Source: an uncultured Candidatus Saccharibacteria bacterium (GTDB lineage: Bacteria; Patescibacteriota; Minisyncoccia; UBA6257; 2-01-FULL-56-20). Taken from it: a stretch of DNA of 64,000 nucleotides. Under the pieces are notes generated by a model. It saw only the letters and a list, made by a program, of their open reading frames with translations. It made no database searches and was not told where the DNA came from. The position numbers were made by a program, and so were the translations under genes. Positions 1 through 64,000 of this stretch are shown piece by piece. The stretch covers positions 98,128-162,127 of the forward strand of contig CAYIAX010000001.1 in assembly GCA_964361595.1 (NCBI GenBank), written 5' to 3'. Each line of letters begins with the position of its first letter. Positions within the stretch are counted from its first letter, which is position 1.

Positions 1-169
1 GTTTCATAAATTTTTTCGTGCGCCGGCATGTAAAAGTCATCGGGCGTGAGCATGTCCGCGACTTTGATCACGGCGTTCTTGTCTAAAAGCAAACTGCCTA
101 AAACCGACTGCTCGGCTTCGAGATTCTGCGGCGGCAGTTTAATTCCAGTTTTTTTCTCTGTGATAAGTT

Positions 170-1618
170 TTATTTCCATTGGCGTGGTCTGGCGATCGGC
201 CCGCGCGGGGTATCTTCAACTATATATCCTAAGTCATTAAGTTCTTCCCTCAAACGGTCGGATTGCGTAAATTGTTTACTAGTTCTGTACGTCTCCCGTT
301 CCTCAATGAGTTTCATAATTTTAGGAGAGATTTTAGGCGGGCGCATGGCACGAGTCAAACCCAGGGCCAGGACGGTATCGAATTGCTTGAGGATTTCAAG
401 CTTATCCTCGGGACTCACGTCGCGGGCGGCGAGGAGTTCCCAAGCCAGGGAAAGCGCCTGCGGGGCATTTAGATCATTGTTTAGGGCCGCCGTAAACCGC
501 TCTTCCCAAAGCGGGGGATGCTCTTCCGGGTAAATGTCCTTTTGGATCAAGAGGCCCTTTTCCAAATAGAAAATTTCAAAAGCCAGATTGCGGATTTCGG
601 AGATCATTGCTTGCCAGCCGCTTTGCGCAGCCTCGAGACTTTCCCAGCTGAAGTTGAGGGGCGAACGGTAATGCGTGCTTAAGACCAAATAACGGTAGGC
701 AAGGGGATTGGCGCCGTGTTTTTGGAGGTCGGCGAGCGTGAAAAAATTCTTTTCGGATTTGGCCATCTTGGCGCGGTCGACAAGCAAGAATTCGCCGTGC
801 AGCCAATATTTTGCTAGCGGTTTGCCGAAAGCGGCTTCGGATTGGGCAATTTCGTTCTCGTGGTGCGTGCCGATATGATCTACCCCGCCCGTATGGAGAT
901 CGAACGGCTGGCCGAGAAATTTGCTTGAAATTGCCGAGCACTCGATGTGCCAGCCGGGAAAGCCCGTGCCCCACGGCGACGGCCAATGGAGAATATGGTC
1001 CTTGAAGCGTCCCACGGTTTTAAACCAAAGCGCAAAATCGGCCGGATGACGCTTCTCGTGGTCGGCCACGACTTCGGCGCGGGCGCCGCGCAATTTTTGC
1101 GAAAGTTTCTGGCCGGATAAACGGCCGTACTTTTTGAATTTGGTTACGTCGAAATATACCGCGAGCGGAGTTTCGTAAGCGTAACTCTTTTTTAAAAGTA
1201 GTTTAACGATCTCGATCTGCGCTGGGATGAATTTTGTGGCAGGCGCCAGCGTGGGCGGGACCTCAATGTTCAGTTTTTTGATGTCATCGAGAAATGCTTT
1301 CGTGTAAAACCGAGCAAGTTCGCGCACGGATTTTTTCTCGCGGCGGGCCTCCTTTTCGATCTTATCCTCGCCGGCATCAGTATCGCCGGTAAGGTGCCCC
1401 ACGTCCGTGATGTTCATCACGCGCTTTACCTTATAGCCGTTCCAGACGAGCGTGCGTTCCAAAACATCTTCGAAGATATATGTGCGCAGATTGCCGATAT
1501 GCGCGTAGTTATAAACCGTAGGGCCGCAAGTGTAGAGTCTGACCCGTCCGCGCTTCAAGGGCCTAAAGGTTTCGAGTTTGCGGGAAAGCGTGTTCCAGAG
1601 CCTAAGTTTGAGCGCCAT
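170..1618 (-). CDS. cysS: Cysteine--tRNA ligase
   Basis: 482 aa. Class I aminoacyl-tRNA synthetase with a HIGH motif ([13 protein letters not shown]) and a KMSKS-like motif (KMAKS). Zn-binding Cys and His residues and the C-terminal anticodon-binding region are present. Stop is TAA at 170-172. Confidence 0.9.
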
Positions 1619-1736
1619 TGCCCCATTGTAACACGGTGGTTTTTAATTGACAATATATATTTTTATTGCGAAAGATTATTCGGCGTTAACAATCACATAA
1701 GATTCTAAGCGTCAAAACAATTTGATTTTGGCAATC

Positions 1737-1766
1737 TTGACACGAGACTGCTAATCGCTCTAAAAT
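1737..1766 (+). promoter_or_regulatory. Sigma70-like promoter of hrcA. TTGACA is followed by an 18-nt spacer and TAAAAT. The ATG lies about 9 nt after the -10 box, so the transcript is probably leaderless.
   Basis: TTGACA at 1737-1742 and TAAAAT at 1761-1766. The hrcA ATG is at 1775. Confidence 0.5.
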
Positions 1767-1774
1767 AACCTGGC

Positions 1775-2479
1775 ATGTTATCGGAACGAACAAACAAAAT
1801 TTTGGCAGCTTCCGTGCGTGAGTTCATTCGCGGCGGCGAGCCGATAAGTTCAAGCTTGCTTTTCAAGTGTTATGATTTCGGCATTCGGCCGGCGATGATC
1901 CGATTTGAGTTAAACGAACTTACGGAAGCCGGTTACCTTGAACAGCCCTACCATTCGTCCGGACGGACTCCCACGGATCGCGGCTATGAATTTTTTGCCC
2001 AGCAAGTTTTACAGGAGGTCCCGTCCCCGGATGCTTTCGATCATTCTTTGTTCCGCTGGTTCGAGCGCCAGGCTTGGCCGGAGCTTTTAACCCAGCTTTC
2101 GGATACGCTGGGGCTTCTGGGCGTGGCCACGGATTTTCGCCACGGCGAAGTTTATAAAGACGGTCTCGATGAATTGGTTTCACACATGCAGTGGTCGCGG
2201 CCGGACATCGAGTCCGTCATCCATGATTTTGAGGAATTGGACGAGCGACTCACGCATGCGCGCTCGGTCCTGGACGATGAAGATTTTCTGAAAGTCTTCG
2301 TTGGCCGCAAAAGCCCCGTCACAAAGAGCGAATGCCTGTCGGTTATGGCCGGAGATTATGACTGCAACGGTACGCGCATGCTCTTGTTTGCCATCGGGCC
2401 CAAACGCATGGATTACGAAAAGACGGCGGCGATTTTCAAAGGCCTCAAGCAAAATCAAAAATTAAAAAGCAAAGATTAA
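1775..2479 (+). CDS. hrcA: Heat-inducible transcription repressor HrcA (short form, 234 aa)
   Basis: N-terminal winged-helix region matches the HrcA pattern (R..IL..V..FI..G.P.SS..L......AT.R.E...L...GYL..PHSSGR.PT..GY..F). The gene sits directly upstream of grpE-dnaK-dnaJ. It is shorter than the canonical ~340 aa. Confidence 0.75.
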   Translation: MLSERTNKILAASVREFIRGGEPISSSLLFKCYDFGIRPAMIRFELNELTEAGYLEQPYHSSGRTPTDRGYEFFAQQVLQEVPSPDAFDHSLFRWFERQAWPELLTQLSDTLGLLGVATDFRHGEVYKDGLDELVSHMQWSRPDIESVIHDFEELDERLTHARSVLDDEDFLKVFVGRKSPVTKSECLSVMAGDYDCNGTRMLLFAIGPKRMDYEKTAAIFKGLKQNQKLKSKD

Positions 2480-2521
2480 AGATTCAGATCGCAATTAAGA
2501 TTTTTAAATTTTGATCTAATT

Positions 2522-3055
2522 ATGAACATGGACGAAGAAAACAAAAATAACGGAGCGGCGGAGCCAGTGGTGGTTCCGGAAAACGATCTCGCGGCCAAAC
2601 TTAAAGATTGCGAAGTTAAGCGGGATGAGTATTTGGCCGGCTGGCAGAGAGCGAAAGCTGATTTCATTAATTACAAAAAGGAAGAGATACAGCGGCTCGA
2701 AGAAATGGCGCGTTACGGCAACGAAGAGCTGATTTACGAGGTGATTATGGTTTTAGATAGTTTTGATCTGGGTCTGCGAGCGCTCGAAAAAGCCGGACCA
2801 ATAGAGAAGGGAATTTATATGATTCGCACGCAGCTTGAGGATGTTCTGAAGCGCAGAGGCGTAACCAAGATTCCCATCTCGCCGGGCAGCCCGTTCGATC
2901 CGGCGTTTGCCGAAGCCGTGGCGGAGGCCGATCCGCCCGGCCCCGATTATCCGCCCGGCAGCGTGATTGAGGAAATCGAGAGCGGGTACAAACTTCACGG
3001 TAAAATCTTGAGACCGGCGCGCGTCAAAATAGCAAAAGGGAAAATAGATTCATGA
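2522..3055 (+). CDS. grpE: Nucleotide exchange factor GrpE
   Basis: 177 aa. Has the GrpE coiled-coil and beta-domain signature (dRk.......a..Dfln.R.......e.a.........ll.v.Dnl.lal). It is placed between hrcA and dnaK. Confidence 0.85.
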   Translation: MNMDEENKNNGAAEPVVVPENDLAAKLKDCEVKRDEYLAGWQRAKADFINYKKEEIQRLEEMARYGNEELIYEVIMVLDSFDLGLRALEKAGPIEKGIYMIRTQLEDVLKRRGVTKIPISPGSPFDPAFAEAVAEADPPGPDYPPGSVIEEIESGYKLHGKILRPARVKIAKGKIDS

Positions 3056-3214
3056 TTCACGACGCAAGATTCACGAGTAATTTCTAAAGTCGATAAAAAA
3101 ACAAAAAGTAATCCACAAAGTATCAATGCTGATATGCGAATAATACTAATTATACGGATGAAGAATTAGTATCATTAGTGAAATTAGTATATTCGTATCG
3201 ATACAATACATATT

Positions 3215-5071
3215 ATGGCAAAAATAATCGGAATCGATTTGGGCACAACTAATTCGGCCGTCGCGGTCATGGAGGGCGGCGAGCCGCGGATTTTGGAGAA
3301 TACCGAAGGCAACCGCACGACGTCGTCAATTGTGGCGCTCTCGAAGACCAATGAACGGCTGGTTGGTTTATTGGCCAAACGCCAATCGATCACGAATCCC
3401 AAAAACACGATTTTCTCGGTAAAGCGCCTCATTGGCCGCAAGTGGAGCGATCCCGAGGTCCAGCGCGACAAAGCCTGGCTGCCTTACGAGATCGTGCAGA
3501 GCCCCACGGGTGGCGTGAATGTGAAAATGGGGGATAAGGAATATTCGCCGGAGGAAATTTCTTCTTTCATTTTGGCCAAGCTCAAATCCGATGCGGAGGC
3601 GAAGCTCGGCGAAAAAGTGGAAGAAGCCGTAATCACCGTGCCGGCTTATTTCGACGATGCTCAACGGCAGGCGACGAAAAACGCGGGCGAGATCGCGGGA
3701 CTCAAGGTCAGTCGCTTGGTCAACGAACCGACCGCGGCGGCTTTGGCTTACGGCCTGAACAAAATGAAGAACGAAAAGATCGTCGTCTACGATTTTGGCG
3801 GCGGCACATTCGACATTTCCGTGCTGGAAGTGGGCGACAACACAGTTGAGGTTCGCGCGACGGGCGGAGACACGCACTTGGGCGGAGATGATTTCGACAA
3901 GCACGTAATCGAATATCTGGTGACGGAGTATAAAAAGCAGGAAGGCATTGATGTTTCAAAGGATCCGCTCGCGCTCCAGCGCTTGAAGGAGGCGGCCGAG
4001 CGCGCAAAGCACGAACTTTCTTCCGCGGTCGAAACCGAAATCAATCTGCCGTACGTGAGCTCCGATGCTGCCGGTCCCAAGCACTTCTTAATGAAACTTA
4101 CGCGGGCGAAACTCGAGAGTTTGGTCAAAGATATGATCGATCATTCGATCGAGCTCACGCGCGAAACCGTAACCGCCGCGCCGCCCAAAGGGGCAGGCTT
4201 TAAGCTCGCGGAAATAAACGAAGTGATTCTGGTCGGCGGTCAGACACGCATGCCGGCGATCCAGGAAGCGGTCAAGAACTTATTCGGCAAAGAAGCGCAC
4301 AAGGGCATCAATCCGGATGAGGTTGTGGCCGTGGGCGCCGCGGTGCAGGCGGGGATTCTGCAGGGCGACGTGAAGGACATCCTGCTTTTGGATGTTACGC
4401 CGCTTACGCTCTCAATCGAAACTTTAGGGTCGGTGGCGACGCCGATGATCCCCAAAAATACGACAGTGCCGACATCGAAGACGCAGGTTTTCTCCACGGC
4501 GGCCGACAATCAAACTTCGGTCGAAGTGCACGTGCTCCAGGGCGAAAGGCCGATGGCCTCGGATAATCGCACGCTGGCCAGGTTTATTTTGGATGGTATT
4601 CCGCCCTCGCCGCGCGGCTTGCCGCAAGTTGAAGTTACGTTCGACATTGACGCGAACGGCATCTTGAACGTATCGGCGAAGGACAAGGCGACCAGCAAAT
4701 CACAATCGGTGAAGATCGAGGCGACCACGAGCCTGGCCAAAGACGAAATCGAACGCCTGAAGAGGGAAGCGGTCGAGCATGCGAGCGAAGACGCGAAAAA
4801 GCGCGAACTTGCGGAGGCGAAAAACCAGGCCGAGAGCATGATTTATTTAGCCGAAAAGTCCATGGCTGACGCCGGCGATAAATTGACGGACGAAGTAAAG
4901 CAGCCGATCCAGGAAAAAATCGAGAACTTGAAGAAGATCCGCGAGAGCGAAGACGTGGAGGCTTTGAAATCTGCCCTAGCCGAGCTTTCGGCGGAAATTC
5001 AAAAAATCGGGCAAGCATTCTATAATAAAGGACAAGATGGCACTGCCTCTGGGGAACCAAAATCTAGTTGA
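3215..5071 (+). CDS. dnaK: Molecular chaperone DnaK (Hsp70)
   Basis: 618 aa. Hsp70 signatures [18 protein letters not shown] and [11 protein letters not shown] are present, followed by a substrate-binding domain and a C-terminal lid. Confidence 0.97.
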
Positions 5072-6032
5072 GAATCTTGTTACGCCGCGAATCATAAGGC
5101 CCAAGGGTTATTTTAAAGCCTTGGCGCTTGATGTTGCTGCGGTTTTGGCGGCTTTCTTTATGAGTTACGCCTTCAAGCTTTATTTAGCAGAACAAGCATC
5201 TTTGACGTTGGTTATAAGCATTTTGGGTTTATGGGCATTGATTTCGATCTTGCGTACTTTGACGACAAGAACCCTGGGGCGGCGCGCGCTCGTGGCGCTG
5301 CTCCAAACGGCGGCCCTGCTTGTGATCTTTTTAGGAATACCGCTTCAATTCCTGCTCTTGATCGCCGCCGGTGTTTTCATTTTCCTCTTTTGGGGCGAAG
5401 CCAGCGCTTTCACGGAGCTTACGCAAAGCCTGGAGGTAAGATTTTTTCGCACGACCCGCGCGCATGTGAACAGGCTCGTCACCGCCGCGATTATTTTTAC
5501 GCTTTTTATTTATATCGCCACGAACAGCCAAAATCTGTTCGTTTCTGAAAAGAGCTTCACGAAGGTTTACGGCCTTACCGCAGAGGCCGTAAAAAACAGC
5601 TATCCGGATTTGCGGCTTGACTCTACTTTCCGCACGTTTGCCGAAAGCGTTGCAAGGCGGGAGCTTGCAAAACGTCCTGAATATGCTGAGCTAAATACCC
5701 CTATGAAGGAAGCGGCCCTGGCCAAAGCAACGGATGAATCTATGGCGCAGATCCGCGAGACACTCAAGCTTTCCGCAGGAGGGGATGAACAAATGAGTTC
5801 GGTATTCTACAACTTTTTCCGCAGCACGATGGAAGGCTGGCAGAAAACTTTCGGGAAGGCATTTGTCGCGATTTGGGTTATAATCCTTTTCCTGATCCTC
5901 AAGGGTTTTGGCACGCTTTTTTACCTGGGGGTTGGCCTCATCGGTTACTTGCTTTATCAGGGCTTGATCGTTTTAAATGTCATCCATATTATCGGAGAAA
6001 GCCGATCGCGCGAGGTCATAGAATTTACATAA
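5037..6032 (+). CDS. Hypothetical polytopic membrane protein inserted between dnaK and dnaJ
   Basis: 331 aa with several hydrophobic segments. It overlaps the dnaK 3' end by 35 nt, so the true start may be the internal Met near 5160. No recognisable domain. Confidence 0.45.
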
Positions 6033-6135
6033 TTTCGAAGCACGAAACTCGAAATCCTAAACAAATTCAAATGAGGATAACTAGAAAAGACCAAAAATGT
6101 TTCGGATTTCGATATTCGAATTTCGGATTTTAACC

Positions 6136-7212
6136 ATGAAGGACTACTACAAAATTCTCGGCGTGACGAAGGCCGCGAGCGAGGACGAAATAAAAAAAGC
6201 TTATCGGAAACTGGCCCACCAGCATCATCCGGATAAATCTGGCGGCAACGAACAGAAATTCAAGGAGATTAACGAGGCCTACCAAGTGCTCTCCGATAAA
6301 ACGAAGCGGGCGAATTATGACCGTTTCGGCACAGCCGAGCCCGGGTTCGGCGGTTTTAGTGGGGGACAAGATCCCTTCGCCGGCTTCGGTTTTGATTGGG
6401 CGGCCAGCCAGCCAGACCTGGGCGACCTGGGCGAAATATTCGAAACATTTTTTGGCAGTGGCTTCGGTCGGCGGCGCCCGACCTATCAGCAGGGTTCGGA
6501 CCTGGAAACCATTCAGGACATCACGCTTGAGGAGGCTTTTCACGGTACGACGAAATCGCTCTTAGTCGAGACCCATCTTGCCTGCGAGGCGTGCAAAGGC
6601 CAGGGTGGCGATCCGGCGGCGGGATTCAAGAAGTGCACAACCTGCAACGGCCAAGGCGAAGTGAGGGAAAACCGGCAGACATTTTTCGGTAGCTTTTCGC
6701 AAGTGAAGGCCTGCGGCATGTGCCACGGCGCGGGCCAGGTGCCGAACAAGACCTGCCCGAAGTGCAAAGGCCAAGGCCGCGTGGCCGGCGAGCGCCGCGT
6801 TGAAGTGCGGATTTTGCCCGGCATCCAGAACGAGCAAATTATCAAGATCAAAGGCGCCGGCGAAGCCGGCGAGCGGGGAACGGGCGCGGGCGATCTCTAT
6901 TTGCGCGTGCATATCAAATCCCATCCGGTTTTCGAACGGCGCGGAGACGATTTGGTAATCAAGAAAGATTTGGATGTTGTAGACTTGCTTTTAGGCAAGA
7001 AAGTGGAGGTGCCGACCGTAAGCGGCGGGCGGATCAAAGTGGAAATTCCAGCGCATTTCAATTTGAAGGAGAATTTGCGCATTCCGGGCGAAGGCATGCC
7101 GCATTTCGGCGCTTTCGGCCGCGGCGATTTGCTTGTGGACTTTACGGTTAAAGCTCCGAAAAAACTCGATCCGAAAATCAAAAAAATTCTGGAAGCGGCG
7201 GAGGAGAACTAG
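6136..7212 (+). CDS. dnaJ: Chaperone DnaJ
   Basis: J-domain (DYYKILGV...HPDK), a G/F-rich linker, four CxxCxGxG zinc-finger repeats, and the C-terminal domain. An alternative upstream in-frame ATG at 6097 lies inside the repeated leader element. Confidence 0.92.
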
Positions 7213-7465
7213 GATTTATTATTTGGTCTTACTCGTACGCCTGCCCGCTTCTGGAGGGAACAGGCTAATAATAGGAATTTTGATTTTTTGGCAAAAATCT
7301 CGTAGAGTACATCACGTTCCCGCCCATAGCTCAATCTGCCGAAAGGCAGATAAACTGGTAGACTTGCCCGCCATAGCTTTAGCGAAAGTAAGGCAACCCT
7401 GCCTGTCGGCAGACAGGTCGCCTTACAAGTAAACTTGCTGTCTAGGACGTTCGTCGAAAATAAAT

Positions 7466-7538
7466 GCCTCCTTAGCTCAGTTGGTAGAGCAGCTCCCTTT
7501 TAAGGAGATGGTCGCAGGTTCGAATCCTGCAGGAGGCA
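7466..7538 (+). tRNA. tRNA-Lys (anticodon UUU)
   Basis: Cloverleaf: acceptor stem GCCTCCT/AGGAGGC, D-arm AGCTCAGTTGGTAGAGC, anticodon loop CTTTTAA (anticodon TTT), T-arm GCAGG-TTCGAAT-CCTGC. CCA is not encoded. Confidence 0.85.
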
Positions 7539-7588
7539 CTAAGGCATTTATTCTTAATTCGCTGCTGGCGATATATAATTTCAAAAGA

Positions 7589-8242
7589 ATGAGCTTCGAA
7601 AGGCGATCTGGCGAAAAACTTGAATTCAAATCTTTGCCCGAAGGTGCGGCTCATTTGCGCCAGGCAGTTTTGGCCTGGGAAAACGAGCATCCGGAAACAA
7701 GGACGATTATTTTAGTGGCTGGTCCTTCTGCGGCGGGCAAAGAAACTTTTGTAGGACAGCTTCAGTTAGATGCCGCAGTTCTTAATTTAGATCGTTATTA
7801 CTTAGGCCGCGAACTAATGCAGGAACGGTACGGGAAAGTAAATTTCAGTATTCCTAAAGCGCTGGATCAAGAGCGCATAGAGCGCGATGTAGAAGCAATT
7901 TCCGCCGCTAAACCTGGCGAAGCTGTTAGCGTCCCTGTTTATGATATGAAAGACAGCAGGCGAGTTGGTGAAGAAAAATTCATTATTAAACCCCGTTTAA
8001 TCATGGAAGGGGTTTATGCATTTGTATTAGCGCCATTCGATACTTCTTTTCGAGTCTATGTGGACGCCGAAGATTCAGTGCGTCTCAATCGCAAACTCGC
8101 TCGCGATTCTAAGAAACGAGGTCTTAGCGAAGAAGAGATCCGTGAAAGATTTTTTAATACTGCTAAACCAGCTGTGGAAAAATTTTGTGAACCGCAAAAA
8201 GAGAACGCGACAATTATTGTCCACAATAACGAAAAAGCTTGA
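7589..8242 (+). CDS. udk: Uridine kinase-like P-loop kinase
   Basis: Walker A GPSAAGKET, DRYY, P.YD, MEGVYAF and the RVYVDAEDSVRLNRKLARD motif match the Udk family. The ORF-track start at 7481 lies inside the tRNA, so the Met at 7589 is used. Confidence 0.7.
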   Translation: MSFERRSGEKLEFKSLPEGAAHLRQAVLAWENEHPETRTIILVAGPSAAGKETFVGQLQLDAAVLNLDRYYLGRELMQERYGKVNFSIPKALDQERIERDVEAISAAKPGEAVSVPVYDMKDSRRVGEEKFIIKPRLIMEGVYAFVLAPFDTSFRVYVDAEDSVRLNRKLARDSKKRGLSEEEIRERFFNTAKPAVEKFCEPQKENATIIVHNNEKA

Positions 8243-8363
8243 GATTTTATTACATTCTACAAATGACAGTTATATCTGCATGAAATTAGTGGCCATTTCA
8301 CAGCACTATGATTAGTCATAGTGCCCGAAATTTATGATTAGTAACTTTGAATTTGTTTCGCAA

Positions 8364-9056
8364 TTACTTCGATTCCACGAACGCGTAATTCTGCCAAAAA
8401 CTTTTATAATACTCCAGCTCTTCGCCGCTATGCATTGCGGGATTGGGGAGTGGAGGAGTTAGAACGCCAGGATGAGCTGATTGGATTTGCGGATTTTCTT
8501 TTCCGTCCGGCCAAACCAAGGCGACAATTAAATCATCGCTCGTGGGAATTTCCTGTGACTTTATAAAATTCCTCTGCATTGCATCTGCTCCGGCCGCTCC
8601 GCGCTCTTTATGGTAAACCGCCGGACGCAGTTCATCCGTAATGCGAAGGAGATTACCGAATCCGAGCGGTGCGTTTGGATTTAAACCGTACTCTGCCTTC
8701 AATTCTGGTGTCAATGTAATTTTAAAAATTGTTCTGCGAGGGCCGCGGCGATACCAGGTAAGTCCTTGCTCTCTGCGTTTTGCTTCGGCTAATGCGATCG
8801 CGCGGATCTTTTGCGGGTCATCAATGTGCTGGTCGGGATGGAATTTGGCCCCGTGAGTTTTAAGCAAGCCGTCTAAATAAGTCTCGTCAATAACTTGCTC
8901 GCCCTGCGGCGAGCGGATTTTTTGGCCAAGAAATTTTGCTTTTACCTCCGGCGTAACTTCGTTCAAGTGGCGAAGCAGGTGCAGCTCGTTTTGGAACGGC
9001 AACACTAAATCTTTGATTTTGCCCGGAGCCGGTTCCGGCGAGCCGTAAAACCGCAC
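8364..9056 (-). CDS. Hypothetical protein (possible degenerate J-like HPD motif)
   Basis: 230 aa with no clear domain. The segment KTHGAKFHPDQ...IRAIALAEAKRR weakly resembles J-domain helices II and III. Confidence 0.4.
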   Translation of the reverse strand: MRFYGSPEPAPGKIKDLVLPFQNELHLLRHLNEVTPEVKAKFLGQKIRSPQGEQVIDETYLDGLLKTHGAKFHPDQHIDDPQKIRAIALAEAKRREQGLTWYRRGPRRTIFKITLTPELKAEYGLNPNAPLGFGNLLRITDELRPAVYHKERGAAGADAMQRNFIKSQEIPTSDDLIVALVWPDGKENPQIQSAHPGVLTPPLPNPAMHSGEELEYYKSFWQNYAFVESK

Positions 9057-9153
9057 GCCTTCGATTTCGACAAAGCTTGCGGGGGATTGTTCTACGGGAA
9101 ATTGTTCAGCTATTGTTTAAGTCTACAGCGGTTCGGCAAATTATGCAAAAAAA

Positions 9154-9183
9154 TTGACAGAATATTATTTATTTGCATAATAT
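9154..9183 (+). promoter_or_regulatory. Sigma70-like promoter followed by a canonical Shine-Dalgarno. TTGACA is followed by an 18-nt spacer, TAATAT, then AGGAGG 5 nt before the ATG at 9202.
   Basis: TTGACA at 9154-9159, TAATAT at 9178-9183, AGGAGG at 9191-9196. Confidence 0.5.
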
Positions 9184-9201
9184 AGCCAGCAGGAGGTGCT
9201 C

Positions 9202-9729
9202 ATGCGAGCACAGTTGATGGTGAGCAAAAGCGGGGTGCTTTTGCGGCTCTCGAATCCGGCGGAAGAATTTCCGTCGGAAATTTCCGTGCGAGATGTTTTA
9301 TTCGTGCGGAAAGAGGAGCTGCACGTGATGCTTGTCTCGTCTGGGTTAATGCGAACCCTCGTGGCGCAAGCAGGCGAGCAGGTGATCGAAAAATTGCAGT
9401 CGGTAAGCCAGGATATACGCTTCTGCGTTTATGTTCAACACCGGCTGTATCATGCCTCCAAATCCTCGATTGAGGGCTACAAGGATTCGCTCGTCGCTCC
9501 CCGTAACGTGCCTGATGCGGGCATTTTCTTTCTGAAGGCGAAAAACATTTTGGGCTTGCAGGATACGTTTCCAACCCCGCCGTTTCACGTTACGATCTAC
9601 ACCGCGGACAATTCGCAGAGTCGCGGGGGCGTGGGCCTGTGGTCGAAGGAGGACTTCGAGCGGTATGCAACGGCAGTCCCGCTCCATGCCTTTCCGCCCG
9701 CCGTCCGCGACGCGCTCGCGTCGCTCTAA
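9202..9729 (+). CDS. Hypothetical protein
   Basis: 176 aa. It has a strong promoter and a Shine-Dalgarno sequence. The antisense ORF at 9200-9574 is Arg-rich and looks like a shadow ORF. No recognisable domain. Confidence 0.5.
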   Translation: MRAQLMVSKSGVLLRLSNPAEEFPSEISVRDVLFVRKEELHVMLVSSGLMRTLVAQAGEQVIEKLQSVSQDIRFCVYVQHRLYHASKSSIEGYKDSLVAPRNVPDAGIFFLKAKNILGLQDTFPTPPFHVTIYTADNSQSRGGVGLWSKEDFERYATAVPLHAFPPAVRDALASL

Positions 9730-9784
9730 TTAGTTTCGCGGCCTCGGAATTCTATTCCGGGGCTTTTTCGTGTAAGGTGAATGC

Positions 9785-11197
9785 ATGATAACTCCCGAGG
9801 AGCGCGACCGGGAACGAGCTCTTTTTGATGCCGAGCGCAAACGCGTGCCGGAACTTTTTGAACGGGCGCCGATGACGGATAGCCCCGAATTTTTGCGCTG
9901 GATCGGTATTGAAGAATCTGACGTAAAATTGCCTTTGGGCTACTTAAAATACATGCCGCAAGATTTCATTGTGGAAGAAATCTTGCCTAGCGAAGAAACT
10001 ATCACCGCGGAACCAGGTTCGGCCGAGCCGAATTTAACTGCCGAAGGGCTTACATACTATGCCGACCTGGTGAAATTAGGCGTAGATACGCTCGCGGCCA
10101 AACATGAACTCGCGCACGTTCTGGGCATTGATGAAAAGGGCGTGAGTTATGCGGGGATCAAGGATCGTTTGGCTTTGACCGCCCAGCGGTTGAGCATTCG
10201 CGGGCTCGAGGATCCGCAGAAGTTCGCCGCCGTAAACGCCGAGAATTTTTTCTTGAAGAATATTGTCCGCGGCAAAGGCGCGATCGCAAACGGCGACTTG
10301 AAGGGTAACCGCTTCATTATTACTGTCCGCACCGATCATGTGTTGAGCGCAGAGGAAAAAGAGCGCATCAAAACCAAGGCGGAAGAATTGAAAACAGACG
10401 GCTTTTGGAATTTTTTCCACTTCCAGCGTTTCGGCACGCCGCGGCTTTTAAGCCACTGGCTGGGGCTTTTGCTTTTAAAAGGCGAGTATGAAGAGACGGT
10501 AAAAACTTTTATCACTTATCCCACCGCGCGTGAGCTGCCGTATTTCAAGAAAATCCGCGAGGAGCTTTTGCCGCTCTGGGGCAATTGGTCGGCGCTCAAG
10601 GAGAAGCTTGATCAGTTTCCGTATCATTTTCAGCACGAGCGCGCCTTTGTCGATCATCTATTAAAATCTCCTGGCGATTTCTTGGGCGCACTTAAAGAAT
10701 TGCCGGACCAGATCCGGCTATGGATGTATGCCTATGATTGTTTTCTTTTTAATCGCAAACTGTCGAGTTTGATCAAGGAAGGCGAAGTGCCGATGCGCTT
10801 GCCGCTTGTAACATCCTTTAATCCCAAAGATTGGGAACCGTATCTTTCTTATTTGGAAGCCGACAAGGTGAAATTGCCAAGCGGTTCCTATCGAGATTTT
10901 CCGTTTATTCGCGTGGAGTCGCGCGCCTGGCCCACCCTGCAAAAAGTGGAAATTCACAGCGTGGAATTTGCGGAATCAGCCGTAGTTTTCGCTTTTTCGC
11001 TGCCCAAGGGATCATATGCTACGGCGTTTCTCGCGAACTTTTTCACGCTTGTTTCCGGTTTGCCCGCGCCCGCGGGCATTTGGACAGGAAGCCTGGATGC
11101 AAAAGAAGTGGCCGGCTTGGGCACGCTAGAGCACGTGCTTTCGCGCTTCAAAACCGTGCTGGAACGCCGCGAGAGCGATCTGGCCGCAGCGGAATAA
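9785..11197 (+). CDS. truD: tRNA pseudouridine(13) synthase TruD
   Basis: 470 aa. TruD motifs YMPQDFIVEEI (F.V.E) and GIKDRLALTAQ (catalytic Asp in G.KD..A.T.Q) are present. Confidence 0.8.
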   Translation: MITPEERDRERALFDAERKRVPELFERAPMTDSPEFLRWIGIEESDVKLPLGYLKYMPQDFIVEEILPSEETITAEPGSAEPNLTAEGLTYYADLVKLGVDTLAAKHELAHVLGIDEKGVSYAGIKDRLALTAQRLSIRGLEDPQKFAAVNAENFFLKNIVRGKGAIANGDLKGNRFIITVRTDHVLSAEEKERIKTKAEELKTDGFWNFFHFQRFGTPRLLSHWLGLLLLKGEYEETVKTFITYPTARELPYFKKIREELLPLWGNWSALKEKLDQFPYHFQHERAFVDHLLKSPGDFLGALKELPDQIRLWMYAYDCFLFNRKLSSLIKEGEVPMRLPLVTSFNPKDWEPYLSYLEADKVKLPSGSYRDFPFIRVESRAWPTLQKVEIHSVEFAESAVVFAFSLPKGSYATAFLANFFTLVSGLPAPAGIWTGSLDAKEVAGLGTLEHVLSRFKTVLERRESDLAAAE

Positions 11198-11357
11198 TTT
11201 TAAAATTCTTCGCATCAAACTTGTGAACCGCTATGCTATAGCATAGCGGTCAAAAAACGGCGAATTTTCGGGAATAATTTTAAGAACAAAAAAACCCGCC
11301 ACATGTGTGACGAGTCCGCGCACCTCCTTTCCGGGTGAACGTTGTTAATGATTGCAG

Positions 11358-12134
11358 CTAAACCTGGTGAGGTTCAGCCGCCCAATCTCCGTGAGCGAAG
11401 CGAAGGTCGTAGTGCGGCACAGCGTCGGGTTGACGCTCGCCGCAGTTAACGGTATGGGAACAGATCCCGTTCGCGCCAACGGGGTTGGCGAAAACGTCCA
11501 CGTTGCCGAACGTGGTCGGCAGATGCCGAATCAGCCATGGCAGGCTCGAGGCGTCCACGGGCTTGCGCTCGAGACCTTTCGAGAACTCCATGACAAGTCG
11601 CATTGGCGGCTTCCAGGACCGGTCCAGGATGTGGAGCCCGGTCAGCTGGAACCCTGCTTCCGCGAGGTCGACGATGAGGAGCATGATGCTCGCCATCGTG
11701 AGCCCCTTTTTTTCCTCGTCGGTGAGCGGCGTAACGAAAACCGGGGTTCCCGAGTCGACTGATTCCGGCAGGTTCGTGCGGTCGCCGCGGCGCTCACGCA
11801 CCGCCAACGGATTGCGGCCGAGCGACTTGGCCTGCGCCTCGTGCTCGGCGCGCAGTTCCTCCGCACGTTCTTCCGTGCGGTAGGAGACGTGAATCCCGCT
11901 CCGCAACCAGTCCCGCTCTTCCCGACGTGGGATGTTGATTTTCATCAACACCACGTTGGGACGAGGCGCAGGGGCCCACAGGTGTTTATTGACGTGCACC
12001 TGACAGGGCTCGAGGTTCCGACAACGCGCCATGGCCCCTTCCTTCGCTCCCGCCGGAGCCCCTACGCCTGCTGTGCAGGCGTACAGAAACTCCACTACCT
12101 GTTGTTCCATACTTGGCCGCCTCCTGACGGCCAT
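11358..12134 (-). CDS. Hypothetical protein in a GC-rich (~62%) island
   Basis: 258 aa, with GC well above the window average and no assignable domain. Antisense ORFs in the same stretch are treated as shadow ORFs. Confidence 0.4.
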   Translation of the reverse strand: MAVRRRPSMEQQVVEFLYACTAGVGAPAGAKEGAMARCRNLEPCQVHVNKHLWAPAPRPNVVLMKINIPRREERDWLRSGIHVSYRTEERAEELRAEHEAQAKSLGRNPLAVRERRGDRTNLPESVDSGTPVFVTPLTDEEKKGLTMASIMLLIVDLAEAGFQLTGLHILDRSWKPPMRLVMEFSKGLERKPVDASSLPWLIRHLPTTFGNVDVFANPVGANGICSHTVNCGERQPDAVPHYDLRFAHGDWAAEPHQV

Positions 12135-12274
12135 TTTAAAAAGCTGCTTACATTATACCAAATCCACATAATATGTCAAACGAAATTGCACGGCTCGAGA
12201 ATTTGACTTTTTTTAAAAAATCTGGTAGATTGGGCGAAGCTCAAATCGTCCTGGGTTGAAGTTTTTTTGACGAG

Positions 12275-13003
12275 GTGAAAAAAATGAAAAACAGTTTGCA
12301 GCTCACCGCGCTCCTGTGCGTGGTACTGCTTTTGGCCCCGATGTTTCCGTTGCCGGCCGTGGCCGCCGACGTCCCCGCTTGTCGTGTCGGTTCTAATCCG
12401 GTCGCTCCCGAGAAAGACGTCGACTGGGGTTCCGAGTGCATTGTCATGCTCAAGGAACCACGCGCGATCCAAACATATCAGCGCGGGGGGAAACCGGGCA
12501 GGACGTGTACCTTGGGGCTCGCCGATATTCTCGTGGTGGACAAAACCACGGGGAAGTTGAAGCGGGTTTTGGGTTGCAACAACCCACCCACGCCCGAGTA
12601 CGCGGCGTGGATTCCGGAGGGGAAAAAGATTTGCCAAAATCAGCCCTCGCCGGTGCCGCCGGGCACGCCAGCCGCACACATGCCCAAGATTCCGACCGCG
12701 TATTCTATCACGCACCTCGGGGAGGTGCGCGTGATTAACGAGGTCGACTTCAAAAATTCGCTCCAGGTCGAACTCGGCCCGACCACACTCCGCGCGATCG
12801 ACTCGTTGGCCGAGACATACAGGAAGGGTCATGAGAAGCGCGGCCTCTCGACCGGCGCGAAAGCGGGGATTGGCGCCGGCCTCGCAGCTCTTGTCGGTGG
12901 CATCGTGTATGCTGCTACCCGAGGCAAGGGGAGCAACACGACCAACATCTACAATCAGAACCCGCCCGGAGGCACACCGCCTCGTCCGCCGGGCAACAAC
13001 TGA
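12275..13003 (+). CDS. Hypothetical secreted protein with a C-terminal hydrophobic anchor (GC-rich island)
   Basis: N-terminal signal peptide (MKKMKNSLQLTALLCVVLLLAPMFPLPAVAA), several Cys, a C-terminal GIGAGLAALVGGIVYAA segment, and a Pro-rich tail. Confidence 0.5.
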   Translation: MKKMKNSLQLTALLCVVLLLAPMFPLPAVAADVPACRVGSNPVAPEKDVDWGSECIVMLKEPRAIQTYQRGGKPGRTCTLGLADILVVDKTTGKLKRVLGCNNPPTPEYAAWIPEGKKICQNQPSPVPPGTPAAHMPKIPTAYSITHLGEVRVINEVDFKNSLQVELGPTTLRAIDSLAETYRKGHEKRGLSTGAKAGIGAGLAALVGGIVYAATRGKGSNTTNIYNQNPPGGTPPRPPGNN

Positions 13004-13023
13004 TTAGCGGCGGAAAGAGTTTA

Positions 13024-13070
13024 GTCCGCGCGGCGTCACACAATGTGCACGCCGCTTTTTATTTTCATTT
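13024..13070 (+). terminator. Rho-independent terminator of 12275-13003, with the hairpin GCGGCGT...ACGCCGC followed by TTTTTATTTT
   Basis: A 7-bp GC stem followed by a T-run. Confidence 0.55.
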
Positions 13071-13195
13071 ACCAGAATATCTCGCCGCTTTGCGGCGAGT
13101 CATAAATAGCAGAGTGAAAATAACCCTGAGCCGAGTCGAAGGGTTACTATGCGTAGATACCGTAGCGCTTGCGGTGCTATAATTTATTTTCGCGA
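13046..13195 (+). ncRNA. Copy 1 of a two-copy structured element (candidate ncRNA or cis-RNA). Its paralog is at 45712-45885.
   Basis: About 80% identical to 45712-45885. The shared stems are ttattttca/gtgaaaataa and aaccct/agggtt, the latter with a variable loop. There is a terminal GC hairpin around cgcttgcgg. Confidence 0.4.
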
Positions 13196-13411
13196 AGCAA
13201 AAATATCTCGCTTGTCCGCCGTAACTTTAGTGAAGGCGGGAGCATTGTCGAGGGATTTCCTTGGAAGCGAAAATATTCAACGTCCGATGTCCCCGATATG
13301 TAATTTTTTGACATCGGATGCCCATGCGCTCGGAAGAATTTTGATTTTAGCGGACTTGACATTGTGCAATTCCGGTTTGGCCGACTTGACAAGGGTGGGG
13401 AAAGCCTACTA

Positions 13412-13440
13412 TTGACATGTTGCGGACAGTATGATAAGAT
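13412..13440 (+). promoter_or_regulatory. Sigma70-like promoter of the giant surface protein. TTGACA is followed by a 17-nt spacer and TAAGAT. Two further TTGACA boxes lie just upstream.
   Basis: TTGACA at 13412-13417 and TAAGAT at 13435-13440. Confidence 0.45.
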
Positions 13441-13447
13441 AATCGCC

Positions 13448-16400
13448 ATGCAAAATACTAATCGAAAGTTTGGAGTTTTATTTCTAACAGTCGCGACTTT
13501 GAGCCAGTTTGTTTTTCCCGGGCAGATTTTTGCCGACTGGACATCATTGAACACTGACCCCTTAGATTATCAGGCGCTACAGGCGTCGAATTCTGCGACT
13601 GACCCGGGCTGCAGCACATGCTGGTCAACAAGCGTGGCCGGCGCCGCGCCTGGCGAGCAGGTAAGTTTCCTTTTCTATTATCACAACTCGGGCGAGGTAA
13701 CCGCGGAGAATTTGCGCGTTACCATCGATTTTTGGGGCGACAGCCAGAACCTCACCGGTTCGGGCTTAATCTCCGCCGATAACGCTTCACCGGCTTTCGG
13801 CAGCGCGGTCATCCATGCCGTTCCAGGAGTGGAAAATCTCGGCCTTACTTTTGCCTACGGCAAATGGTATCCGAACCGCGACCAAGGCCCGGTGCCGGTC
13901 TCGAACAGCGGCACGGACACGAATGTTGCGGTAAATATCGGCAATATCGAACCCGGATGGAATACAGCCGGTTTCGTGGTTTTGGTTTTTAATGTTACCG
14001 GCAACGCAACCGGTGGCGGAGGCGGCGGAGGCGGAACTCCGGAAGGACAAATCTATGCGAGTCCGAATCCCTGCACCGCGACTGCGGGCCAGCAACTTTG
14101 CACAACTTATCTTACTTGGTCCACGACTAATGCCGCGAACGCCGAAGTTTGGGTTTCCGAAAACGGCGGCCCGGAAGTTTTGAACGCCAGGCTACCGTCG
14201 TGTTCGGACACACAGTGCGCGGCAAGCTGGATTCAGGCCGGGCACACTTACGAGTTTACTTTGTATGACAATGTAAATGGAGTGAAAAATCAGTTGAGTT
14301 CCATTAGCGTCCAAGGCATCAGCGAAGTAAGGCAGCTCACGCTCGGTTACTCAATTCTTAAGTCAACTTATAACGTTGGCGAATATCCAACGTTTGTTTT
14401 AACCGGTTTACCCGCGAGCCAAACGGTTACCGTGGCTTTCTATTCTACGGGGCCGAACGGCAGGGGCTGCAGCGGCGTTGGCCCCGCCTGCGTAAAGAGC
14501 ATCAATGTGGATGCAAGCGGCAGAGGCATGATCAATGGCGGTCTCTTTGTAACGGAAGACGCGGGTTCTTGGAATTCTTATTACACCTTTGAGGGACAGC
14601 AAGCGAACACGATTTTCTACGCAGTCACGTCGCCGGTTGTACCGGCGGCGACGCTTGCGATCAATCCCACGACAAACTCCGTGGCAGTTGGCAGCGTTGC
14701 CGCTTTTACGGCAATTTATGATCCCGATGGCGCTGGATCACAAACTCCGCAAAATGTTACGGCCGCGGCCGCTTGGTCTTCGGCTAATCCTGCGGTTGCA
14801 ACTTCCTTAGGCACCGGGCAATTCCGCGGCGTCTCGGCTGGCACGACACAAGTGACTGCTGTTTATGCCGGAATTACGGCGACGGCTTCGCTTACGGTTA
14901 CCGGAGTTGGCTGTACGAATCCGCAACCCACGCTCAATATCACGCCTCCCAGCGCGTCGGTTAGCGTAAACAATACGACTGGCTTTATGGCGATCTACGA
15001 TTCGGACGGCCCGGCCTGTTCGCAGCCCACGCAAGACGTGACAGCGAGCGCGGCTTGGACATCGGCGAATCCTTCGATTGCGTCCGCTTTGGGCAATGGC
15101 CAGTTCCGCGGCGTCGCAGGGGGCTCGACCCAAATCACCGCGAGCTACGGCGGTTTGGTTGCTACCGCGACCTTAAACGTAACTGTAATTCAAAATCCGA
15201 CGCTCACGATTATTCCTGATTCGGCGACTGTTGAAGCTAACGGCACGATGCAATTTGTCGCCCTCTTCGATCCGGACGGCTCCGGCTCGCAAGGCGCGCA
15301 GGATGTCTCGGCCTCTGCCGCTTGGTCTTCGTCCAATTCGGCAATCGCCGCCTCTTTGGGCAGTGGACGTTTCCGCGGCGCTGCCGCGGGCGGCGTAACC
15401 GTGACTGCGACTTACAGCGGGGCTACGGATACAGCCCAGCTTACTGTAACCGCTCCTCCTTGCACTGGCGCTTCGACCCTTGCGATCAATCCCGCAAATG
15501 CTTCTTTAAATGTTGGCCAGACTACGAGCTTCACGGCAGTTTACGATCCGGACGGTGCGGCTTGCCCGCAACCGGCCCAGGACGTTACGGGGAGCGCGAC
15601 TTTCACTTCTTCGAACCAATCCGTGCTGCAGCAAGTTGGTAGCGGACAATTCCGCGCGATTGCGGCCGGAACTGCCATTGTTACCGTTGTTTACCAGGGA
15701 GTTGCGGCCACGGCGGTCGTAACCGTAACCGGCGTGCAGAACCCGACTTTGACGATTGTACCTTCTACGCAAAGCGTGCCGGTTAATCAGACGACTAACT
15801 TTGTCGCCCTCTTCGACCCCGATGGAACTGGTTCGCAGGGCGTGCAGGACGTAACCGCTTCGGCTGTTTGGACTTCGTCCAATTCTTCAGTCGCAGCTTC
15901 TTTGGGCGCTGGCCGCTTCCGTGGCGTTACCGGTGGAAGTGTAACGATCACTGCGACTTTTGACGGCGCGACCGGTACGGCAAATTTGACCGTAACCGGA
16001 ACGCAGAATGCGACGCTCACAATTCTTCCGCAGACTTTGACGATTAATGTTAACCAGATTGGTACTTTCGTTGCGCTCTTTGATCCGGACGGATCCGGCG
16101 CGCAAGGCACGCAGGATGTTACCGCTTCGGCGGCCTGGACATCTTCGAATCCTTCGGTTGCGGTTGCTTTGAGCAACGGCCAGTTCCGCGGCGTTACGAA
16201 CGGCACTGTAACCGTAACCGCTACCTATAGCGGCACAACCGCTACGGCTACATTGATTATTTCGGGCACCGGCTGTGCAAGCGGAACGGGCACGCCCAGT
16301 TTAACGATTATTCCGGCTTCAAATTCAATTAACGCAAACCAAACCATCAGCTTCATCGCGCTCTATGATTCGGACGGCGCAAGCTGCCCCCAGGGCACGC

Positions 16401-18109
16401 AGGATGTAACCTCGCAAGCCGGCTGGAGTTCGAGTAACCAGAGCATCGCGGTGCAGGTTGGCGCGGGACAATTCCGCGGCCTGCAGCCTGGCACGGTAAC
16501 GATCACCGCTTTCTACGGCGGCGCAACCGCCACGGCCAGCTTGACCATTACGGGCACCGGCAACGCTCCCTTCGCGCAAACTTTAGCGGCCACGAATATC
16601 ACGCAGAACTCGGCTGCCTTGAACGGAACGGTGAATCCGAACGGAGCCTCGACTAATTACTACTTCGAATACGGCACGACTGCTTCCTTGGGCCAAGTTA
16701 CGGCTACGGCTACCCTGGGCGGCGGCTCGGTTGCACAAAACATTTTGGCTTTCGTTTCAGGCCTGGCGCCGAACGCGACTTATTTCTTCCGGATCGTAGC
16801 GACGAACAGCTTCGGCACATCGCAGGGCACGATCCTGACTTTCTCGACCGGCACGACCGGCGGCGTTACGGTGCCCACCGTAGTCACGCTTTCGGCCACG
16901 GTTACTTCGCAAACTTCGGCAACCTTGAACGGCCAAGTGAACCCGAATGGTTCGAATGCGCAAGCTTGGTTCGAATACGGCGTGAGCCCCTCGCTCCTTA
17001 ACTTCTCGACGAACGTTACAAACGTAGGCAGCGGCAGTTCCTTCACTAACTTCTCGCAATTCGTTTCGAATCTCCAGCCCGGTACGATTTACTACTACCG
17101 CGCGGTGGCTTCGAATGCTTTTGGCACAAGCCAGGGCCAGGTGCTTACCTTCGTAACCTCGGGTACGGGCGGCGGCACGGCGCCGACGGTGGTAACGCGC
17201 GTTGCGCAATTCGTTTCCAGGAACTCCGCGCTCTTGAACGGCGATGTGAATCCGAATGGCGGACTCACGACCGCCTGGTTCGAGTACGGCGCGACCGTTT
17301 CCTTGGGCTTGCGCACGGTGCCCTTGCCGATGGGTTCGGGTAATGGCGTCCAGCCGCTTTCGGCGGCCGTGACCGGCCTTTTGCCTAATACAACTTATTA
17401 CTTCCGCGCGGTTGCCCAGAATCAATTCGGCACTTCGCAAGGAGCGATTCTTACCTTCCGCACTCTCAATGGAACGACTGGCGGCGGAGGCGGCACGGTG
17501 ATCGTGCGGCCAGTGGCGACCACGACCGGAACGGCTTTAACCTGTATCACTTTGGTCCCGACCTTGAATGTTTCTGAACTTATCCCCGGACGTGAGTTCA
17601 CTTACACCGCGACTTACCGGAACGGCTGTGCCTTTGACCTCATGAATGCGGTCTTAAAGGTGGTCATGCCTGTCGAAACGGATTTCCTTTCGACGAGCTT
17701 CCCCAATTACACGCAAGATGGCCCGACTTTGACATTTACGCTCGGTCGGATTGCCCAAAACGTGGAAGTGGCGGTTAACATCCGCGGCCGCGTCAAGGAT
17801 TTCGCCAAGGAAGGGGATAATCTAATCTTCTCGGCGATTCTTACCTTCAACGACAACCGCAATGCTTTCCAGTCTATCATCGCTTACCTTACTGGTATCG
17901 TGAATGAACCGGGCACGGAAGTGGCGGGAGTGCAGGCGGAAGCCACAAGCACCTTGAGCGCAACGGTGAGCGACGCCTTCAAAGATATTTTGGGCAGCTG
18001 GATCTTCTGGCTTTTCCTCATCCTCCTTATTCTCTTCCTGATCTTCTGGTTCTTATTCCGCCGGCGTGAAGAGGAAGCGAGCGTCCGGAATATCCGCGTG
18101 GAATCCTAG
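13448..18109 (+). CDS. Giant cell-surface protein with a signal peptide, nine tandem Big_2 (bacterial Ig-like) domains, four FN3-like repeats, a DUF11-like domain and a C-terminal TM anchor
   Basis: About 1,550 aa. Repeat units of the form ...AAW(S/T)SSN..(A/V)A..LG.G(Q/R)FRG...G...(V/I)TA.Y.G..(A/G)TA.L(T/N)VTG. The FN3-like units read NYYFEYG...YFFR.VA.N.FGTSQG. The tail is FWLFLILLILFLIFWFLFRRREE. The Met at 13448 is chosen because the signal peptide follows it. Confidence 0.85.
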   Translation: MQNTNRKFGVLFLTVATLSQFVFPGQIFADWTSLNTDPLDYQALQASNSATDPGCSTCWSTSVAGAAPGEQVSFLFYYHNSGEVTAENLRVTIDFWGDSQNLTGSGLISADNASPAFGSAVIHAVPGVENLGLTFAYGKWYPNRDQGPVPVSNSGTDTNVAVNIGNIEPGWNTAGFVVLVFNVTGNATGGGGGGGGTPEGQIYASPNPCTATAGQQLCTTYLTWSTTNAANAEVWVSENGGPEVLNARLPSCSDTQCAASWIQAGHTYEFTLYDNVNGVKNQLSSISVQGISEVRQLTLGYSILKSTYNVGEYPTFVLTGLPASQTVTVAFYSTGPNGRGCSGVGPACVKSINVDASGRGMINGGLFVTEDAGSWNSYYTFEGQQANTIFYAVTSPVVPAATLAINPTTNSVAVGSVAAFTAIYDPDGAGSQTPQNVTAAAAWSSANPAVATSLGTGQFRGVSAGTTQVTAVYAGITATASLTVTGVGCTNPQPTLNITPPSASVSVNNTTGFMAIYDSDGPACSQPTQDVTASAAWTSANPSIASALGNGQFRGVAGGSTQITASYGGLVATATLNVTVIQNPTLTIIPDSATVEANGTMQFVALFDPDGSGSQGAQDVSASAAWSSSNSAIAASLGSGRFRGAAAGGVTVTATYSGATDTAQLTVTAPPCTGASTLAINPANASLNVGQTTSFTAVYDPDGAACPQPAQDVTGSATFTSSNQSVLQQVGSGQFRAIAAGTAIVTVVYQGVAATAVVTVTGVQNPTLTIVPSTQSVPVNQTTNFVALFDPDGTGSQGVQDVTASAVWTSSNSSVAASLGAGRFRGVTGGSVTITATFDGATGTANLTVTGTQNATLTILPQTLTINVNQIGTFVALFDPDGSGAQGTQDVTASAAWTSSNPSVAVALSNGQFRGVTNGTVTVTATYSGTTATATLIISGTGCASGTGTPSLTIIPASNSINANQTISFIALYDSDGASCPQGTQDVTSQAGWSSSNQSIAVQVGAGQFRGLQPGTVTITAFYGGATATASLTITGTGNAPFAQTLAATNITQNSAALNGTVNPNGASTNYYFEYGTTASLGQVTATATLGGGSVAQNILAFVSGLAPNATYFFRIVATNSFGTSQGTILTFSTGTTGGVTVPTVVTLSATVTSQTSATLNGQVNPNGSNAQAWFEYGVSPSLLNFSTNVTNVGSGSSFTNFSQFVSNLQPGTIYYYRAVASNAFGTSQGQVLTFVTSGTGGGTAPTVVTRVAQFVSRNSALLNGDVNPNGGLTTAWFEYGATVSLGLRTVPLPMGSGNGVQPLSAAVTGLLPNTTYYFRAVAQNQFGTSQGAILTFRTLNGTTGGGGGTVIVRPVATTTGTALTCITLVPTLNVSELIPGREFTYTATYRNGCAFDLMNAVLKVVMPVETDFLSTSFPNYTQDGPTLTFTLGRIAQNVEVAVNIRGRVKDFAKEGDNLIFSAILTFNDNRNAFQSIIAYLTGIVNEPGTEVAGVQAEATSTLSATVSDAFKDILGSWIFWLFLILLILFLIFWFLFRRREEEASVRNIRVES
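14650..16565 (+). repeat. Tandem ~210-nt coding repeats (nine copies) that encode the Big_2 domains
   Basis: Near-identical blocks recur, for example ttccgcggcg...accgtaaccgg and gatccggacgg. Confidence 0.8.
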
Positions 18110-18171
18110 TCAAAGCGCGGACAATCGCAGACTAGACACGGGGACAGTCGCGGAAAGTAAACAACACCAAA

Positions 18172-18198
18172 AAGCCCCTTAAAATGGGGCTTTTTTTG
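18172..18198 (+). terminator. Rho-independent terminator. The stem GCCCC/GGGGC has a 7-nt loop and is followed by T7.
   Basis: aaagcccctTAAAATggggcttttttt. Confidence 0.8.
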
Positions 18199-18243
18199 GC
18201 GATTCTGCATTGCCCACACTTAGCGGGAAATGGGTACAGAGAT

Positions 18244-18272
18244 TTGCTTATCCTGTTGGATTATGGTATAAT
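18244..18272 (+). promoter_or_regulatory. Promoter with an extended -10 element. TTGCTT is followed by a 17-nt spacer and TGgTATAAT.
   Basis: TTGCTT at 18244-18249, TG at 18264-18265, TATAAT at 18267-18272. The ATG is at 18294. Confidence 0.55.
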
Positions 18273-18293
18273 ATAAATTGTTATACTTAGAAC

Positions 18294-19217
18294 ATGCGCA
18301 GTTTCTTCAAGCGCTATTTCATTCCGCATCCGGGGAACGATCACAAGCCGCATTTTTTGCGGCCGCGGAACGTGGCCTGGCTTGCGGGCGGCGTTTTGGT
18401 TCTGGAGCTTTTATTCCTATTGAACTGGTACGTCGTGGTTCCGCGCACGGATTTTTTTGCCGCGATTTTGCCCGGCGTACTTGTGGATTTCGCGAATCAA
18501 GAACGGATCGAGGCCAAGCTCAATTCTTTAGCGCCGAACTCGTTGCTCGAGCGGGCCGCAAAGGCGAAGGCCGAGGACATGGCCGCGAAGGGCTATTTCG
18601 CGCACACAAGCCCCGAGGGGCGTACGCCATGGGCTTGGATCAGTGAAGCCGGTTATGAGTTCGTGTATGCCGGAGAGAATCTGGCGGTGAACTTCACGGA
18701 TTCCAAGGACGTGAACGATGCCTGGATGAATTCGCTCGGCCACCGCGCGAATATCTTGAGCGGCAAGTTTACCGAGATCGGCATTGCTACGGCGCAGGGA
18801 ATTTACAAGGGCAGGGAAGCAGTTTTTGTGGTCCAGATGTTCGGCCGCCCGCTGCCGCAGACGGTTGCGTCAAAACCGGCGCCGCCGGCTCCGCGAGTGG
18901 ATACGAAGCCCGCGCCGCAGCCGACCTTCGCGGCCGTTGAGGGCGCGGAAACAATCGAGGAACCCAGCGCGCCGCAAACCGTTGCCCAGCAATCCAGTTT
19001 GGTCGAGAAGACCGTAAGCGCGCCGCGCTCAATTTTGCAGTATATCTACTTCGCGCTCGCGCTGGTTGTCCTCCTCGCCTTGGTGCTTAAGGTTGTGATT
19101 CAAATACGGATCCAGCATCCGGCTTTGATCTTAAGCGGAGTTTTTCTCTTTGTGCTCGTCGGCCAGGTTATTTTAACCAACGAAGGTTTAGTGAAAAGCC
19201 TCTCGGTAATTTTCTAA
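18294..19217 (+). CDS. CAP/SCP/PR-1 domain protein with an N-terminal TM, a Pro/Ala-rich linker and a C-terminal TM
   Basis: CAP signature (YFAHTSPEG...GENLA...W.NS.GHRANIL...EIGIA). A paralog lies at 59297-60145. Confidence 0.75.
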   Translation: MRSFFKRYFIPHPGNDHKPHFLRPRNVAWLAGGVLVLELLFLLNWYVVVPRTDFFAAILPGVLVDFANQERIEAKLNSLAPNSLLERAAKAKAEDMAAKGYFAHTSPEGRTPWAWISEAGYEFVYAGENLAVNFTDSKDVNDAWMNSLGHRANILSGKFTEIGIATAQGIYKGREAVFVVQMFGRPLPQTVASKPAPPAPRVDTKPAPQPTFAAVEGAETIEEPSAPQTVAQQSSLVEKTVSAPRSILQYIYFALALVVLLALVLKVVIQIRIQHPALILSGVFLFVLVGQVILTNEGLVKSLSVIF

Positions 19218-19258
19218 AAACGTAAAAAAGCCTGGAAAAGCCTGGGAAGAAATTTACT

Positions 19259-19288
19259 AAAATTATACTACAATTGTAGTATAATTTT
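19259..19288. terminator. Perfect 30-bp palindrome AAAATTATACTACAATTGTAGTATAATTTT. It probably acts as a bidirectional terminator between convergent genes.
   Basis: An A-run on the 5' side, a T-run on the 3' side, and a perfect hairpin. The core CTACAATTGTAGTATAA recurs at 34040-34056. Confidence 0.55.
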
Positions 19289-19343
19289 AGTAACTCGAGA
19301 TTTAGCTGAACTGAAAATAAAAGACGCGATGTAGAACACCGCG

Positions 19344-20000
19344 TCACTTCTCCTCTACGATGAACGTAACCGCGTAGCGGATCTGGATTTGGAATCCGCG
19401 CTGCGGGGGTTCCGGCGGAGGCGGTTGCGGCAAGCGCTGCAGCCAGAGTTCAAGGTCTCCCCACCGGCTCTTCAGCGTGCCGGTCAAGAATGGCCGGTGC
19501 TGCCAGGCTTGGTCCTTGCCCGGATCGTAGGCGCCGTAGCCGCCGCCGAGCTTGAACCGCTTGAAGTCGTATTCCAACTTCGCGCGCTCGACGACTTGCT
19601 GGAAGTTTCCAGCGCGGTTCACCGGCAGGTAGGGAAAGTACACCGCCTCGCCGCCGAGCCGAGGCGTAAGCGTATACTTTACCTTCGTCCACGGTTGGAC
19701 ATACCTGGCGCTTTTCGCGTCCGGTCCCATCGCTTGGACGAAGTACTCCTCGTGCACGATCTTCACGTGCTTGGAATTGAAGAGCACTCCGCCCCCGCCG
19801 ATCGAGAGTTCTTGATAGCGATTATTGAACTTGATGTAGACAATATCCGGCGCCGTCCACCTGCCGCAATTCTGGTTGAACTCCAGCATCCGGTAAGTGG
19901 TTTTGTTGCGGACGCCCCACCGGAGCGTGAGGTCGTTCAGTGTTTGCCCCACAGCGATTGTGGGGAAAAGGAGTAGTACTGCAAAAATTGCTCTCACCAC
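19344..20000 (-). CDS. Hypothetical secreted protein (GC-rich patch)
   Basis: Signal peptide MVRAIFAVLLLFPTIAVGQ, and a PPPPEPP tract near the C-terminus. The antisense ORF at 19389-19976 is rejected as a shadow ORF. Confidence 0.45.
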   Translation of the reverse strand: MVRAIFAVLLLFPTIAVGQTLNDLTLRWGVRNKTTYRMLEFNQNCGRWTAPDIVYIKFNNRYQELSIGGGGVLFNSKHVKIVHEEYFVQAMGPDAKSARYVQPWTKVKYTLTPRLGGEAVYFPYLPVNRAGNFQQVVERAKLEYDFKRFKLGGGYGAYDPGKDQAWQHRPFLTGTLKSRWGDLELWLQRLPQPPPPEPPQRGFQIQIRYAVTFIVEEK

Positions 20001-20149
20001 ACACCTCGCAAAGCTGGCTAAACTATAAAACTAAATGTTTACAAAGTCAAACGAAAAATCTAGAATCTTGCTACCAAATACGAAATCCGGATACGAATAT
20101 ACTAATTCGTATATTTGTAATAAATTTGTATTTCGTAGCCCTGTTAGCT

Positions 20150-20440
20150 TTATTTGAGCTTGTTTAAAAACACTAAGCCTTTTTCTTGTGCGCGATTATG
20201 CGTGATTTTGTGGTGCCAAAGATTACCCACGCCGTAGCCAGCCATGATTGCTGCAACTACGCTGGAGGTAAAAACAATACCAATAAGCAGGAAAAGCGCG
20301 CCGAAAAAACTATGGTGCACATGATAACCCTTAACAACTAAGCGGATATTCGCGCCGCGATTTTTTAAGAAAGCTTCCGCCCAATGATGGGCGAAGTAAG
20401 AAACCGTGGCGGAACTCAAAATTGCCGTTGCGTATAGCAT
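20150..20440 (-). CDS. Small hypothetical membrane protein
   Basis: 96 aa, two hydrophobic helices, His-rich. Confidence 0.35.
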   Translation of the reverse strand: MLYATAILSSATVSYFAHHWAEAFLKNRGANIRLVVKGYHVHHSFFGALFLLIGIVFTSSVVAAIMAGYGVGNLWHHKITHNRAQEKGLVFLNKLK

Positions 20441-20512
20441 ATTTCCAGTTTAGCCTAAGTTTGCTTTTTTTTCAATTTTTTTGCAGCCGCCCTTGCGGTT
20501 TCCTTTTAGAAT

Positions 20513-21505
20513 TTAAAGCTGCCGTTGCTTTTGAAAATGCAGAATGGTATACAGTATCAGATAAATGAAAAATATATTTAGGATGAGCGCGACTACATAA
20601 ACCAAAGAGATGGTTCGCAGCGTCGAATTTCTGGCCGCAAATGCTGTCTCTGTGGATTGGGTTACGATCACGCCCCAGCCGTATTTGCGGACAGGTTCAT
20701 ACGCAGCCAAACGTTCTTCCTTCTCGATCGGATTGTATTGGATTTGCGTTCCGCTTTCGCCGCGCAAGACTTGCTCTATGATCGGCACTTTGGAGAAATT
20801 CTCGATCTCGCCTTGGGGATCGAGTTTCGGGTGGGCAACCAGATTGCCGTGCTGATCAACTACATAAACCAATCCTCCTTGGCCGACGTCGATGTCCTTC
20901 AACCAGTCCAAAAAGCGATCAGGACGGAGTTGGAGAACGAGAATGCCTTTAAGCAGGCTTTCGGAATCCGTGATTGGGATTGCGACTGCAACTACGTTGA
21001 TTTGAGGTTCAGCGGTGCGCCGGTAGATTTCTGAAACATAAGGCTTGCCGGTCGCGGTGATGCCTTTATACCAATCTCGGAAAGCAAAATTTTTGCCTAC
21101 GGCGCCTGTGAGTTCCGGAAAATCCGCCGTTTCCGTGCCTTGGGCATCAGCCAAAAATATTCTGTCCAAAAATGGTTCCTCGGTGAGCGTTTTAAAGATG
21201 CTCAAAAGATCGATCGCTTTATCCCAGTTGCCGGCCAAGATCGCTTCGCGGACGCGCGGATGATCGGCAAAAGACTCGCCTAGGTGGATAAGGCTTTCTA
21301 ATTTTTCTTCAAGCGCGAGCGCGGTCGGGAAGGCGATCGCCTCGCGGCGGCTCAAAGCCCGCTCCGTTAGTTCGGTTTTGACTTGTCCATAGCCGTAAGC
21401 GGCAGTAACAATAAGAGGGGAGAGAAAAAGGACAAAAAAGAATATGTAATACAGCCGCCGGTGCGGATGCGTGGGAGCCAAAACACGTGCGATCCAGGTG
21501 ATCAC
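20513..21505 (-). CDS. Cache (dCache-like) extracytoplasmic sensor-domain protein flanked by two TM helices, with no output domain
   Basis: N-terminal TM, a ~270-aa periplasmic region with a Cache-like pattern (GKPYVSEIY...VVAVAIPI; GGLVYVVDQHGNLVAHP), then a C-terminal TM. Confidence 0.6.
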   Translation of the reverse strand: MITWIARVLAPTHPHRRLYYIFFFVLFLSPLIVTAAYGYGQVKTELTERALSRREAIAFPTALALEEKLESLIHLGESFADHPRVREAILAGNWDKAIDLLSIFKTLTEEPFLDRIFLADAQGTETADFPELTGAVGKNFAFRDWYKGITATGKPYVSEIYRRTAEPQINVVAVAIPITDSESLLKGILVLQLRPDRFLDWLKDIDVGQGGLVYVVDQHGNLVAHPKLDPQGEIENFSKVPIIEQVLRGESGTQIQYNPIEKEERLAAYEPVRKYGWGVIVTQSTETAFAARNSTLRTISLVYVVALILNIFFIYLILYTILHFQKQRQL

Positions 21506-21523
21506 GCCTCAATTATACACTAT

Positions 21524-21868
21524 CTATTTATTTAGATACGGGTTCGTGTGCTTGGATTTCGTATCCTTGACGGGAAAGCGCTTCTCGTTCCGCTCGATCA
21601 CCTTGGCAATGGCTTCATCAAGGTTCACGTTGTGCTCGCTCGCCAAGAGCGCAAGGAACCAATAAATGTCGCCCAAATTATCTTCGAATTCCCCGAAATT
21701 ATCCGCGATAACTTTTTTCAATATTTCCGGATCCTGTTCCCACTTTACGATGTTCCTTAGCTCGCCGATCTCTTCGACGATTCCCAGCAGCAGATCTTTG
21801 GGATTATGAAATTGCCCCCAGTCACGCTCTTCGGCAAACTTTTTTATCCGTTCCTGGAACTGGTTCAT
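21524..21868 (-). CDS. MazG-like nucleotide pyrophosphohydrolase
   Basis: 114 aa with the MazG/NTP-PPase motif (EE.GEL...W..D...........E.GD....L..L). Confidence 0.75.
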   Translation of the reverse strand: MNQFQERIKKFAEERDWGQFHNPKDLLLGIVEEIGELRNIVKWEQDPEILKKVIADNFGEFEDNLGDIYWFLALLASEHNVNLDEAIAKVIERNEKRFPVKDTKSKHTNPYLNK

Positions 21869-21980
21869 AGGGAAAGTATAGCAAAAAGCACTTAAACCGA
21901 GCCTAAAAAGCCCCCAGATAAAGTTAAGCTACATATGTAGCTTAACTTTATCTGGATATGAAGGAAGTTGGTTTTTACTA

Positions 21981-22544
21981 TTATTTTCTACTTACCCCCC
22001 TGTTTTTCAGAAGTTCCGCAAATTCTTTTTGCAGGTGCTCGAGCTTGGGATTTATAACCACCTGGCAGTACGGCGCGGTGGAATTCCGTTCATAGTAATT
22101 CCGGTGGTATGCTTCGGCCGGATAAAATTCTTTGAGCGGTTCCACCTCGGTTATCACCGGCGCGCCCAGTTTGTTCGAACTATTCAATTTTGCGATCAAA
22201 TCCTCCGCGGCTTTTTTCTGTTCTTCATTTGCATAAAAAATTGCGGAGCGGTACTGCGTGCCCACGCCGTTGCCCTAGCGGTTCTTCGTCGTGGGATTAT
22301 GCGTGCCGAAAAAAACCGTGAGCAAATCATTATAGCTGATTTCTGCGGGATCAAATTCGATTTTTACCGCTTCGGCGTGGCCGGTACTACCTCCGCAAAC
22401 CTGTTCGTAGGTCGGGTTGGGGACAGCACCTCCTGTGTAGCCAGGCATAACGGAAATTATCCCGCGCAATTCTTTAAAAACCGCTTCCGTGCACCAGAAG
22501 CAGCCCCCGCCGAAAACTGCCGTTTGTGTTTTTTGCTTATCCAT
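21981..22544 (-). pseudogene. msrA: Peptide methionine sulfoxide reductase MsrA interrupted by a single in-frame TAG at 22275-22277, at the position of a conserved Gln codon
   Basis: The upstream half carries the GCFWC active site and ends ...HNPTTKNR*. The downstream half, GNGVGTQYRSAIFY..., continues in the same frame. Canonical MsrA reads ...NRQGND.GTQYRS. Confidence 0.75.
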
Positions 22545-22690
22545 GAGTATAAATTATAGCCAGCTAAGGTTTCTCGCGCCGGTTCCAAAGCTTGTAAAAA
22601 ATTATTTTTATTCTGAACTTCGCCATCTGCCATAGGATGCGCAGGAGGAATTTATAAATTTTTAGCCGGTCGCGGAGTTTCATGGCGTCT

Positions 22691-22766
22691 CTACGAAATT
22701 ACGAATTTTTTGTGAATATACGAATTTATATATTTTAGTATATTTGTACCCTTTCGTATTTCGTAG
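22691..22766. repeat. AT-rich inverted-repeat element (CTACGAAATTACGAA ... TTCGTATTTCGTAG). Related copies are at 20077-20138 and 35453-35487.
   Basis: 14-15-bp terminal inverted repeats flank ~45 nt of AT-rich sequence. The TTCGTATTTCGTAG terminus is shared by all three copies. Confidence 0.5.
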
Positions 22767-22769
22767 CGA

Positions 22770-24623
22770 TTACAAGAACTCTTCCCTGTAGCACTCCGCG
22801 CAATACACTATCTCCGGGCGTTCGGGCGGGAAAGTTGTTTCAAATTCATTGGGACAAGCCGCATCGCCGTGAAAATGCTTTGAGGCATTTTCATAGGTCT
22901 TGGCGCCATCCTGCGTGCTCGCTGTTTTGCCTTTGCATAAACAATGGCGTTTCCAGATCTGCAGGCCATTGCGCATCGCCCGCCGTTCGAGATGCCTGCA
23001 GCTAGGACAAAGGCGGGGGAGCGCGATATTCATCTGTTTATAAAACGCTAGTTCTTCCGGTGAAATCCGAAAAGCGGTCGAACAGCCGTGGTTGCACCGC
23101 GGCCGCCTTGGTCCTTCGGCGACGGCGGCTCCGCCCTCCTCCTTCGCCGAAGCTTCAACGGTCGAAGCATGCGCGCACCCGATGATCTCTTTAGTGATCG
23201 ACTCCTGAACATCTCGGATATGGTCCGGCAAATCTTCCGGCAGAAGTGTGGTTTTATAATCCCGCGCCGGGGGTTCCTGCCAGCGCAAGCCCTCGGCTTC
23301 AACTTCTTTTCTTGTCTTCGGATACCAGTCAAAGGCAAAAGATTCGTTATAGGCATAAGCGGAAAGTTCGGCGGGAAAGAATTCGCCGTAGCGGTAAACT
23401 CTGCCCTTGGCGTCGCGGTAGGGCATCTCATTCATCTGGGCTTTGATCTTTTTGACCAGCGCAAAATATTCTTCCTTGCTGTACTGCTTGTTAAGGATGC
23501 AATATTGCTTGTTTCTAAGATTAATGCAACCAAAAGCATTAGAACTATTTTCCGACCAATCGCAATACTGTATATTGTTTGAATTGCCACTGCCCGCGGA
23601 AAAAAGACATTTTTGGGATCGCATGGTGTTAGCTGATTCGTAGAGCAATTCCGACAAATCTCCACCTGCTGTGACATCATAACTGTCTTTGAGGTTGAAC
23701 CCTCCGAAAAATAGGTATTTACAGTTCTCTACTCCATTCAAGGCGGAAAAACATACTTGGCAATTTTTGCTGTCGCGGATAATGTCGCCCGAGACGTTTA
23801 CGCTGTTTAAAACGTGCGCATATCGATGCGGAACGGAAGCGTAGAGGTTTTTGAACTTGTCTTTTGCTTCTTCTAGTCGTTTATAGCTGCCTAAATCCCA
23901 ATATTTCATTGCTTCTACATATTCATCTTTCGCAACTCGTTTGTTCCAAATCCAGTATTTTTGCTTGCGGAGACTCGTGCAACCAAAACAATTTGAGCAT
24001 CCTACGCAATCATAAATGAATGACGAGTCTAAGCATTCGGTTGAAAAGTAGCTAAAACTTACGCGATATAGTCGGCTGGAATGCAGAGCTTCATACGCGT
24101 GATCAGAATTGTCGGTTATGTAGGCATCAAAGGAGTTTTTAGATAAGAGGAGGCCATATGAATTTTCTGAATTTTCGGAGAAAAAACACTTGAAGACGAA
24201 ATAGCAGTTTTTGGAGTGATGCGTCGAATTTGAATAGTCGCAATTAATGTTATTGCTACCAATTAAGGCTGGCCTGGGGACGACTTCCATAAGTTTCCTG
24301 TATTGGGCAAAGAACGGCTGATTAAAATCATAATCTCGTCCGTAGGTCATCGGATCCCACCTATCGGATTGCCAGCAGGGGCGGCAATATACGGTAAACG
24401 GACTTCCGGGAGCCTGGACGGTTATAATGGATTTCTTACAGAGATCGCAAGTGCCTTTATAGAGCGTGCGATCCTCGCGCCAGCTCGACCGGCGCCTGTT
24501 CCGGCAGGCGGGGCACCATGTCGGCGGCGGCACGTCGATTTTCTTATAAAAATCAAAGTCGTCCGGTTCTATAACAAAACTTTGTTTACAGCTCTGGCAA
24601 ATTTTTGTTTCTGCGGTACTCAT
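22770..24623 (-). CDS. Cys-rich (~5% Cys) hypothetical protein with matching N- and C-terminal zinc-ribbon-like modules and an internally duplicated core
   Basis: N-terminus CQSCKQSFVIEPDDFDFYKKIDVPPPTWCPACR and C-terminus CNHGCSTAFRISPEELAFYKQMNIALPRLCPSCR. The middle contains repeated C..C/NS-rich segments. Confidence 0.6.
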   Translation of the reverse strand: MSTAETKICQSCKQSFVIEPDDFDFYKKIDVPPPTWCPACRNRRRSSWREDRTLYKGTCDLCKKSIITVQAPGSPFTVYCRPCWQSDRWDPMTYGRDYDFNQPFFAQYRKLMEVVPRPALIGSNNINCDYSNSTHHSKNCYFVFKCFFSENSENSYGLLLSKNSFDAYITDNSDHAYEALHSSRLYRVSFSYFSTECLDSSFIYDCVGCSNCFGCTSLRKQKYWIWNKRVAKDEYVEAMKYWDLGSYKRLEEAKDKFKNLYASVPHRYAHVLNSVNVSGDIIRDSKNCQVCFSALNGVENCKYLFFGGFNLKDSYDVTAGGDLSELLYESANTMRSQKCLFSAGSGNSNNIQYCDWSENSSNAFGCINLRNKQYCILNKQYSKEEYFALVKKIKAQMNEMPYRDAKGRVYRYGEFFPAELSAYAYNESFAFDWYPKTRKEVEAEGLRWQEPPARDYKTTLLPEDLPDHIRDVQESITKEIIGCAHASTVEASAKEEGGAAVAEGPRRPRCNHGCSTAFRISPEELAFYKQMNIALPRLCPSCRHLERRAMRNGLQIWKRHCLCKGKTASTQDGAKTYENASKHFHGDAACPNEFETTFPPERPEIVYCAECYREEFL

Positions 24624-24910
24624 ATTAAATAAGCCTAGCGCAGTTTATGGGGAAAGAAAAAGCCCCGATTCGGAAGAACAAGGGCAGATGCTACCAGTTT
24701 GGCAAATTGTAGAATTCGGGAGTAGATCAAACAAAAGCCAGTACTTCTATATTTGTATTTGTTATTCGCCCATTCGTACGAATAAGACCGGGTAACTACT
24801 TTCTCATTACCTTTCGACTCAGCTCAAGATTTTTTCCATACGATTTTCCGTATGATTCAACGGATACGGCAATCAGCTGGGAAAAATGTTATAATGTAAG
24901 TTCTTTTGCA

Positions 24911-26653
24911 ATGTCCCTACTTTTAGATTACGTAAAGCGCTATAAAAAGATTCTGTTCGGGGCCCTGGCGCTCACGGTAATTAACCAGGTTTTTTCGCTG
25001 CTTGACCCGCAGATTTTCCGGCTGATTATTGATAACTACGCGACTAGAGCGCTGGAACTCACACGGAGCGAATTTTTGCGCGGGGTGATCCTACTGCTAT
25101 TCGGCGCTATCGGCGTGGCCTTCATTTCGCGCGTCGCCAAAAATTTCCAGGATTATTACGTAAATGTCATCGGGCTTAAGGTGAGCACCGAGCTTTACGG
25201 GGACGGCGTGAAGCACTCGTTTTCTTTGCCTTATGCCGTCTTTGAAGACCAGCGCTCGGGCGAACTTTTGGAAAAACTGCAGAAGGCGCGCACCGATGCG
25301 GCGGCCTTGATTCAAAGCGCAATCAATATCTTGTTCTTTTCGCTTGTGGGCATCGTGTTCGTGCTTGCCTACGCCTTCACTGTGCACTGGACGATCGGCA
25401 TTACCTATTTCCTCATGATCCCGACTTTAGGTTTCATTACCTTCCTAATTTCCCAGCGGCTCAAAAAAGTGCAGCAGCAGATTTTTGCGGAGACCGCCGA
25501 GCTTTCCGGTTCAACCACGGAAACTCTGCGTAACGTTGAGCTTGTAAAAAGCGTCGGCCTCGAGAACCAGGAGACGAAGAGACTGAACGATTTGAATGAA
25601 AGGATCCTTGGACTCCAACTCAAGAAGACCAAGCTGAACCGCAAATTGAGCTTTATCCAGGGCACGCTCATCAACGCGCTCCGTTCGCTCATTCTGCTCC
25701 TCATGCTTTGGCTTATCTGGAGCAAGATCATCACGCTCGGCGAATTTTTCAGCATACTTTTTTATTCGTTTTTCATCTTCAACCCGCTCGCGGAATTGGG
25801 CACCGTCGCCAACCAATACCAGGAAACGCGCGCCTCAAACGATGCTTTCCGCCAAATCTTAGCAATGAAGCCGGAAGCGAAGCCGAAAGATGCAATTGCG
25901 CTGGGGCCGCTCGAGTCAATCAAGTTTGAAAAAGTGAAATTTGCTTACGAGAAAAACCCCGTGCTTCAGAACATATCCTTAGAGGTCAAAAGCGGCGAGA
26001 CCGTTGCCTTTGTGGGCCCCTCCGGATCGGGGAAAACTACGCTTATTAAATTAATTGTCGGTTTATACAGACCCACCGCAGGCGCGTTGCGTTTAAACGA
26101 TAGCGACGGGAGTAAAGTGGATTACGAAAATTTGCGGCGGCGGATCGGTTATGTCGCGCAAGAGACGCAGCTTTTTGCCGGGACGGTGCGGGAAAATTTG
26201 CTCTTTATTCGTCCGTCCGCCACTAATGCAGAATGCATGGAAGCGCTTAGGCAAGCGGAAGCATTGGGCATAACCGAAAGAGGCGGCAAAGGGCTAGACA
26301 CGAAAATCGGCGAAGGCGGGATCAAGATTTCGGGCGGCGAGCGCCAGCGGCTCGCGATTGCGCGGGCGCTCTTGCGCAATCCCGAACTTATAATTTTCGA
26401 TGAAGCGACATCAAGCCTCGATTCAATCACGGAAAAGGCGATTACAAGCACGATTCAGAAAATCGAAAAAGCCAGGCCAAATTTAATGACCGTGCTCATC
26501 GCGCACCGGCTTTCCACGATTGCGCACGCAAAACGGATTTATGTGCTTGAAAAAGGAAAGATAGTCGAAGAGGGGAATCACGCCAAACTTTTGAGCAAAA
26601 AGGGGCTCTATGCCGCCTTGTGGCGGGAGCAGGTAGGGGAAAGATCAAATTAG
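24911..26653 (+). CDS. ABC exporter with fused permease and ATPase (MsbA/lipid A-exporter-like)
   Basis: Six-TM N-terminal domain. Walker A GPSGSGKTT, ABC signature LSGGERQRLAIARAL, and Walker B IIFDEATSSLD. Confidence 0.9.
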   Translation: MSLLLDYVKRYKKILFGALALTVINQVFSLLDPQIFRLIIDNYATRALELTRSEFLRGVILLLFGAIGVAFISRVAKNFQDYYVNVIGLKVSTELYGDGVKHSFSLPYAVFEDQRSGELLEKLQKARTDAAALIQSAINILFFSLVGIVFVLAYAFTVHWTIGITYFLMIPTLGFITFLISQRLKKVQQQIFAETAELSGSTTETLRNVELVKSVGLENQETKRLNDLNERILGLQLKKTKLNRKLSFIQGTLINALRSLILLLMLWLIWSKIITLGEFFSILFYSFFIFNPLAELGTVANQYQETRASNDAFRQILAMKPEAKPKDAIALGPLESIKFEKVKFAYEKNPVLQNISLEVKSGETVAFVGPSGSGKTTLIKLIVGLYRPTAGALRLNDSDGSKVDYENLRRRIGYVAQETQLFAGTVRENLLFIRPSATNAECMEALRQAEALGITERGGKGLDTKIGEGGIKISGGERQRLAIARALLRNPELIIFDEATSSLDSITEKAITSTIQKIEKARPNLMTVLIAHRLSTIAHAKRIYVLEKGKIVEEGNHAKLLSKKGLYAALWREQVGERSN

Positions 26654-26731
26654 CCGGTCAATTACGGAGTATAACGGCGATAGGCAATCAATCATGAAAC
26701 TAAAAAGGGCGGCGGCGAATACCTCACCCAA

Positions 26732-26977
26732 TCAAATACTTCGTCGCGGTTTTCTCGTTGAGAGAAACCACGGGTTAATAATGTAGATAGCGGCCGCCAC
26801 AACGGCTACTATCAAAAAGCACTCCGCCCACCATCCGGAAACTTCTACCATCGCGGTGGTAATCCAGACGGTGCCACTTACGGTGGCTATAAGAAGCCAG
26901 AGTTGTTGCCGCATTTTTAACGCCTCCTCTGTTGCGATTATGCACAATCCGGGAAAAGATGTCAAAGTTTTCTGCAA
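26732..26977 (-). CDS. Small hypothetical membrane protein
   Basis: 81 aa, two hydrophobic helices. Confidence 0.3.
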   Translation of the reverse strand: MQKTLTSFPGLCIIATEEALKMRQQLWLLIATVSGTVWITTAMVEVSGWWAECFLIVAVVAAAIYIINPWFLSTRKPRRSI

Positions 26978-27035
26978 CCTTACTCTGGCATAAATTTTTG
27001 TAAAGCTCGTCCCGTTAGTCTAGAATGACCATATT

Positions 27036-27548
27036 GTGGGAGAGCAAATCAGCCTTGCCAAAGCCAAGCCAAACAAGCTTTTTTATGTGGTCGCGACCGC
27101 AGTAGTTTACCGCGAAGCGGACGGGCGCTGCTTGATCTTACGCCGCAGCGAGCGCGAAACCGTGCATCCCGGCAAATGGTCCGTACCGGGAGGAAAACTC
27201 GAATGGGGCGACTTGGAACTTCGACGCTCGCACGCGGCGAATGATCATCTGGAGTGGGACCCCGGCGTGCTAAAACGGCTCGTGAAGCGCGAGGTTAAGG
27301 AAGAAGCCGGTTTAGAAATAAATGATGAAATCCGGCATATCGACGACCTGGTTTTTATCCGTCCGGACGGTATTCCGGTCATGCTCATGAAATTTGCCGT
27401 GCGCTACAAAAGCGGGGAAGTTAAACTCGAACAAAATGCTTTTACCGATTCCGCCTGGATAAATGAAACTGAACTCGAAAACTACAGCTGCATTGGCGGC
27501 GTGCCGGAGGAAATTAGGGCGGCGATCCGCATTTTCAGCAATGCCTGA
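27036..27548 (+). CDS. NUDIX hydrolase
   Basis: Nudix box GGKLEWGDLELRRSHAANDHLEWDPGVLKRLVKREVKEEAGLE (GX5EX7REUXEEXGU). Confidence 0.8.
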   Translation: MGEQISLAKAKPNKLFYVVATAVVYREADGRCLILRRSERETVHPGKWSVPGGKLEWGDLELRRSHAANDHLEWDPGVLKRLVKREVKEEAGLEINDEIRHIDDLVFIRPDGIPVMLMKFAVRYKSGEVKLEQNAFTDSAWINETELENYSCIGGVPEEIRAAIRIFSNA

Positions 27549-27669
27549 CAATCAAAATTTATACGAAGTGGGGATTACAGCTATTGTCGTTAACAAAGAC
27601 GGCAAGTATTTGATTACGCGGCGCTCGCCGGCCAAAAAAAGATTTCCCGGCAAGTGGACACGCAACTAA
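27541..27669 (+). pseudogene. Truncated NUDIX remnant (42 codons) overlapping the stop of the upstream NUDIX gene
   Basis: MPDNQNLYEVGITAIVVNKDGKYLITRRSPAKKRFPGKWTRN* is a typical Nudix N-terminus that ends before the Nudix box. Confidence 0.5.
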
Positions 27670-27673
27670 AATT

Positions 27674-30001
27674 ATGACTGCTTTCCCCTCGGTTCTAGTT
27701 ATTTTCGGCGCCACTGGTGATTTAGCGAGGCGCAAGCTCATCCCTGCGCTTTATCATTTGCACAGGAAAAAGCTTTTACCGCCGCTTTTCCAGATCGTGG
27801 CTTTCTCGCGCCGAGAACTTACAACCGAAGCGTTCCAGGAAATTGCGCGCGAAGCGGTCAAAAAAATTCCCGAAAGCACTCCCGCGGAGACAGAATCATT
27901 TTTGCGGCTCTTCGTTTACATCCAAGGATTTTTCGACCGGAAAACCGGCTATAAGCACTTGGCCGAATTCCTGGGATTTAAGGATAACGAGTGGCAAAAA
28001 TGCTCGAATAAGCTTTTTTATCTCGCGGTCCCTCCGACCTATTACAAAAAAGTTTTTGCCCAGCTTGCGGCCTCGCGGCTCACTGAACCTTGTCCGCCGG
28101 AAGAAGGCTGGACGCGCGTCGCGGTGGAAAAGCCCTTTGGCAAAGATTTGAAGACCGCCGAAGACCTGGACAAGATGCTGGGGCGGCTCTTTAAGGAAGA
28201 CCAGATCTACCGAATCGATCATTATTTAGGCAAAGAGACGATCCAAAACATCCTCGCATTCCGATTTTCCAACTCATTTCTCGATCCTGCTTGGAACAAT
28301 AAATCCGTTCAAGGCATCCAGGTGAGATTTTTGGAAAAATTGGGGCTTGAGGGCCGCGGGGAATTCTATGACGGCGTGGGCGCTTTGCGTGACGTCGGTC
28401 AAAACCACCTTCTGCAGATGCTAGCCTTAATTACCATGCGCAATCCGGGCGTGTTTGATGCGAATGCGGTGCGTCATGCCCGCGCAGAAATATTAAAAGC
28501 TTTGCGTCCGCTCACGAAGCGAAACGTGAACGCGCAGATCTTGAAGGGGCAGTATCAAGGATTCCGGGCAGAAAAGAATATCTCGACGAATTCGCGGACC
28601 GAAACTTATTTCCGGATCAAAACTTTCATTGATCTACCCGAATGGTCTGGCGTGCCGATCCTGCTTGAAGGCGGGAAAGCGCAGGATGTGAATGCCGTGG
28701 ACATCAGCGTTGTTTTCAGGCATAAAATGCCCTGTCTCTGTGTAGGCAAAAAACATTCGCAGAATATTTTGCGTTATGAAGTCCAGCCGCAGGAGCGCAT
28801 TTCGACCTCATTTTGGGTCAAGCAGCCTGGAACCGAAATGCAGATCGAGGAAAAGGATTTCGCTTTTGATTACAAACAAGCTTTTGCCGGGGCGAATATT
28901 TTTGATGCTTATGAGCGTTTACTCATCGATGCGTTTGCGGGCAATCAGACTCTTTTTGTCAGCACGGAAGAAATTATGGCAAGCTGGAAGTTCGTCGATT
29001 CCGTGGAAACCGCTTGGAAGAATTCGGAACTCTTGGCCTACAAAACAGGTTCAGCCGAAGCGCGCAAGGCCGTTTTCCCGGAGGCTGAAATCGGCAAGAC
29101 GATCGGCATGGTCGGTTTGGGTAAAATGGGCAAAAATCTCGCTTTGCATTTGCGTGAGCAGGGCTGGCAGGTCACGGGTTATGATCCGGCGGCTAAATTA
29201 CCGGAGATAAAAATGGCCAAAAATTTGAGCGAACTTACGCGTTCGTTGCCGCAACCCCGCGTGATTTGGCTGATGTTGCCGGCTGGCGCTGGTACGGAAG
29301 CAGGTAAGTTTAAAGAGACTCCGACTGACGCGGTTTTAAAAGAACTCATTCAGTTTTTGGCAAAAGGCGATATCGTGATCGACGGCGGCAATTCTTTTTA
29401 TGAAACTACCGTGCGCCGGGCGGCATTATTCAAAAAACACGGGATTAATTTCTTGGATGTCGGAGTTTCGGGCGGTCCGCAGGGCGCGCGCGCAGGCGCA
29501 TCCTTGATGATCGGAGGCGATGCAAAAGCGTTTACTGCAGTCGAAGAGCTCTTTCGCGATCTGGCCGTCCCGGGCGGATATGTTCACTTAGGGAAGTCAG
29601 GAGCGGGCCATTTTACGAAAATGGTGCATAATGGAATTGAGTACGGAATGATGCAGGCGATTGCCGAAGGCTTCGCCATTATGAAGCAATCGCCCTTTGA
29701 GCTTGATCTGCGCAAAGTGGCGGATATTTATAACCACGGCAGCGTGATCGAATCCCGATTGATCGGCTGGCTCGAAAAAGCCTTACGCGAGCACGGAGAG
29801 AATCTAGAAAAGGTTTCCGGCACCGTGGGGCACTTGGGCGAAGGCGAATGGACCGTGAAAACCGCCAAGAAACTCAAGGTTCCTGTATCGGCTATTGAGA
29901 CCGCTTTCAAGTTCCGTATGCAATCCAAGCGTAACCCGAGTTATATCGGCAAAATTCTTTCGGCCTTGCGGAACCAGTTCGGCGGACACAGCGTTAATTA
30001 A
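27674..30001 (+). CDS. zwf-gnd: Fused glucose-6-phosphate 1-dehydrogenase (Zwf, ~470 aa) and short-form 6-phosphogluconate dehydrogenase (Gnd-like, ~300 aa)
   Basis: N-terminus has VIFGATGDLARRKL, RIDHYLGKE and the Zwf C-terminal YKTGSA(E)... pattern. The C-terminus has IGMVGLGKMGKNLA (Rossmann fold), GGNSFY and VHNGIEYGMMQAIAEGF (6PGDH). A single continuous ORF of 775 aa. Confidence 0.85.
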   Translation: MTAFPSVLVIFGATGDLARRKLIPALYHLHRKKLLPPLFQIVAFSRRELTTEAFQEIAREAVKKIPESTPAETESFLRLFVYIQGFFDRKTGYKHLAEFLGFKDNEWQKCSNKLFYLAVPPTYYKKVFAQLAASRLTEPCPPEEGWTRVAVEKPFGKDLKTAEDLDKMLGRLFKEDQIYRIDHYLGKETIQNILAFRFSNSFLDPAWNNKSVQGIQVRFLEKLGLEGRGEFYDGVGALRDVGQNHLLQMLALITMRNPGVFDANAVRHARAEILKALRPLTKRNVNAQILKGQYQGFRAEKNISTNSRTETYFRIKTFIDLPEWSGVPILLEGGKAQDVNAVDISVVFRHKMPCLCVGKKHSQNILRYEVQPQERISTSFWVKQPGTEMQIEEKDFAFDYKQAFAGANIFDAYERLLIDAFAGNQTLFVSTEEIMASWKFVDSVETAWKNSELLAYKTGSAEARKAVFPEAEIGKTIGMVGLGKMGKNLALHLREQGWQVTGYDPAAKLPEIKMAKNLSELTRSLPQPRVIWLMLPAGAGTEAGKFKETPTDAVLKELIQFLAKGDIVIDGGNSFYETTVRRAALFKKHGINFLDVGVSGGPQGARAGASLMIGGDAKAFTAVEELFRDLAVPGGYVHLGKSGAGHFTKMVHNGIEYGMMQAIAEGFAIMKQSPFELDLRKVADIYNHGSVIESRLIGWLEKALREHGENLEKVSGTVGHLGEGEWTVKTAKKLKVPVSAIETAFKFRMQSKRNPSYIGKILSALRNQFGGHSVN

Positions 30002-30154
30002 TCTAAAAACCGAAGCACGAAGCACGAAGCACGAAATTCGAAACAAATTTAAAATGAAAAAAGCAAATAAAAAAATTAAAAAAATTCCGGATTTCCTAGC
30101 CTCGACTTGCCGTCGAGGCGAGACGGGCGATATTCGGATTTCGAATTTCTGCTT

Positions 30155-31123
30155 ATGATGCGCGACGCGATCAAAAATTTTAATAAGCAGTTTGCGTTCG
30201 AGCCGGTGATTGAATTTCCAAATAAGTTCAGCGTGGCCGAAGGTTTCGTAGTCGTCGGCATGGGCGGTTCGCATTTGGCCGCCGACCTTTTGAAAATTTG
30301 GCAACCCGATCTTGATCTTTATATACATTCCGATTACGGTCTGCCGCCGCTCCCTGCACAAAGGCTGCGGCACAGCTTAATTATTTTAAGTTCATATTCG
30401 GGGAATACAGAAGAGGTGCTCGACGCTTACGAACAAGGTTTGCAGGCCAAGCTTAATCTGCTTGTGATCGCCGCGGGCGGCAAGTTGATCACAAAAGCTA
30501 AGGCCGACGGCGTGTCGCACATCCTTTTGCCCGCGACCGGTATTCAGCCGCGTTCGGCTTTGGGCTACAGCCTTCGCGCCTTTCTCCTTGCTTTAGGCGA
30601 AGAAGGCGCGCTAAAAGAAACTCGCGAGCTCGAAAAAACCTTAAAGCCGGAAGCATTTGAATCTGCCGGCAAGGAATTAGCCGTGCGGCTCAAAGGGTTT
30701 GTGCCGGTAATTTATGCTTCGAGTAAAAACGGGCCGCTTGCTTACAACTGGAAAATCAAATTCAACGAAACCGGTAAAATTCCTGCCTTCTTTAACCTCG
30801 TACCCGAACTCAATCACAACGAAATGACGGGATTTGACGTCAAGGACAGTACGCGCGAGCTTTCGCGTCAGTTCAAGTTTTTATTACTCAAGGACGTAGA
30901 AGATGAGGAGAAAAACCAAAAGCGAATGGAGATTTTGGAGAGTTTATACCGCGCCCGCGGCCTTTCCGTGGAAGCGATCCAGATGAAAGGTAGAAATATT
31001 TTTGAAAAAATGTTCAATTCACTTCTCTTGGCGGATTGGACGGCATTGCACATCGCAGAACAGTACGGCTTAGAGGCAGAACAGGTGCCGATGGTGGAAG
31101 AGTTTAAAAAACTAATCGCTTAA
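30155..31123 (+). CDS. Bifunctional phosphoglucose/phosphomannose isomerase (SIS domain, archaeal-type PGI/PMI)
   Basis: SIS motifs VVGMGGSHLAADLL and ILSSYSGNTEE. The start is set at the ATGATG that overlaps the stop of an upstream 34-codon ORF. Confidence 0.7.
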   Translation: MMRDAIKNFNKQFAFEPVIEFPNKFSVAEGFVVVGMGGSHLAADLLKIWQPDLDLYIHSDYGLPPLPAQRLRHSLIILSSYSGNTEEVLDAYEQGLQAKLNLLVIAAGGKLITKAKADGVSHILLPATGIQPRSALGYSLRAFLLALGEEGALKETRELEKTLKPEAFESAGKELAVRLKGFVPVIYASSKNGPLAYNWKIKFNETGKIPAFFNLVPELNHNEMTGFDVKDSTRELSRQFKFLLLKDVEDEEKNQKRMEILESLYRARGLSVEAIQMKGRNIFEKMFNSLLLADWTALHIAEQYGLEAEQVPMVEEFKKLIA

Positions 31124-31143
31124 GGCAGATTTAAAAGCCTCCG

Positions 31144-31596
31144 CTAACTTACGCGGAGGCCATAAATCTGGATTTTTTTGACTCGCCTGCGGGCGGCGGC
31201 CGCTAGGGCCTGCCGGCGCACTACCGAATCGCACTTTAGATTTCCGCAAAGCAAGCGTTCGTGGCAAAGGATCGTCTGCGCGATCAAAACCGCCTGGCGG
31301 TAGAGTTTCGCTTCGGGATAAATGGCGACCGGCGAGGTAACTCCATACTCCGGATTCACCATTCTGATTAATTCCACCCTAAACGGCTTGATGAGTATTC
31401 GGAACGCTGCCTTGCGATGGCAACTACGATGGCTACAATTCTTCTTACTTTTACTTGAATCGTAGTTGTACGTTACCCGTAAGCGCTGGTTGAGCCAGCT
31501 GAACTCCACAAATCGCTTAATTTGAAACAAGCTTCCTCCTGCTGATTTGATTTTGCGGCTCGGCGGGCAGCCAGTCAATGTGGAAAAGTTTTCCAA
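31144..31596 (-). CDS. Hypothetical protein (possibly a distant four-helix-bundle, 23S rRNA IVS-like protein)
   Basis: 150 aa. EYGVTS...YRQAVLIAQTI weakly resembles the PF05635 family. Low confidence. Confidence 0.3.
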   Translation of the reverse strand: MENFSTLTGCPPSRKIKSAGGSLFQIKRFVEFSWLNQRLRVTYNYDSSKSKKNCSHRSCHRKAAFRILIKPFRVELIRMVNPEYGVTSPVAIYPEAKLYRQAVLIAQTILCHERLLCGNLKCDSVVRRQALAAAARRRVKKIQIYGLRVS

Positions 31597-31617
31597 CTGG
31601 CGGAGTATAATTAGAAT

Positions 31618-32232
31618 ATGCCTGAATTTTTCGACGTTTCACTGGCGCTTTCGCCCCGCACAGTTGTCTATCCTGGCAATCCCAAAGTGCGGTTCAAGCC
31701 ACTTAAGAGCAAGACCTCTTACCTAACGGAGATTACGCTCGGATCGCACACCGGCACGCATGTGGACGCGCCGCGGCACGTTTTTAAAAACGGAACGGGT
31801 ATTACCGGATTAAACCTCGGCAAATTTTTTGGACCGTGCCGCGTGCTCGATTTAACCAAATCTAAACAAAGCATTTTAAAAACTGATCTCGAAAAACTCC
31901 AGATCAAACCTGGCGAACGGATACTCGCTAAAACCAGAAATTCTCTGCGCGGTTTCAAAAAATTTTACAGCGATTATATTTATTTGGACGGCGAGGCGGC
32001 AAAGTGGCTCGCAAGCCAGCGGATCGCCTTGTTCGGCATTGATTATTTATCCGTAAAACAGCGAGGGAGTGAAGATGTGCGTCCGCATACAGAACTTTTA
32101 CGAAAGGGGATTCCCATCGTGGAAGGCTTGGACTTGAGTAAAATCAAAGCTGGCAAATACACTTTCGTGGGCTTGCCGCTCAAGTTTGTTGGCCTCGACG
32201 GCGCACCGATCCGCGCTGCGCTTATTGGTTAA
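31618..32232 (+). CDS. Cyclase-family protein (kynurenine formamidase/arylformamidase-like)
   Basis: HTGTHVDAPRH motif. Confidence 0.75.
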   Translation: MPEFFDVSLALSPRTVVYPGNPKVRFKPLKSKTSYLTEITLGSHTGTHVDAPRHVFKNGTGITGLNLGKFFGPCRVLDLTKSKQSILKTDLEKLQIKPGERILAKTRNSLRGFKKFYSDYIYLDGEAAKWLASQRIALFGIDYLSVKQRGSEDVRPHTELLRKGIPIVEGLDLSKIKAGKYTFVGLPLKFVGLDGAPIRAALIG

Positions 32233-32270
32233 GAGTTAGCATCAAAAAAACGTTTGTTATACTAAATCCC

Positions 32271-32591
32271 ATGACTATTGACGAATTTCGCGCAGTCGAT
32301 TTGCGCGTGGCCACAATCCTTGAAGCCAGCCGCGTGGAGGGTTCGGATAAACTTGTGGCCTTGAAAATCACGGTCGGCGAGACGGAGCGCGAGCTTCTGG
32401 CCGGCATCGGCAAGGCCTATGAGCCGGGCGAGTTAATCGGCAAGCAAATCGTCGTCGTTTACAACCTTGACCCTAGAATAATGATGGGCCGGGAAAGCCA
32501 AGGGATGCTTCTGGCCGCTTCCGGGCCCGACGGCAAGCCAGTTCTACTTGTGCCCGAAAAAGAAGTCGAACCAGGAACACGCATAAATTAA
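32271..32591 (+). CDS. tRNA-binding protein of the CsaA/Trbp111 family (Myf domain)
   Basis: 106 aa. VDLRVATILEASRVEGSDKL...ESQGMLLAA is the OB-fold tRNA-binding domain. Confidence 0.75.
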   Translation: MTIDEFRAVDLRVATILEASRVEGSDKLVALKITVGETERELLAGIGKAYEPGELIGKQIVVVYNLDPRIMMGRESQGMLLAASGPDGKPVLLVPEKEVEPGTRIN

Positions 32592-32629
32592 ATTCGAAGC
32601 ACGAAGCACGAAATCCGAAACAAATTCGA

Positions 32630-32983
32630 ATGACAGAAGTTCATAAAAAATACGACCTGGAAAAACGAACTTTTGAGTTCGCAAAAAGAGTTAGGGATTT
32701 TGTAAGTAAACTTCCGAGGACCGTATCTGCTATCGAGGACTGTAAGCAGCTTGTGCGTTCATCTGGTTCTGTCGGTGCAAATTATATTGAGGCCAATGAA
32801 TCTTTGAGTAAAAAAGATTTTTTACTCCGAATTAAAATTTGCCGAAAAGAAGCCAAGGAAAGTAAATATTGGCTTGAACTTCTTAATGTCGACAAGAATT
32901 TACTAGCTGAACACAGCTATTTAATAAAAGAAGCAACTGAACTAATGATGATTTTCAGTGCTATTATGAGGAAGTCGCAATAA
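32630..32983 (+). CDS. Four-helix-bundle protein (23S rRNA intervening-sequence protein family)
   Basis: 117 aa. ...FEFAKRVRDFVSKLP...VRSSGSVGANYIEANES.SKKDFLLRIKICRKEAKESKYWLELL matches TIGR02436/PF05635. Confidence 0.75.
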   Translation: MTEVHKKYDLEKRTFEFAKRVRDFVSKLPRTVSAIEDCKQLVRSSGSVGANYIEANESLSKKDFLLRIKICRKEAKESKYWLELLNVDKNLLAEHSYLIKEATELMMIFSAIMRKSQ

Positions 32984-33024
32984 GTTTCGGATTTCGATAT
33001 TCGAATTTCGAATTTAAGAAAACT

Positions 33025-33552
33025 ATGGATATCTTCGCGCACGGACTCTGGACAAATGCAATTTTTGAGTCGGTTGCCCGGGTAAAGCAAAAAACTCGAT
33101 CCCGGCGTGAAATTTGGCTGGCAATTTTATTTGGCGTTGCGCCTGATATTTTTGCTTTTGGCAGTTTATTAATAACCAATATTGTTACAGGATTTGGAAA
33201 CTATATGTTAATTCCCAGCTATGTTTACGGTCTTTACAACTTCTCTCATAGTTTGCTGATTTTTATATCGGTTTTCATAATTGTTGGGGCTATACGCGGA
33301 CGTCCGTATTGGCTGCTTTCCGCTTGGGGATTACATATTTTAATAGATTTGTATAGTCATTCGAGATCTTTTTTTGCCACTCCATTCTTATTTCCCTTAT
33401 CGTCTTTTACGGTAAGCGGCATAAGCTGGGATACGCCGATATTTTTCGCACTGAACTACATCGCTTTAGCGGTTGTTTACTTGTGGCTATATGCTTGGCG
33501 GAAATCAAAAGTTGCTCAAAATGAAAATCACCACTATACTGGACATCAATGA
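33025..33552 (+). CDS. Hypothetical integral membrane protein
   Basis: 175 aa, 5-6 hydrophobic helices. Confidence 0.45.
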   Translation: MDIFAHGLWTNAIFESVARVKQKTRSRREIWLAILFGVAPDIFAFGSLLITNIVTGFGNYMLIPSYVYGLYNFSHSLLIFISVFIIVGAIRGRPYWLLSAWGLHILIDLYSHSRSFFATPFLFPLSSFTVSGISWDTPIFFALNYIALAVVYLWLYAWRKSKVAQNENHHYTGHQ

Positions 33553-34019
33553 AGGTAATTAAAATCGCGGTCTTCATAATCATTGCCAGTTTACTTTTAG
33601 GCGGAGGTTTATTCTTGAACTCCGGCTTGGAACAAAGGGCGATCAGCAAAGGTGAAGAAGAACAAAAACAAATGGCAGAAACAGAGGCAGCCTTAATGGC
33701 AAAACTCATTCGCGAGGACGTGCAAGTCGGCACTGGCGCCGAAGCGAAAAAAGGCGACACCTTAGTCGTAAATTATGTCGGCACGCTCATGGATGGAACT
33801 AAATTCGACAGTTCCTACGATCGCCGTGAGCCTTTTGAATTTGTGGTTGGCGAGGGCGGCGTGATCCAGGGTTGGGATCTGGGGCTTTTAGGGATGAAAG
33901 TTGGCGGCAAGCGCAACCTTACAATTCCTCCTGAATTTGGTTATGGCGGCCGCGCCGTCGGGCCAATTCCCGAAAACTCGACACTTAAATTTGCGATTGA
34001 ACTTTTAGAAATTAAGTAA
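33549..34019 (+). CDS. FKBP-type peptidyl-prolyl cis-trans isomerase (secreted or anchored)
   Basis: FKBP domain (GD.L.V.Y.G.L.DGT.FDSS......F.F..G.G.VI.GWD.G..GMKVGG.R.L.IPP..GYG) after an N-terminal TM or signal segment. Confidence 0.85.
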   Translation: MKVIKIAVFIIIASLLLGGGLFLNSGLEQRAISKGEEEQKQMAETEAALMAKLIREDVQVGTGAEAKKGDTLVVNYVGTLMDGTKFDSSYDRREPFEFVVGEGGVIQGWDLGLLGMKVGGKRNLTIPPEFGYGGRAVGPIPENSTLKFAIELLEIK

Positions 34020-34132
34020 AAAACTTCTCACTCCCATCATGCTACAATTGTAGTATAACGGGAGTGAAGTGAGAGCGAGATGAAAGCTTATGGGAAATCG
34101 AGTAATAAATCGGCCGGCTTAGCTGCGATTGC

Positions 34133-35440
34133 ATGTTTGAGATTTTGAAGCAAGATCGAAATTCGCGCGCTCGCTTGGGGTTGTTAAAAACCGAGCATGG
34201 GGTTGTTGAAACTCCAGCTTATGTGATCGTGGGGACGCATGGGGCGGTCCGCTGTTTGGAGCCGGAAGATTTGCCGGCGACAAAAACCCAGCTTATCATC
34301 GCGAACACCTACCATCTTTGGCGCTTGCTGGGCGAGGAAGCTTTGAACGAATTTACCGGTCTGCATGATTTTATGCAGTGGCAAGGGCCGTTAATGACCG
34401 ATTCGGGGGGATTTCAGGTTTTCAGCTTGGGATTTTTGCGCGAAGCCGGCATGCGAAGAGGAAATCAAAAACCAATCCGCCAGCTGGCCCCGGACGTCAC
34501 GTCGGGGCTGAAGGACAAAAATCAAGATGAACAGGCTGGTTCTGATCGGCTCATTCGCGCGAATGAGAGAATGGAAGAAAATAATAGTGAGAATAGTCAA
34601 TTTTCAGACAATGGGGCTAATCTGGTGCGCATTACGGAAGCAGGCGTTTATTTTTTGCCCGACGGAGAAGGAGAAAAAGCGCAGTATTTGGATGCTGAAC
34701 TTTCGATAAAAATCCAGGCGCAGCTCGGCGCTGACATCATCGTCGCCTTTGATGAGCCGACTTCGCCAGCGGCGGATTACGTATACACCGCCTCGGCTCT
34801 GGGGCGCACGCATGCCTGGGCCCTCCGCTCACTCGCTGCGAAAACAAGCGCGCAGCTCATCTGGGGCGTGGTGCAAGGAGGTGCTTTCGCGGATCTGCGC
34901 AAGCAGAGTGCGGAAACAATAGGCAAAATGCCCTTTGACGGTTTTGCAATTGGCAGCACTTACGGAGATGCGTACGGCGGCACCAAAGCGCAAACGCTCG
35001 CAATGCTCCGTGCCTCTATGCCTTATCTCCTGGCGGGTAAACCACGGCACCTTTTCGGCGTGGGGAGAATCGAGGATATTCTGGCGGGAGTGGAAGAAGG
35101 CATTGATACTTTCGATTGCGTAATTCCGACGCGCGAGGCGCGGCACGGCGGGATTTGGACTGAAGCAGGCCGTTTAGATATTCTAAAGGGAAAATTTTTA
35201 CAGGATTCAGGCCCGCTCGCGCCTGATTGCGGCTGCTTTGCTTGCGCGGAGCAGGGCATAACACGGCAGGATCTCCACAGTATGTTTAAGCTTAAAAATC
35301 CAGAAGCTGGCCGCCTGGCCACGATCCACAATGTTTATTTTTTCAACGATTTCATGGAAAAACTGCGTTTAGCGATTAAGTTAGGCCAGTTTAAAGAATT
35401 TAAACAGGAAGCTGAAAAAAAACTGGTTAAATCCGTTTAA
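34133..35440 (+). CDS. tgt: Queuine tRNA-ribosyltransferase (Tgt) with a ~70-aa insertion
   Basis: LLKTEHGVVETPAYV and LMTDSGGFQVFSL (catalytic Asp). Zn-binding residues fall in CGCFACAEQG...H. An inserted segment after the catalytic motif is rich in N, E and S. Confidence 0.9.
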   Translation: MFEILKQDRNSRARLGLLKTEHGVVETPAYVIVGTHGAVRCLEPEDLPATKTQLIIANTYHLWRLLGEEALNEFTGLHDFMQWQGPLMTDSGGFQVFSLGFLREAGMRRGNQKPIRQLAPDVTSGLKDKNQDEQAGSDRLIRANERMEENNSENSQFSDNGANLVRITEAGVYFLPDGEGEKAQYLDAELSIKIQAQLGADIIVAFDEPTSPAADYVYTASALGRTHAWALRSLAAKTSAQLIWGVVQGGAFADLRKQSAETIGKMPFDGFAIGSTYGDAYGGTKAQTLAMLRASMPYLLAGKPRHLFGVGRIEDILAGVEEGIDTFDCVIPTREARHGGIWTEAGRLDILKGKFLQDSGPLAPDCGCFACAEQGITRQDLHSMFKLKNPEAGRLATIHNVYFFNDFMEKLRLAIKLGQFKEFKQEAEKKLVKSV

Positions 35441-35722
35441 TGTCGACTATGTAAATTCGTATATTCGTAATAATTCGTATTTCGTAGATTAAAGAAAACC
35501 CGCCCGAGGAAAAGAGGGGCGGGATGATGCGTCCAGACTATCCAAGTCTGGAGCGGGCGCGGAACATCCGCATGCAAATCCGGAAGGGTAAGATGTACTT
35601 ATAGAGTGCGTGGAGCCGCAGGGTGACCACGGCGCCGCGCGGGTAGACCTTTCGCTCGTTTTTCGTAGCAGTCTCCTTCCAGGAGTTTCTATAAATAGCG
35701 TATCACGTTGTAGAATAACGTC

Positions 35723-36421
35723 ATGTGGATAAAAAAGCGCAAAGTCGCGGTCTTCGATATTGACGGGACGATTTTCCGGTCCAGTCTTGTGGTTGAGCTG
35801 ATTGAAAATTTGATCCGCGACGGCGTCTTTCCGGAAAAGGTGAAAAACATTTATAAGCAGGAGCTCTTGAACTGGCTCGACCGCAAAGGCGCATATGAAG
35901 ATTATATAAACGCGCTCGTTGTCGCTTTCAATAAAAACTTGCTCGGCAGACATAAAGACGAAATTCAACCGACCATCAAAAAGGTGGTGGAACTTTATGA
36001 AAACCGCGTTTATCGCTTCACGCGGGATTTGGTCAGAAAATTAAAAAGGCAGGGATACTTCATGCTTGCAATCTCGCATTCGCCGAAATACATCGTAGAG
36101 GGTTTTGCCAAGCGGATGGGCTTCGACAAGGTTTATGGCACGATGCTCGAGCTTGATGCTGAGGGCAGATTTACCGGCAAGTTGATGCATGAAGACCTGA
36201 TCTTTGATAAGGCAAAAATTCTCATGCGGGCGGCGGAGAAAGAGAATTTGACGCTTGTAAATTCAATCGGAGTGGGGGATACGGGGTCGGACGTGAAATT
36301 TCTTGAACTCGTAACAAAGCCGATCTGCTTTAATCCCAATTCCACGCTTTATAAAGTTGCTGTAGAGCGCGGCTGGCGGATCGTGGTTGAACGCAAGGAT
36401 GTGATTTATGAGGTCCAGTAA
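35723..36421 (+). CDS. HAD-superfamily hydrolase (subfamily IB-like)
   Basis: Motif I VAVFDIDGTIF, motif II S.SP, and a DTGSD-type motif IV (GVGDTGSD). Confidence 0.75.
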   Translation: MWIKKRKVAVFDIDGTIFRSSLVVELIENLIRDGVFPEKVKNIYKQELLNWLDRKGAYEDYINALVVAFNKNLLGRHKDEIQPTIKKVVELYENRVYRFTRDLVRKLKRQGYFMLAISHSPKYIVEGFAKRMGFDKVYGTMLELDAEGRFTGKLMHEDLIFDKAKILMRAAEKENLTLVNSIGVGDTGSDVKFLELVTKPICFNPNSTLYKVAVERGWRIVVERKDVIYEVQ

Positions 36422-36529
36422 ACAATGACCATGACTATTACAATGACGATGGCAGATAATACAATGATATAACAATAACTATGACGATGACGACAAGAGC
36501 TGGGACAAGAAAAATAAATATCAATAAAC

Positions 36530-37126
36530 ATGAAAAGAATTTTTGTCGGAATTAAAACTCCAGAATTACTACAGCAGAAAATTTTGGCATGGAAGACAGA
36601 TTTTTTAGACGGCCGTCCATCCTTCGCTAAAGCTACGGATGGCAAAGTGCGCTGGCTTAAAGGCAAGAATTTGCATATTACGCTAGTACCCCCTTGGTAC
36701 GAGGAAGCGGAGAAAATAGCTAGTCGCGAATTGCAAATCGAAAAAGCGGTTGCCGATTTCAAACCGTTCGAGCTGAATTTCAAAAAATTGATGTTCGGGC
36801 CGGATCCTAAAAACCCTCGCTTGATTTTGGCGGAAGGGCCGGATGGCGATTCGCCTCGCTCTAGCGAAGGCGGAGCGGGCACGTTGAAAGCGACAAGAGA
36901 CAAGATTTTAAATGAAATAGGAAAAGAACCAGAGAAACGACCTTTGAAATTGCATTTAACTGTGGCGCGTTTCCGGCCGGAAGAATTTTCCGGTTTTCCG
37001 ATCAAAAAACTCGAAGAGGAAATTGATTGGAAGCTTGCGGTCAATTCCGTAATTCTTTACGAATCCCAGCTTGCCCACGGCGGCGCGGAGTACGAGATTT
37101 TAAAAGAATTTAAGCTGCTCTTATAG
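36530..37126 (+). CDS. thpR: RNA 2',3'-cyclic phosphodiesterase (2'-5' RNA ligase ThpR/LigT, 2H phosphoesterase)
   Basis: Two H-x-T/S-x motifs: HITLVPP and HLTVARF. Confidence 0.75.
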   Translation: MKRIFVGIKTPELLQQKILAWKTDFLDGRPSFAKATDGKVRWLKGKNLHITLVPPWYEEAEKIASRELQIEKAVADFKPFELNFKKLMFGPDPKNPRLILAEGPDGDSPRSSEGGAGTLKATRDKILNEIGKEPEKRPLKLHLTVARFRPEEFSGFPIKKLEEEIDWKLAVNSVILYESQLAHGGAEYEILKEFKLLL

Positions 37127-37160
37127 GCGTAAAGTTAATTATTTTTGTAAAAGGAACTTC

Positions 37161-37200
37161 AAAATCATCCTTAAATCCTTAAGGATTTAAGGATGATTTT
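37161..37200. terminator. Perfect 40-bp palindrome AAAATCATCCTTAAATCCTTAAGGATTTAAGGATGATTTT. It is a bidirectional intrinsic terminator between thpR (+) and the cyclase (-).
   Basis: A-run, hairpin, T-run. It lies between convergent genes. Confidence 0.65.
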
Positions 37201-37457
37201 GGTGCGAGTGGCCCCGGAACGCGAGCAAGTTCGTAACGCGGATGAATAAATTTATTTTTTATGCACATATTTCAGGTGCTGTGCTATAGCACAGCACCAT
37301 GATTCATCATAGCACCGGCAAAGTGAGGTTCGCGGTGTTTGTTCGATTAAAAATCTCGAAAAAAACCTGTTGGCCGTTTTCATTTTCACCATATAACCGA
37401 ACGAGTTTACTATCCTAAATGACGATCGTAATTAGGGATAGTAAATCAGGTTATTTT

Positions 37458-39203
37458 TTAGGTTACGTTTACCGTATAAATCGTAATCGGTTCTTTTCTG
37501 CCCTTGACGGGCACAGTGCCCAGCGGTATGAATTCGTATTTGCCCTCTAATTTATTTTTGGTTGTTTCGCCGATAATGATGTTTGTCTTATATTCCTTAT
37601 TCAAACCTTCAAGGCGGGAGGCGACGTTCACGGTATCTCCGATCACCGTGTAATCAAACCTGGTCTCCGCGCCGACGTTCCCCACAATCGCCGGACCGGT
37701 ATAAAGTCCGATCCCAATATTGATTTCCGGTTTGCCCTGACTCCTAAGCTCTTCGTTCAGAGTTTTTAATTTCTTGAGCATGCCGAACGAGGCCGCAAGC
37801 GCGTGATCCGCTCCTTCCGGATCGTCAATCGGCGCTCCCCAAAAAGCCATGATCGCGTCGCCGATGAATTTATCCACAACGCCGCCATGAATCAAAACTT
37901 CTTCGGTCATCAAGGTAAAGTAGCGGTTCAAGATTTTTACCAGCTCATGCGGGGTCGTGGCTTCGGAAAGAGTGGTAAAGCCGCGGATGTCAGAGAAAAA
38001 TACGGTTATTTCTTTTTCGACGCCGCCCAACTGCACGAGCGCGGGATTTTTAAGAATTTCTTCGAGCACATCCTTCGAGACATATTTAGAAAATAATTGG
38101 CGCAGGCGGAGCTTTTCCCGGCCTTCGGAGAAGTAGCGGTAAATGATAAGCACGATAGTCGTGAGTCCCCAGGCGAACGTGAGATGGATAAAGTTCACCG
38201 CGACGCCGCGTTCAAAGAGAATTACGGCAACAACGGTTTGCGCGAGTCCGAGGATCAGATTATAGAGAATAGGGCGTAAAGAGTATTTGGACAGCCGAAA
38301 GATGAGCGCGGAGGCGAGCGCGGCGGCCAAGATCCACAAATACATCAAGCTCGAGGCGAGCGGGCGCAAGCGGTAATTCATGAGGAACATATTCGCGATG
38401 TTGGCTTGGATTTCCACGCCGGGCATCTGCGTGCCGCGCGATAAAGGCGTGGGTTTTTCATCATGCAAATCGGCGGCCGTGGAGCCGATAAAAATTATTT
38501 TGTTTTTCAAAAGCGAGCTCAAATCTTCGATCAAGACGCGCGAGAACGGTATTCGTTTGATCGCGCCAGCTTGCGCGGCAAAGACTATGCGTAGCGGCGC
38601 TTGAGGAATTTCCTGCTCAAAGCCGGCTCGGCGCACAGCTTCCAAGGCTAAAGCTAAGATGGTTGATGTGGCATTTTTCTCCGCGAGAATTACAGGCGGG
38701 AATTGCCGCACAACGCCGTCATGATCAAGGATCAGATTCACATGGCCGGTTGTGGTTTGCGGTGAATTAAATTCGGCAAGCGGTGTGAGCAAGCTGCCGG
38801 CGTAGGGGAGAGAAGAATCGAGAAGTAATGGCCTTGCGTGCGCGGGTAGAACGACCGGATAAGAAATTTTCTCTAAAGCCGAAGCCAAAGCATTGTCGTC
38901 CGCGGCGCCGAAGCGGGACTGTTCCGAAAAAATTACATCGATGCCTAATGCTTTCGGTTGATATGTTTCGAGCTTGATCAGGACATCGGCAAAAACTTTC
39001 CGCGGCCACGGCCACTGGCCAATTTTGTTGATCGAATCGGAATCAATGGCAAGAATAACAATATCTCCGTGCAGGGGCTTCGGCGAGAAAAGGAGATCTT
39101 CGAAAAAATTCTCCAGCCCCAGCCAAAGGCCGCCGGCAAACGAGACGGAGACAATTACCGCTGTAAGGATTGCCAGAACGAAAATGGCAAGAGAAGTTCT
39201 CAT
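37458..39203 (-). CDS. CHASE2 sensor-domain adenylate/guanylate cyclase
   Basis: N-terminal TM, an extracytoplasmic CHASE2 region, three TM helices, and a class III cyclase domain (VFFSDIRGFTTLSE...FIGDAIMAFWGAP...GDTVNVASRLE). Confidence 0.85.
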   Translation of the reverse strand: MRTSLAIFVLAILTAVIVSVSFAGGLWLGLENFFEDLLFSPKPLHGDIVILAIDSDSINKIGQWPWPRKVFADVLIKLETYQPKALGIDVIFSEQSRFGAADDNALASALEKISYPVVLPAHARPLLLDSSLPYAGSLLTPLAEFNSPQTTTGHVNLILDHDGVVRQFPPVILAEKNATSTILALALEAVRRAGFEQEIPQAPLRIVFAAQAGAIKRIPFSRVLIEDLSSLLKNKIIFIGSTAADLHDEKPTPLSRGTQMPGVEIQANIANMFLMNYRLRPLASSLMYLWILAAALASALIFRLSKYSLRPILYNLILGLAQTVVAVILFERGVAVNFIHLTFAWGLTTIVLIIYRYFSEGREKLRLRQLFSKYVSKDVLEEILKNPALVQLGGVEKEITVFFSDIRGFTTLSEATTPHELVKILNRYFTLMTEEVLIHGGVVDKFIGDAIMAFWGAPIDDPEGADHALAASFGMLKKLKTLNEELRSQGKPEINIGIGLYTGPAIVGNVGAETRFDYTVIGDTVNVASRLEGLNKEYKTNIIIGETTKNKLEGKYEFIPLGTVPVKGRKEPITIYTVNVT

Positions 39204-39284
39204 TGCGTACTTTTAAAAATTTGAAATTCGAATATCGAAATCCGAAACAATTTTCGAATTTCGTACTTCGTGCTTCGAATTTGT

Positions 39285-40565
39285 TTAGCCATCTTGCCCG
39301 GTCGGGGTCACAAGGTTGGCGTTAACCGAAAAAATCACGGTCTTATCGAAAAATTCTTTTCCCGTAGAGGGATCTTTCCAGGAGCCCACAATTGAACCGG
39401 AGGAAGTTCCGAACTCCGCCACGGAAGCATCCAGGCGGGCGCTAAACACCCCCGGCCTTGTAAACGAGCCGATTAATCCCACAACTTGCCAAAGAGTCCC
39501 CTCGGTAACGGTTTTTTTACTGCCGTCGCTCATCTTGACTACAGCTGTGAATGTGATCGTATCACCCTCCTTGACTCCAGTTAAGGGGTTCGCGGTCGAA
39601 ATTACAAGCGAGACCGCGGTCGGGCCAGAACCGCCGCCAGAGGTCGGGCTAATTACCTTTGTTGAGGTTGTGACTTTAACTTCGATGTTGGTGTTAACTT
39701 CAACTTGCGTACTTGTTACGGCATTTTCCGTACTTTTTTGCAGTTCCTGAAGTTTCAAAAACGGTTCATGAATTATTTTCTGCAGTTCCAAGCGCAGCTG
39801 CGGCCCGCTTAATCCTTGAGCTTCCAACTGCTTTATAAGTTCATCAAGTTTTTTGTCCTCGGCTTCGAAACGCACCACCCAGGATTCTTTAAGCAGGGAA
39901 GCAGGTGCGGCTTTTGCCGCGAAAGTAAGAGTGCCTGCGGAAACGGATGAAACATCAGCGTCTTTGAATTCCAGAACTAAACCGGGCGAAACTAACGCTT
40001 CCTTATCTTGAATTTTTTGGTCGCGCGGGTGGACGGAAACGGAATTTTGCGAGCCTAAGACAGTGGATTTTCCATTAACATAGGCGACGCCGAAGGCGGT
40101 GCCGCGCACCGTTGCCGCCACGTTCGAAGTTTTCACCTCCCATTCGGAGTCGGCGGTAACAAGCGTTAAAATCTTGGACCAGACGCGGCCGGCGCCCAAA
40201 GTAATCCGCACAATCAAACGCTCGTTTTTCCGGTCATAGGATGCTTCATCCACCGTAAGCACGGTGCCGGAATCAATTCTCGCAACGGAACCATCGGGGA
40301 AATAAAGATTTGCCAATCCCTTGGTATCGGTCGTGAGCGTAAGTTTGCCTTTGATTTCGTCCCCGGTCTTTAGCGTAGTTGTTGCACCGGAGGCATTAGT
40401 TGCAGTAACTTTATCTGCCAGCACCTCAATCCAGGGATTTGTTACGGCGCCTTCGCTTACGCCGCTTAACTGGGGGTTTTCACCTTCCTCGCCGCCCGCA
40501 AAATACAAGTAAGCTCCAATTAAGATAACTACGACCAGGAGAATAAGGCCGATGATTTTTTTCAT
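39285..40565 (-). CDS. FecR-domain membrane-anchored protein (paired with the CHASE2 cyclase)
   Basis: N-terminal TM, then a FecR-like region (...SVARIDSGTVLTV...VRITLGAGRVW...VKTSNVAATVRGTAFGV), then a Thr/Ser/Val-rich beta-rich tail. Confidence 0.65.
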   Translation of the reverse strand: MKKIIGLILLVVVILIGAYLYFAGGEEGENPQLSGVSEGAVTNPWIEVLADKVTATNASGATTTLKTGDEIKGKLTLTTDTKGLANLYFPDGSVARIDSGTVLTVDEASYDRKNERLIVRITLGAGRVWSKILTLVTADSEWEVKTSNVAATVRGTAFGVAYVNGKSTVLGSQNSVSVHPRDQKIQDKEALVSPGLVLEFKDADVSSVSAGTLTFAAKAAPASLLKESWVVRFEAEDKKLDELIKQLEAQGLSGPQLRLELQKIIHEPFLKLQELQKSTENAVTSTQVEVNTNIEVKVTTSTKVISPTSGGGSGPTAVSLVISTANPLTGVKEGDTITFTAVVKMSDGSKKTVTEGTLWQVVGLIGSFTRPGVFSARLDASVAEFGTSSGSIVGSWKDPSTGKEFFDKTVIFSVNANLVTPTGQDG

Positions 40566-40612
40566 GTTATGGTTATAATAAGCCCAAAGACCTTGGGATT
40601 TATTCTAGCACA

Positions 40613-41281
40613 ATGGAGAAGGTAATTCTCAAAACTGAAGACGGGCTCGATATCGTGGGGGACTATTACGAAGGACGCGGCAAGCGGGGAGTTTTACTTC
40701 TGCACATGATGCCCGCAAACCGCAGTTCCTGGTGGGATTTCGCTTTGCGCTTGGAGGATAAAGGCTTTCATGCCTTAGCAATCGATTTGCGCGGACACGG
40801 TGAATCTACTGGCGGACCGGATGGTTATAAAGACTTTAAAACCGAAGACCACGCTCTAGGCAAGCTTGATCTCGAAGCGGCAATTACTTTTTTAGAGGAG
40901 AAAGGAGTGGAGCGGGAAGAGTTGGGCTTAATGGGCGCTTCGATCGGCGCCAATCTTGCCCTGCGGCAGCTAAGCGAAAATAAAGATCTGCCGTGGGCGG
41001 TGCTCTTGTCGCCGGGTCTGGATTATCACGGTATAAAAACCGAACCTTATGTACGAAACTTGGATTCCGAGCAAGGTGTTTTTATCATCGCTTCCGATGT
41101 CGATGAGCTGAAGAGCGGCAACTGCGGCGCGATGGCGCGGGAATTGTACGCAGCTTTGCCGGAAGGCCTGCGCCGCAAGCTTTTAATCTACAAGAGCGCG
41201 GGCCACGGCACGGACATGTTCGCCCCGCAAAATACCGAGGAACCCAATTTGGCCGAAGAAATTTTAAAGTGGATCGACTGA
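40613..41281 (+). CDS. Alpha/beta hydrolase
   Basis: HGES and the nucleophile elbow GASIG. His is present near the C-terminus. Confidence 0.7.
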   Translation: MEKVILKTEDGLDIVGDYYEGRGKRGVLLLHMMPANRSSWWDFALRLEDKGFHALAIDLRGHGESTGGPDGYKDFKTEDHALGKLDLEAAITFLEEKGVEREELGLMGASIGANLALRQLSENKDLPWAVLLSPGLDYHGIKTEPYVRNLDSEQGVFIIASDVDELKSGNCGAMARELYAALPEGLRRKLLIYKSAGHGTDMFAPQNTEEPNLAEEILKWID

Positions 41282-41365
41282 AAATATTTGATGCCGAGAG
41301 CATTTCTTACTTTATTCTAATGTTCTTGAGAACATTAGAATAAGACCTACCATGATTTTTTATAA

Positions 41366-42022
41366 ATGAAATCTTCGTTGCCGTCCAAGCTTATCAGGGA
41401 GCGTAAACGCCGCGCCGCAATTATGAATCGCGAGCTCACGAAGCTTTTTCCGCAGGCCAAGATTGCATTAAATTTCAAAAATAACTGGGAACTTTTGGTG
41501 GCCGTGGAGCTTTCGGCTCAATGCACGGATAAAAAAGTGAACGAAGTTACGGCGCGATTGTTCAAAAAATACCGGACACTCGCTGATTATGTAAAAGCCC
41601 GTCCGGCCGAATTCGAGCGCGATATTCGCGAGACGGGATTTTTCCGCAGTAAAGCGAAAAATATTTTGCGCGCCGCAAAAATGGTGAAAACCGAATTCAA
41701 GGGCAGGCTGCCGAAAACGATGGAAGCGATGCTTGCAATCCCCGGCGTCGGCCGCAAATCCGCAAATGTGATTTTGGGCAATGCTTACGGAGTAGTGGAG
41801 GGGATTGCGGTTGACACGCACGTGCGGCGCTTGTCCCGCGTTTTTGGGCTCACTACCCACATAGACCCTGAAAAAATCGAGCGCGACCTTATGCTCATTA
41901 TTCCCAAATCCGAATGGTTCGATTTCACCTATCGTTTGATTGATTATGGCCGGAAATACTGCCCCGCGAGGCCGCATCGGCACGAGTTTTGCCCTTTGAC
42001 AAAATTTGTTAAACTAAAATAG
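41366..42022 (+). CDS. nth: Endonuclease III-like DNA glycosylase (HhH-GPD)
   Basis: Helix-hairpin-helix LPGVGRKSANVIL and a catalytic Asp in the GPD region. The C-terminal Cys cluster is reduced. The start may be the internal Met near 41423. Confidence 0.75.
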   Translation: MKSSLPSKLIRERKRRAAIMNRELTKLFPQAKIALNFKNNWELLVAVELSAQCTDKKVNEVTARLFKKYRTLADYVKARPAEFERDIRETGFFRSKAKNILRAAKMVKTEFKGRLPKTMEAMLAIPGVGRKSANVILGNAYGVVEGIAVDTHVRRLSRVFGLTTHIDPEKIERDLMLIIPKSEWFDFTYRLIDYGRKYCPARPHRHEFCPLTKFVKLK

Positions 42023-42043
42023 GAATTAAAGGTCGCAAATTTT

Positions 42044-42889
42044 ATGAGCAAAATGAAACAAATATTTGCTTTGGTTGCGGTTTTAGCCGTGCTTGTGCCT
42101 AGAGCGCCAGTTTCAGCCAGACCGCTCGTGACAGCCGATCTCGACACGCCAGGAACATCCCGTGACTTGCTTTTGCCGCCGGCGGCGGACAATTCACAGT
42201 TAATTTATCTCGGCCAAGCAGTTGATCCGGGCACGGGCGAATTGGTCGAAGGTTACGCCTTCGTGAAGCGGCCCAAGGCTGCGCCAGCTAAAGGCGGTAG
42301 CGGGAGCAAGGGTACGACCGTTTGCTATGGCTTTTTGGCCAGAGGGGCTAAATGGAAAACGATTGAGCCCTGGGTCACTAATCCAGCGAATGCCGCGGGT
42401 TTAGATGAAACTTTTGTATTCGCAAACCTAATGCAGAATATTAACAAGTGGGAAGATGGCGCGGATGGACTTGTAAACGGCAGCGGTCTTGATGTCCTTG
42501 GCGCAGGCAGTGCGACTACGGATCCGCTTCTTGGCGACACAGTTGCACCGGACGACAAAAACGAAGTTTACTTCGCTAACATCTCCGATCCGGGCGCGAT
42601 CGGCGTGACGATTGTTTGGGGCATTTTCAGCGGCCCAACCTTCAACCGCAAACTCGTGGAGTGGGATCAAATCTACGACGACCAGGATTTCGGCTGGTCG
42701 GCTTCGGGCGAAACGGGCAAAATGGATTTCGAAAACATCTCCACGCATGAATTGGGACATTCGGTCGGTTTGGCCGATCTCTACAATACATGCGTTGAAG
42801 AAACCATGTATGGCTATGCGGGAGCAGGGGAGACGAAGAAGCGTGATTTGAACGCGGGCGATCTTGCGGGAATGAATAGCTTGTACTAA
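42044..42889 (+). CDS. Secreted zinc metalloprotease (matrixin/M10-like, HExxHxxGxxH)
   Basis: Signal peptide. HELGHSVGLADLY with a Met-turn (ETMYGY). Confidence 0.75.
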   Translation: MSKMKQIFALVAVLAVLVPRAPVSARPLVTADLDTPGTSRDLLLPPAADNSQLIYLGQAVDPGTGELVEGYAFVKRPKAAPAKGGSGSKGTTVCYGFLARGAKWKTIEPWVTNPANAAGLDETFVFANLMQNINKWEDGADGLVNGSGLDVLGAGSATTDPLLGDTVAPDDKNEVYFANISDPGAIGVTIVWGIFSGPTFNRKLVEWDQIYDDQDFGWSASGETGKMDFENISTHELGHSVGLADLYNTCVEETMYGYAGAGETKKRDLNAGDLAGMNSLY

Positions 42890-42909
42890 CTTTTGGCTTC
42901 GCAGAAAAT

Positions 42910-42938
42910 TGCCCGCCGTGAGGCGGGTGATTTTTTTG
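42910..42938 (+). terminator. Rho-independent terminator. The stem CCCGCC/GGCGGG is followed by T7.
   Basis: gcccgccgtgaggcgggtgattttttt. Confidence 0.75.
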
Positions 42939-43470
42939 TTTGTACTTGTTTATAAAGTAATCCTTCGATTCGTGCGGGCAAGCAGGATGTTTTAGTCCTG
43001 ACGACGAAAACAAAAAACGCCCGCAGGTTGAACCCTTGGGCGTCGAACTAAACTAAACCCCTATGTCTCGATCGGGGAACGGTATCTGCCGGCGAGTCCG
43101 GAGCAGACGCGACACTCTTTGCCCCAGAGCTGGCGGTGGGCGTAGTGCTCGAACCCGACTGCGGCTGACTTTTCGCAAACCGGGTTTGCCCAACGCACGA
43201 ACCGTTCCCAAATCATTATCCATACCCCTGCAGATTTCAATTTCATCGGAGTGGCCTCCTGCTGCAAGGGATTAGTGTTGCTAGGTTTAGTGAAGCAGAC
43301 CTGAATGCAAAAAGTCAAGTAGAAATTGTCCAAACCTTATCCTCATGCTTTCCCCAACCCGTAACTAAATCAGCTTTCCGGCGTTTACTTTAGTGTCTGC
43401 CAAGCCCGGGCGGGGTCTCCGGAGCTGGGCATGTTAATCTAAAAATGTCGATTTTAAACAAAACAAAAAT

Positions 43471-44283
43471 ATGTCAGAAAAAGTAAAGAATTATCTGGGA
43501 GTGGCAATTATAATTGCCGTTCTCATTACGGCGTATGGAGTCGTCAAATATGTGAATGCATTTGCCAAATCGGCGGAGCCGTCGAGTTTCCGCAGTTTTA
43601 ACGTGTCCGGCGAAGGGAAAGTAGTGGCTGTCCCGGACATCGCCAGTTTTACGTTTTCCGTGGTCACGGAAGGCGGCAAGGATGTGGCAAAACTCCAGCA
43701 GGATAACGTGAGCAAGATGGACGCGATCATTGAATACGTTAAATCCAAAGGCGTGGACGCCAAGGATATTAAAACGCAGGGTTATTACGTAAACCCGCGT
43801 TATCAAAATTATTCGTGCGCTCCGGAGCCGCTCATATATTACGGCCAGGGACAAGCAGCCGCTCCGTCGCGGCCGTGCCCGCCGGCTGAAATAGTCGGCT
43901 ATACGGTTACGCAGGAAGTTTTGGTCAAAGTGCGCGATTTCGGCAAAGCCGGAGATATCTTGACCGGAGTTACCCAGAAAGGAGCCAATCAGGTGTCGGG
44001 TCTTAACTTTACGATTGATGATCGCACCAAAGTTGAGCAGGAAGCTCGCGAAGAGGCGATTGCCAAAGCCAAAAGCAAGGCAAATGATATTGCTAAAGCC
44101 GGCGGATTCCGCTTGGGCAGATTACTCGCGATTGAAGAAGGTTTTTATCCCACGCCGTACTATAGCAACTACAACACGCTTGAAGGCAAGGGCGGAGCCG
44201 ACATGGCGCCCATAGCTGCGCGAGTGGAACCCGGTTCGCAGGATGTAATTGTAACCGTGAATCTGCGGTACGAAATACAATAA
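43471..44283 (+). CDS. SIMPL-domain protein (DUF541, periplasmic/immunogenic protein family)
   Basis: N-terminal TM, then the SIMPL pattern (...SGEGKVVAVPDIA.F.F.V.TEGK.....Q.....M.AII.Y.KSKGV...DI.T..Y.V.P.Y). Confidence 0.7.
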   Translation: MSEKVKNYLGVAIIIAVLITAYGVVKYVNAFAKSAEPSSFRSFNVSGEGKVVAVPDIASFTFSVVTEGGKDVAKLQQDNVSKMDAIIEYVKSKGVDAKDIKTQGYYVNPRYQNYSCAPEPLIYYGQGQAAAPSRPCPPAEIVGYTVTQEVLVKVRDFGKAGDILTGVTQKGANQVSGLNFTIDDRTKVEQEAREEAIAKAKSKANDIAKAGGFRLGRLLAIEEGFYPTPYYSNYNTLEGKGGADMAPIAARVEPGSQDVIVTVNLRYEIQ

Positions 44284-44427
44284 GACGCAGATTAAGCGGA
44301 TTTCTACCCTCAACCTAACTCGGGGCGAGCGCAGATAAACTCGGATAATCAGACGCAGATATATGCGGATTCTAAATTAGATTCAGATCAGCGCGGACTT
44401 GAACGCGGATAAACGCAGAATGTTTGA

Positions 44428-44467
44428 CACACCACGATAATTAGCCATGGCTAATTATCGTGGTGTG
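44428..44467. promoter_or_regulatory. Perfect 40-bp palindrome ACACCACGATAATTAGCCATGGCTAATTATCGTGGTGT, 58 nt upstream of the dinB start. Candidate operator.
   Basis: The two 20-bp arms are exact reverse complements with no spacer. There is no T-run after it, so it is not a typical terminator. Confidence 0.45.
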
Positions 44468-44524
44468 AGGCCGCCACGCTGTGCCGTTCTTTCTTATATC
44501 CGCGTCGAGCTTTATTATTTGAAA

Positions 44525-45613
44525 ATGCGAATTATTGGACATCTCGACATGGACGCTTTTTTTGCTGCGGTTGAAGAGCGGGACAATCCGCGTTTCAAAG
44601 ACAAACCGCTCGTAGTGGGCGCCGATCCGCAGGATGGTAAGGGGCGCGGAGTAGTCTCCACCGCCAATTACAAAGCCAGGGAATATGGCATTCGCTCGGC
44701 CATGCCAATAACGCAGGCCTGGCGTTTGGCTAAAGAAGCCGAAGCAAAAGGGAAGCCACCGGCAATTTTTTTGGGCGTGAGCGGTGGGAAATATTCTGAA
44801 GTTTCAAGTCGCATCGTGAGCATTGTGCGTCGGCATGTTCCGGTGATTGAAGAGGCGAGCATTGATGAAATGTATTTGGATCTTAGTTTTACGAAAACAC
44901 ATGAAGCTGCTCGCAAGTTGGCGCTCAAAATTAAAGCGGAGATTTGGCGAGAAGAAAAACTCACGGCTTCTGTGGGCATCGGCCCTAATAAATTGGTTGC
45001 TAAAATCGCTTCTGACCGAGAAAAGCCGGATGGACTTACCGTAGTCGAGAAGAAAGATATTGAAGAGTTTTTAGAACTGCTGCCTCTGCGGGCCATTCCT
45101 AGTATTGGACCGAAGACGGAAATACAACTGCGCGCCCGCGGTTATCTGACCGTTAAGGATGCGAAAAAATTGAGCAAAGCACAACTTGTTCAAATGTTCC
45201 ATAGCTGGGGCGGCGATCTTTATGAGAAATTGCGCGGACAGAACGATAGTCCATTGGAAACAAATTGGATACCTAAATCTATCGGCGAGCAGGAAACATT
45301 TGCCGAGGACACTATTGATGCCGTCCAAATTTCGGCGAAAGTAAAAGAACTTGCGGAAGAAGTTTTTGAAAGATTCAGCGCCAGCCAATTCAAATCCTGG
45401 CGGACAGTGGTTTTGACTGTAAGATTTGCTGATTTTGAAACAAAAAGCCGGGCCAAAACCCTGGCTTTACCCGAGCGCACCGTGGCGGAGCTCGCGTTTG
45501 CAGCCGCCACAATACTGATGCCATTTTTGGATGCTCGCGAGAATCCGCGGCGCAAGAAGATCCGCCTCCTAGGCGTGCGGATCGAAAAATTGTCCAATGG
45601 CCGTATGCGTTGA
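44525..45613 (+). CDS. dinB: DNA polymerase IV (DinB, Y-family)
   Basis: MRIIGHLDMDAFFAAVEERDNP and SIDEMYLDL motifs. The Met at 44525 aligns with canonical DinB N-termini. The upstream ATG at 44447 lies inside the palindrome. Confidence 0.9.
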   Translation: MRIIGHLDMDAFFAAVEERDNPRFKDKPLVVGADPQDGKGRGVVSTANYKAREYGIRSAMPITQAWRLAKEAEAKGKPPAIFLGVSGGKYSEVSSRIVSIVRRHVPVIEEASIDEMYLDLSFTKTHEAARKLALKIKAEIWREEKLTASVGIGPNKLVAKIASDREKPDGLTVVEKKDIEEFLELLPLRAIPSIGPKTEIQLRARGYLTVKDAKKLSKAQLVQMFHSWGGDLYEKLRGQNDSPLETNWIPKSIGEQETFAEDTIDAVQISAKVKELAEEVFERFSASQFKSWRTVVLTVRFADFETKSRAKTLALPERTVAELAFAAATILMPFLDARENPRRKKIRLLGVRIEKLSNGRMR

Positions 45614-45711
45614 GTTTTATTTATGAATTTTTTGATAAGCTAGGTACGCCGTTTCCCGTGCTTAAAGATAGCGACCTTGACCTCAAGCGCAACGCTATCC
45701 CATCGACCTGC

Positions 45712-45885
45712 GCTTTTTTATTTTCACTTACCAGAATACCCCGCCGCTCTGCGGCGAAGATGAATAGTGGAGTGAAAATAACCCTGCCGCCCGGCTTAGC
45801 TGGGCGAGCCTCGCCACAGGCGGGAGTCGGGTCGAAGGGTTACCTGTATAGATGCCGCACCGCTTGCGGTGCGGTAATTCATCTG
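45712..45885 (+). ncRNA. Copy 2 of the two-copy structured element (see 13046-13195). It carries a ~40-nt insertion in one hairpin loop.
   Basis: Conserved blocks TTTTTATTTTCAyTTACCAGAATA, CGCCGCTyTGCGGCGA, GAGTGAAAATAACCCTG and GTCGAAGGGTTAC. The insertion sits inside the aaccct/agggtt hairpin loop. Confidence 0.4.
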
Positions 45886-45962
45886 CTTTTTGACTTTTGC
45901 TGTGCTCGAGGCTATTTTGAATACACCCCCTGCGGCAAACCGATGGGGACTTTGCGCGTTTT

Positions 45963-48089
45963 ATGCCAAATCATTTCCAGCTAAAATCGAATTTTAAACC
46001 GGCTGGCGATCAACCGCGAGCGATCGATGCGCTTGTTTCGGGTTTGGAAAAAAATTTGAAACATCAAACTTTGCTTGGCGTAACCGGTTCGGGCAAGACC
46101 TTTACGATCGCGAATGTAATCGCCAAGGTCAACAAACCCGCGCTCGTGATTGCGCATAATAAAACATTGGCGGCCCAGCTCACCAATGAGTTTAAGGAGT
46201 TTTTTCCGCATAATTCGGTCAACTATTTCGTTTCCTATTACGATTATTACCAACCGGAAGCATATTTACCGACCACCGACACTTATATCGGCAAAGAGGC
46301 TTTGATTAACGAGGAAATTGATAAACTGCGCCATGCGGCGACGACCGCGCTCTTAACGCGCCGGGACGTGATCGTGGTCGCTTCAGTCTCTTGCATTTAT
46401 GGTTTGGGCGCGCCGGAGATATATGCGCAAAATATTTTCCATTTCCAAACGGGGGATTTAGTGAAGCGCGAGGAACTTGCCCGCAAACTGATCGAACTTC
46501 AATTTAAGCGAACCAATGCGGATTTGAAGCGGGGGACCTATCGCTTGCGCGGCGACACCTGGGAAATTATGCCGCCCGACCGGGAGGTAATTTACACTTT
46601 TGACCTTAAGGGTGGAGTGATCGAAAAAATCTACGAAATTGATCCCGTGCAGGGCTTCCGGCCCGGCAAAACTCCGACTGTACAGGAAATCTTCATTGCG
46701 CCCGCCAAGCACTTCATCACGCTTGTACCCGAGCGCGAACGGGCCATTAAGGCAATCAAAGCCGAGCTCAAGGAGCGGCTTAAATACTTCGAGGAGCACA
46801 AGAAGTTTCTCGAAGCCGAACGGCTGGAACGGCGCACCAAATTCGACATCGCCATGATCCGCGCCGTTGGCTATTGCCACGGCATCGAAAACTATTCCCG
46901 GCACCTTTCCGGCCGCGGCCAGGGCGAACCGCCCGCCACGCTTTTGGATTATTTTTTTACCCGCCGACTTGGCCACCATAGCTTCAGCGCTGGTGGAAGC
47001 CTTGGCGAAGGCGGGCCTTCGCAGCGCGGAAGCGTGCAGACGAAACGCGATCGTCAGGAAGAGCTGGACTTCCTGACCATAATTGACGAATCGCACGTTA
47101 CTGTGCCGCAGATCTCCGGCATGTTCGCAGGCGATGCTTCGCGCAAGCGTACTTTGATTGAATACGGTTTCCGTTTGCCTTCCGCGGCCGACAACCGTCC
47201 GCTCACCTTCAGAGAATTCGAGGCGAGGGCAGGCCGGACAATTTATACTTCGGCGACGCCAGGGTCTTACGAAAAGAAGGTCAGCAAGCAAACCGTAGAA
47301 CAGATAATCCGCCCCACCGGTTTGGTGGATCCTAAAATCACCGTGCGGCCGGCGCGCGGACAGATTGACGACCTTTTGCCGCGCATTGAAGGACGGGTAA
47401 GGGAGAAAGAGCGGGTGCTTGTAACCACGCTTACAAAGCGCATGGCCGAGGATTTAAGCGCGTATCTCGAGGAGCTCAAGATAAAGGTCACATATCTCCA
47501 CAGCGACGTAAAAACTCTGGATCGGATCAGGATTTTGACTTTATTACGGAAAGGGTCCGCCAGCGGCGGATTCGACGTTTTGGTCGGCGTAAACCTGTTG
47601 CGCGAAGGCTTGGACCTGCCGGAAGTTTCATTAGTCGCGATTCTTGACGCCGATAAGGAGGGGTTCCTGCGGAGCGAAACGTCGCTGATCCAGACCATTG
47701 GCCGGGCGGCCAGGAACGTGGCCGGCGAAGTTTTGATTTACGCCGACCAAATCACAGGCTCGATTGAGCGGGCGCTTAAAGAAACCGAACGGCGCCGTAA
47801 GCTCCAGTTGGAATACAATAAAAAACACGGGATTACGCCCAAAACCATCGTCAAGGCTATTACTGATATTCTGCCGAATGTGGACGAGATCCTGAAACTG
47901 GAGCTAAAACCAGTGCCGATATCAAAAGCCGCCCTCGAGGAGATGATTGCGGCGAAGGACAGGGAGATGAAGGCGGCGGCGAAACGCCTGGATTTCGAAT
48001 TGGCAGCACTTTTACGGGACGAGCTAAAATTGCTTTATAAAAAACAAGCCCAAAAGACAAAACCCAAGGAGCATTCAACTAAAGACTAA
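45963..48089 (+). CDS. uvrB: Excinuclease ABC subunit B
   Basis: 708 aa. Walker A GVTGSGKTFT, helicase motifs, the beta-hairpin, and the C-terminal UvrC-binding coiled coil. Confidence 0.95.
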   Translation: MPNHFQLKSNFKPAGDQPRAIDALVSGLEKNLKHQTLLGVTGSGKTFTIANVIAKVNKPALVIAHNKTLAAQLTNEFKEFFPHNSVNYFVSYYDYYQPEAYLPTTDTYIGKEALINEEIDKLRHAATTALLTRRDVIVVASVSCIYGLGAPEIYAQNIFHFQTGDLVKREELARKLIELQFKRTNADLKRGTYRLRGDTWEIMPPDREVIYTFDLKGGVIEKIYEIDPVQGFRPGKTPTVQEIFIAPAKHFITLVPERERAIKAIKAELKERLKYFEEHKKFLEAERLERRTKFDIAMIRAVGYCHGIENYSRHLSGRGQGEPPATLLDYFFTRRLGHHSFSAGGSLGEGGPSQRGSVQTKRDRQEELDFLTIIDESHVTVPQISGMFAGDASRKRTLIEYGFRLPSAADNRPLTFREFEARAGRTIYTSATPGSYEKKVSKQTVEQIIRPTGLVDPKITVRPARGQIDDLLPRIEGRVREKERVLVTTLTKRMAEDLSAYLEELKIKVTYLHSDVKTLDRIRILTLLRKGSASGGFDVLVGVNLLREGLDLPEVSLVAILDADKEGFLRSETSLIQTIGRAARNVAGEVLIYADQITGSIERALKETERRRKLQLEYNKKHGITPKTIVKAITDILPNVDEILKLELKPVPISKAALEEMIAAKDREMKAAAKRLDFELAALLRDELKLLYKKQAQKTKPKEHSTKD

Positions 48090-48448
48090 ACACTTTATGC
48101 ACCTTTCGTGGTAATTTATCCACCGCTTCTTAACCTTTTTGCGTTGACTTTTTCCGAGGATGTTCAACAATGGAATTAGGTTGGCGCGGCGAATGGATTG
48201 GCACTTCCGATCAAATAATATAAATACCTTTTAGCAGTCCCATCGCGCGGGTTCGAGGACCCCCGGTAAGGCTCAATCGTGGTATCCTGCGGAATCCCAA
48301 CTCCATTACAAGCGCCGGACCTACTTATGGGAAGGTGAGGTTTCCGTAGGAATAGCTACGGTGCTTTGCCTTGTCTGGCTTGTTGCGTGTTATATCGTCA
48401 TAGTCATTCTTATCGTATCGTAATTGTCATTGTATAAGTCTGGGAGAA

Positions 48449-48478
48449 GGCGCCTGCGGGCGTTTTTTTTGGTTTTTT
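48449..48478 (+). terminator. Intrinsic terminator: a short GC hairpin followed by T8. It closes a ~350-nt ORF-free region downstream of uvrB.
   Basis: ggcgcctgcgggcgtttttttt. Confidence 0.45.
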
Positions 48479-48534
48479 GGCCTGTGGATAAACTGGCCTT
48501 GTCTACAGAATACATGGTCGGGTAGAATGTAAAC

Positions 48535-49185
48535 GTGGAAACACCAGTAACTGCAAGGCAAAAAGAGCTTTTGGGGCTTATTTATGACTATCTTAAGGAA
48601 ACTGGATATTCCCCGACGATAAGCGAAATGAGGGAAAGGCTTAAGGTTGCTTCCAATCAATCCATCCTTGATCTTCTTAAAAAACTGGAAAGTGGGCAGC
48701 TGATAAAAAAAACCGAATCTGCCGCGCGGAGTATTTCCATATTGCCTTTGGCATTCCAGCTTTTATCAAGGCCGCCCCTGGTTGAATTTATGGGCGCTAC
48801 GAGCGCCGGTTCTCCGATCGGAAGCATAGAAATAACGGGAGAATGGCAAGTCCTGCCTTCTTTCCAGGGCGAGAAAGTTTCGAAGCTCAAAAACGATGTT
48901 TTTCTTCTGAAAATCCACGGCGATTCGATGATTAACGCCGGAATTGATAATGAAGACATAGTTTTGGTCCAAAAACAGAAAGAGTTTATTTCCGGAGATA
49001 TTGTGCTCGCGCAAATAGGGGATGAGTCAACCATAAAAAGATTTATTTCCGACGACAAGCCCCCGTATGTTTATTTGAAGCCGGAAAATCCGAAATACCA
49101 AAATATTCCCTTTACTGAAGAGATGCGGCTGGAAGGAAAGGTCATCTCGATTTCCAAAAACGGCTACTGGCAGCCGCTAAAATAA
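48535..49185 (+). CDS. lexA: LexA repressor (S24 peptidase)
   Basis: N-terminal winged HTH (LTARQKELL...GYSPTISEM). Catalytic Ser in GDSM and catalytic Lys in STIKRF. Confidence 0.85.
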   Translation: METPVTARQKELLGLIYDYLKETGYSPTISEMRERLKVASNQSILDLLKKLESGQLIKKTESAARSISILPLAFQLLSRPPLVEFMGATSAGSPIGSIEITGEWQVLPSFQGEKVSKLKNDVFLLKIHGDSMINAGIDNEDIVLVQKQKEFISGDIVLAQIGDESTIKRFISDDKPPYVYLKPENPKYQNIPFTEEMRLEGKVISISKNGYWQPLK

Positions 49186-51167
49186 TGCCCACGGCGAAAA
49201 CGAACGAAAGCCGGAAAATAATAGATAAGATTTTTGGAAATCCCGATATAGCTTTCGGACTCAAAGAATTCGAGGGAATAGATTTTAACCAAATTCTCAA
49301 GATCACCGAGAATCAGCCGGGCCGTTTTTACATAAAAGATTTAAAATCCGGCAGCCAGAAATTTGTTTATGATGAAACGAAGAATACCGGCAAGCCGGAA
49401 GAAATTATCCGCCAGCTGTGGCTTTATAAACTAAACACGCATTATAAGTACCCGTTCGAAAGGATCGAAACCGAAAAGAGCATCCGGTTTGGCCGGGAAG
49501 TCCATGCAAAGGCGGCTGATGTTGTTATCTATAAAAAAGACAAAATAACCCCGTATATAATTTTAGAGGTTAAAAATCCCGACGAGAAAAAAAGTATTGA
49601 TCAGCTGAAAACTTACTTAAACTCCGAGGGGTCGGAAATCGGCGTTTGGTCTAACGGCAAGGACAAGGTCATTCTCTATCGCCCCTATCCTAAAGAATTT
49701 GAAGATTCTTTAAGCGATATTCCCCGCGCCGACCAAACCATAGACGACCTTTTTGAAATAAAAAGAAGCTGGGGAGATTTGAATCCGAAATTCGACTTTA
49801 TCGAGATTGTCCGGCACATGGAGGAGCTGGCCCTCGCCGGTTCAGGCGCGAATGTTTTTGAAGAAATATTTAAAATCGTTTACGCCAAACTTTATGACGA
49901 GAAGCTGGCGCGTGAGCGAAGGGAAAATGAAGAAGTGGTTTTCAGAAAATACCGCGATCCGCAGAAAACCTATGATGTTATCAATAACGAGCTTTTCAAA
50001 AACGCCATAAAAGAGTGGCCGGACACTTTCGAGCCGTCGGACAGAATCCGCCTTTCTCCGGATCGATTAAATATCTGCGTGGCCTTTCTTGAGAACATCC
50101 GGCTTTTTGAAATCGGCCAGGGGGAATACGAAATTATTGATAGCGCCTTTGAGTATCTCATAACCGAAGTTTCAAAAGGTAAAAAGGGGCAGTATTTTAC
50201 CCCTCGCCATGTAATTAAGATGTGCGTAAAGATGATGGAACCGAAAGAGGGGGAATATGTGCTCGATCCCGCTTGCGGCTCCGGCGGATTCCTTTTGCAT
50301 TCGATGTATCGCGTTTGGGAGGGCCTTAAGACCGAATCGGCCCAGAAAAATTATGCTTCCAAATATATTTTTGGATTTGATTTCGACGACAATATGCGGA
50401 GAATTTCGCAGGCGTTGATGCTTATAGCCGGTGACGGCAAGCATCACATTTTCAAAAGGGATTCGCTTGACGCGCGCGACTGGCAGGGCGGCGAAAGCGA
50501 AGATGCGCGGGTTGCTCTAAAGCCGCTTCTCGCGAGATTTGATAATCTCTCGGACGATAAGGCCAATCAAAATTCATACCGGCATTTGAATTTTGACATA
50601 ATACTCACCAATCCGCCGTTTGCCGGAGAAAATCCCGAGATCGGGCTTTTACGTCAGTATGAGTTGGCCAGAAAAGAAGGCGGCAAGCTGAAAAATAACG
50701 TCGAGCGGCACATTTTATTCATCGAGCGGGTTCTTGATGCCGTAAAGCCCGGCGGGCGGGTTGCAATCGTCCTGCCGCAAGGCGTTTTGAACAACACGAA
50801 TATGAAATATATCCGGGATTACCTTTTCGAGAAAGCCCGGGTTTTGGCGGTGGTCGGATTGCATGGAAACACATTTAAGCCCCACACGGGAACGAAAACA
50901 AGCGTTTTGTTTCTGCAGAAATGGCTTGCCCGCCGAAGTCTCGACGAAGGCGGGGGCGAAGATCAAAAGCCGCTCAAGGACTACCCGATTTTTATGGCGG
51001 TTTCCAAGAAAGGCGGCAAGGACAATTCGGGCGATTACATTTATAAAAAAGACGCGAACAGAAATTATTTCCATAACGACAAAGGCCGGAAAGTCCTTGA
51101 TCACGACTTGGACGAAATAGCAGATGAATTCAGGAAATTTTCCGGAAAAGAAAAACTCGAATTTTAG
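49185..51167 (+). CDS. hsdM: Type I restriction-modification M subunit (N6-adenine MTase) with an N-terminal HsdR_N-like PD-(D/E)xK domain
   Basis: The N-terminal ~190 aa has an ADVVIYKK...PYIILEVKNPDE nuclease-like core (HSDR_N_2-type). MTase motif I is LDPACGSGGFLL and motif IV is TNPPFAG. The ATG overlaps the lexA stop (TAATG). Confidence 0.85.
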   Translation: MPTAKTNESRKIIDKIFGNPDIAFGLKEFEGIDFNQILKITENQPGRFYIKDLKSGSQKFVYDETKNTGKPEEIIRQLWLYKLNTHYKYPFERIETEKSIRFGREVHAKAADVVIYKKDKITPYIILEVKNPDEKKSIDQLKTYLNSEGSEIGVWSNGKDKVILYRPYPKEFEDSLSDIPRADQTIDDLFEIKRSWGDLNPKFDFIEIVRHMEELALAGSGANVFEEIFKIVYAKLYDEKLARERRENEEVVFRKYRDPQKTYDVINNELFKNAIKEWPDTFEPSDRIRLSPDRLNICVAFLENIRLFEIGQGEYEIIDSAFEYLITEVSKGKKGQYFTPRHVIKMCVKMMEPKEGEYVLDPACGSGGFLLHSMYRVWEGLKTESAQKNYASKYIFGFDFDDNMRRISQALMLIAGDGKHHIFKRDSLDARDWQGGESEDARVALKPLLARFDNLSDDKANQNSYRHLNFDIILTNPPFAGENPEIGLLRQYELARKEGGKLKNNVERHILFIERVLDAVKPGGRVAIVLPQGVLNNTNMKYIRDYLFEKARVLAVVGLHGNTFKPHTGTKTSVLFLQKWLARRSLDEGGGEDQKPLKDYPIFMAVSKKGGKDNSGDYIYKKDANRNYFHNDKGRKVLDHDLDEIADEFRKFSGKEKLEF

Positions 51168-51669
51168 AAATAAGCCTAGAATTGATTTCGAGAAGTTCAA
51201 GAGGGCTAAATTAGACGCTGAAGAATTTTATAAATCTATCGGAGAAATTTATTGCCCTTATTTAAAAGAAAAAATTTCATTTAATGCTAAAGGATTAGAT
51301 CATATAAAATTTGGGGGCTGGAACAAAACAAGACCCCTAAGAGATCAATATATTAGATTGCGACTTCTGAAATTAGCCCCTCAAATAATAAGAGAGTCAC
51401 ATACTTTACAGGAATTTTTCGAAACAACGCGCCTTGAGCGGCGTAGAATAAACGCAAAATGGCAGATGAGCATAGAAAAAACTACTTATTATGGTTTCGT
51501 AGCAATAATCAGAGATTGCAGAATAAAAATAATTATTAAATCAATAGAAGGTGGAAGTAAATTTTTTTGGAGTATTATTCCTTTTTGGAAAAACAGAAGA
51601 TATAAAGTCGATGAAAATACTGTAAATAACAAAAAAATTCTCCATGAAGGAGATTTGGAATTGCAGTAA
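51124..51669 (+). CDS. Hypothetical protein A, embedded between hsdM and hsdS
   Basis: 181 aa, basic. The start overlaps the hsdM 3' end. No recognisable domain. AT-rich. Confidence 0.4.
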   Translation: MNSGNFPEKKNSNFRNKPRIDFEKFKRAKLDAEEFYKSIGEIYCPYLKEKISFNAKGLDHIKFGGWNKTRPLRDQYIRLRLLKLAPQIIRESHTLQEFFETTRLERRRINAKWQMSIEKTTYYGFVAIIRDCRIKIIIKSIEGGSKFFWSIIPFWKNRRYKVDENTVNNKKILHEGDLELQ

Positions 51670-51817
51670 TTCAAGCGGTGTTTGTCTGCGGTTTAAAGAT
51701 TGTAACTGCGGGAGAACCAAAGTCCTCACAAACACCATTGGTAGTATACACCAAAACGGTCAAAAAATCAACTGTGGATAAATTAAAGAAAATATAGTCG
51801 AAAAAACAACCAAAAAT

Positions 51818-52282
51818 ATGAAAATCGAACTTACAAAGGAACAATATAAAAAATTGCTCATTATGAGCGAAATAACAAACAGCATTTTCGGCCTTTTAGG
51901 CGATCATCTGCCAAATACGGATTATAAAAAACGCTCGAACGAAATGGAGCGATTTGGAAAATATCTTTTGGGGAAAGCCGGTGATTTCGGTTGCAAGGAA
52001 TTTACGGAAAAATTCGAAGGGAAGGATGTTTTTAATGAGAAAACACATCATCGGCTTATCATGCCGATATTGGAAGATTACGAAGAGTTTATAATTTTCG
52101 ATGGATTGGCTAATAAATTAGCCTGGCGCGATTTTCGCCGCGATCATTCGGAAGCGGAAATGCGGGAAATGGGAAAAAAGAACGGCGGCTATTTCGGAGT
52201 CGCGCTTTATAATTACGAGAAAAAATACTGGGATGAGTTTAAGAAGCATGATTACGAAAGATTGGAGATAAAAGAAAAATAA
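51818..52282 (+). CDS. Hypothetical protein B, embedded between hsdM and hsdS
   Basis: 154 aa, charged (K/E-rich), no recognisable domain. Confidence 0.45.
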   Translation: MKIELTKEQYKKLLIMSEITNSIFGLLGDHLPNTDYKKRSNEMERFGKYLLGKAGDFGCKEFTEKFEGKDVFNEKTHHRLIMPILEDYEEFIIFDGLANKLAWRDFRRDHSEAEMREMGKKNGGYFGVALYNYEKKYWDEFKKHDYERLEIKEK

Positions 52283-52290
52283 AATTAATT

Positions 52291-52641
52291 ATGTCAAATA
52301 ATATTTTTCCAGAATTGGACGGTTGGGACGATATTAACTCAAGCGGGGGGACTATTGGCACCGGAATAAATAAAGCGATTCATAGATTGGTTATTTCTAT
52401 TGCCAATTTAAGGTCTAGTGTTTCTTCGCAACTTACGTACGTTAAAGGGAAGATAGAAAGCTTGAATCAATCTTTCGAACAACTTAACGAAAATATTCAA
52501 AAAGCAGATCAATCATCTACGAAATTAGCAAGAGCGCTTAACAAATTAACTTTCTGGGCTGTAGTTATTGCGGCTCTTGGGCTCTTAAATTCGTTAGGTC
52601 AGTTTTTATACCAAAATAAATTATGGCCGTTTTCTCAATAA
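52291..52641 (+). CDS. Hypothetical small protein C with a coiled-coil segment and a C-terminal TM helix, embedded between hsdM and hsdS
   Basis: 116 aa. LTFWAVVIAALGLLNSLGQFLY is a TM helix. Its 3' end overlaps the hsdS start. Confidence 0.4.
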   Translation: MSNNIFPELDGWDDINSSGGTIGTGINKAIHRLVISIANLRSSVSSQLTYVKGKIESLNQSFEQLNENIQKADQSSTKLARALNKLTFWAVVIAALGLLNSLGQFLYQNKLWPFSQ

Positions 52642-53987
52642 TTAAAAAAAGCGAATTGGAAGGATCCTTGCGGCTGGACGCGGAATATTATAAGCCGGAG
52701 TACCTGGTTACATTGGAAAAGATAAAAAGCTTCACTTCCGGATTTAAAAAGTTGCCTTATTTCTTATCCAGAGTAGTTGTTACGGGAAGTACGCCAAAGA
52801 AAAGAAGTTGTAGAAACGATGGCACGGATATTAAATTTATTAAGACAGATACCTTGCGAGAAGGACAAATTATTTTTGAAGAAGCAGATTTTTTACCCCT
52901 ACAAGAAAGTCGAAAAAATAGCGAGCCAAAAAACGGAGATATTCTCGTAACTATAATTGGAGCAACTCACGATATAGTTGGGCGGGTTGCAAGGGTATTT
53001 TCCGATGATCCCAAAATAAATATTAACCAAAATATCGCTTTATTAAGGCCGAATCAATTAAGTTTTTCTAGTTATATTTCTGTTTTGCTTCAAACAAAAT
53101 ATGGGCGGGGTCAATTATGGCAACAAAGCAGACAAACGGAGCAAGTCAACTTGAATTGTCGTGAAATAGAAAATATTTTAGTGCCGCTACCTAAAGATAA
53201 TTTTATCGCAGATATAGATAATCTCGTTATAGAATCACATGATTTAATTAGGCAGTCTAAAAATTTATACTCCCAGGCCGAAAATTTGCTTTTGGAAGAA
53301 TTGGGACTGAAAGATTTTCAGGCCGAGAGTAAATTGTATTCAATAGTCAACCTTTCCGAACTGAAATCCGCCAACCGCATGGACGCGGAATATTTCCAAT
53401 CGCATTATGATGGCGTGCTAAATTTAAAAATCGATAAGAAAAGATTATCGGAAATTTCAGATAGAGTAACCGAAAAAATTAAGCTAAATCTAAATTTGGA
53501 ATACAAATATACAGAAATTGGCGACATAGATATTGGGAGCGGAGAAGCTTCGTTTAATTTAAAACAAGGGAAAGATCTGCCAGCTAACGCTAAAATCGGA
53601 ATTTCTGGCGGAGAATTGATAATCTCCAAGGTCAGGCCGACTAGGGGCGCAATCGCAATTGTTCCGGAGGATTGGAAAGATAACCATGTCGTAAGCGGAG
53701 CGTTTTCCGTAATAAAAGCAAGTTCTCCTTTGCGGGAATATATGCAAGTAGTTTTGCGGTCTATAGTTGGTAAGTTGCAAATGGAGAAACCGACAACCGG
53801 AAGTTCGTATCCGACAATTGATGATTCCGACGTGGAAAATCTTTTAATCCCGATTTTGCCTAAAGCGACCCAGCAAAAAATCGCCGACCTGGTTAGAAAA
53901 TCCCACGAAGCGCGGAAAAAATCAAAAGAACTGCTTGAAGAAGCAAAACGGAAAGTTGAGGAAATGATTGAGAATTCCAATAACTAA
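52623..53987 (+). CDS. hsdS: Type I restriction-modification specificity subunit (HsdS) with two target-recognition domains
   Basis: Two repeated conserved regions (LRLDAEYYKPEY and RMDAEYFQSHY) and conserved central and distal helices (LIPLPP...QQKIADLV). Confidence 0.8.
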   Translation: MAVFSIIKKSELEGSLRLDAEYYKPEYLVTLEKIKSFTSGFKKLPYFLSRVVVTGSTPKKRSCRNDGTDIKFIKTDTLREGQIIFEEADFLPLQESRKNSEPKNGDILVTIIGATHDIVGRVARVFSDDPKININQNIALLRPNQLSFSSYISVLLQTKYGRGQLWQQSRQTEQVNLNCREIENILVPLPKDNFIADIDNLVIESHDLIRQSKNLYSQAENLLLEELGLKDFQAESKLYSIVNLSELKSANRMDAEYFQSHYDGVLNLKIDKKRLSEISDRVTEKIKLNLNLEYKYTEIGDIDIGSGEASFNLKQGKDLPANAKIGISGGELIISKVRPTRGAIAIVPEDWKDNHVVSGAFSVIKASSPLREYMQVVLRSIVGKLQMEKPTTGSSYPTIDDSDVENLLIPILPKATQQKIADLVRKSHEARKKSKELLEEAKRKVEEMIENSNN

Positions 53988-54027
53988 ATCCGGTTTTGAC
54001 TCAAAATTTGCGCGCTGCTATTATTAG

Positions 54028-54055
54028 GCGGAATTTGTTTAAACCCCATATTCGC
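54028..54055. promoter_or_regulatory. Perfect 28-bp palindrome ATTCGCTCATTCGCGCGAATGAGCGAAT between hsdS and the downstream nuclease gene. An extended -10 element (TGTTAAAAT) follows.
   Basis: Exact inverted repeat. The promoter-like TGtTAAAAT is at ~54098-54107 and the ATG is at 54118. Confidence 0.4.
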
Positions 54056-54117
54056 TCATTCGCGCGAATGAGCGAATGAATGATTTTCATATCGAAAAAA
54101 TTTGTTAAAATGTTTAA

Positions 54118-54660
54118 ATGGTAAAACCAGCACAGAGAGAATCTTACGCGGAAAGCATGCTGAAGGGGCGCATGGCCGAGACGCTCGTCGAGGAGCTGCT
54201 GCGGGCCTCGGGGAATGAAGTCTACCGTTTCGGCTACGAAGCGGTTTTGCAAAATCTCACACAAATCCAGGATCGCTTTGACCGGCTGAACAAGGCAAGC
54301 GAGCGGATCCGGATTTTTCCCGATTTCATAGTTTTAGACCGCAAAGGCGGCCCGGCCTTTGTGGAAGTTAAATTTCGTTGGGATTCCCGGCTTGACCAGG
54401 AGGGGGATATAAAGCGTTTGGAGCGTTTGCATGCCGATTGGGATGCAAAGCTCGTTATCGTAAATTGTTTCCAAAAACCTTATTTCCGCATTGCCGATCC
54501 GCCCTACCGCGACGAGAAACGGGGATTGTTGCTGCGGCCGCTTTTAGCCGAGGCCAATTGGAAAATCAAGCGCGAGCTCTACGAGGACGCGGAGCGCTTG
54601 GTAGAAAAGTATTTGAGCCCGACACTAATATCCTTAAGGCATAAGGCGTTAAATTTATAA
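54118..54660 (+). CDS. Small PD-(D/E)xK nuclease-fold protein (Hjc/Mrr-like core)
   Basis: GRMAETLVEELLRASG...PDFIVLD...AFVEVKFR has the E...D...E.K arrangement of restriction-endonuclease-like folds. 180 aa, with no helicase/ATPase domain. Confidence 0.5.
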   Translation: MVKPAQRESYAESMLKGRMAETLVEELLRASGNEVYRFGYEAVLQNLTQIQDRFDRLNKASERIRIFPDFIVLDRKGGPAFVEVKFRWDSRLDQEGDIKRLERLHADWDAKLVIVNCFQKPYFRIADPPYRDEKRGLLLRPLLAEANWKIKRELYEDAERLVEKYLSPTLISLRHKALNL

Positions 54661-54682
54661 AAAATCAAGCCTAGTTTTTTAG

Positions 54683-54710
54683 TTGACAGATGGCGGAGTT
54701 GGTCTAAAAT
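54683..54710 (+). promoter_or_regulatory. Canonical sigma70-like promoter (TTGACA, a 16-nt spacer, TAAAAT) that opens an ORF-free ~200-nt region
   Basis: TTGACA at 54683-54688 and TAAAAT at 54705-54710. Confidence 0.5.
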
Positions 54711-54716
54711 ATTGAC

Positions 54717-54914
54717 GGGGAACATGACCGGCTACTAGCAGCCACACAGGCCAAATTAGAGAAGCAAACGCTTCTCTTTTAAGGAAGATAATGAACTTTG
54801 GTGCGCGCGCCATTGTCTAACTAGCAGAGAATTGTCCGGTAGCCTCTCTAGGCCTTCCTCCCTACATTATCCATCCAGGCTCGAGTGATTTTGCTCGAGC
54901 CGTTTTCTTTTTTC
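54717..54914 (+). ncRNA. Candidate ~200-nt ncRNA of unassigned family, bounded by a promoter and a strong intrinsic terminator
   Basis: No ORF of 60 aa or more. Internal hairpin GAGAAGC-AAAC-GCTTCTC. Closing helix GGCTAC...GTAGCC. Terminator GGCTCGAG-tgattttg-CTCGAGCC plus TTTTCTTTTTT at 54878-54914. Confidence 0.4.
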
Positions 54915-55016
54915 ACTGAATAGGCTATACTTACCTCGCGAGTGACCCACCCTGGTTCCCAACCGGTGGGAAATTAAGTTTTAAATTCGAAGCACTAAGC
55001 ACGAAATTCGAAATTT

Positions 55017-57734
55017 ATGCAGAACAAAATAGTTATCAAAGGGGCGAGGGAACACAACCTCAAGAACATCAACCTGGAGCTGCCGCGGGATAAAATGATT
55101 GTCTTTACCGGTCTTTCCGGTTCGGGCAAATCCAGCTTGGCGTTCGACACGATTTTTGCCGAAGGCCAGCGCCGCTACATCGAATCCTTATCCGCATACG
55201 CGCGGCAGTTTTTGGGCCGCTTGGACAAGCCGGATGTGGACGAAATCGAGGGGCTTTCGCCGGCAATTTCCATTGACCAAAAAAGCCATTCCTCGAATCC
55301 GCGCTCAACCGTGGCCACGATCACGGAAATTTACGATTACCTCCGTGTCCTTTTTGCCCGTTTGGGCAAACCCTACTGCCCCGAATGCGGCAAAGAAATC
55401 AAAAGCATGACCAACGAGGAAATCGTGGACGCGGTTATTGAAATCTCCAAGCAAAATGCTGCCGAGAAAAACCTAGTCATTCTCGCGCCCGCCGTGCGCG
55501 GTCGCAAAGGGGAGTATTACCAGATGCTTTACGACTTTTTAAACGCCGGCTTCAGGGAAGTGCGCGTGGATGGTAAGTTTTATCCCTTGCGCGAGCGGAT
55601 TGAACTTTCCCGTTACAAGCAGCACACGATTGAGCTTGTGATTGATCGCATCCCGCACGGGTTGGATTTTAGGCACAAAGATAACCGTCTGCGTTTGGCC
55701 GAAGCCATCGAAACTGCTTTGAAATACGGCAACGATGTGGTTACGATCCATATGATGGGTGATCATGCCGCCCCCAAGGGGGCGCCCGCTCCGACTCCCC
55801 GCTTCGCTCTCGCGAAGACGAGGCGAGGGAGACGAGGCGAGAGCCTCGCCCCGCAGCAAGCAGGGCGGGAAGTTTCTTTGTCGGCCAAATTCACTTGTCC
55901 GCAGGACGGATTTTCATTTCCTGAAATTGAGCCGCGGCTGTTCTCGTTCAATAGCCCTTATGGCGCATGTCCCGCCTGCCACGGTTTGGGCACAGAGGAA
56001 GTCTGGTCGGAAAAGATTTGTCCGGTTTGCCAAGGCAAGCGGTTGAAGCCGGAAGCCTTGAATGTTCTGATTGACGGAAAAAATATTGTAAGCGTAACGG
56101 CTTTTTCGATCGCCGCAGCCTTCGAATTTTTCGGCAAACTGCAGATAAAAAACGATATGCGCTTCCGCGAAGTGGCGGAAGTCCCGCTACGCGAAATCAA
56201 GAACCGGCTCAAATTCATGATTGACGTGGGCCTGGATTATTTAACGCTCGAAAGAAAAGCCGGAACGCTTTCCGGCGGTGAATCCCAGCGCATTCGCTTG
56301 GCTTCACAAATTGGCTCTCGTTTGGTCGGTACGCTCTATATTTTGGACGAGCCCACTATTGGCCTGCACCAGCGGGACAATGAAAAACTTATAAATACGC
56401 TGCATGAACTGCGTGATTTGGGCAACACGATTATTGTGGTTGAGCATGACGAAGAGACCATCCGTTCCTCGGATTACCTGGTGGATATCGGCCCTGGTGC
56501 AGGCGTACATGGCGGCAGGGTCATTGTGGCCGGGGAGATAAAGGAGTTATTAGCGACAAGCGACAAGCGACCCTCCTCCGCTAAAGCTTCCACCGGCGCC
56601 AAAGCTATGGCGGACAAGTCGGCGGGCAAGCAAGATAATGCAGCATTCAATGAATCACTGACGCTTGATTTTCTCAAGGGAAAGCGAGAAATTCCGGTCC
56701 CATCCGAACGCCGCAAAGTCGGCAAAAACCAGGCTTATTTGAAGATTAAAGGCGCGCGGGCCAACAATTTGAAAAACATTGATGTGGAAATTCCGTTGGG
56801 CAAACTGACCGCTGTTACCGGCGTGTCGGGTTCCGGCAAAAGCTCACTGGTTTACGATGTGCTTTATAAAACTCTGGCAAATAAATTTAACGGCGCCGCT
56901 TATAAAGCAGGCCAGCATGCCTCTATGCTCGGCACGGAATATATTAATCGCGTCATCAATATCGACCAATCTCCGATTGGCCGGACGCCGCGTTCGAACC
57001 CAGCTACCTATGTCGGCGCCTGGACGTTTATCCGCGAGTTATTCGCGGCCTCCGAAGATGCTCGCGTTCGCGGCTACAAGCCTGGCCGGTTCAGCTTTAA
57101 CGTGCCGGGCGGCCGCTGCGAGAATTGCGAAGGCCACGGCACAATCGCCATCGAAATGCATTTCCTGCCGACGGTTTATGTAACCTGCGAAATCTGCAAA
57201 GGCAAACGCTTTGATCGGGAAACGCTTGAAGTGGAATATAAAGAAAAAAATATTTATGAAATTTTGCGCATGACCGTGGAGGAAGCCGTAAAATTTTTTG
57301 ATGAAATTCCCTGGCTTTATGATCGCTTGAAAATTTTGGAGGAAGTCGGGTTGGGTTATGTGGAGCTGGGACAGTCGGCCACGACTTTGTCCGGCGGCGA
57401 GGCGCAGCGGATCAAGCTCTCCGCCGAGCTTGGCAAGCGCGATACCCGCCGCACGCTTTATCTTTTGGACGAACCGACTACGGGGCTGCATTTCGGCGAC
57501 GTGGAAAATCTGCTTAAGGTTTTGGATCGGCTGGTCGATCGCGGCAATACAATCGTTGTGATCGAGCATAATTTAGATGTCATCAAAAATGCGGATTGGG
57601 TAATCGATCTTGGCCCCGAAGGCGGGGATAAGGGCGGAAAAATTGTGGGAGCGGGAACACCGGAGGACATCGCCAAGCGCGCAGGCAGCTTTACGGGCGA
57701 ATATCTGAAGAAAGTGCTTCGCTCGCATAAATAA
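55017..57734 (+). CDS. uvrA: Excinuclease ABC subunit A
   Basis: 905 aa. Two ABC ATPase modules ([10 protein letters not shown]; [10 protein letters not shown]), signature LSGGE.QR repeated twice, zinc modules (CP.C...C..C), and two low-complexity insertions. Confidence 0.95.
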
Positions 57735-58100
57735 ATACCCACAGGTTTCAAAGTGTCTAGTATTTTAGTACTCCAAACTATTAATTGTTTTAAAAAATAC
57801 TTAATTTTTCAGTCAAAACTAGTCTCATGTATTTGCGAACGCATAAGTATGAGACGAGCACAAGATGATGACTTTTGGTTTAAATGATATATATAGAATG
57901 TTTAATTTGTTATCTTTAAATTGCGATCAGCCGATAAATTGCATAGCAGCCGAGGTTTTGCGTTGGGAATCTTTGGACGCCCAAGTGAGGGTTATGTTCC
58001 TCTAATCAGGAGTGATAATATGGTCAAAGATTTTCTAGGAAAGTTTTGTCTTTTCTGATAAGATTTTTGGCAATCTCCGCTTCGGGTTTAGAAAATATCT

Positions 58101-59300
58101 ATGAAAAACACCAGAGATTTATATAAAAAATTGCCAAATACGCCGGGTGTTTATTTGATGAAGAATGGGAAGGGAGAAATTCTCTATGTCGGCAAAGCCG
58201 GCAGTTTGCGCCGCCGCGTGAGCAGCTATTTTTTGCGGCCATATGATTATCGCATTGCCAGATTATTGAGCGAAGTAAAACGAATTGATACTGAAAAAAC
58301 CGATACTGCGATCGAAGCCTTGATCCGCGAAGCCCAGCTTATAAAAGAACACAAGCCTCCTTTCAATGTTCGCGAGAAGGACGACAAAAGTTTTCTCTGT
58401 TTGGAGATTACCCGCGAGGAATTTCCGCGTTTGATCTTGACGCGCGCTCGCGAGCCGGTGCAGGGAAAGAGATTTGGGCCCTTCACTTCTGCGGGGAGCA
58501 TCCGGGAAGTCCTGCGCGTGTTAAGGAAAATTTTCCCTTGGAGCACGCATGCGCCGGAGAAAATCAGGACCTACAACCGCCCCTGCTTTGATTATGAGAT
58601 TGGCTTATGCCCGGGGACATGCATTGGCGCCATCGATAAAAATACTTACGGCAAGATCATTTATCAGCTGGAATTATATTTTGCCGCTAAGAAAAAGATC
58701 GTAGTCAGGGAACTAGAAAACGATATGGAAAAAGCGAGCGCTGAATTGGAATTTGAAATTGCCGAAAAATTGCGCCGGCGGCTTTTCGCTTTAAAACATA
58801 TTCAAGACGTCGCCTTTTTGTCCGATTCAGAAATCGTTCTGCGCAACGAACCTCGAAAATTGCGCATTGAAGGCTATGATATCTCGAATATTTCCGGGAC
58901 TTCTGCTGTGGGCTCAATGGTGGTCTTTAGCGGCGAAAAACCTAATAAAAACGAATACCGCAAGTTCAAGATCCGAATGGTCCTGGGCGCGAATGATACG
59001 GGTATGCTGGGGGAGGTGATCACGCGCCGTTTTCGTAACAATTGGCCGATTCCGGACGTCATGATCGTGGATGGCGGCAAAGGACAAGTGCGCGCCGCCA
59101 AAGCCGTTTTGCGCGAGACGAATCACCGCATTCCCGTAGTCGGCATCGCCAAGGGCCCGGAGCGCAAAAGAAATGATGTCATCGGAACTTTGCCGCAGGG
59201 CGTTAGCTTCAAAACCGCCATCAGGGTCCGCGATGAGGCGCACAGGTTTGCGATCGCTTATCATAAAAAATTGCGGCGCAGAACATTTTTGCCTTCATGA
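58101..59300 (+). CDS. uvrC: Excinuclease ABC subunit C, short form (GIY-YIG, UvrBC and RNase H-like domains; no C-terminal (HhH)2)
   Basis: GIY-YIG motif (GVYLMKN...ILYVGKA), a UvrB-interaction helix (EFEIAEKLRRRLFAL), and the endonuclease domain (YDISNISGTSAVGSMVVF). 399 aa against a typical ~600. Confidence 0.8.
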   Translation: MKNTRDLYKKLPNTPGVYLMKNGKGEILYVGKAGSLRRRVSSYFLRPYDYRIARLLSEVKRIDTEKTDTAIEALIREAQLIKEHKPPFNVREKDDKSFLCLEITREEFPRLILTRAREPVQGKRFGPFTSAGSIREVLRVLRKIFPWSTHAPEKIRTYNRPCFDYEIGLCPGTCIGAIDKNTYGKIIYQLELYFAAKKKIVVRELENDMEKASAELEFEIAEKLRRRLFALKHIQDVAFLSDSEIVLRNEPRKLRIEGYDISNISGTSAVGSMVVFSGEKPNKNEYRKFKIRMVLGANDTGMLGEVITRRFRNNWPIPDVMIVDGGKGQVRAAKAVLRETNHRIPVVGIAKGPERKRNDVIGTLPQGVSFKTAIRVRDEAHRFAIAYHKKLRRRTFLPS

Positions 59301-60145
59301 AAAAAATTGCTTTTTATTCAACAGTTCTCACGGTTGCCTTGATTTTAGGATTTACCTATGGGCGCGAACCGATATTTCCGCGACTCCAATCTTTTTCGGA
59401 TAATTTGATCGAGCAGATCCAGAAAGAAATATCAGCGCCGTCGCCGCTAAGAAAATACAGCCAGTTAAAAAACGCGGTACTCACGACCTCGGGAATTTTT
59501 ACATGGACGAATAATGCGCGCAGCGCAAATAAATTACCAGCGCTCAAAGGAAATAATTTGCTCGATCAAGTTGCCGAAGCGCGCGCACGGGATATGTTCG
59601 CCAAGCAATATTTTGCCCACGTCTCGCCAACCGAAGAAAAGGCTTCGGTCTTAGCTGAAAAATTTGGTTATGATTTTGCGGCGATCGGGGAAAATCTCGC
59701 TCTGGGAGACTTCGAAAATGACGAAGCTTTGGTCAATGCGTGGTTGGAGAGTCCCGGCCATCGAGCCAATGTCTTAAGCATAACTTATCTCGAGATCGGC
59801 ATAGCGGCCGTGAAGGGGATTTATGAAGGCCGCGAAACGTGGATCGCCGTTCAAATTTTTGGCAAGCCGCTGTCGGTCTGCCCGCAACTCGATGCGGCGC
59901 TTCGGGCGAATATTGAGGCCGGACGAGTAGAGCTTAGGGTCTTAGAAAACCAGGCGATAGTTTTACGGACACAAATTGAAGCGATGGAATCTAAAAGCGA
60001 CGAAGAAAGAATGATTTATAATGCTAAAGTTGAACAATACAACGCCTTGGTGGCAAAAATAAATGCCAAGATTGGATTTTTGCGGAAACAAGTTGAGGCC
60101 TATAATGCGGCCGTTAGGGAACTGAACGCCTGTTTACAGATTTAA
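59297..60145 (+). CDS. CAP/SCP/PR-1 domain protein with a C-terminal coiled coil (paralog of 18294-19217)
   Basis: YFAHVSP...GENLA...W..SPGHRANVL...EIGIA, and an N-terminal TM. Confidence 0.7.
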   Translation: MKKIAFYSTVLTVALILGFTYGREPIFPRLQSFSDNLIEQIQKEISAPSPLRKYSQLKNAVLTTSGIFTWTNNARSANKLPALKGNNLLDQVAEARARDMFAKQYFAHVSPTEEKASVLAEKFGYDFAAIGENLALGDFENDEALVNAWLESPGHRANVLSITYLEIGIAAVKGIYEGRETWIAVQIFGKPLSVCPQLDAALRANIEAGRVELRVLENQAIVLRTQIEAMESKSDEERMIYNAKVEQYNALVAKINAKIGFLRKQVEAYNAAVRELNACLQI

Positions 60146-60193
60146 TTCGCCTTGTGGATTACTCGCGGGCTGGAGGATGGTAACATAATAGTA

Positions 60194-63100
60194 ATGGAAT
60201 CCTCCGGCCGGGGAGAAAAAACGAGGATTATTTTGGTGATGCTCCTTTTGAGTGTATTTGTTTGGCAGCAAAGTTATTTTGGCTTGTTTGCGCCGGTCGC
60301 CGAAGCGGCGGTGCCCAAGATAATTAACTATCAAGGGCGCCTTCAAGATGCGAGCGGGGATGTCTTGGGCGGGAGTGGGACAAATTATGATTTTAAATTT
60401 TCAATTTGGGATGCAGTTTCAGGCGGCGTACGCCAATGGCCGGCAAGCGCGCCGGCGTCAACAACGCATCGCGTAACGAGCGGCGTTTTTGATGCTCGGC
60501 TTGGCGATACTGACCAGGGATTTTTAGTTTTTAATATTGATTTCAACACATCGACGATACTTTATCTCCAAATCGAAGTTTGGAACGCAACTTCATCGGC
60601 ATTCGAAACACTCACGCCGCGGCAGGCGATCGTCGCGAGCGGGTTTGCGATTAATGCCGATACCGTTGACGGCGCGGATGCGGGCACAAGCGCGAACAAT
60701 GTTTTGAAGTTGGATCCGAGCGGCGGCATCAATTTGCCGAATGGCAGTTCGACCTTTGCCGGCAACTTAACCGTAAACGGAGTTTCCACATTCTCTGGCG
60801 TCAACTTTTCAAACGCGACTTCGACCGGCAATCTTTACGTAGCAGGTATCATTCGTGCCGGTTCGGGTGCGATCGCGATCACAAGTTCGACCGGCTATAT
60901 TGATGCGAGCGCAATTTTGCTTTCGCAAAATGGAAGTTCAACCGCAACTTCTTCGAATTCCGGATTGCAAGCAACGGACGAGCGTCTCTCGCTTTTGCGC
61001 GGCTGTGCAGCAGGACAACTGCTTAAATGGAACGGCACAACTTCGTTATGGGAATGCGGAAGCGATATTTCGGGCACGGGCGGCTCAATCACGATTGAGC
61101 GGAACGATGTCGTAGTTTCACAAACCTCCACAGCTGTTGATTTCTCCGCCGAATTTAATGTCACGGAATCACCCTCGAATGAAGCAAATGTAAGCATAAA
61201 TTATGCTTCTTCGGGCATTGTGAGGTCCGGCCAAAACGAGACAATTGCCGGCCAATGGACATTTGCGAGTTCCACTTCGATGCAGGGACTAACCTTCACA
61301 AATGCTACTGGCACCGGCAATCTCCAAATCGCTACCTTTACAGCAACGGGAGCAGCATCACTTCAGGGACTTACTTTCACAAACGCTACTGGCACCACGG
61401 TAAACACTTCCGGCAGTGGAACCTTCGGTTCAATTACGACAGCCGGGCAGTCGTCACTAGCTTCCGTTTCTTCCACGAATATTTTGGCGACGGGATATTT
61501 GAATGTCTCTGGCGTTTCTGCTCTCCAGGGATTAACTTTCACGAATGCAACCGGAACAGGAAATTTACAAGTGGCAACGCTTACTGCTACCGGCCAATCA
61601 TCACTCGCTTCCGTTTCTTCGACCAACCTAACCGCTTCCGGATACGCAACTTTGCCGACAGTGAATTTCACAAATGCTTCGGGAACGAATTTAACCGCGT
61701 CTGGATATTTGCAATCGGCGGCACTTACGATCTCCGGCCAATCAAATTTGCAATCTGTTTCTTCGACGAACATTTTAGCGACGGGCTATCTTAACGTCTC
61801 CGGAGTTTCTGCGCTACAAGGATTGACTTTCACTAACGCGACTGGAACTGGCAATTTGCAAATTGCAACTTTAACTGCGACAGGGGACACGTCGCTTGCG
61901 CGTGCGACATTTACAAACGCAACCGGCACGACCATTAATACTTCCGCCAACGGTACTTTCGGCTCGATCACAACCGGCGGACAGTCATTGCTTTCATCTG
62001 TTTCGTCCACCAATCTCGCAGCAACCGGGTATATAACAATCGGGTCAACATTAAATGTTTCCGGCCAAACTTCCGCGGCAAGCGTGTCTTCGACGAATCT
62101 AACTGCGAGCGGCTATCTGCAAGGCGCAACACTGGCAGTATCCGGCCAGTCCTCATTTGCATCAGTTTCTTCCACTAATACCGAAGCCTCGGGTTATCTT
62201 CGCGGGGGGAGCCTTACGGTAAGTGGGCAATCAAATTTGCAGTCAATTTCTTCAACTAACCTAGGGGCCACGGGTGGCATTTCTGCGGGAGGAGAAATAT
62301 CTTCGTCTTTAACCGGCGGCAGGGCATTGTCGCTAACGGGAACACCTGAAGAAAAGACCTCCTCATCTTTGGTTCAGCTCGGACCTACTGTAATTCGGGG
62401 CGGATCCGTCTCAGGAACCTACGTTGGTTCAAATCCTGCGACGTTTAACGGTGATTTCATTAATCTCCAAGTAAACTCCTCCACCCAGTTCAAGGTCTCC
62501 GCCACCGGCACTGCTACCTTTGCCGGCAATCTCTCGGCTGGAAATCTCTCGCTCACGAATGTCTCAACCACAAATATTTCCGCCTCCGGCTACGGTCTCT
62601 TCCCAACACTCTCCTTCACCAACGCCAGCGGCACCAACTTGACCGCTTCGGGCTATCTCCAAACCGCCACGCTTTCGGCTTCGGGCCAATCAAACCTCCA
62701 ATCCGTCTCCTCCACGAATCTCAATGCCACCGGCTATGTCATCATCGGTTCAACCCTGAACGTCTCCGGCCAAACTACCTTGGCCGCTGCTTCCTCCACC
62801 AATCTTGAAGCCTCCGGCTATGGCAGATTCCCAACGCTAATCTTTACGAACGCTTCAGGGACCAACCAAACCTTGACCGGTTACTTGATTGTGAGTGGTC
62901 AATCCAGCCTACAAAGCGCATCCGGAACAAATATTGGCGCTTCCGGCTATTTGTCTGTGGCCGGGCAAACCTCGTTAAGCAATGCTTCCTCGGCGAATTT
63001 GGAAGCCTCCGGTTACTTGCGAGCAGGCGGCCAATCAATATTGCAAAATGTTTCAGGGACCAACGTTACAGCTTCCGGTTATCTGCAGGGCGCTACCTTA

Positions 63101-64000
63101 TCTATAAGCGGGCAGAGTTCTTTGGCTTCGGTTTCATCAACCAATGCCGAAGCTTCGGGCTACGGCCGCTTCCCGACGCTCTTGTTTACAAACGCCAGTG
63201 GGACAAACATAACAGCCTCCGGCTATTTGCAGGGCGCTTCCTTGAGCATCTCCGGTCAATCTTCGCTTGCCAGTGTTTCCTCAACCAATCTTTACGCCAG
63301 CGGTTACCTTACGGTTGACGGCCAATCAACTTTAGCTTCAGTTTCTTCAACCAATATTTCCGCCAGTGGTTACGGTCTCTTCCCGACGCTTGCCTTTACA
63401 AATGCTTCCGGCACGAACTTAACCGCGAGCGGATATCTGCAGGGCGCGTCATTAAATATTTCCGGCGTTTCCGCGTTGCAGGGTCTCACGTTTACAAACG
63501 CGACTGGTACCGGTAATTTGCAAGTCGCAACTTTGCGCACAACCGGCGACGCTACATTTGATGGGCGAGTTGCCATCGGCACTTCCACCTTCACGGCCGC
63601 CATCAGTATCGCCACTTCGACAAATGCTTCCTTGGGCATCGCGGGAATTTTCCAGGACATCGTCATGAATCCCACTGCCGCCGGAGGTTTCCAGTTCGGC
63701 AACCGTTCCATCAACCGTGTTTCCTCAACGGCGACAACCACGGCGATCGGCACGTTTATCCGCATGATTGACAACACGAATATGTCGAGCACGGTCAAGG
63801 GTTTGGAAATCCAAGCCAACTCCGGTTCGAATAACCAGGGCGAAAATATCGGTCTCCATACCTTCGGCCGCACCTTCGGCGTGAAGGCGATTACGACCGG
63901 CGAGGCCGGCGGCATCATTGAACCGGCTGCGGTTTACGGCGAACTCCAAAATGGCACGCAAGGCAACGCTTTCCGCGCCCACTCTTCGACCTCGACGACG
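60194..64000 (+). CDS. Giant secreted repeat protein (beta-helix/fibre-like ~25-aa repeats), 5' partial relative to the window, continuing past 64000
   Basis: Signal peptide or TM IILVMLLLSVFVW. Dozens of units of the form SGQSSLASVSSTNL.ASGYL.GA.L and GLTFTNATGTGNLQ(I/V)ATLTATG. There is no stop codon before the window end, which is why the ORF track omits it. Confidence 0.7.
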   Translation, partial: MESSGRGEKTRIILVMLLLSVFVWQQSYFGLFAPVAEAAVPKIINYQGRLQDASGDVLGGSGTNYDFKFSIWDAVSGGVRQWPASAPASTTHRVTSGVFDARLGDTDQGFLVFNIDFNTSTILYLQIEVWNATSSAFETLTPRQAIVASGFAINADTVDGADAGTSANNVLKLDPSGGINLPNGSSTFAGNLTVNGVSTFSGVNFSNATSTGNLYVAGIIRAGSGAIAITSSTGYIDASAILLSQNGSSTATSSNSGLQATDERLSLLRGCAAGQLLKWNGTTSLWECGSDISGTGGSITIERNDVVVSQTSTAVDFSAEFNVTESPSNEANVSINYASSGIVRSGQNETIAGQWTFASSTSMQGLTFTNATGTGNLQIATFTATGAASLQGLTFTNATGTTVNTSGSGTFGSITTAGQSSLASVSSTNILATGYLNVSGVSALQGLTFTNATGTGNLQVATLTATGQSSLASVSSTNLTASGYATLPTVNFTNASGTNLTASGYLQSAALTISGQSNLQSVSSTNILATGYLNVSGVSALQGLTFTNATGTGNLQIATLTATGDTSLARATFTNATGTTINTSANGTFGSITTGGQSLLSSVSSTNLAATGYITIGSTLNVSGQTSAASVSSTNLTASGYLQGATLAVSGQSSFASVSSTNTEASGYLRGGSLTVSGQSNLQSISSTNLGATGGISAGGEISSSLTGGRALSLTGTPEEKTSSSLVQLGPTVIRGGSVSGTYVGSNPATFNGDFINLQVNSSTQFKVSATGTATFAGNLSAGNLSLTNVSTTNISASGYGLFPTLSFTNASGTNLTASGYLQTATLSASGQSNLQSVSSTNLNATGYVIIGSTLNVSGQTTLAAASSTNLEASGYGRFPTLIFTNASGTNQTLTGYLIVSGQSSLQSASGTNIGASGYLSVAGQTSLSNASSANLEASGYLRAGGQSILQNVSGTNVTASGYLQGATLSISGQSSLASVSSTNAEASGYGRFPTLLFTNASGTNITASGYLQGASLSISGQSSLASVSSTNLYASGYLTVDGQSTLASVSSTNISASGYGLFPTLAFTNASGTNLTASGYLQGASLNISGVSALQGLTFTNATGTGNLQVATLRTTGDATFDGRVAIGTSTFTAAISIATSTNASLGIAGIFQDIVMNPTAAGGFQFGNRSINRVSSTATTTAIGTFIRMIDNTNMSSTVKGLEIQANSGSNNQGENIGLHTFGRTFGVKAITTGEAGGIIEPAAVYGELQNGTQGNAFRAHSSTSTT
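61240..63500 (+). repeat. Degenerate tandem coding repeats (~75 nt units) within the giant beta-helix-like protein gene
   Basis: Recurrent blocks ccaggg(a)ttaactttcacaaatgc and tcttcgac(g/c)aat... at regular spacing. Confidence 0.7.

Follow-up and report, generated by a model that had tools for sequence, protein, structure and literature searches.

Intervening sequences (IVSs) of 23S rRNA have reportedly been known since the 1993 study of Ralph and McClelland. IVSs with an open reading frame (ORF) for an S23p/IVP protein are found in the 23S rRNA of Leptospira, Coxiella burnetii, Brucella and Xanthomonas. In Coxiella, RNase III excision of an S23p-encoding IVS with an inverted-repeat stem has been established by experiment, and the terminal stem is 28 bp long (PMC4990558). 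The Xanthomonas S23p protein is a homopentameric toroid (PMC4990558).

A protein of this family is also encoded in the window, the whole 64,000-nucleotide stretch of DNA analysed here, which comes from a groundwater bacterium of the CPR/Patescibacteria. Its gene lies in a repeat that can be compared with MITEs and related elements. The MITEs and MICs include Correia/NEMIS in Neisseria, ERIC/IRU in enterobacteria, RUP in pneumococcus and MIC231 in Bacillus cereus. RNase III cleaves the transcripts of Correia elements, and a MIC carries a passenger gene but no transposase. To our knowledge, the known MITE families are lineage-specific, as bacterial dispersed repeats normally are.

Rickettsia palindromic elements (RPEs), attributed to Ogata and colleagues in 2000, are reportedly about 100–150 bp long and can lie in frame in coding genes. 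Mazel and colleagues are said to have described the tandem 7-nt STRR repeats of Cyanobacteria in 1990, and Vioque reportedly found in 1997 that helix P12 of RNase P RNA also contains inserted STRRs. Avd, the accessory protein of diversity-generating retroelements (DGRs), is pentameric and binds nucleic acid and reverse transcriptase. Avd (PDB 4DWL) is homologous to PF05635 (PMC10053308).

The repeat blocks in the window are likely to be the inverted arms at the ends of small IVS-like cassettes, which are palindromic, have spread horizontally and have MITE-like derivatives; they are unlikely to be the leader of a regulon.

Repeat blocks in the window

Of the five copies in the window, one is an intact cassette, three are miniatures and one is a solo arm, and all five sites lie between protein-coding genes (Table 1). 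The first-pass annotation had described repeat blocks 5' of several genes. These blocks are present at every coordinate it gave, and the number of copies expected by chance is approximately zero. A search of the window for GAAGCACGAAATTCGAAAC with up to three mismatches returned six matches at five sites, where shuffles predict 0.06. The 27-mer GTTTCGGATTTCGATATTCGAATTTCG is exact at 6099 and 32984 and has one mismatch at 39222 on the minus strand, with 0.00 expected. No copies beyond the known ones were found by a profile search of the window. The blocks had been said to carry two or three tandem GAAGCAC heptamers. This holds for site B (three) and for sites C, D and E (two each, the second being GAAGTAC at site D and TAAGCAC at site E), but site A has only one.

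Table 1. Element copies in the window and their parts
Feature	Position	Strand	Description
GAAGCACGAAATTCGAAAC matches	6037, 30026, 32603, 54996; 39251/39258	+; minus for 39251/39258
Site A, ORF-less miniature	6033..6130	+	Fills the spacer from the stop of ORF 5037-6032 to the dnaJ ATG at 6136
Site A, 5' arm	6033-6070
Site A, relic ATG	6071
Site A, spacer			27 nt, between relic ATG and 3' arm
Site A, 3' arm	6098-6130
Site A, relic sORF	6071-6133		20 aa; stops 2 nt short of the dnaJ ATG
Site B, ORF-less	30011..30154	+	From a G6PD-6PGD fusion gene (stop 30001) to a pgi-like SIS gene (ATG 30155)
Site B, 5' arm			Three GAAGCAC units
Site B, relic ATG	30054
Site B, insert			A-rich; contains its own GC-rich sub-hairpin
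Site B, 3' arm	30126-30150		Degenerate
Site B, relic sORF	30054-30158		34 aa; TGA overlaps the pgi ATG (ATGA)
Site C, whole cassette	32589-33017		Sole ORF-bearing copy in the window; tRNA_bind protein gene (32271-32591) upstream, YdjM-like gene (33025-33552) downstream
Site C, 5' arm	32589..32629	+	TAAATTCGAAGCACGAAGCACGAAATCCGAAACAAATTCGA; runs from the TAA of the upstream tRNA-binding-domain gene to the IVP ATG
Site C, IVP ORF	32630..32983	+	117 aa, four-helix bundle; PF05635 23S_rRNA_IVP / TIGR02436
Site C, 3' arm	32984..33017	+	GTTTCGGATTTCGATATTCGAATTTCGAATTTAA; directly past the IVP stop codon
Site D, minimal ORF-less	39217..39282	-	5' arm, 4-nt loop, 3' arm; between the FecR-like gene stop (39285) and the CHASE2 cyclase ATG (39203)
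Site E, solo 5' arm	54982..55016	+	TAAATTCGAAGCACTAAGCACGAAATTCGAAATTT; adjoins the uvrA ATG (55017)

The two modules into which the blocks had been divided are not separate signals. The first is the 5' arm and the second the 3' arm of a single palindromic element. At site C, the arms form an inverted repeat of 39 nt with 79% complementarity (32588-32626 versus 32979-33017), and their duplex has 38 bp and an energy of -41.8 kcal/mol. The arms of one copy fold together into a single long stem, and these folds are significant at site A (-23.3 kcal/mol, z -3.3), site B (-39.7 kcal/mol, z -3.7) and site D (-20.7 kcal/mol, z -3.1). The short hairpin reported within the second module is a palindromic TTCGA..TCGAA formed by adjacent units and is not significant (z = -1.9). 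The four-helix-bundle gene, listed as one of the downstream genes, sits between the arms and is thus inside the element. The sequence at 30128-30150 is related to the second module, as proposed, but it is the degenerate 3' arm of site B. A block is present before the uvrA ATG, but it is a solo 5' arm, and its partner 3' arm is absent. The fold at this site is not significant (z -0.9) and the profile match is weak (E 1.7e-3).

For every two-arm copy in the window, the upstream gene is co-directional and its stop codon lies 0–9 nt before the start of the element. The blocks do lie next to ATGs, but they do not specifically mark gene starts. The copies appear to abut start codons because those with two arms fill the whole spacer from stop codon to ATG. 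The idea of a repeat that targets gene starts does not fit this placement, in which copies follow stop codons and fill short operon spacers.

Architecture of the element

The element is built of 7-nt units of the form CGAAnnn and nnnTTCG, and its arms are imperfectly complementary. A full unit is approximately 480–560 nt long and consists of a 5' arm, an ORF of approximately 120 aa that belongs to PF05635/TIGR02436, and a complementary 3' arm. The 5' arm is made up of four to five heptamers (AAATyCG AAGCACG AAATyCG AAATTCG AAACAAATTCAA) and ends at the ATG. ORF-less hairpins are far commoner than ORF-bearing copies, just as MITEs are commoner than the elements from which they derive. They retain a relic CAAATGACC start motif and are 145–170 nt long in other genomes and 66–144 nt long in the window. 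In an anchored profile, the conserved block is approximately 66 nt long and has sharp edges. The distances between partner arms form two clusters only, 60–130 nt and 380–660 nt, and the longer class encodes the IVP. Internal deletion of the ORF-bearing cassette would give rise to the ORF-less hairpins.

The two arms of a copy co-vary. Duplexes of an element's own arms have an energy of -36.0 kcal/mol, compared with -31.8 kcal/mol for cross-element duplexes (Wilcoxon p = 0.003). CG-type and AG-type units are concordant between arms in 31 and 8 cases, respectively, and there are no CG/AG or AG/CG pairs. The GCAC and ATAT unit types are not matched across opposite arms, and perfect pairing is therefore not the sole constraint. 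A GCA/AUA 3x3 internal loop was considered as a conserved motif and was rejected, as GCAC, GTGC and ATAT units combine freely between arms. Upstream TTTGAAT units, considered as G.U-paired partners of the core, are the upper part of the same 3' arm. When 32 hairpins were aligned with MAFFT, heptamer slippage shifted the 5' arms out of register, so RNAalifold detected no more than a local stem of 7 bp. Arm pairing was judged by own-versus-cross duplex energies and by unit-class concordance.

The median cassette stem is 49 bp (n=60). Of these 60 cassettes, 32 have a wholly paired start codon, and in 43 two or more of its nucleotides are paired. There is no strand asymmetry in the hairpins: fold energy favours the plus strand in 42 and the minus strand in 39, and G.U pair counts are nearly equal by strand (389 versus 386). 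The sequence therefore gives no sign that selection sees the RNA form, and the arm co-variation could equally stem from symmetry at the DNA level.

The IVP protein and its cassettes

The window IVP matches Pfam PF05635 with 51.9 bits (cut-off 33.8; E 9.6e-14), TIGR02436 with 71.1 bits (cut-off 24; E 7.9e-20) and PDB 2RLD with an E value of 2.2e-12. It is 61–65% identical to cassette IVPs from other phyla, and the layout of these cassettes is the same. The layout was also examined in a set of 80 metagenomic IVP genes picked on the protein alone. In this set, the 5' arm ends at the ATG in 62 of 75 genes and a 3' arm lies past the stop codon in 63 of 78, with both arms present in 52. IVP cassettes share the orientation of the upstream gene in 38 of 42 cases.

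The element would be co-transcribed with its upstream gene, in keeping with this shared orientation. A transcript stem of 40–50 bp, usually burying the IVP start codon, would then limit IVP translation to the nascent RNA. By analogy with rRNA IVSs, the stem would be a substrate for RNase III, and cleavage would sever the operon transcript at the insertion. A secondary effect on the translation or transcription of downstream genes is conceivable.

Orthologous junctions and probable mobility

At the junction between dnaJ and the gene upstream of it, the spacer is 103 nt long in the window and contains the element. The orthologous spacers of two relatives are 11 nt (L201) and 4 nt (L202) long and are both empty, and in a third (L203/L204) the junction contains a different variant. 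The spacer between the FecR-like gene and the CHASE2 cyclase gene is 81 nt long with the element in the window and 38 nt long and empty in L203. The first-pass annotation had named absence from orthologous junctions in relatives as evidence for a selfish repeat over a regulatory leader, and such absence was found at both dnaJ and CHASE2. The relatives in this comparison are distant (DnaJ identity 68–71%), so at any single site loss instead of gain is possible.

The flanks of the element have a weak preference for T before AAAT (37%) and A after ATTT (48%), at ends that are themselves palindromic. TAA or TAAA is present on either side of sites A and D, where the element ends are palindromic and only distant empty sites were compared. 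The analysis revealed neither a clear target-site duplication nor a recent transposition event. A search of up to 800 nt upstream of the core found no transposase-encoding relative with the same ends. The features seen that are used to recognise MITE-type elements are short length, terminal inverted repeats, multiple copies and presence or absence at orthologous sites. The element would be mobile; no mobility enzyme was found, and no transposase is associated with it.

Distribution across phyla

The exact 3'-arm 20-mer is present at at least 119 loci in MAGs, usually as part of a hairpin of 145–170 nt. Among the matches listed are Planctomycetota, Omnitrophota, Patescibacteria, Verrucomicrobiota, Desulfobacterota, Aminicenantes, Bacteroidota, Gammaproteobacteria and others. 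These taxon names are taken from the MAG records, and some bins may be contaminated. The host loci span 34–67% GC. Extra copies occur at a density of approximately one per 28–43 kb in host loci, and the window has five sites in 64 kb. Extrapolated from these densities, each genome would hold roughly tens to a hundred copies.

ORF-less copies occur in both orientations (29 versus 18), and 47 of 53 lie between co-directional genes. One copy (L063) is in frame in an NRPS gene, where it forms an insert of approximately 50 aa between adenylation-domain motifs A2 and A3. Most of the copies that appeared to be inside ORFs are explained by over-extended starts or wrong-frame ORFs, and L063 alone is convincing.

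Phages and plasmids were rejected as vehicles. The exact 20-mer is present in just 2 of 2.9 million viral contigs, and blastn searches of PLSDB and INPHARED returned no match. Clustered rRNA motifs were found in none of the 80 related cassettes, and three cassette loci with isolated single rRNA-motif matches have no Rfam family. At the Rfam gathering threshold, a tRNA is the only match in the window and the element has none. With the limit relaxed to E<=1, six full-size loci matched nothing but plant miRNA precursors; these matches overlap the hairpins, fall below threshold and are regarded as noise. PADLOC returned no hit, and no description of the element family was found in the literature searched by exact sequence and by protein family.

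The near-identity of the arms across phyla exceeds the expectation for a purely neutral parasite and hints at a sequence-specific partner. Such conservation, together with the placement of the copies, can also be read as the mark of a domesticated RNA element, in which the hairpin is retained as an intercistronic processing or stabilising signal that benefits the host. For REP/BIME, ERIC and Correia elements, the proposed role is RNase III cleavage, protection of the 3' end of the upstream cistron and decoupling of cistrons. The bias toward co-directional spacers and toward positions just past stop codons is strong, the stems are long and stable, and the unit vocabulary is highly conserved. 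The analogous stems of rRNA IVSs are cleaved by RNase III (PMC4990558). However, purifying selection against insertions elsewhere in compact genomes yields the same positional bias. The element is also sporadic among relatives and is found in both orientations, and the G.U/A.C asymmetry between strands is not seen. Retention for the benefit of the host is thus quite unlikely, and a horizontally spread cassette with miniature derivatives is the preferred reading.

Relation to downstream genes

The first-pass annotation was near the truth where it proposed a small dispersed repeat, but its proposal of a shared promoter or translation leader marking a regulon is unsupported. Such a leader would be a host promoter, an operator or an SD-independent translation leader, and would place dnaJ, pgi, ydjM, the CHASE2 cyclase gene and uvrA under co-ordinated control. 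Each of the five window copies has the orientation of the downstream gene and ends 0–26 nt before the ATG of that gene. The uvrA ATG abuts the solo 5' arm at exactly the position held by the IVP ATG in intact cassettes, and in hosts of many phyla the IVP ORF is driven by, or at any rate follows, the A-rich, SD-less 5' arm, which could therefore serve as an SD-independent leader. In other genomes, a ribosome-binding site and ATG lie downstream of many copies.

These observations are outweighed by the empty orthologous junctions, which largely refute a regulon leader. The element is also found in unrelated phyla and next to unrelated genes; its copies face either way, and one of them interrupts a gene. 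The downstream genes in the window have no common function. The missing AGGAGG had been taken as telling, but an SD-like motif is present in only 4 of 48 window genes; absence of SD sites is the rule in this genome, and the lack of AGGAGG is therefore uninformative. A scan of sites B, C and D predicted no sigma-70-like promoter and no terminator-like site in the elements. A leader that serves a regulon is, on these grounds, very unlikely.

Many window genes have a TATAAT-like box 7–12 nt before the ATG, which is the pattern expected of leaderless mRNAs, and such a box is typical of element-free window genes. An insertion could displace this box, and the T-rich 3' arm could then act as an outward promoter, its -10-like hexamers (GATATT and GAATTT) restoring leaderless-type transcription of the downstream gene. 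In these hexamers the second base is A and the sixth is T, and GAATTT precedes the pgi ATG by 6 nt and the ydjM ATG by 9 nt. The empty sites of relatives have a box before the ATG (TAATAT in L203 at site D and AATACT in L202 at site A), and in the window the site A insertion is closely preceded by a TAGAAT box. However, the hexamers lack the position-1 T of the organism's own boxes, and the consensus scan of sites B, C and D found no promoter-like site. The same arms are also found facing either way, and in phyla whose genes have ordinary SD sites. Outward promotion from the 3' arm is a very improbable account of the element.

Comparison with described elements

The proposed mobile cassettes, with their miniature derivatives, resemble rRNA IVSs. 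Both can encode a PF05635/TIGR02436 protein in the loop and have complementary ends in a long stem, which has 28 bp in the Coxiella IVS and 38–50 bp in the element. In both, the SD sequence before the ORF is poor or absent and the start region lies in or near the stem. Both are approximately 430–560 nt long, have ORF-less versions and have a sporadic, horizontally transferred distribution. Unlike rRNA IVSs, the element lies in mRNA spacers, with none of the 80 cassettes and none of the window copies in rRNA, and by the density extrapolation it is present in tens to a hundred copies per genome. Its arms are arrays of 7-nt units whose vocabulary is kept across phyla. RNase III excision is predicted for the element from its stem length and by analogy with the Coxiella IVS (PMC4990558), and cutting an mRNA differs in consequence from cutting an rRNA.

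Like MITEs, the ORF-less copies are short and numerous, have terminal inverted repeats and lie in transcribed spacers, where they would form long RNA hairpins; internal deletion of a longer element is a common proposed origin. Unlike MITEs, they have no cognate transposase parent among the sequences found, and their sole ORF-bearing relative encodes a four-helix bundle of 120 aa. A clear target-site duplication was not found for the element, and it spans many phyla with near-identical arms. The copy in the NRPS gene resembles the RPEs, as it is a palindromic repeat in frame inside a protein gene. The RPEs are known only from Rickettsia, their sequences are unrelated to those of the element, and no ORF-bearing form of them is known.

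The STRRs are also tandem arrays of 7-nt units, but their unit sequences differ from those of the element. Distant IVP genes on Anabaena and Pseudanabaena plasmids have inverted heptamer-like arrays on both flanks. No published link between STRRs and IVP genes was found in the literature searched; from the sequences of three loci, we infer that the two may be connected. Avd has a four-helix-bundle fold that is homologous to that of the IVP. Unlike in a DGR, no reverse transcriptase adjoins the window ORF, and a repeat scan found no TR/VR pair nearby.

A broader proposal is that PF05635 genes in general are the single gene of pan-bacterial palindromic cassettes whose arms are inverted arrays of four to five heptamers, and which would include the 23S IVSs, the hairpins and perhaps the cyanobacterial repeats. 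A pentameric, Avd-like protein would bind the arrays, possibly with one unit per subunit, and would aid propagation or processing in a manner unlike known transposases. This proposal is doubtful. If true, it would explain the unit vocabulary shared across phyla and would give a function to a family that has been without one for 30 years.

Implications

The finding joins the rRNA-IVS ORF, MITE-like hairpins and Avd-like four-helix bundles, which are usually handled separately. It places an IVS-type cassette mostly outside rRNA, in the operon spacers of very diverse uncultivated bacteria. An element of approximately 150 nt that is near-identical in its arms over hosts of 34–67% GC is unusual among dispersed repeats. 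To account for it, either transfer between phyla must be intense or the element must have a universal sequence-specific partner; with a consensus and hundreds of copies available, both options can now be tested.

A stress or repair regulon in CPR bacteria should not be deduced from the presence of this motif, which annotation pipelines would do well to mask. In a CPR genome of approximately 1 Mb with leaderless-type genes, the insertions turn tight junctions into structured spacers of approximately 100 nt, which must influence operon expression.

Copies of the Element in the Window

The repeat blocks described in the first-pass annotation (modules 1 and 2) are present at the positions reported and fall at five sites, A to E. 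A 19-mer, made of the last GAAGCAC unit and CGAAAyyCGAAAC and searched with up to 3 mismatches, has six matches at the five sites against a shuffle expectation of 0.06. The module 2 27-mer, with up to 1 mismatch, occurs three times (0.00 expected). A profile from 32 related hairpins found no copies in the window beyond the five sites, and no promoter- or terminator-like consensus site lies within the element at sites B, C and D, the three scanned.

In a repeat scan of the window, modules 1 and 2 are imperfect inverted repeats of one another. They form the 5' and 3' arms of an element built from 7-nt units (CGAAGCA, CGAAATC, CGAAATT and CGAAACA on one side; their complements and CGATATT on the opposite side). 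At site C, the scan places the arms at 32588-32626 and 32979-33017 (39 nt, 79% complementary). They enclose an ORF (32630-32983) that matches PF05635 "23S rRNA-intervening sequence protein" (E 9.6e-14) and TIGR02436 "four helix bundle protein" (E 7.9e-20), here called IVP; the closest solved structure to its product is 2RLD. The stem of this cassette ends 8 nt short of the IVP ATG. At the three other two-arm sites, A, B and D, the arms are 4 to ~70 nt apart and each copy folds as a single long stem (-23.3, -39.7 and -20.7 kcal/mol; z = -3.3, -3.7 and -3.1). The two-arm copies start 0-9 nt past the stop of the upstream, co-directional gene and end 2-26 nt before the next ATG, and therefore each fills the entire spacer.

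Table. Element copies in the window, and the spacer between X (a 331-347-aa gene) and dnaJ in the window and in related loci (L201-L204).
Feature	Position	Strand	Length	Basis or content
Site A, before dnaJ, ORF-less two-arm copy	6033-6130	+		Motif matches, fold
Site B, before pgi-like SIS gene, ORF-less two-arm copy	30011-30154	+		Motif matches, fold
Site C, arms around IVP ORF	32589-33017	+		Repeat scan, PF05635
Site D, before CHASE2 cyclase, ORF-less two-arm copy	39217-39282	minus		Motif matches, fold
Site E, 5' arm only, at uvrA	54982-55016	+		Motif matches
X to dnaJ spacer, window			103 nt	Holds element
X to dnaJ spacer, L201			11 nt	Empty
X to dnaJ spacer, L202			4 nt	Empty
X to dnaJ spacer, L203/L204			128 nt	Other heptamer hairpin (CAAAAT units) straight after same TAA

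The Element in Other Genomes

A 20-mer from the 3' arm (TTCGGATTTCGATATTCGAA) has exact matches at 119 or more loci in a one-genome-per-species collection. By the labels on the MAG records, these belong to Pirellulales, Omnitrophota, Parcubacteria, Saccharibacteria, Peribacteria, Verrucomicrobiota, Desulfobacterales, Syntrophobacterales, Aminicenantes, Binatia, Bacteroidetes, Calditrichota, Brocadiaceae, Gammaproteobacteria and others, and the GC content of the host loci ranges from 34% to 67%. When aligned at the 20-mer, the loci share a sharp-edged conserved block of ~66 nt. When the 150 nt upstream of the 20-mer are folded, the usual form is one hairpin, mostly 145-170 nt, with the consensus AAATnCGAAGCACGAAATnCGAAATTCGAAACAAATTCAAATnACCAAAATTCAAATGnTCAAAAC, a variable apex, and GTTTTGGACATTTGAA..GAATTTGTTTCGGATTTCGATATTCGAATTTCGGATTT. 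Modules 1 and 2 correspond to its basal halves, which makes the window copies short versions. Further copies inside the fetched 8-kb loci occur about once per 28-43 kb; extrapolated from this density, the copy number of a genome is on the order of tens to a hundred. No Rfam family matches the element. Among 2.9 million viral-labelled IMG/VR contigs, only two (L205 and L206) contain the exact 20-mer, each within a full ~157-nt hairpin.

IVP Cassettes

Full-length IVP ORFs number seven, the window copy and six loci (L087, L081, L099, L095, L011 and L079) among the 119 core-selected loci listed, and a few ORF fragments occur besides. The arms flank the full-length ORF exactly in all seven, and the IVPs of the core-selected loci are 61-65% identical to that of the window. 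The IVP start ATG lies within the motif CAAATGACC, whose pairing partner in full-length copies, L081 for example, is GGTCATTTG in the 3' arm. Because this motif is kept in the ORF-less hairpins, they look like internal-deletion derivatives.

Against the selection bias of loci chosen by the 20-mer, 80 metagenomic loci were chosen solely by IVP protein similarity. A 5' heptamer arm ending in CGAAACAAATTCAA directly before the ATG is present at 62 of 75 of these loci, a 3' arm immediately past the IVP stop at 63 of 78, and both at 52. In the 60 cassettes with strong arms, the arm duplex has a median of 49 bp and -41.8 kcal/mol; all three nt of the IVP start codon are paired in 32 of them, and two or more in 43. 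Clustered rRNA motifs are found at none of the 80 loci, and three loci with lone single-motif hits (two of them core-selected) contain no rRNA by Rfam. Of 42 cassettes, 38 lie on the strand of their upstream gene and none is opposed to both neighbours.

Arm Co-Variation

Duplexes between an element's own arms are more stable than cross-element duplexes (-36.0 vs -31.8 kcal/mol; 47/74; Wilcoxon p = 0.003). In whole-element variants, TTCG becomes TTAG in the 3' arm together with CGAA to CTAA in the 5' arm, with all units changed (31 CG/CG, 8 AG/AG, 0 CG/AG, 0 AG/CG). There is no strand asymmetry in 81 hairpins: the better fold is on one strand in 42 and on the other in 39, with 389 and 386 G.U pairs. 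GCAC and ATAT unit types are not matched between opposite arms. Because of this lack of asymmetry and of matching, the arm symmetry is, as far as sequence comparison can tell, a property of the DNA, and there is no sign of selection on a one-strand RNA structure.

Host and Orthologous Junctions

The window DnaJ shares up to 71% identity with proteins that carry the names Candidatus Liptonbacteria, Parcubacteria, Patescibacteria or Minisyncoccia, and the window organism is therefore a CPR bacterium. An identical DnaJ is present on a metagenome contig (ENA ERZ1292629, record Hain_H43_01um), a name that would stand for Hainich groundwater and a 0.1-um filter fraction. The gene order dnaK, X, dnaJ is common to three relatives. 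In L203/L204 (a CPR relative, DnaJ 68% identity), the X to dnaJ spacer (2873-3000) holds the CAAAAT-type hairpin (AAAATCAAAATGCAAATATCAAAGATCAAAATGAC...), which either inserted separately into this junction or is a copy that has diverged strongly.

The first-pass annotation raised the possibility that the element is a shared leader marking a regulon. This interpretation is not supported. Two of the three relatives have an empty X to dnaJ spacer, and the FecR to CHASE2 spacer of L203, 38 nt with a TAATAT box 5 nt ahead of its ATG, is free of the element that the window junction has there. In other genomes, 47 of 53 ORF-less copies lie between co-directional genes and the copies face either way relative to them (29 vs 18). 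One copy (L063) is read through in frame within an NRPS ORF of 1951 aa, as an insert of ~50 aa that separates adenylation motifs A2 and A3. Absence from the orthologous promoters of relatives and copies inside genes are what the annotation itself had named as evidence against a regulon. The L063 copy, on Aminicenantes MAG WVZO01000032.1 (~3601-3753 of the locus, minus strand), is a full-size hairpin between LKSGGAYLPID (A2) and YTSGSTGKPKG (A3).

The missing AGGAGG, also offered as a sign of a leader, is the genomic norm, since an SD-like motif precedes only 4 of 48 window gene starts. At many of them a TATAAT-like box stands 7-12 nt ahead of the ATG. Such boxes are the pattern expected of leaderless mRNAs. 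The alternative of a dispersed repeat is supported, without the proposed aim at gene starts: copies trail stop codons and fill spacers. It can now be described more precisely as a palindromic element resembling MITEs and rRNA intervening sequences (IVSs).

Other Repeats and Genes in the Window

Another repeat, 45-59 nt long and unrelated to the element, occurs within coding regions at 56571-56629 (in uvrA), 46957-47015 (inverted, in ORF 45963-48089) and 13211-13255; two copies are 83% complementary. It is in frame in UvrA as 20 residues (aa 519-538) and reads FTRRLGHHSFSAGGSLGEGG in the other strand's frame of ORF 45963. It is possibly a further intragenic selfish repeat. A 43-nt direct repeat (13056-13098 and 45715-45757, 91% identical; TTTTTATTTTCAyTTACCAGAATAyCyCGCCGCTyTGCGGCGA) terminates in a CGCCGC-N4-GCGGCG hairpin. 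At 37160-37201 (minus strand), a perfect palindrome of 19 bp around a 4-nt loop (CAAAATCATCCTTAAATCCTTAAGGATTTAAGGATGATTTTG) is flagged as terminator-like; ORF 36530-37126 and the cyclase gene converge there, both upstream of it. Repeats of ~270-550 nt within the 1581-aa ORF 13364-18109 (14696-17260) and periodic repeats of 81-147 nt in a long coding region (61265-63553) probably encode repeat-domain surface proteins. The 775-aa ORF at 27674-30001, followed by the pgi-like SIS gene, joins G6PD_N and G6PD_C to NAD_binding_2 and 6PGD. It would give this CPR genome a fused oxidative pentose-phosphate enzyme, glucose-6-phosphate dehydrogenase/6-phosphogluconate dehydrogenase.

Proposed Working of the Element

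The cassette architecture, its derivatives, copy number, cross-phylum distribution and sporadic presence are established. We infer that the element is mobile; no transposase, clear target duplication or closely related empty site was found. Because 38 of the 42 cassettes share the strand of the upstream gene and start right past its stop, IVP would be expressed by read-through. Its translation would be self-limited: in most cassettes the start codon is hidden within the ~49-bp stem, whose 3' half is transcribed ~400 nt later, so translation could happen only on nascent RNA or once the stem opens. The homologous Coxiella ORF has no usable SD and is untranslated unless an RBS is engineered in (PMC4990558). 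RNase III cleavage of the stem has been demonstrated for rRNA IVSs with the same protein family (PMC4990558), and by analogy the stem may be cut here.

Insertion in the window has turned junctions of 4-38 nt in relatives into structured spacers of 66-144 nt. A TAGAAT box lies immediately 5' of the site A insertion, and thus the element may now be the 5' UTR of a once-leaderless dnaJ mRNA. In ORF-less copies, relic sORFs begin at the former IVP ATG and continue through the 3' arm. One (6071-6133, 20 aa) stops 2 nt short of the dnaJ ATG, and the TGA of another (30054-30158, 34 aa) overlaps the pgi ATG as ATGA. These could couple translation to dnaJ and pgi, but are treated as incidental because site D has no such sORF.

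Comparison with Known Systems

The closest system is the 23S rRNA IVS with an S23p ORF, which shares the protein family, the stem-plus-ORF layout and weak translation signals. The window elements lack the location in rRNA that defines IVSs, and so would act in the manner of IVSs but do not belong to that class. Another resemblance is to MITEs and mobile insertion cassettes, but no transposase-encoding parent was found in the 800 nt searched upstream of the core, and we know of no MITE-type repeat with similar taxonomic breadth. Palindromic elements occur inside Rickettsia genes; the likeness to these is limited to the intragenic copy in L063. IVP cassettes outside rRNA are not described in the literature searched, the coverage of which is incomplete, and an earlier account is possible.

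Distant IVP genes (45% identity or less) on Anabaena, Pseudanabaena and Bernardetia plasmids likewise have inverted arrays on both sides, with ~7-nt units whose sequences are quite unlike those of the window, including AAGTAAA, TCTTCCT/CGCCTTT and AAATCTA. Arms made of heptamer arrays may thus be common to PF05635 cassettes in general; a tie between these plasmid arrays and cyanobacterial STRR heptamer repeats is possible. The annotated 'four helix bundle protein' gene lies between cas2 and cas1 in Anabaena cylindrica pANACY.01 (L207) and immediately upstream of cas1 in Pseudanabaena galeata pPg_04 (L208); the distant gene of the Bernardetia plasmid (L209) has heptamer-like flanks.

The PF05635 protein has a homologue in Avd, the accessory protein of DGRs (PMC10053308), but no reverse transcriptase or template/variable repeats are found near the window IVP ORF. 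Two features of the element are unusual: its arms, built as heptamer arrays, are near-identical across many phyla, and its single gene encodes an Avd-like four-helix bundle.

Follow-up and report, generated by a model that had tools for sequence, protein, structure and literature searches.

BOX elements of Streptococcus pneumoniae are modular repeats (boxA-boxB-boxC) that are restricted to the species, also occur as lone modules and are co-transcribed with their neighbours (PMC3049150, PMC3184786). SPRITE repeats have the shape of a Rho-independent terminator, lie near the 3' ends of genes and have perhaps been co-opted as terminators (PMC3049150, PMC3184786). MITEs and repeats of the ERIC/Correia type are likewise often found at gene 3' ends, where they are co-transcribed and affect mRNA stability or termination (PMC3184786), and roles in termination and in the protection of mRNA 3' ends have been proposed for REP/BIME sequences, which are associated with RAYT transposases (PMC3333891, PMC2817692). 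The literature that we searched contained no paper on small interspersed repeats in Patescibacteria, whose genomes are small and compact. Here we describe a structured repeat from one such genome and compare it with these systems.

The element lies in the spacer between a gene for a dinB-type Y-family polymerase (44447-45613, plus strand; Pfam IMS/IMS_C) and uvrB (45963-48089, plus strand; 708 aa with UvrB Pfam domains), with lexA (48535-49185; LexA) as the gene after uvrB; coordinates refer to the window, by which we mean the whole 64-kb stretch of DNA that was analysed. A first-pass annotation had placed a structured element at 45712-45885 between dinB and uvrB, with the uvrB start codon (ATG) at 45963. 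The identities of both genes and the start of the 708-aa product agree with this, and homology to another copy sets the limits of the element at 45714-45892 on the plus strand (covariance-model match 218 bits; nhmmer E = 3e-62; alignments and fold). The sequence was recovered again in independent assemblies of two replicate samples.

The RNAalifold consensus and the single-sequence folds agree on the layout of the element, all of it given here on the plus strand. It opens with a T-run, TTTTTTATTTT (45714-45724), which takes the form TTTTT(T)ATTTT across copies, begins every one of the four that are described below, and supplies with its last bases the 5' strand of the first stem, P1. This stem pairs 45719-45729 with 45770-45780 (span 45719-45780; consensus and pair tables), its strands reading ATTTTCAYTT and AGTGAAAAT, and it encloses a GC hairpin, P1b (45742-45747 with 45751-45756 in the consensus), with two conserved internal loops, ACCAGAATA and GATGAATAG. 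Next comes P2, in which ACCCT pairs with AGGGT (45781-45785 with 45836-45840, span 45781-45840; alignment, consensus fold and pair table) around a loop that holds two further hairpins, P2a (45786-45809) and P2b (45810-45824). The last part is a terminator-like hairpin, P3 (45850-45884; -19.4 kcal/mol, fold z = -3.75), followed by GCTTTTT, so that the whole module runs from 45850 to 45891.

The dinB-uvrB copy (copy 2) folds at -80.5 kcal/mol, far below shuffled sequence (z = -4.8), and the corresponding z-scores are -2.3, -6.8 and -4.7 for copies 1, 3 and 4. Two loop blocks, ACCAGAAT and GTCGAAG, are identical in all four. No start codon or open frame that would encode a small protein is common to the copies. 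The homology and the folds (z from -2.3 to -6.8) thus bear out the annotation's view of a real, repeated and strongly folding non-coding element. The ends of the unit, TTTTTATTTTC... and ...TAATTTATTTT, are direct T-rich repeats and not inverted ones; no terminal inverted repeats were found there, and the inverted repeats that were found are the internal stems. The sequence TTTATTTT(C) is present at both ends in copies 1 and 3 and is degenerate in copy 2. Because it has the same letters at every locus, a target-site duplication there would be indistinguishable from part of the unit.

Whereas the element had been described as a two-copy structure, at least four full or near-full copies and several lone modules are present in ~92 kb of source DNA, on the window and on contigs L031, L037 and L039. 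Within the window, two core blocks of 17-21 nt occur exactly twice each, against chance expectations of 0.01 and 0.2. Copy 1 (13056-13197, plus strand), recognised by its homology to copy 2 with 84% identity over the core, is a short form that lacks P2a and P2b. Copy 3 (L031 8091-8268) emerged from a strict pattern scan of metagenome contigs; L031 is a separate contig of 31 kb from the sample in whose ENA assembly the exact UvrB sequence is found (well H43 of the Hainich groundwater, 0.1-um fraction), and from the shared sample, equal coverage and similar GC we infer that it is part of the same genome. Copy 4 (L037 6516-6656, same strand as the window copies) lacks P3 and lies ~4.7 kb before the start of the window; it was reached by extending leftwards past the window via a window-encoded protein, the rightward extension leading to L039. 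Core identity among the four copies is 84-93%, their similarity is significant at E = 1e-25 to 1e-62, the flanks are unique to each, and a replicate assembly independently returned copy 1 at 99.7% identity.

The hairpins P2a and P2b are together what had been called a loop insertion in copy 2. Relative to copy 1, copy 2 does carry 38 additional bases in the ACCCT/AGGGT loop, and they fold as two GC-rich hairpins; the segment is not, however, special to copy 2, as it is also found in copy 3 and, shortened, in copy 4. Copy 1 is the exception; loss of the segment from it is no less likely than an insertion. P3 with its T-run is present in copies 1 (terminator scan), 2 and 3 and missing from copy 4. 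Moreover, a P3 module stands alone downstream of a PaaX-like gene (L039 ~8990-9040), and a lone double hairpin like P2a/P2b follows directly after a tRNA-Gly gene (L031 3262-3313; tRNA 3184-3255). The absence of P2a/P2b from copy 1, the absence of P3 from copy 4 and the lone modules together indicate that the unit is modular.

One hairpin, CCCAGCTAAGCTGGG, recurs in three settings: as the terminator upstream of copy 3 (L031 8266-8296), in the double hairpin after tRNA-Gly, and as P2a (with the loop TTA). P2a/P2b may be a small palindromic element in its own right, lodged within the larger repeat. What may be a degenerate relative of the unit, assigned with low confidence (12 bits, E = 0.24 with filters off), lies on the minus strand between convergent genes at 42900-43035, where a hairpin with TTTTTTGTTTTCG is followed by ATCCTGCTTGCCCG (14 nt in common with the tail of copy 4) and then by TCGAAGGATTAC. 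Its candidacy as a diverged fifth copy that had undergone compensatory changes was considered, but the MAFFT alignment is ambiguous and the score not significant, and it is not counted here.

Among the described systems, BOX is similar in organisation: like the unit, it is a small non-coding intergenic repeat of separable stem-loop modules that can be absent or stand alone, it is restricted to a lineage, and it is thought to act via co-transcription. Separable modules, their variable presence and lone modules are all found for the unit. In contrast to BOX, which has TIRs, target-site duplications and a candidate mobilising IS, no such features were found here; the two have no sequence relationship, and the unit is always in sense orientation and starts at a terminator T-run. 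With SPRITE it shares a dispersed hairpin and U-rich tract near the 3' ends of coding sequences, as seen in copies 1-3 with terminator function predicted, and the lack of a clear TIR, TSD or partner IS. A SPRITE is, however, one long 18-bp duplex of ~105 nt, AT-rich and enriched between convergent genes, whereas the unit has a length of 140-180 nt, at least three helices and a core of 43-55% GC, and all four copies lie between co-directional genes.

The unit also fits the general description of MITEs and of repeats of the ERIC/Correia type (100-200 nt, non-coding, several dispersed intergenic copies, a stable fold at the RNA level), with its four short copies. It differs from them in its ends, which are the direct T-rich repeats: the defining TIRs are absent, and the motif at the ends is the same at every locus, whereas their target-site duplications are locus-specific. 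REP/BIME sequences are likewise GC-rich extragenic palindromes in mosaic units downstream of genes, and other short palindromes coexist in the source genome. REPs are nevertheless units of 20-40 nt in hundreds of copies with alternating orientation, a conserved 5' tetranucleotide and a Y1 transposase, unlike the present composite, which keeps one orientation and has no fixed GTAG at the feet of its hairpins.

Each of the four copies has co-directional genes on either side and is oriented like them. The copies start 17-100 nt past the upstream stop codon, with copy 4 overlapping it. Copy 1 follows a gene for a secreted or membrane protein (12275-13003) and precedes that of a 1581-aa Big_2/fn3 (Ig-domain) surface protein; the gene downstream of copy 3 encodes a Wzy_C/TPR (Wzy-like) membrane protein, and copy 4 is placed between TSCPD and Nramp genes. 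The annotation had tied the element to its SOS/NER neighbourhood, a tie that is lost once the other copies are seen to adjoin functionally unrelated genes.

In copies 1, 3 and 4 the T-run stands directly behind a strong, locus-specific hairpin (-17.6, -22.7 and -18.2 kcal/mol), and hairpin and T-run together form a predicted intrinsic terminator of the upstream gene. The strongest hairpin upstream of copy 2 reaches -11.9 kcal/mol and has its end 14 nt before the T-run; only a 5-bp GCGCA/TGCGC stem abuts the latter, and neither the terminator scan nor the fold gave a canonical terminator between the dinB stop codon and the element.

On the downstream side, the TTGACT that had been noticed after the element (45890-45895) proved to be the leading hexamer in a sigma-70-like match (TTGACT-17-TATTTT; 45890-45918, plus strand). 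This putative uvrB promoter starts at the last bases of the element, and no other promoter-like site was found on the two strands of 45400-46100. Comparable matches follow copy 1 (TTGACA-17-TAAGAT, 13412-13440, ~215 nt beyond the copy and ahead of the ATG at 13449) and copy 3 (TTGAAA-16-TATGAT), and no promoter-like site follows copy 4. No sigma-70-like match was found upstream of or inside any copy, with the proviso that promoter rules are not established for the host phylum. Since the downstream genes are unrelated and promoter matches lie beyond copies 1-3, an SOS/NER-specific role is ruled out and a common function as a 5' leader becomes very unlikely.

A search for a LexA box in the element returned only the 7-mer AGAATAC in common with the regions upstream of uvrB and lexA, which is at chance level in 64 kb, and this candidate was rejected. 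Three closely spaced TTGACA boxes at 13350-13420, upstream of the 1581-aa surface-protein gene, occur twice as GACTTGACA and once as TATTGACA; the gene likely starts at the ATG at 13449 and not at the GTG at 13364.

Substitutions among the copies are mostly transitions (23, against 6 of the transversion type). Variable columns are not significantly rarer in paired than in unpaired positions (14/80 versus 15/53, p = 0.2), and transitions in stems, read on the plus strand, yield G-U pairs in 8 cases and A-C mismatches in 5, with no strand bias. The strand of action had been sought in these outcomes, which showed a plus-strand bias when three copies were compared; with four, the ratio of 8 to 5 is not significant. 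In the four-copy alignment 89% of the cells pair, and pairing and covariation both stay within the range of column shuffles, 99, 149 and 175 of 500 of which reach the observed values. No covariation above shuffles was found, the score being 0.123 compared with 0.116 in shuffles and 175 of the 500 reaching the observed value. This pattern of substitution and covariation is that of copies with a recent common descent. The fold is real and common to the copies by descent, with no covariation signal of conservation by compensation.

Conservation is uneven along the unit. Between copies 2 and 3 the core formed by P1 and P2 has 9 differences in 133 positions, compared with 14 in 44 for P3 (p = 8e-5), and the core is better conserved than P3 in both tests made (p = 8e-5 and 0.008). 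Possible reasons are that the core is constrained, that the modules have separate histories, or that terminator stems turn over faster. The contrast does not fit passive decay and could reflect selection on the core.

Searches beyond the source genome returned no counterpart. At gathering score, Rfam 15 recognised nothing in the whole window but one tRNA, and around copies 1 and 2 matches at E <= 10 were at chance level only (sar at 17.6 bits, outside the element, and a miRNA model). We also searched ~171 kb around uvrB from nine relatives with the covariance model and nhmmer and found no copy, where ~7 would be expected at the density of the source genome. The UvrB proteins of these relatives are 73-77% identical to that of the source, and the closest, at 76-77%, come, where named, from Liptonbacteria, Paceibacterota or Patescibacteria MAGs, which indicates that the host belongs to an isolated CPR/Patescibacteria lineage. 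In eight relatives with gene tables the spacer upstream of uvrB measures 56 to ~410 nt, and synteny differs.

Phage and plasmid collections (BLAST) and viral contigs (three patterns) contained no match. An exact-pattern scan of 185,579 species genomes gave 26 matches, with ~22 expected by chance, in which only the pattern blocks match, and the metagenome pattern scan found matches only on contigs of the source organism itself, copy 3 among them. Because such scans of public collections need exact matches of 20-28 nt, which copy 4 itself fails, they have little power for diverged homologues, and the absence elsewhere rests mainly on the 171-kb sample of relatives. The outcome that had been named as counting against the element combined uvrB mRNA 5' ends upstream of it with a fold not conserved in other genomes. 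None of the other genomes sampled showed a counterpart, and the promoter-like site at 45890-45918 speaks against such 5' ends. The repeat family looks restricted to its lineage, here one Patescibacteria (Paceibacteria-type) population genome from Hainich groundwater.

We consider it probable, with a good deal of room for other readings, that the element is a member of a small, lineage-restricted family of dispersed, non-coding, modular hairpin repeats of BOX/SPRITE-like character, serving as the tail of the upstream mRNA and as a back-up terminator. A full unit comprises the T-run abutting a left hairpin (the predicted terminator of the upstream gene in three copies), P1 with its GC hairpin, P2 with or without two GC hairpins, and P3 with a T-run, and the copies fill the stretch from the 3' end of a gene to the promoter of its co-directional successor, invariably in sense. 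As no promoter match of its own was found, transcription of such a unit would depend on the upstream gene, whose mRNA would carry it as a 3' tail only where the first hairpin and T-run leak or, as at dinB, are weak. Its stable hairpins and the P3 terminator would then end and protect the upstream transcript and keep read-through from the next promoter, in this case the putative uvrB promoter at 45890-45918.

Applied to the dinB-uvrB spacer, this account makes the unit the 3' tail of dinB: since it has no promoter match of its own and lies behind a gene without a good terminator, we infer that it is transcribed with dinB, with a stop expected at P3 (45850-45891) and uvrB presumably read from its own promoter, which starts at the element's end. 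Its role as a terminator or insulator is a proposal of the same kind. Probable routes of spread are transposition with an enzyme supplied in trans, or recombination at the T-rich tails of terminators, and TTTATTTT is present at both ends of the unit; for classical transposition of the MITE type the ends gave no evidence, as they have no TIRs and the motif there is the same at every locus. The element is not a uvrB-specific or SOS-specific regulator.

A more far-reaching interpretation, which we put forward tentatively and regard as improbable on present evidence, takes one of two forms. The unit may be a new kind of non-autonomous mobile element which targets the base of intrinsic-terminator hairpins and supplies both a T-run and a terminator of its own, or else a lineage-specific structured RNA, borne on mRNA 3' ends in an ultra-small Patescibacteria genome, whose P1-P2 core is under purifying selection. 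The junction behind non-homologous hairpins in three of four copies, the strict sense orientation and the much stronger conservation of the core than of the 3' module fit these forms and are left unexplained by passive decay.

Uneven conservation also bears on the idea that the copies are a family of functional structured RNAs, either multicopy sRNAs or products of upstream-gene 3'UTRs, in which the P1-P2 core acts, for example, as a protein-binding or base-pairing platform and P3 is a mere terminator. In paralogous sRNAs the core is typically better conserved than the terminator part, as it is here (p = 8e-5 and 0.008), and the sense orientation of all copies relative to their neighbours, the terminator-like 3' end of three of the four, the folds that surpass shuffles by far in stability (z down to -6.8) and the invariant loop blocks ACCAGAAT and GTCGAAG in all four point the same way. 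There is, however, no promoter-like site upstream of or inside any copy, and homology that begins at a T-run right behind non-homologous hairpins would be an unusual 5' boundary for an RNA gene. Covariation does not exceed that of shuffles, mutations in stems break pairs as often as they keep them and show no strand bias, copy 4 is missing the terminator module, and neither Rfam nor the nine relatives gave a match; we regard this alternative as unlikely, though worth keeping in mind.

The lack of strand bias (8 G-U versus 5 A-C) in hairpins that are nonetheless kept would suit DNA palindromes, and with them an action at the DNA level, as a site of protein binding or recombination or as the terminus of an IS200/IS605-type or REP-type transposon, folded in single-stranded form. 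Other palindromes recur in the genome (a 22-bp palindrome at seven sites; CCCAGCTAAGCTGGG), and in three of four copies the unit stands immediately at the foot of a hairpin. We nonetheless judge such an action quite improbable: no Y1/HUH transposase, recombinase or IS was found in a partial scan of the sampled sequence (none among the 29 Pfam-scanned ORFs of the window and L031), the REP-type GTAG cleavage motif occurs at no fixed place, and a strict sense orientation to genes is unexpected for a simple protein-binding site.

That the element lies upstream of a gene every time and ends in a terminator-like hairpin, after a complex multi-stem fold compatible with a ligand- or protein-binding domain, could recommend it as a cis-acting leader (riboswitch or attenuator) of uvrB and the other downstream genes, with P3 as the regulated terminator. 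The downstream genes (for UvrB, the Ig-like surface protein, the Wzy-like protein and Nramp) nevertheless have no common function, sigma-70-like promoters follow copies 1-3 (~215 nt further on in copy 1) and none precedes the element, copy 4 has no P3, and neither a counterpart upstream of uvrB in nine relatives nor an Rfam match was found, which leaves little credence for a leader. Chance similarity or an assembly artefact, for which only the low coverage of the source contigs (~5x) could speak, is refuted by the E values (1e-25 to 1e-62), the reproduction of copy 1 at 99.7% in a replicate assembly and the unique flanks. An integron attC site, a group II intron remnant, an invertible promoter and a hairpin ribozyme were also considered and set aside, as the element has neither their defining motifs nor an Rfam match.

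The analysis removes a tempting false lead: a structured RNA amid dinB, uvrB and lexA is a dispersed repeat that adjoins unrelated genes and not an SOS regulator. If the unit completes or backs up terminators, repeats would shape the boundaries of transcription units in a reduced genome, and if it homes to terminator hairpins, the mechanism would be worth isolating. The source genome carries several repeat families, comprising the modular unit, a 22-bp perfect palindrome, a CGAAGCA-rich repeat and a repeat in-frame in uvrB and uvrA.

The 22-bp perfect palindrome, GTGCTATGCTATAGCATAGCAC, occupies seven intergenic sites in ~92 kb: 11230-11247 and 37275-37298 in the window, positions 6378, 7289, 10677 and 11168 of L037, and position 9058 of L039. 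Copies or fragments of the element lie near two of these sites. The palindrome may serve as an operator or an uptake signal, or it may be a REP-like unit. In the second family CGAAGCA/CGAAAT heptamers abound (for example AAATTCGAAGCACGAAGCACGAAATCCGAAAC), and its members lie in both orientations at gene boundaries (6030-6130, 30012-30056, 32589-32633, 32972-33015, 39216-39282 and 54982-55026), including one just before uvrA. Another palindrome, TACTACAATTGTAGTATAA, is common to two spacers (19262-19310 and 34036-34084) and is a candidate transcription-factor operator.

The surroundings of the element hold further peculiarities. The spacer between uvrB and lexA (48090-48534) is, at 445 nt, long for this genome and ends in a terminator-like GGCGCCTGCGGGCG with a T-run; neither a notable ORF nor, at E <= 1, an Rfam match was found in it. 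Restriction-modification genes with N6_Mtase/Eco57I/HSDR_N and Methylase_S domains lie between lexA and uvrA (49185-53987), and the relatives have uvrB, uvrA and uvrC near one another, which suggests that a defence island was inserted inside the NER cluster. Finally, a repeat of ~60-70 nt is carried in-frame by both uvrB (46957-47060) and uvrA (56571-56642) in opposite orientations, with 83% complementarity over 59 nt. A 35-residue insertion in UvrB (TRRLGHHSFSAGGSLGEGGPSQRGS...), which a 655-aa relative does not have, consists mostly of this repeat. The repeat is reminiscent of the Rickettsia palindromic elements (RPE), whose insertions into genes are likewise in frame, and it may be more unusual than the dinB-uvrB element itself.

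Follow-up and report, generated by a model that had tools for sequence, protein, structure and literature searches.

A probable LexA-headed restriction-modification cassette with a fused nuclease and an exchangeable cargo slot in Patescibacteria

Organization of the locus

In the 64-kb window (the entire stretch of DNA analyzed), a methyltransferase gene and a specificity gene of the restriction-modification type are found in a neighborhood that includes uvrB, dinB and uvrA, and three small open reading frames separate the two genes. The preliminary description took this locus for a Type I system lacking hsdR that houses an undescribed defense module. The question raised is whether the enzyme is incomplete and whether the small genes form a unit. 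All open reading frames of that description are present, and they are listed here with the regulatory elements.

48483..48491, minus strand: DnaA box, perfect consensus TTATCCACA, just 5′ of the lexA promoter
48499..48528, plus strand: predicted lexA/operon promoter from a consensus scan, TTGTCT, 18-nt spacer, TAGAAT
48505..48522, plus strand: LexA-operator-like palindrome ACAGAATACATGGTCGGG, between −35 and −10
48535..49185, plus strand: lexA, with A91-G92 cleavage site, S131 and K168
49185..51167, plus strand: RM subunit (the earlier "hsdM"), 660 aa, N-terminal PD-(D/E)xK nuclease fused to a gamma-class N6-adenine methyltransferase
51124..51669, plus strand: o181, stand-alone LPD3-like domain protein, 181 aa, basic (pI 9.9)
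51818..52282, plus strand: o154, novel all-helical family associated with RM loci, 154 aa
52291..52641, plus strand: o116, small membrane protein, coiled coil with a TM anchor at the C terminus, 116 aa
52623..53987, plus strand: S (hsdS), two target-recognition domains, two Pfam Methylase_S stretches
54050..54077, plus strand: perfect 28-bp palindrome, 13-bp stem, then AATGATTTTC
54118..54660, plus strand: 180-aa PD-(D/E)xK protein, with E21, P68-D69 and E83-V-K85

The order lexA, RM, hypervariable cargo slot and S probably represents a LexA-headed cassette with a fused nuclease. This level of confidence is meant for the architecture, with its fused nuclease, its LexA-headed order and its cargo slot, and does not extend to what the cargo does.

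The RM subunit

The Pfam HSDR_N_2 domain encompasses residues 71–180 of the RM chain and N6_Mtase residues 316–579, in agreement with the HSDR_N-like and N6-MTase domains noticed before. The methylase motifs are DPACGSGGFL at positions 361–370 and NPPF at 476–479, and the nuclease motif residues are E97, D112, E128-x-K130 and Q140xxxY144. The best PDB match is RM.BsaXI (E-value = 4.4e-33), with an alignment that spans the EtEK / DV / IEVK nuclease block. The catalytic residues of the BsaXI nuclease are E73, D90, E105 and K107 (PMC11997821). These correspond to E97, D112, E128 and K130 of the RM chain, respectively, and all four are kept. The nuclease residues and the QLKxY motif are invariant in 14 relatives. 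On sequence grounds, the RM subunit is a nuclease-methyltransferase fusion with the Type IIB RM+S (BcgI/BsaXI) architecture, and its nuclease domain is predicted to be intact.

An HsdR subunit would not be required, since the methylase chain bears its own nuclease domain. The reported absence of a helicase-type HsdR is upheld in the window by Pfam analysis of the ten largest other open reading frames and by tblastn with two CPR HsdR proteins. No HsdR was found within ~10 kb in 15 sister loci either, and a canonical hsdR completing an ordinary Type I system was not found nearby. The designation "Type I lacking hsdR" is nevertheless not sustained, as RM.BsaXI is the best solved relative, the catalytic tetrad is kept and no part is missing.

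Two observations count against the Type IIB reading. The REBASE-derived PADLOC model PDLC03034 labels the RM chain a Type I methyltransferase (532 bits), and the S protein is nearer to Type I S subunits (5.9e-14 in PDB searches) than to S.BsaXI (1.3e-4). The best NCBIfam match of the RM chain is MAD2, at 285 bits far under the equivalog cut-off of 720, and S matches MAD5 with 120 bits (cut-off 400). Given MAD2/MAD5 as the closest curated family, the core could act with partners encoded elsewhere. By analogy with BsaXI, the closest solved relative, RM and S would assemble as a BcgI/BsaXI-like (RM)2S complex, which would modify host DNA by methylation at a bipartite site. The fused nuclease domain would cut unmodified DNA without an HsdR motor subunit.

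The S subunit and the downstream region

The two recognition repeats described for hsdS are found as two stretches of Pfam Methylase_S. Downstream of S, the perfect 28-bp palindrome is located at 54050–54077 as had been noted, ahead of the 180-aa gene. It is most simply a putative intrinsic terminator of the operon; it is possible that it serves instead as an operator of the 180-aa gene.

The stand-alone PD-(D/E)xK protein is also as described, with residues E21, D69, E83 and K85 in place. Its proposed membership in the module is rejected. The gene has a host-like composition (GC 0.51, GC3 0.61, like uvrA and uvrB), there are more than 600 CPR homologues in unrelated contexts, and none of the sister cassettes carries it. 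The 180-aa gene is an unrelated resident.

LexA and the control of the operon

The lexA product displays the Pfam domains LexA_DNA_bind and Peptidase_S24 and passes the TIGR00498 equivalog cut-off (139.7 bits versus 110.95). By these matches it is a bona fide LexA. The −35/operator/−10 arrangement of its promoter recurs in sister loci, where the operator consensus is CCCGACTAwwTAGTCGGG. With a weight matrix trained on the sister-locus sites alone, the window operator scores 16.1 bits and is the sole strong site in the 64 kb; the runner-up scores 9.1. The operator is not found at uvrA, uvrB or dinB within the window, which would be unusual if this LexA were the global SOS regulator.

Immediately upstream, the exact DnaA-box 9-mer occurs in 9 of 15 sister lexA upstream regions and with no more than one mismatch in 11 of 15. 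The background is 0.008 per 150 bp, which makes this a strong enrichment 5′ of lexA.

The lexA stop and the RM start share TAATG, as was originally observed, junctions along the operon are tight, and there is no good terminator ahead of the terminator-like palindrome 3′ of S. The region from lexA through hsdS (48499–54077) is probably a single operon. Read-through from lexA, which had been raised earlier, is more than plausible, with lexA-RM adjacency kept in all 15 relatives. The promoter anatomy and its conservation suggest that LexA would bind the palindrome that sits between the −35 and −10 elements of the lexA promoter. Given the overlap of lexA stop and RM start, and the lack of a good terminator before the palindrome 3′ of S, RM, cargo and S are predicted to be LexA-repressed; their expression would rise upon RecA-stimulated LexA self-cleavage. 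The conserved DnaA box suggests an added input from replication status.

Conservation of the cassette

Fifteen sister loci were compared, i.e. eight RM-seeded genome loci and seven distinct metagenome loci. The order lexA, RM, variable gap and S is found in 15/15 relatives having upstream sequence, with lexA directly 5′ of RM and S 3′, and the genomic flanks differ between genomes. Pairwise identities of LexA and RM co-vary (Spearman 0.81), whereas the correlation between RM and S is only 0.31. Mean pairwise identity is 64% for RM, 55% for LexA and 35% for S. The adjacency and the co-varying identities are the reason that lexA is counted as a cassette member. From these sequence comparisons the cassette appears to be kept across Patescibacteria and is found in many ultra-small CPR bacteria.

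The RM-S gap in the sister loci is 0.5–1.75 kb and its gene content differs by lineage. Occupants include DUF4145, an RnlA-DBD-like protein, NYN, DUF6602, DUF3800 and an OLD-like ATPase (AAA_15/AAA_21+DUF4435); in one case (L016) the ATPase is RloA/OLD-like with AAA_15+DUF4435. The gap is a cargo slot with exchangeable content, and the three small genes occupy the position where sister loci carry known defense-associated genes.

The three cargo genes

The first cargo gene, o181, overlaps the RM gene by 44 nt. It has 249 homologues or cluster representatives and lies directly 3′ of this RM in 8 of 48 distinct loci; it is solo in the other 40, including unrelated intergenic contexts, e.g. between polysaccharide and ribosomal-protein genes (L007). 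Small TM proteins come after o181 in L021, L033 and L034. The second gene, o154, has 115 homologues. Its AF2 model (pLDDT 94.5) matches nothing in PDB or BFVD at the fold level. It adjoins Type I, Type ISP or DpnI genes in 9/9 other contexts examined, as well as in the window, and is found without o181 in seven contexts (L025, where o181 is ~4 kb off, and L100–L105). Both o181 and o154 are absent from IMG/VR viral contigs. An 8-nt spacer leads to o116, whose 3′ end runs 19 nt into S. The TM helix previously seen at its end corresponds to a hydrophobic 19-mer at residues 88–106. The o116 family has at least 44 cluster representatives at E ≤ 1e-3, with one homologue adjoining an Eco57I-like methyltransferase, and its weak matches are XhlA- or holin-like.

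The homologues indicate that the three open reading frames are real and conserved rather than spurious, and none of them matches a known Abi or TA family. The view that they lack recognizable domains stands: searches of Pfam, PADLOC, NCBIfam and PHROG gave nothing significant, with o181 reaching only a sub-threshold LPD3 match. All three families display purifying conservation (45–70% identity, invariant polar residues), and the flanks of the three genes are free of transposase and integrase genes and of repeats.

The AT-rich composition ascribed to the whole block holds for the cargo and S (GC 0.31 for o181, 0.36 for o116, 0.38 for o154 and 0.38 for S) but not for lexA (0.44), RM (0.45) or the 180-aa gene (0.51), when compared with uvrA/uvrB (0.52).

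The o181, o154 and o116 genes would be co-transcribed cargo outside the core enzyme. Each belongs to a separate CPR-wide family that also occurs elsewhere. Two of the three proteins are without an assignable fold, and any role proposed for the cargo would be guilt by association. From the look of the genes that fill this slot in sister loci, an accessory or second-line role in conflict is the best guess for all three, made with low confidence. In this scheme o116 would be a membrane-acting effector with o181 and o154 as sensor or regulator partners.

Alternative explanations

The small genes could instead form a coherent abortive-infection or effector module that is sheltered or used by an R-less Type I M/S pair, possibly with the 180-aa nuclease. 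Their close packing (the 8-nt spacer and the 19-nt overlap), the recurrence of the o181-o154 order in two further lineages (L068 and L019), the constant proximity of o154 to RM genes, the membrane character and holin-like matches of o116 and the TM proteins that come after o181 in three loci are consistent with this. However the full trio is seen at no other locus examined, o181 is mostly solo, o154 occurs without it, and the RM-seeded sister cassettes hold wholly different cargo. The M subunit is moreover not R-less and the 180-aa gene is unlinked. A single travelling unit is contradicted by the sister loci, and the module as a whole is unlikely. The idea that the three genes ride along in a permissive slot as selfish or neutral elements with no defense role (e.g. 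mobile solo genes or addiction-type elements) deserves somewhat more credit while still being doubtful: the many unrelated contexts of o181, the AT-richness relative to the host and the rapid turnover of slot content point to it, and the strong purifying conservation of all three families, the tie of o154 to RM genes of several types, the lack of flanking mobility features and the absence of o181 and o154 from viral contigs speak against it.

The core itself might be a housekeeping device for SOS- or replication-linked methylation or repair, i.e. a LexA/DnaA-controlled methyltransferase-nuclease acting on the DNA of its own cell. RM conservation above that of LexA is unusual for a restriction enzyme, and the strict co-inheritance with lexA, the DnaA box and the position among uvrB, dinB and uvrA agree with such a role. 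It is nonetheless quite improbable, as the hypervariable S, weakly correlated with RM, is typical of phage-driven specificity switching, defense-island genes gather in the RM-S gap, flanking genes vary between genomes and the homology is entirely to restriction-modification enzymes. Very improbable is a reduced or degenerate MADS, in which a mad1-like regulator, mad2, mad3/4-like small genes and mad5 are left and MAD6-8 are lost. The top NCBIfam matches, and PADLOC mad2 and mad5 as well, are to this family, and MADS is also regulator-first with two genes between methylase and S (bioRxiv 10.1101/2023.03.30.534895). The scores are however far under the cut-offs, the small genes match no mad model, and S is followed by the 180-aa gene and then uvrA instead of MAD6-8. 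The LexA-headed cassette with a fused nuclease is the reading retained here.

Relation to known systems

In Type IIB RM+S enzymes (BcgI, BsaXI; PDB 8w0p) the domains likewise run, within a single chain, from an N-terminal PD-(D/E)xK nuclease through a helical connector to a gamma-class N6A methyltransferase. S is again a separate subunit with two TRDs, an ATPase or translocase is lacking, and the window RM can be aligned to the catalytic E/D/E-x-K tetrad. RM.BsaXI, which includes knob and paddle elements, is longer than the window protein (916 versus 660 aa). By sequence the window S resembles Type I S proteins more than S.BsaXI, and RM and S are split by the cargo slot with lexA at the head. 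To our knowledge lexA-headed, cargo-split Type IIB systems have not been reported. Double-sided cleavage of the BsaXI kind is putative here.

MADS is the closest curated family for RM and S and has a similar gene order (regulator, methylase, two small genes, S). The detection model of the MADS authors demands MAD6, MAD7 and MAD8, which are also essential for defense (bioRxiv 10.1101/2023.03.30.534895). The window locus does not have these genes and extends over ~5.5 kb versus ~22 kb for MADS; it also scores well under the equivalog cut-offs, and its intervening genes are unrelated to mad models.

Classical Type I R-M loci carry passengers between hsdM and hsdS (PrrC, RloA/B/C, RhuM, Fic, Abi genes). 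The embedding of defense- or toxin-type genes between methylase and specificity genes, and their co-transcription, is comparable to the present locus. Here, however, there is no HsdR, the methylase bears HSDR_N_2 in place of HsdM_N, and the passengers are from uncharacterized families. In C-protein-regulated R-M systems a DNA-binding repressor gene is also directly before the R-M genes, is co-transcribed with them and has an operator in its own promoter. The window regulator is a full LexA (HTH and S24 self-cleaving domain) and not a small Xre-type C protein, thus the predicted signal is DNA damage rather than establishment timing.

Organization of the locus

The RM gene encodes a predicted 660 amino acid nuclease-methyltransferase and is preceded by lexA. 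Between RM and the specificity subunit gene (S) there are three small cargo genes (o181, o154 and o116), and S is followed by a palindrome and by a gene of 180 codons. All features listed in the preliminary description of this island (the open reading frames, their junctions and the palindrome) are located in the sequence, at the following window positions.

48535-49185, lexA, between uvrB and uvrA
49185-51167 (+), RM gene, 660 aa
51124-51669, o181, 181 aa
51818-52282, o154, 154 aa
52291-52641, o116, 116 aa
52623-53987, S, 454 aa
54050-54077, perfect palindrome, 28 bp
54118-54660, 180-aa gene

The sequence TAATG is common to the lexA stop codon and the start of RM. The o181 gene overlaps RM by 44 nt and o116 overlaps S by 19 nt, with a spacer of 8 nt between o154 and o116. 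The island had been described as an AT-rich block. This is correct for the cargo genes and S only (GC of 0.31 in o181, 0.38 in o154, 0.36 in o116 and 0.38 in S), whereas lexA (0.44) and RM (0.45) are intermediate and the 180-aa gene (GC 0.51, GC3 0.61) is similar in composition to uvrA and uvrB (both 0.52). The contig derives from the 0.1-µm filter fraction of a Hainich groundwater metagenome, and all relatives found belong to the Patescibacteria/CPR.

The RM protein and the type of the system

Analysis of the 660 aa sequence with Pfam shows an HSDR_N_2 domain of the PD-(D/E)xK nuclease fold at residues 71–180, followed by an N6_Mtase domain. Among proteins of solved structure the closest relative is the RM subunit of BsaXI, a Type IIB enzyme (E-value = 4.4e-33), and the alignment spans the nuclease block EtEK...DV...IEVK. 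[quoted passage not shown] Residues E97, D112, E128 and K130 of the RM protein align with these four positions; neither they nor a QLKxY motif vary among 14 relatives that display 55–85% identity. The core of the cassette is probably a self-sufficient nuclease-methylase, as indicated by these alignments.

The preliminary description classified the island as a Type I restriction-modification (R-M) system lacking hsdR. An HsdR-type protein, i.e. an SF2 helicase/translocase joined to a nuclease, is indeed not found among the large open reading frames of the 64-kb window, where UvrB is the only ResIII/helicase open reading frame, and tblastn searches with two CPR HsdR proteins gave no match in the window, nor in 15 sister loci, i.e. 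loci with an RM homologue, with flanks of up to 10 kb. However nothing would be missing from the system; the absence of hsdR is explained by the presence of the nuclease domain within the methylase polypeptide itself. The HsdM_N domain of Type I methylases is also absent: what precedes N6_Mtase at the N-terminus is HSDR_N_2, with its nuclease fold. The S protein on the other hand has the two target recognition domains and helical spacers of HsdS, with Methylase_S found by Pfam in two stretches, and its best PDB matches are Type I S subunits. The REBASE-derived PADLOC model PDLC03034 still names the RM protein a Type I methyltransferase (532 bits). Identity with Type I R-M is rejected on the absence of HsdR from the window and the sister loci and of HsdM_N from the methylase.

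The features of the RM+S class of Type IIB enzymes are present at the sequence level, the nuclease and methyltransferase being in one chain with the E/D/E-x-K tetrad. There is a separate S gene with no motor gene nearby, and RM and S may form an (RM)2S complex. The core is predicted to work as a Type IIB RM+S enzyme. A further candidate is the methylation-associated defence system (MADS), which provides the closest curated families for RM and S, i.e. MAD2 and MAD5. Both scores are far under the cut-off (MAD2 equivalog 285.5 vs. 720; MAD5 120 vs. 400). MAD6, MAD7 and MAD8 are mandatory in the authors' detection model for MADS (preprint, bioRxiv 10.1101/2023.03.30.534895), and these large proteins are absent here, where S is followed by the 180-aa gene and then uvrA. 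MADS identity is rejected on these grounds.

Standard annotation tools would call the cassette an "incomplete Type I" system. The compact pair of a 660 aa RM and an S protein might yield new programmable Type IIB-like enzymes.

At window positions 50922–50978 the RM gene contains an insertion of about 10 residues, LARRSLDEGGG, which is absent from most homologues. In L054, a sister locus, this site of the RM gene is occupied by another GC-rich insertion of different sequence.

The lexA gene as head of a predicted operon

With the RM protein as query, eight loci were found in GTDB genomes, labelled as Saccharibacteria, Portnoybacteria, Minisyncoccales/Minisyncoccia, Moraniibacteriota and unclassified Patescibacteria. 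A lexA homologue is directly upstream on the same strand in all eight, and S is downstream in all six that reach far enough. The identical order is seen in another seven distinct loci from metagenomes, one of them a Ryanbacteria genome. The flanks vary, e.g. uvrB and uvrA in the window vs. LeuRS and TsaD in Ryanbacteria. LexA and RM are correlated in their pairwise identities (Spearman 0.81, p = 3e-16), vs. only 0.31 for RM and S; mean identities are 64% for RM, 55% for LexA and 35% for S. Thus lexA belongs to the RM-S unit. Its protein has a TIGR00498 equivalog score of 139.7 (cut-off 110.95) and carries the A91-G92 cleavage site and the Ser/Lys dyad S131 and K168, and as judged by these residues and this score it is a true LexA.

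Sister loci share a common layout upstream of lexA that consists of TTGAC, a palindrome and TATAAT, for example TTGACCCGACTAAATAGTCGGGTTATTATG. With a position weight matrix made without the window's own site, the putative operator at 48505–48522 scores 16.1 bits and the next best match in the 64 kb scores 9.1. No putative LexA operator is found ahead of uvrA, uvrB or dinB in the window, and a scan of about 1 Mb of fetched loci detected no further promoter-proximal sites at other genes. A weak half-operator-like match, AAAGAAAATATAGTCGAA, ranks fourth in the window with 8.4 bits. It is at 51785–51802, immediately ahead of o154 and within the operon's only sizeable intergenic gap, and may be due to chance.

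A perfect DnaA-box 9-mer, TTATCCACA (window positions 48483–48491), precedes the lexA start by about 55 nt, or at most by some 100 nt. It is exact in nine of 15 cassettes (the window, L004, L010, L012-L015, L041 and L054), and in 11 of the 15 if one mismatch is allowed; the background is 0.008 per 150 bp. The exact box adjoins the lexA promoter, and its conservation among cassettes with different flanking genes suggests a DnaA input into the lexA-RM operon.

There is no convincing plus-strand terminator between the lexA promoter and the palindrome that follows S. From its anatomy and conservation, the region from lexA through S would form a single LexA-repressed, damage-inducible transcript. 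The palindrome at 54050–54077 scores as the intrinsic terminator of the operon; a role as an operator is a possible alternative.

A 508 aa open reading frame in a Jorgensenbacteria sequence (L099, positions 2797–4323, minus strand) is a fusion of LexA_DNA_bind, Peptidase_S24 and N6_N4_Mtase domains and adjoins an RE_TaqI (TaqI-like) endonuclease gene; Fic, AbiEii, AHJR-like and ParE genes are among its neighbours. By its domains this appears to be a Type II R-M pair in which a self-cleaving LexA is joined to the methylase, and it is a sign that the link between LexA and R-M extends more widely in CPR.

CRISPR is largely lacking in CPR/Patescibacteria, which are thought to depend on restriction-modification. 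A tentative reading, itself rather doubtful, is that LexA was recruited in Patescibacteria as a dedicated R-M controller, with o154, o116 and o181 as SOS-induced second-line effectors; the capacity for restriction and methylation would then follow both DNA damage and the state of replication. The reading is proposed because the lexA-RM-S operon is vertically co-inherited, with its own operator and DnaA box, and because the fusion of LexA to a methyltransferase beside a TaqI-like endonuclease occurs elsewhere. By its predicted regulation this lineage-wide cassette would tie restriction to the SOS repressor and perhaps also to DnaA, which is the reverse of classical restriction alleviation. The literature searched gave no report of such coupling and no paper on a connection between LexA and R-M in CPR; an earlier description of the operator or the operon may exist. 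The 2017 study of Sanchez-Osuna, Barbe and Erill on the Patescibacteria SOS network is said to be directly relevant. The position of LexA as head of the operon with its operator and DnaA box, the cargo slot of the cassette and the three uncharacterised families appear to be new.

The cargo slot and its genes

The gap between RM and S is 0.5–1.75 kb in sister cassettes, and its gene content differs among them.

Content of the gap between RM and S in sister cassettes
L010: DUF4145 protein
L011: unknown protein, 175 aa
L012: RnlA-DBD-like protein and 301-aa protein
L013: NYN and DUF6602
L014: 204-aa ORF, N-terminus like the L013 NYN protein
L015: DUF3800 and 264-aa unknown protein
L016: AAA_15/AAA_21+DUF4435 ATPase
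L004, L037, L054: o181 only
L021, L033, L034: o181, then small ORF with hydrophobic N-terminal stretch
L041: o181, then two other ORFs, 150 aa and 226 aa

Several of these domains are known to occur in defence islands as well as between hsdM and hsdS in classical loci.

Searches of Pfam, PADLOC, NCBIfam and PHROG with the o181, o154, o116 and 180-aa proteins gave nothing above threshold, and profile searches with the o181, o154 and 180-aa families gave no match to PDB sequences. The o181 family has 249 homologues at E-value ≤0.01 and is present in 466 confirmed metagenome stretches. Homologues are about 160 aa long and 45–70% identical, with 21 invariant residues in a sample of 25 sequences. 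The window sequence scores 16.5 bits against Pfam LPD3 (PF18798; gathering score 27). Of the 25 family members, 13 have an LPD3 match (best E-value 5e-7), the model spanning only residues 25–96 approximately. Phage polyvalent proteins contain LPD3 as a domain of unknown function (PMC5512222). Among 48 distinct loci whose upstream sequence is long enough, this RM directly precedes o181 in only eight; in the other 40 o181 is solo, in unrelated contexts.

There are 115 homologues of o154. The AF2 model is all-helical and confident (pLDDT 94.5), and it has no match in the PDB or, by Foldseek at E-value ≤0.001, among viral structures. In every context examined the family is beside R-M genes.

Genes beside o154 homologues
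L100: KilA-N and DpnI
L101: hsdM-RhuM...hsdS
L102: hsdM
L103: HsdR...Fic
L104: HsdR
L105: Type ISP-like enzyme
L025: another M/S pair
L019: RM-o181-o154like-S (hhalign probability 98.3%)

The order o181-o154 is found again in L068. Neither the o181 nor the o154 family was found in IMG/VR viral contigs.

The o116 family has 44 cluster representatives and displays a PELDxW motif conserved at the N-terminus and a coiled coil, with a TM helix at the C-terminus. One homologue is clustered with an Eco57I-like methyltransferase and other small membrane/coiled-coil proteins. In this locus (L106, positions 1715–5950, with the same region in L107-L109) there is a same-strand run of small genes for a 79-aa HTH-like protein, the methyltransferase, unknowns of 181 aa and 83 aa, a 210-aa TM/coiled-coil protein, the o116-like protein and a second 116-aa TM/coiled-coil protein. 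The run could be an uncharacterised R-M/defence cluster or a mobile element.

Family sizes and conservation show that the three small open reading frames are genuine genes under purifying selection. The proposal that they constitute one module is not sustained: no other locus examined carries o181, o154 and o116 together, and each is taken to be a passenger in its own right of a defence-type slot. The same conclusion is drawn against their being core subunits of RM-S. The preferred guess, held with low confidence, is that the cargo genes would be second-line effectors co-induced by SOS, o116 acting on the membrane. On the tentative reading of LexA as R-M controller, the slot would hold at least two undescribed defence-associated families (o154 and o116) and a stand-alone LPD3-like domain (o181). 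The slot would be a defined hotspot for discovery of new defence genes in unculturable organisms.

The 180-aa gene

In 27 sequences of the 180-aa family, with a mean column identity of 63%, there is little or no variation at E21, P68-D69 and E83-V-K85. The Pfam match is to VRR_NUC at an E-value of 0.065 only. A PD-(D/E)xK nuclease, as given in the preliminary description, is plausible because of conservation of E21, P68-D69 and E83-x-K85. However the gene is judged not to be part of the cassette, from its host-like composition and from the varied contexts of the family, which has more than 600 CPR homologues; these are with VKOR and HTH genes in one genome and in a mixed defence island in another. 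The gene is absent from all sister cassettes, and on composition, distribution and this absence it is rejected as a missing R subunit. It is best treated as a neighbour of the operon.

The only additional match, a distant relative (E-value = 4e-20, 24% identity), is directly after a Type I HsdR gene in L103 (positions 1245–1712). Divergent members of the family may be associated with R-M, unlike the main family.

Other sequences in the window

A short GC-rich repeat of 41 bp is present in uvrB (46960–47000) and in inverted orientation in uvrA (56586–56626), the copies being 88% identical. It is in frame in both genes and results in odd added peptide stretches; positions 7361–7384 are listed with the same repeat.

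Positions 48090–48470, from uvrB to the lexA promoter, are a non-coding stretch of about 380 bp with a terminator at its end (48443–48470). Rfam has no family for it, and it may be an unrecognised structured RNA. Positions 54683–54917, between the 180-aa gene and uvrA, have a near-consensus promoter (TTGACA, a 16-nt spacer and TAAAAT; 11 of 12 matches), followed after about 170 nt by a strong terminator (54878–54901). This element is probably a small RNA gene; its sole Rfam match, suhB/mmgR, is sub-threshold (30.7 bits vs. a gathering score of 41).

A 617-aa open reading frame at 22770–24623 (minus strand) has no Pfam match at E-value ≤1e-5. At 27674–30001 one open reading frame of 775 aa displays G6PD_N and G6PD_C (glucose-6-phosphate dehydrogenase) and 6-phosphogluconate dehydrogenase domains, and is apparently a fusion of two pentose-phosphate enzymes.
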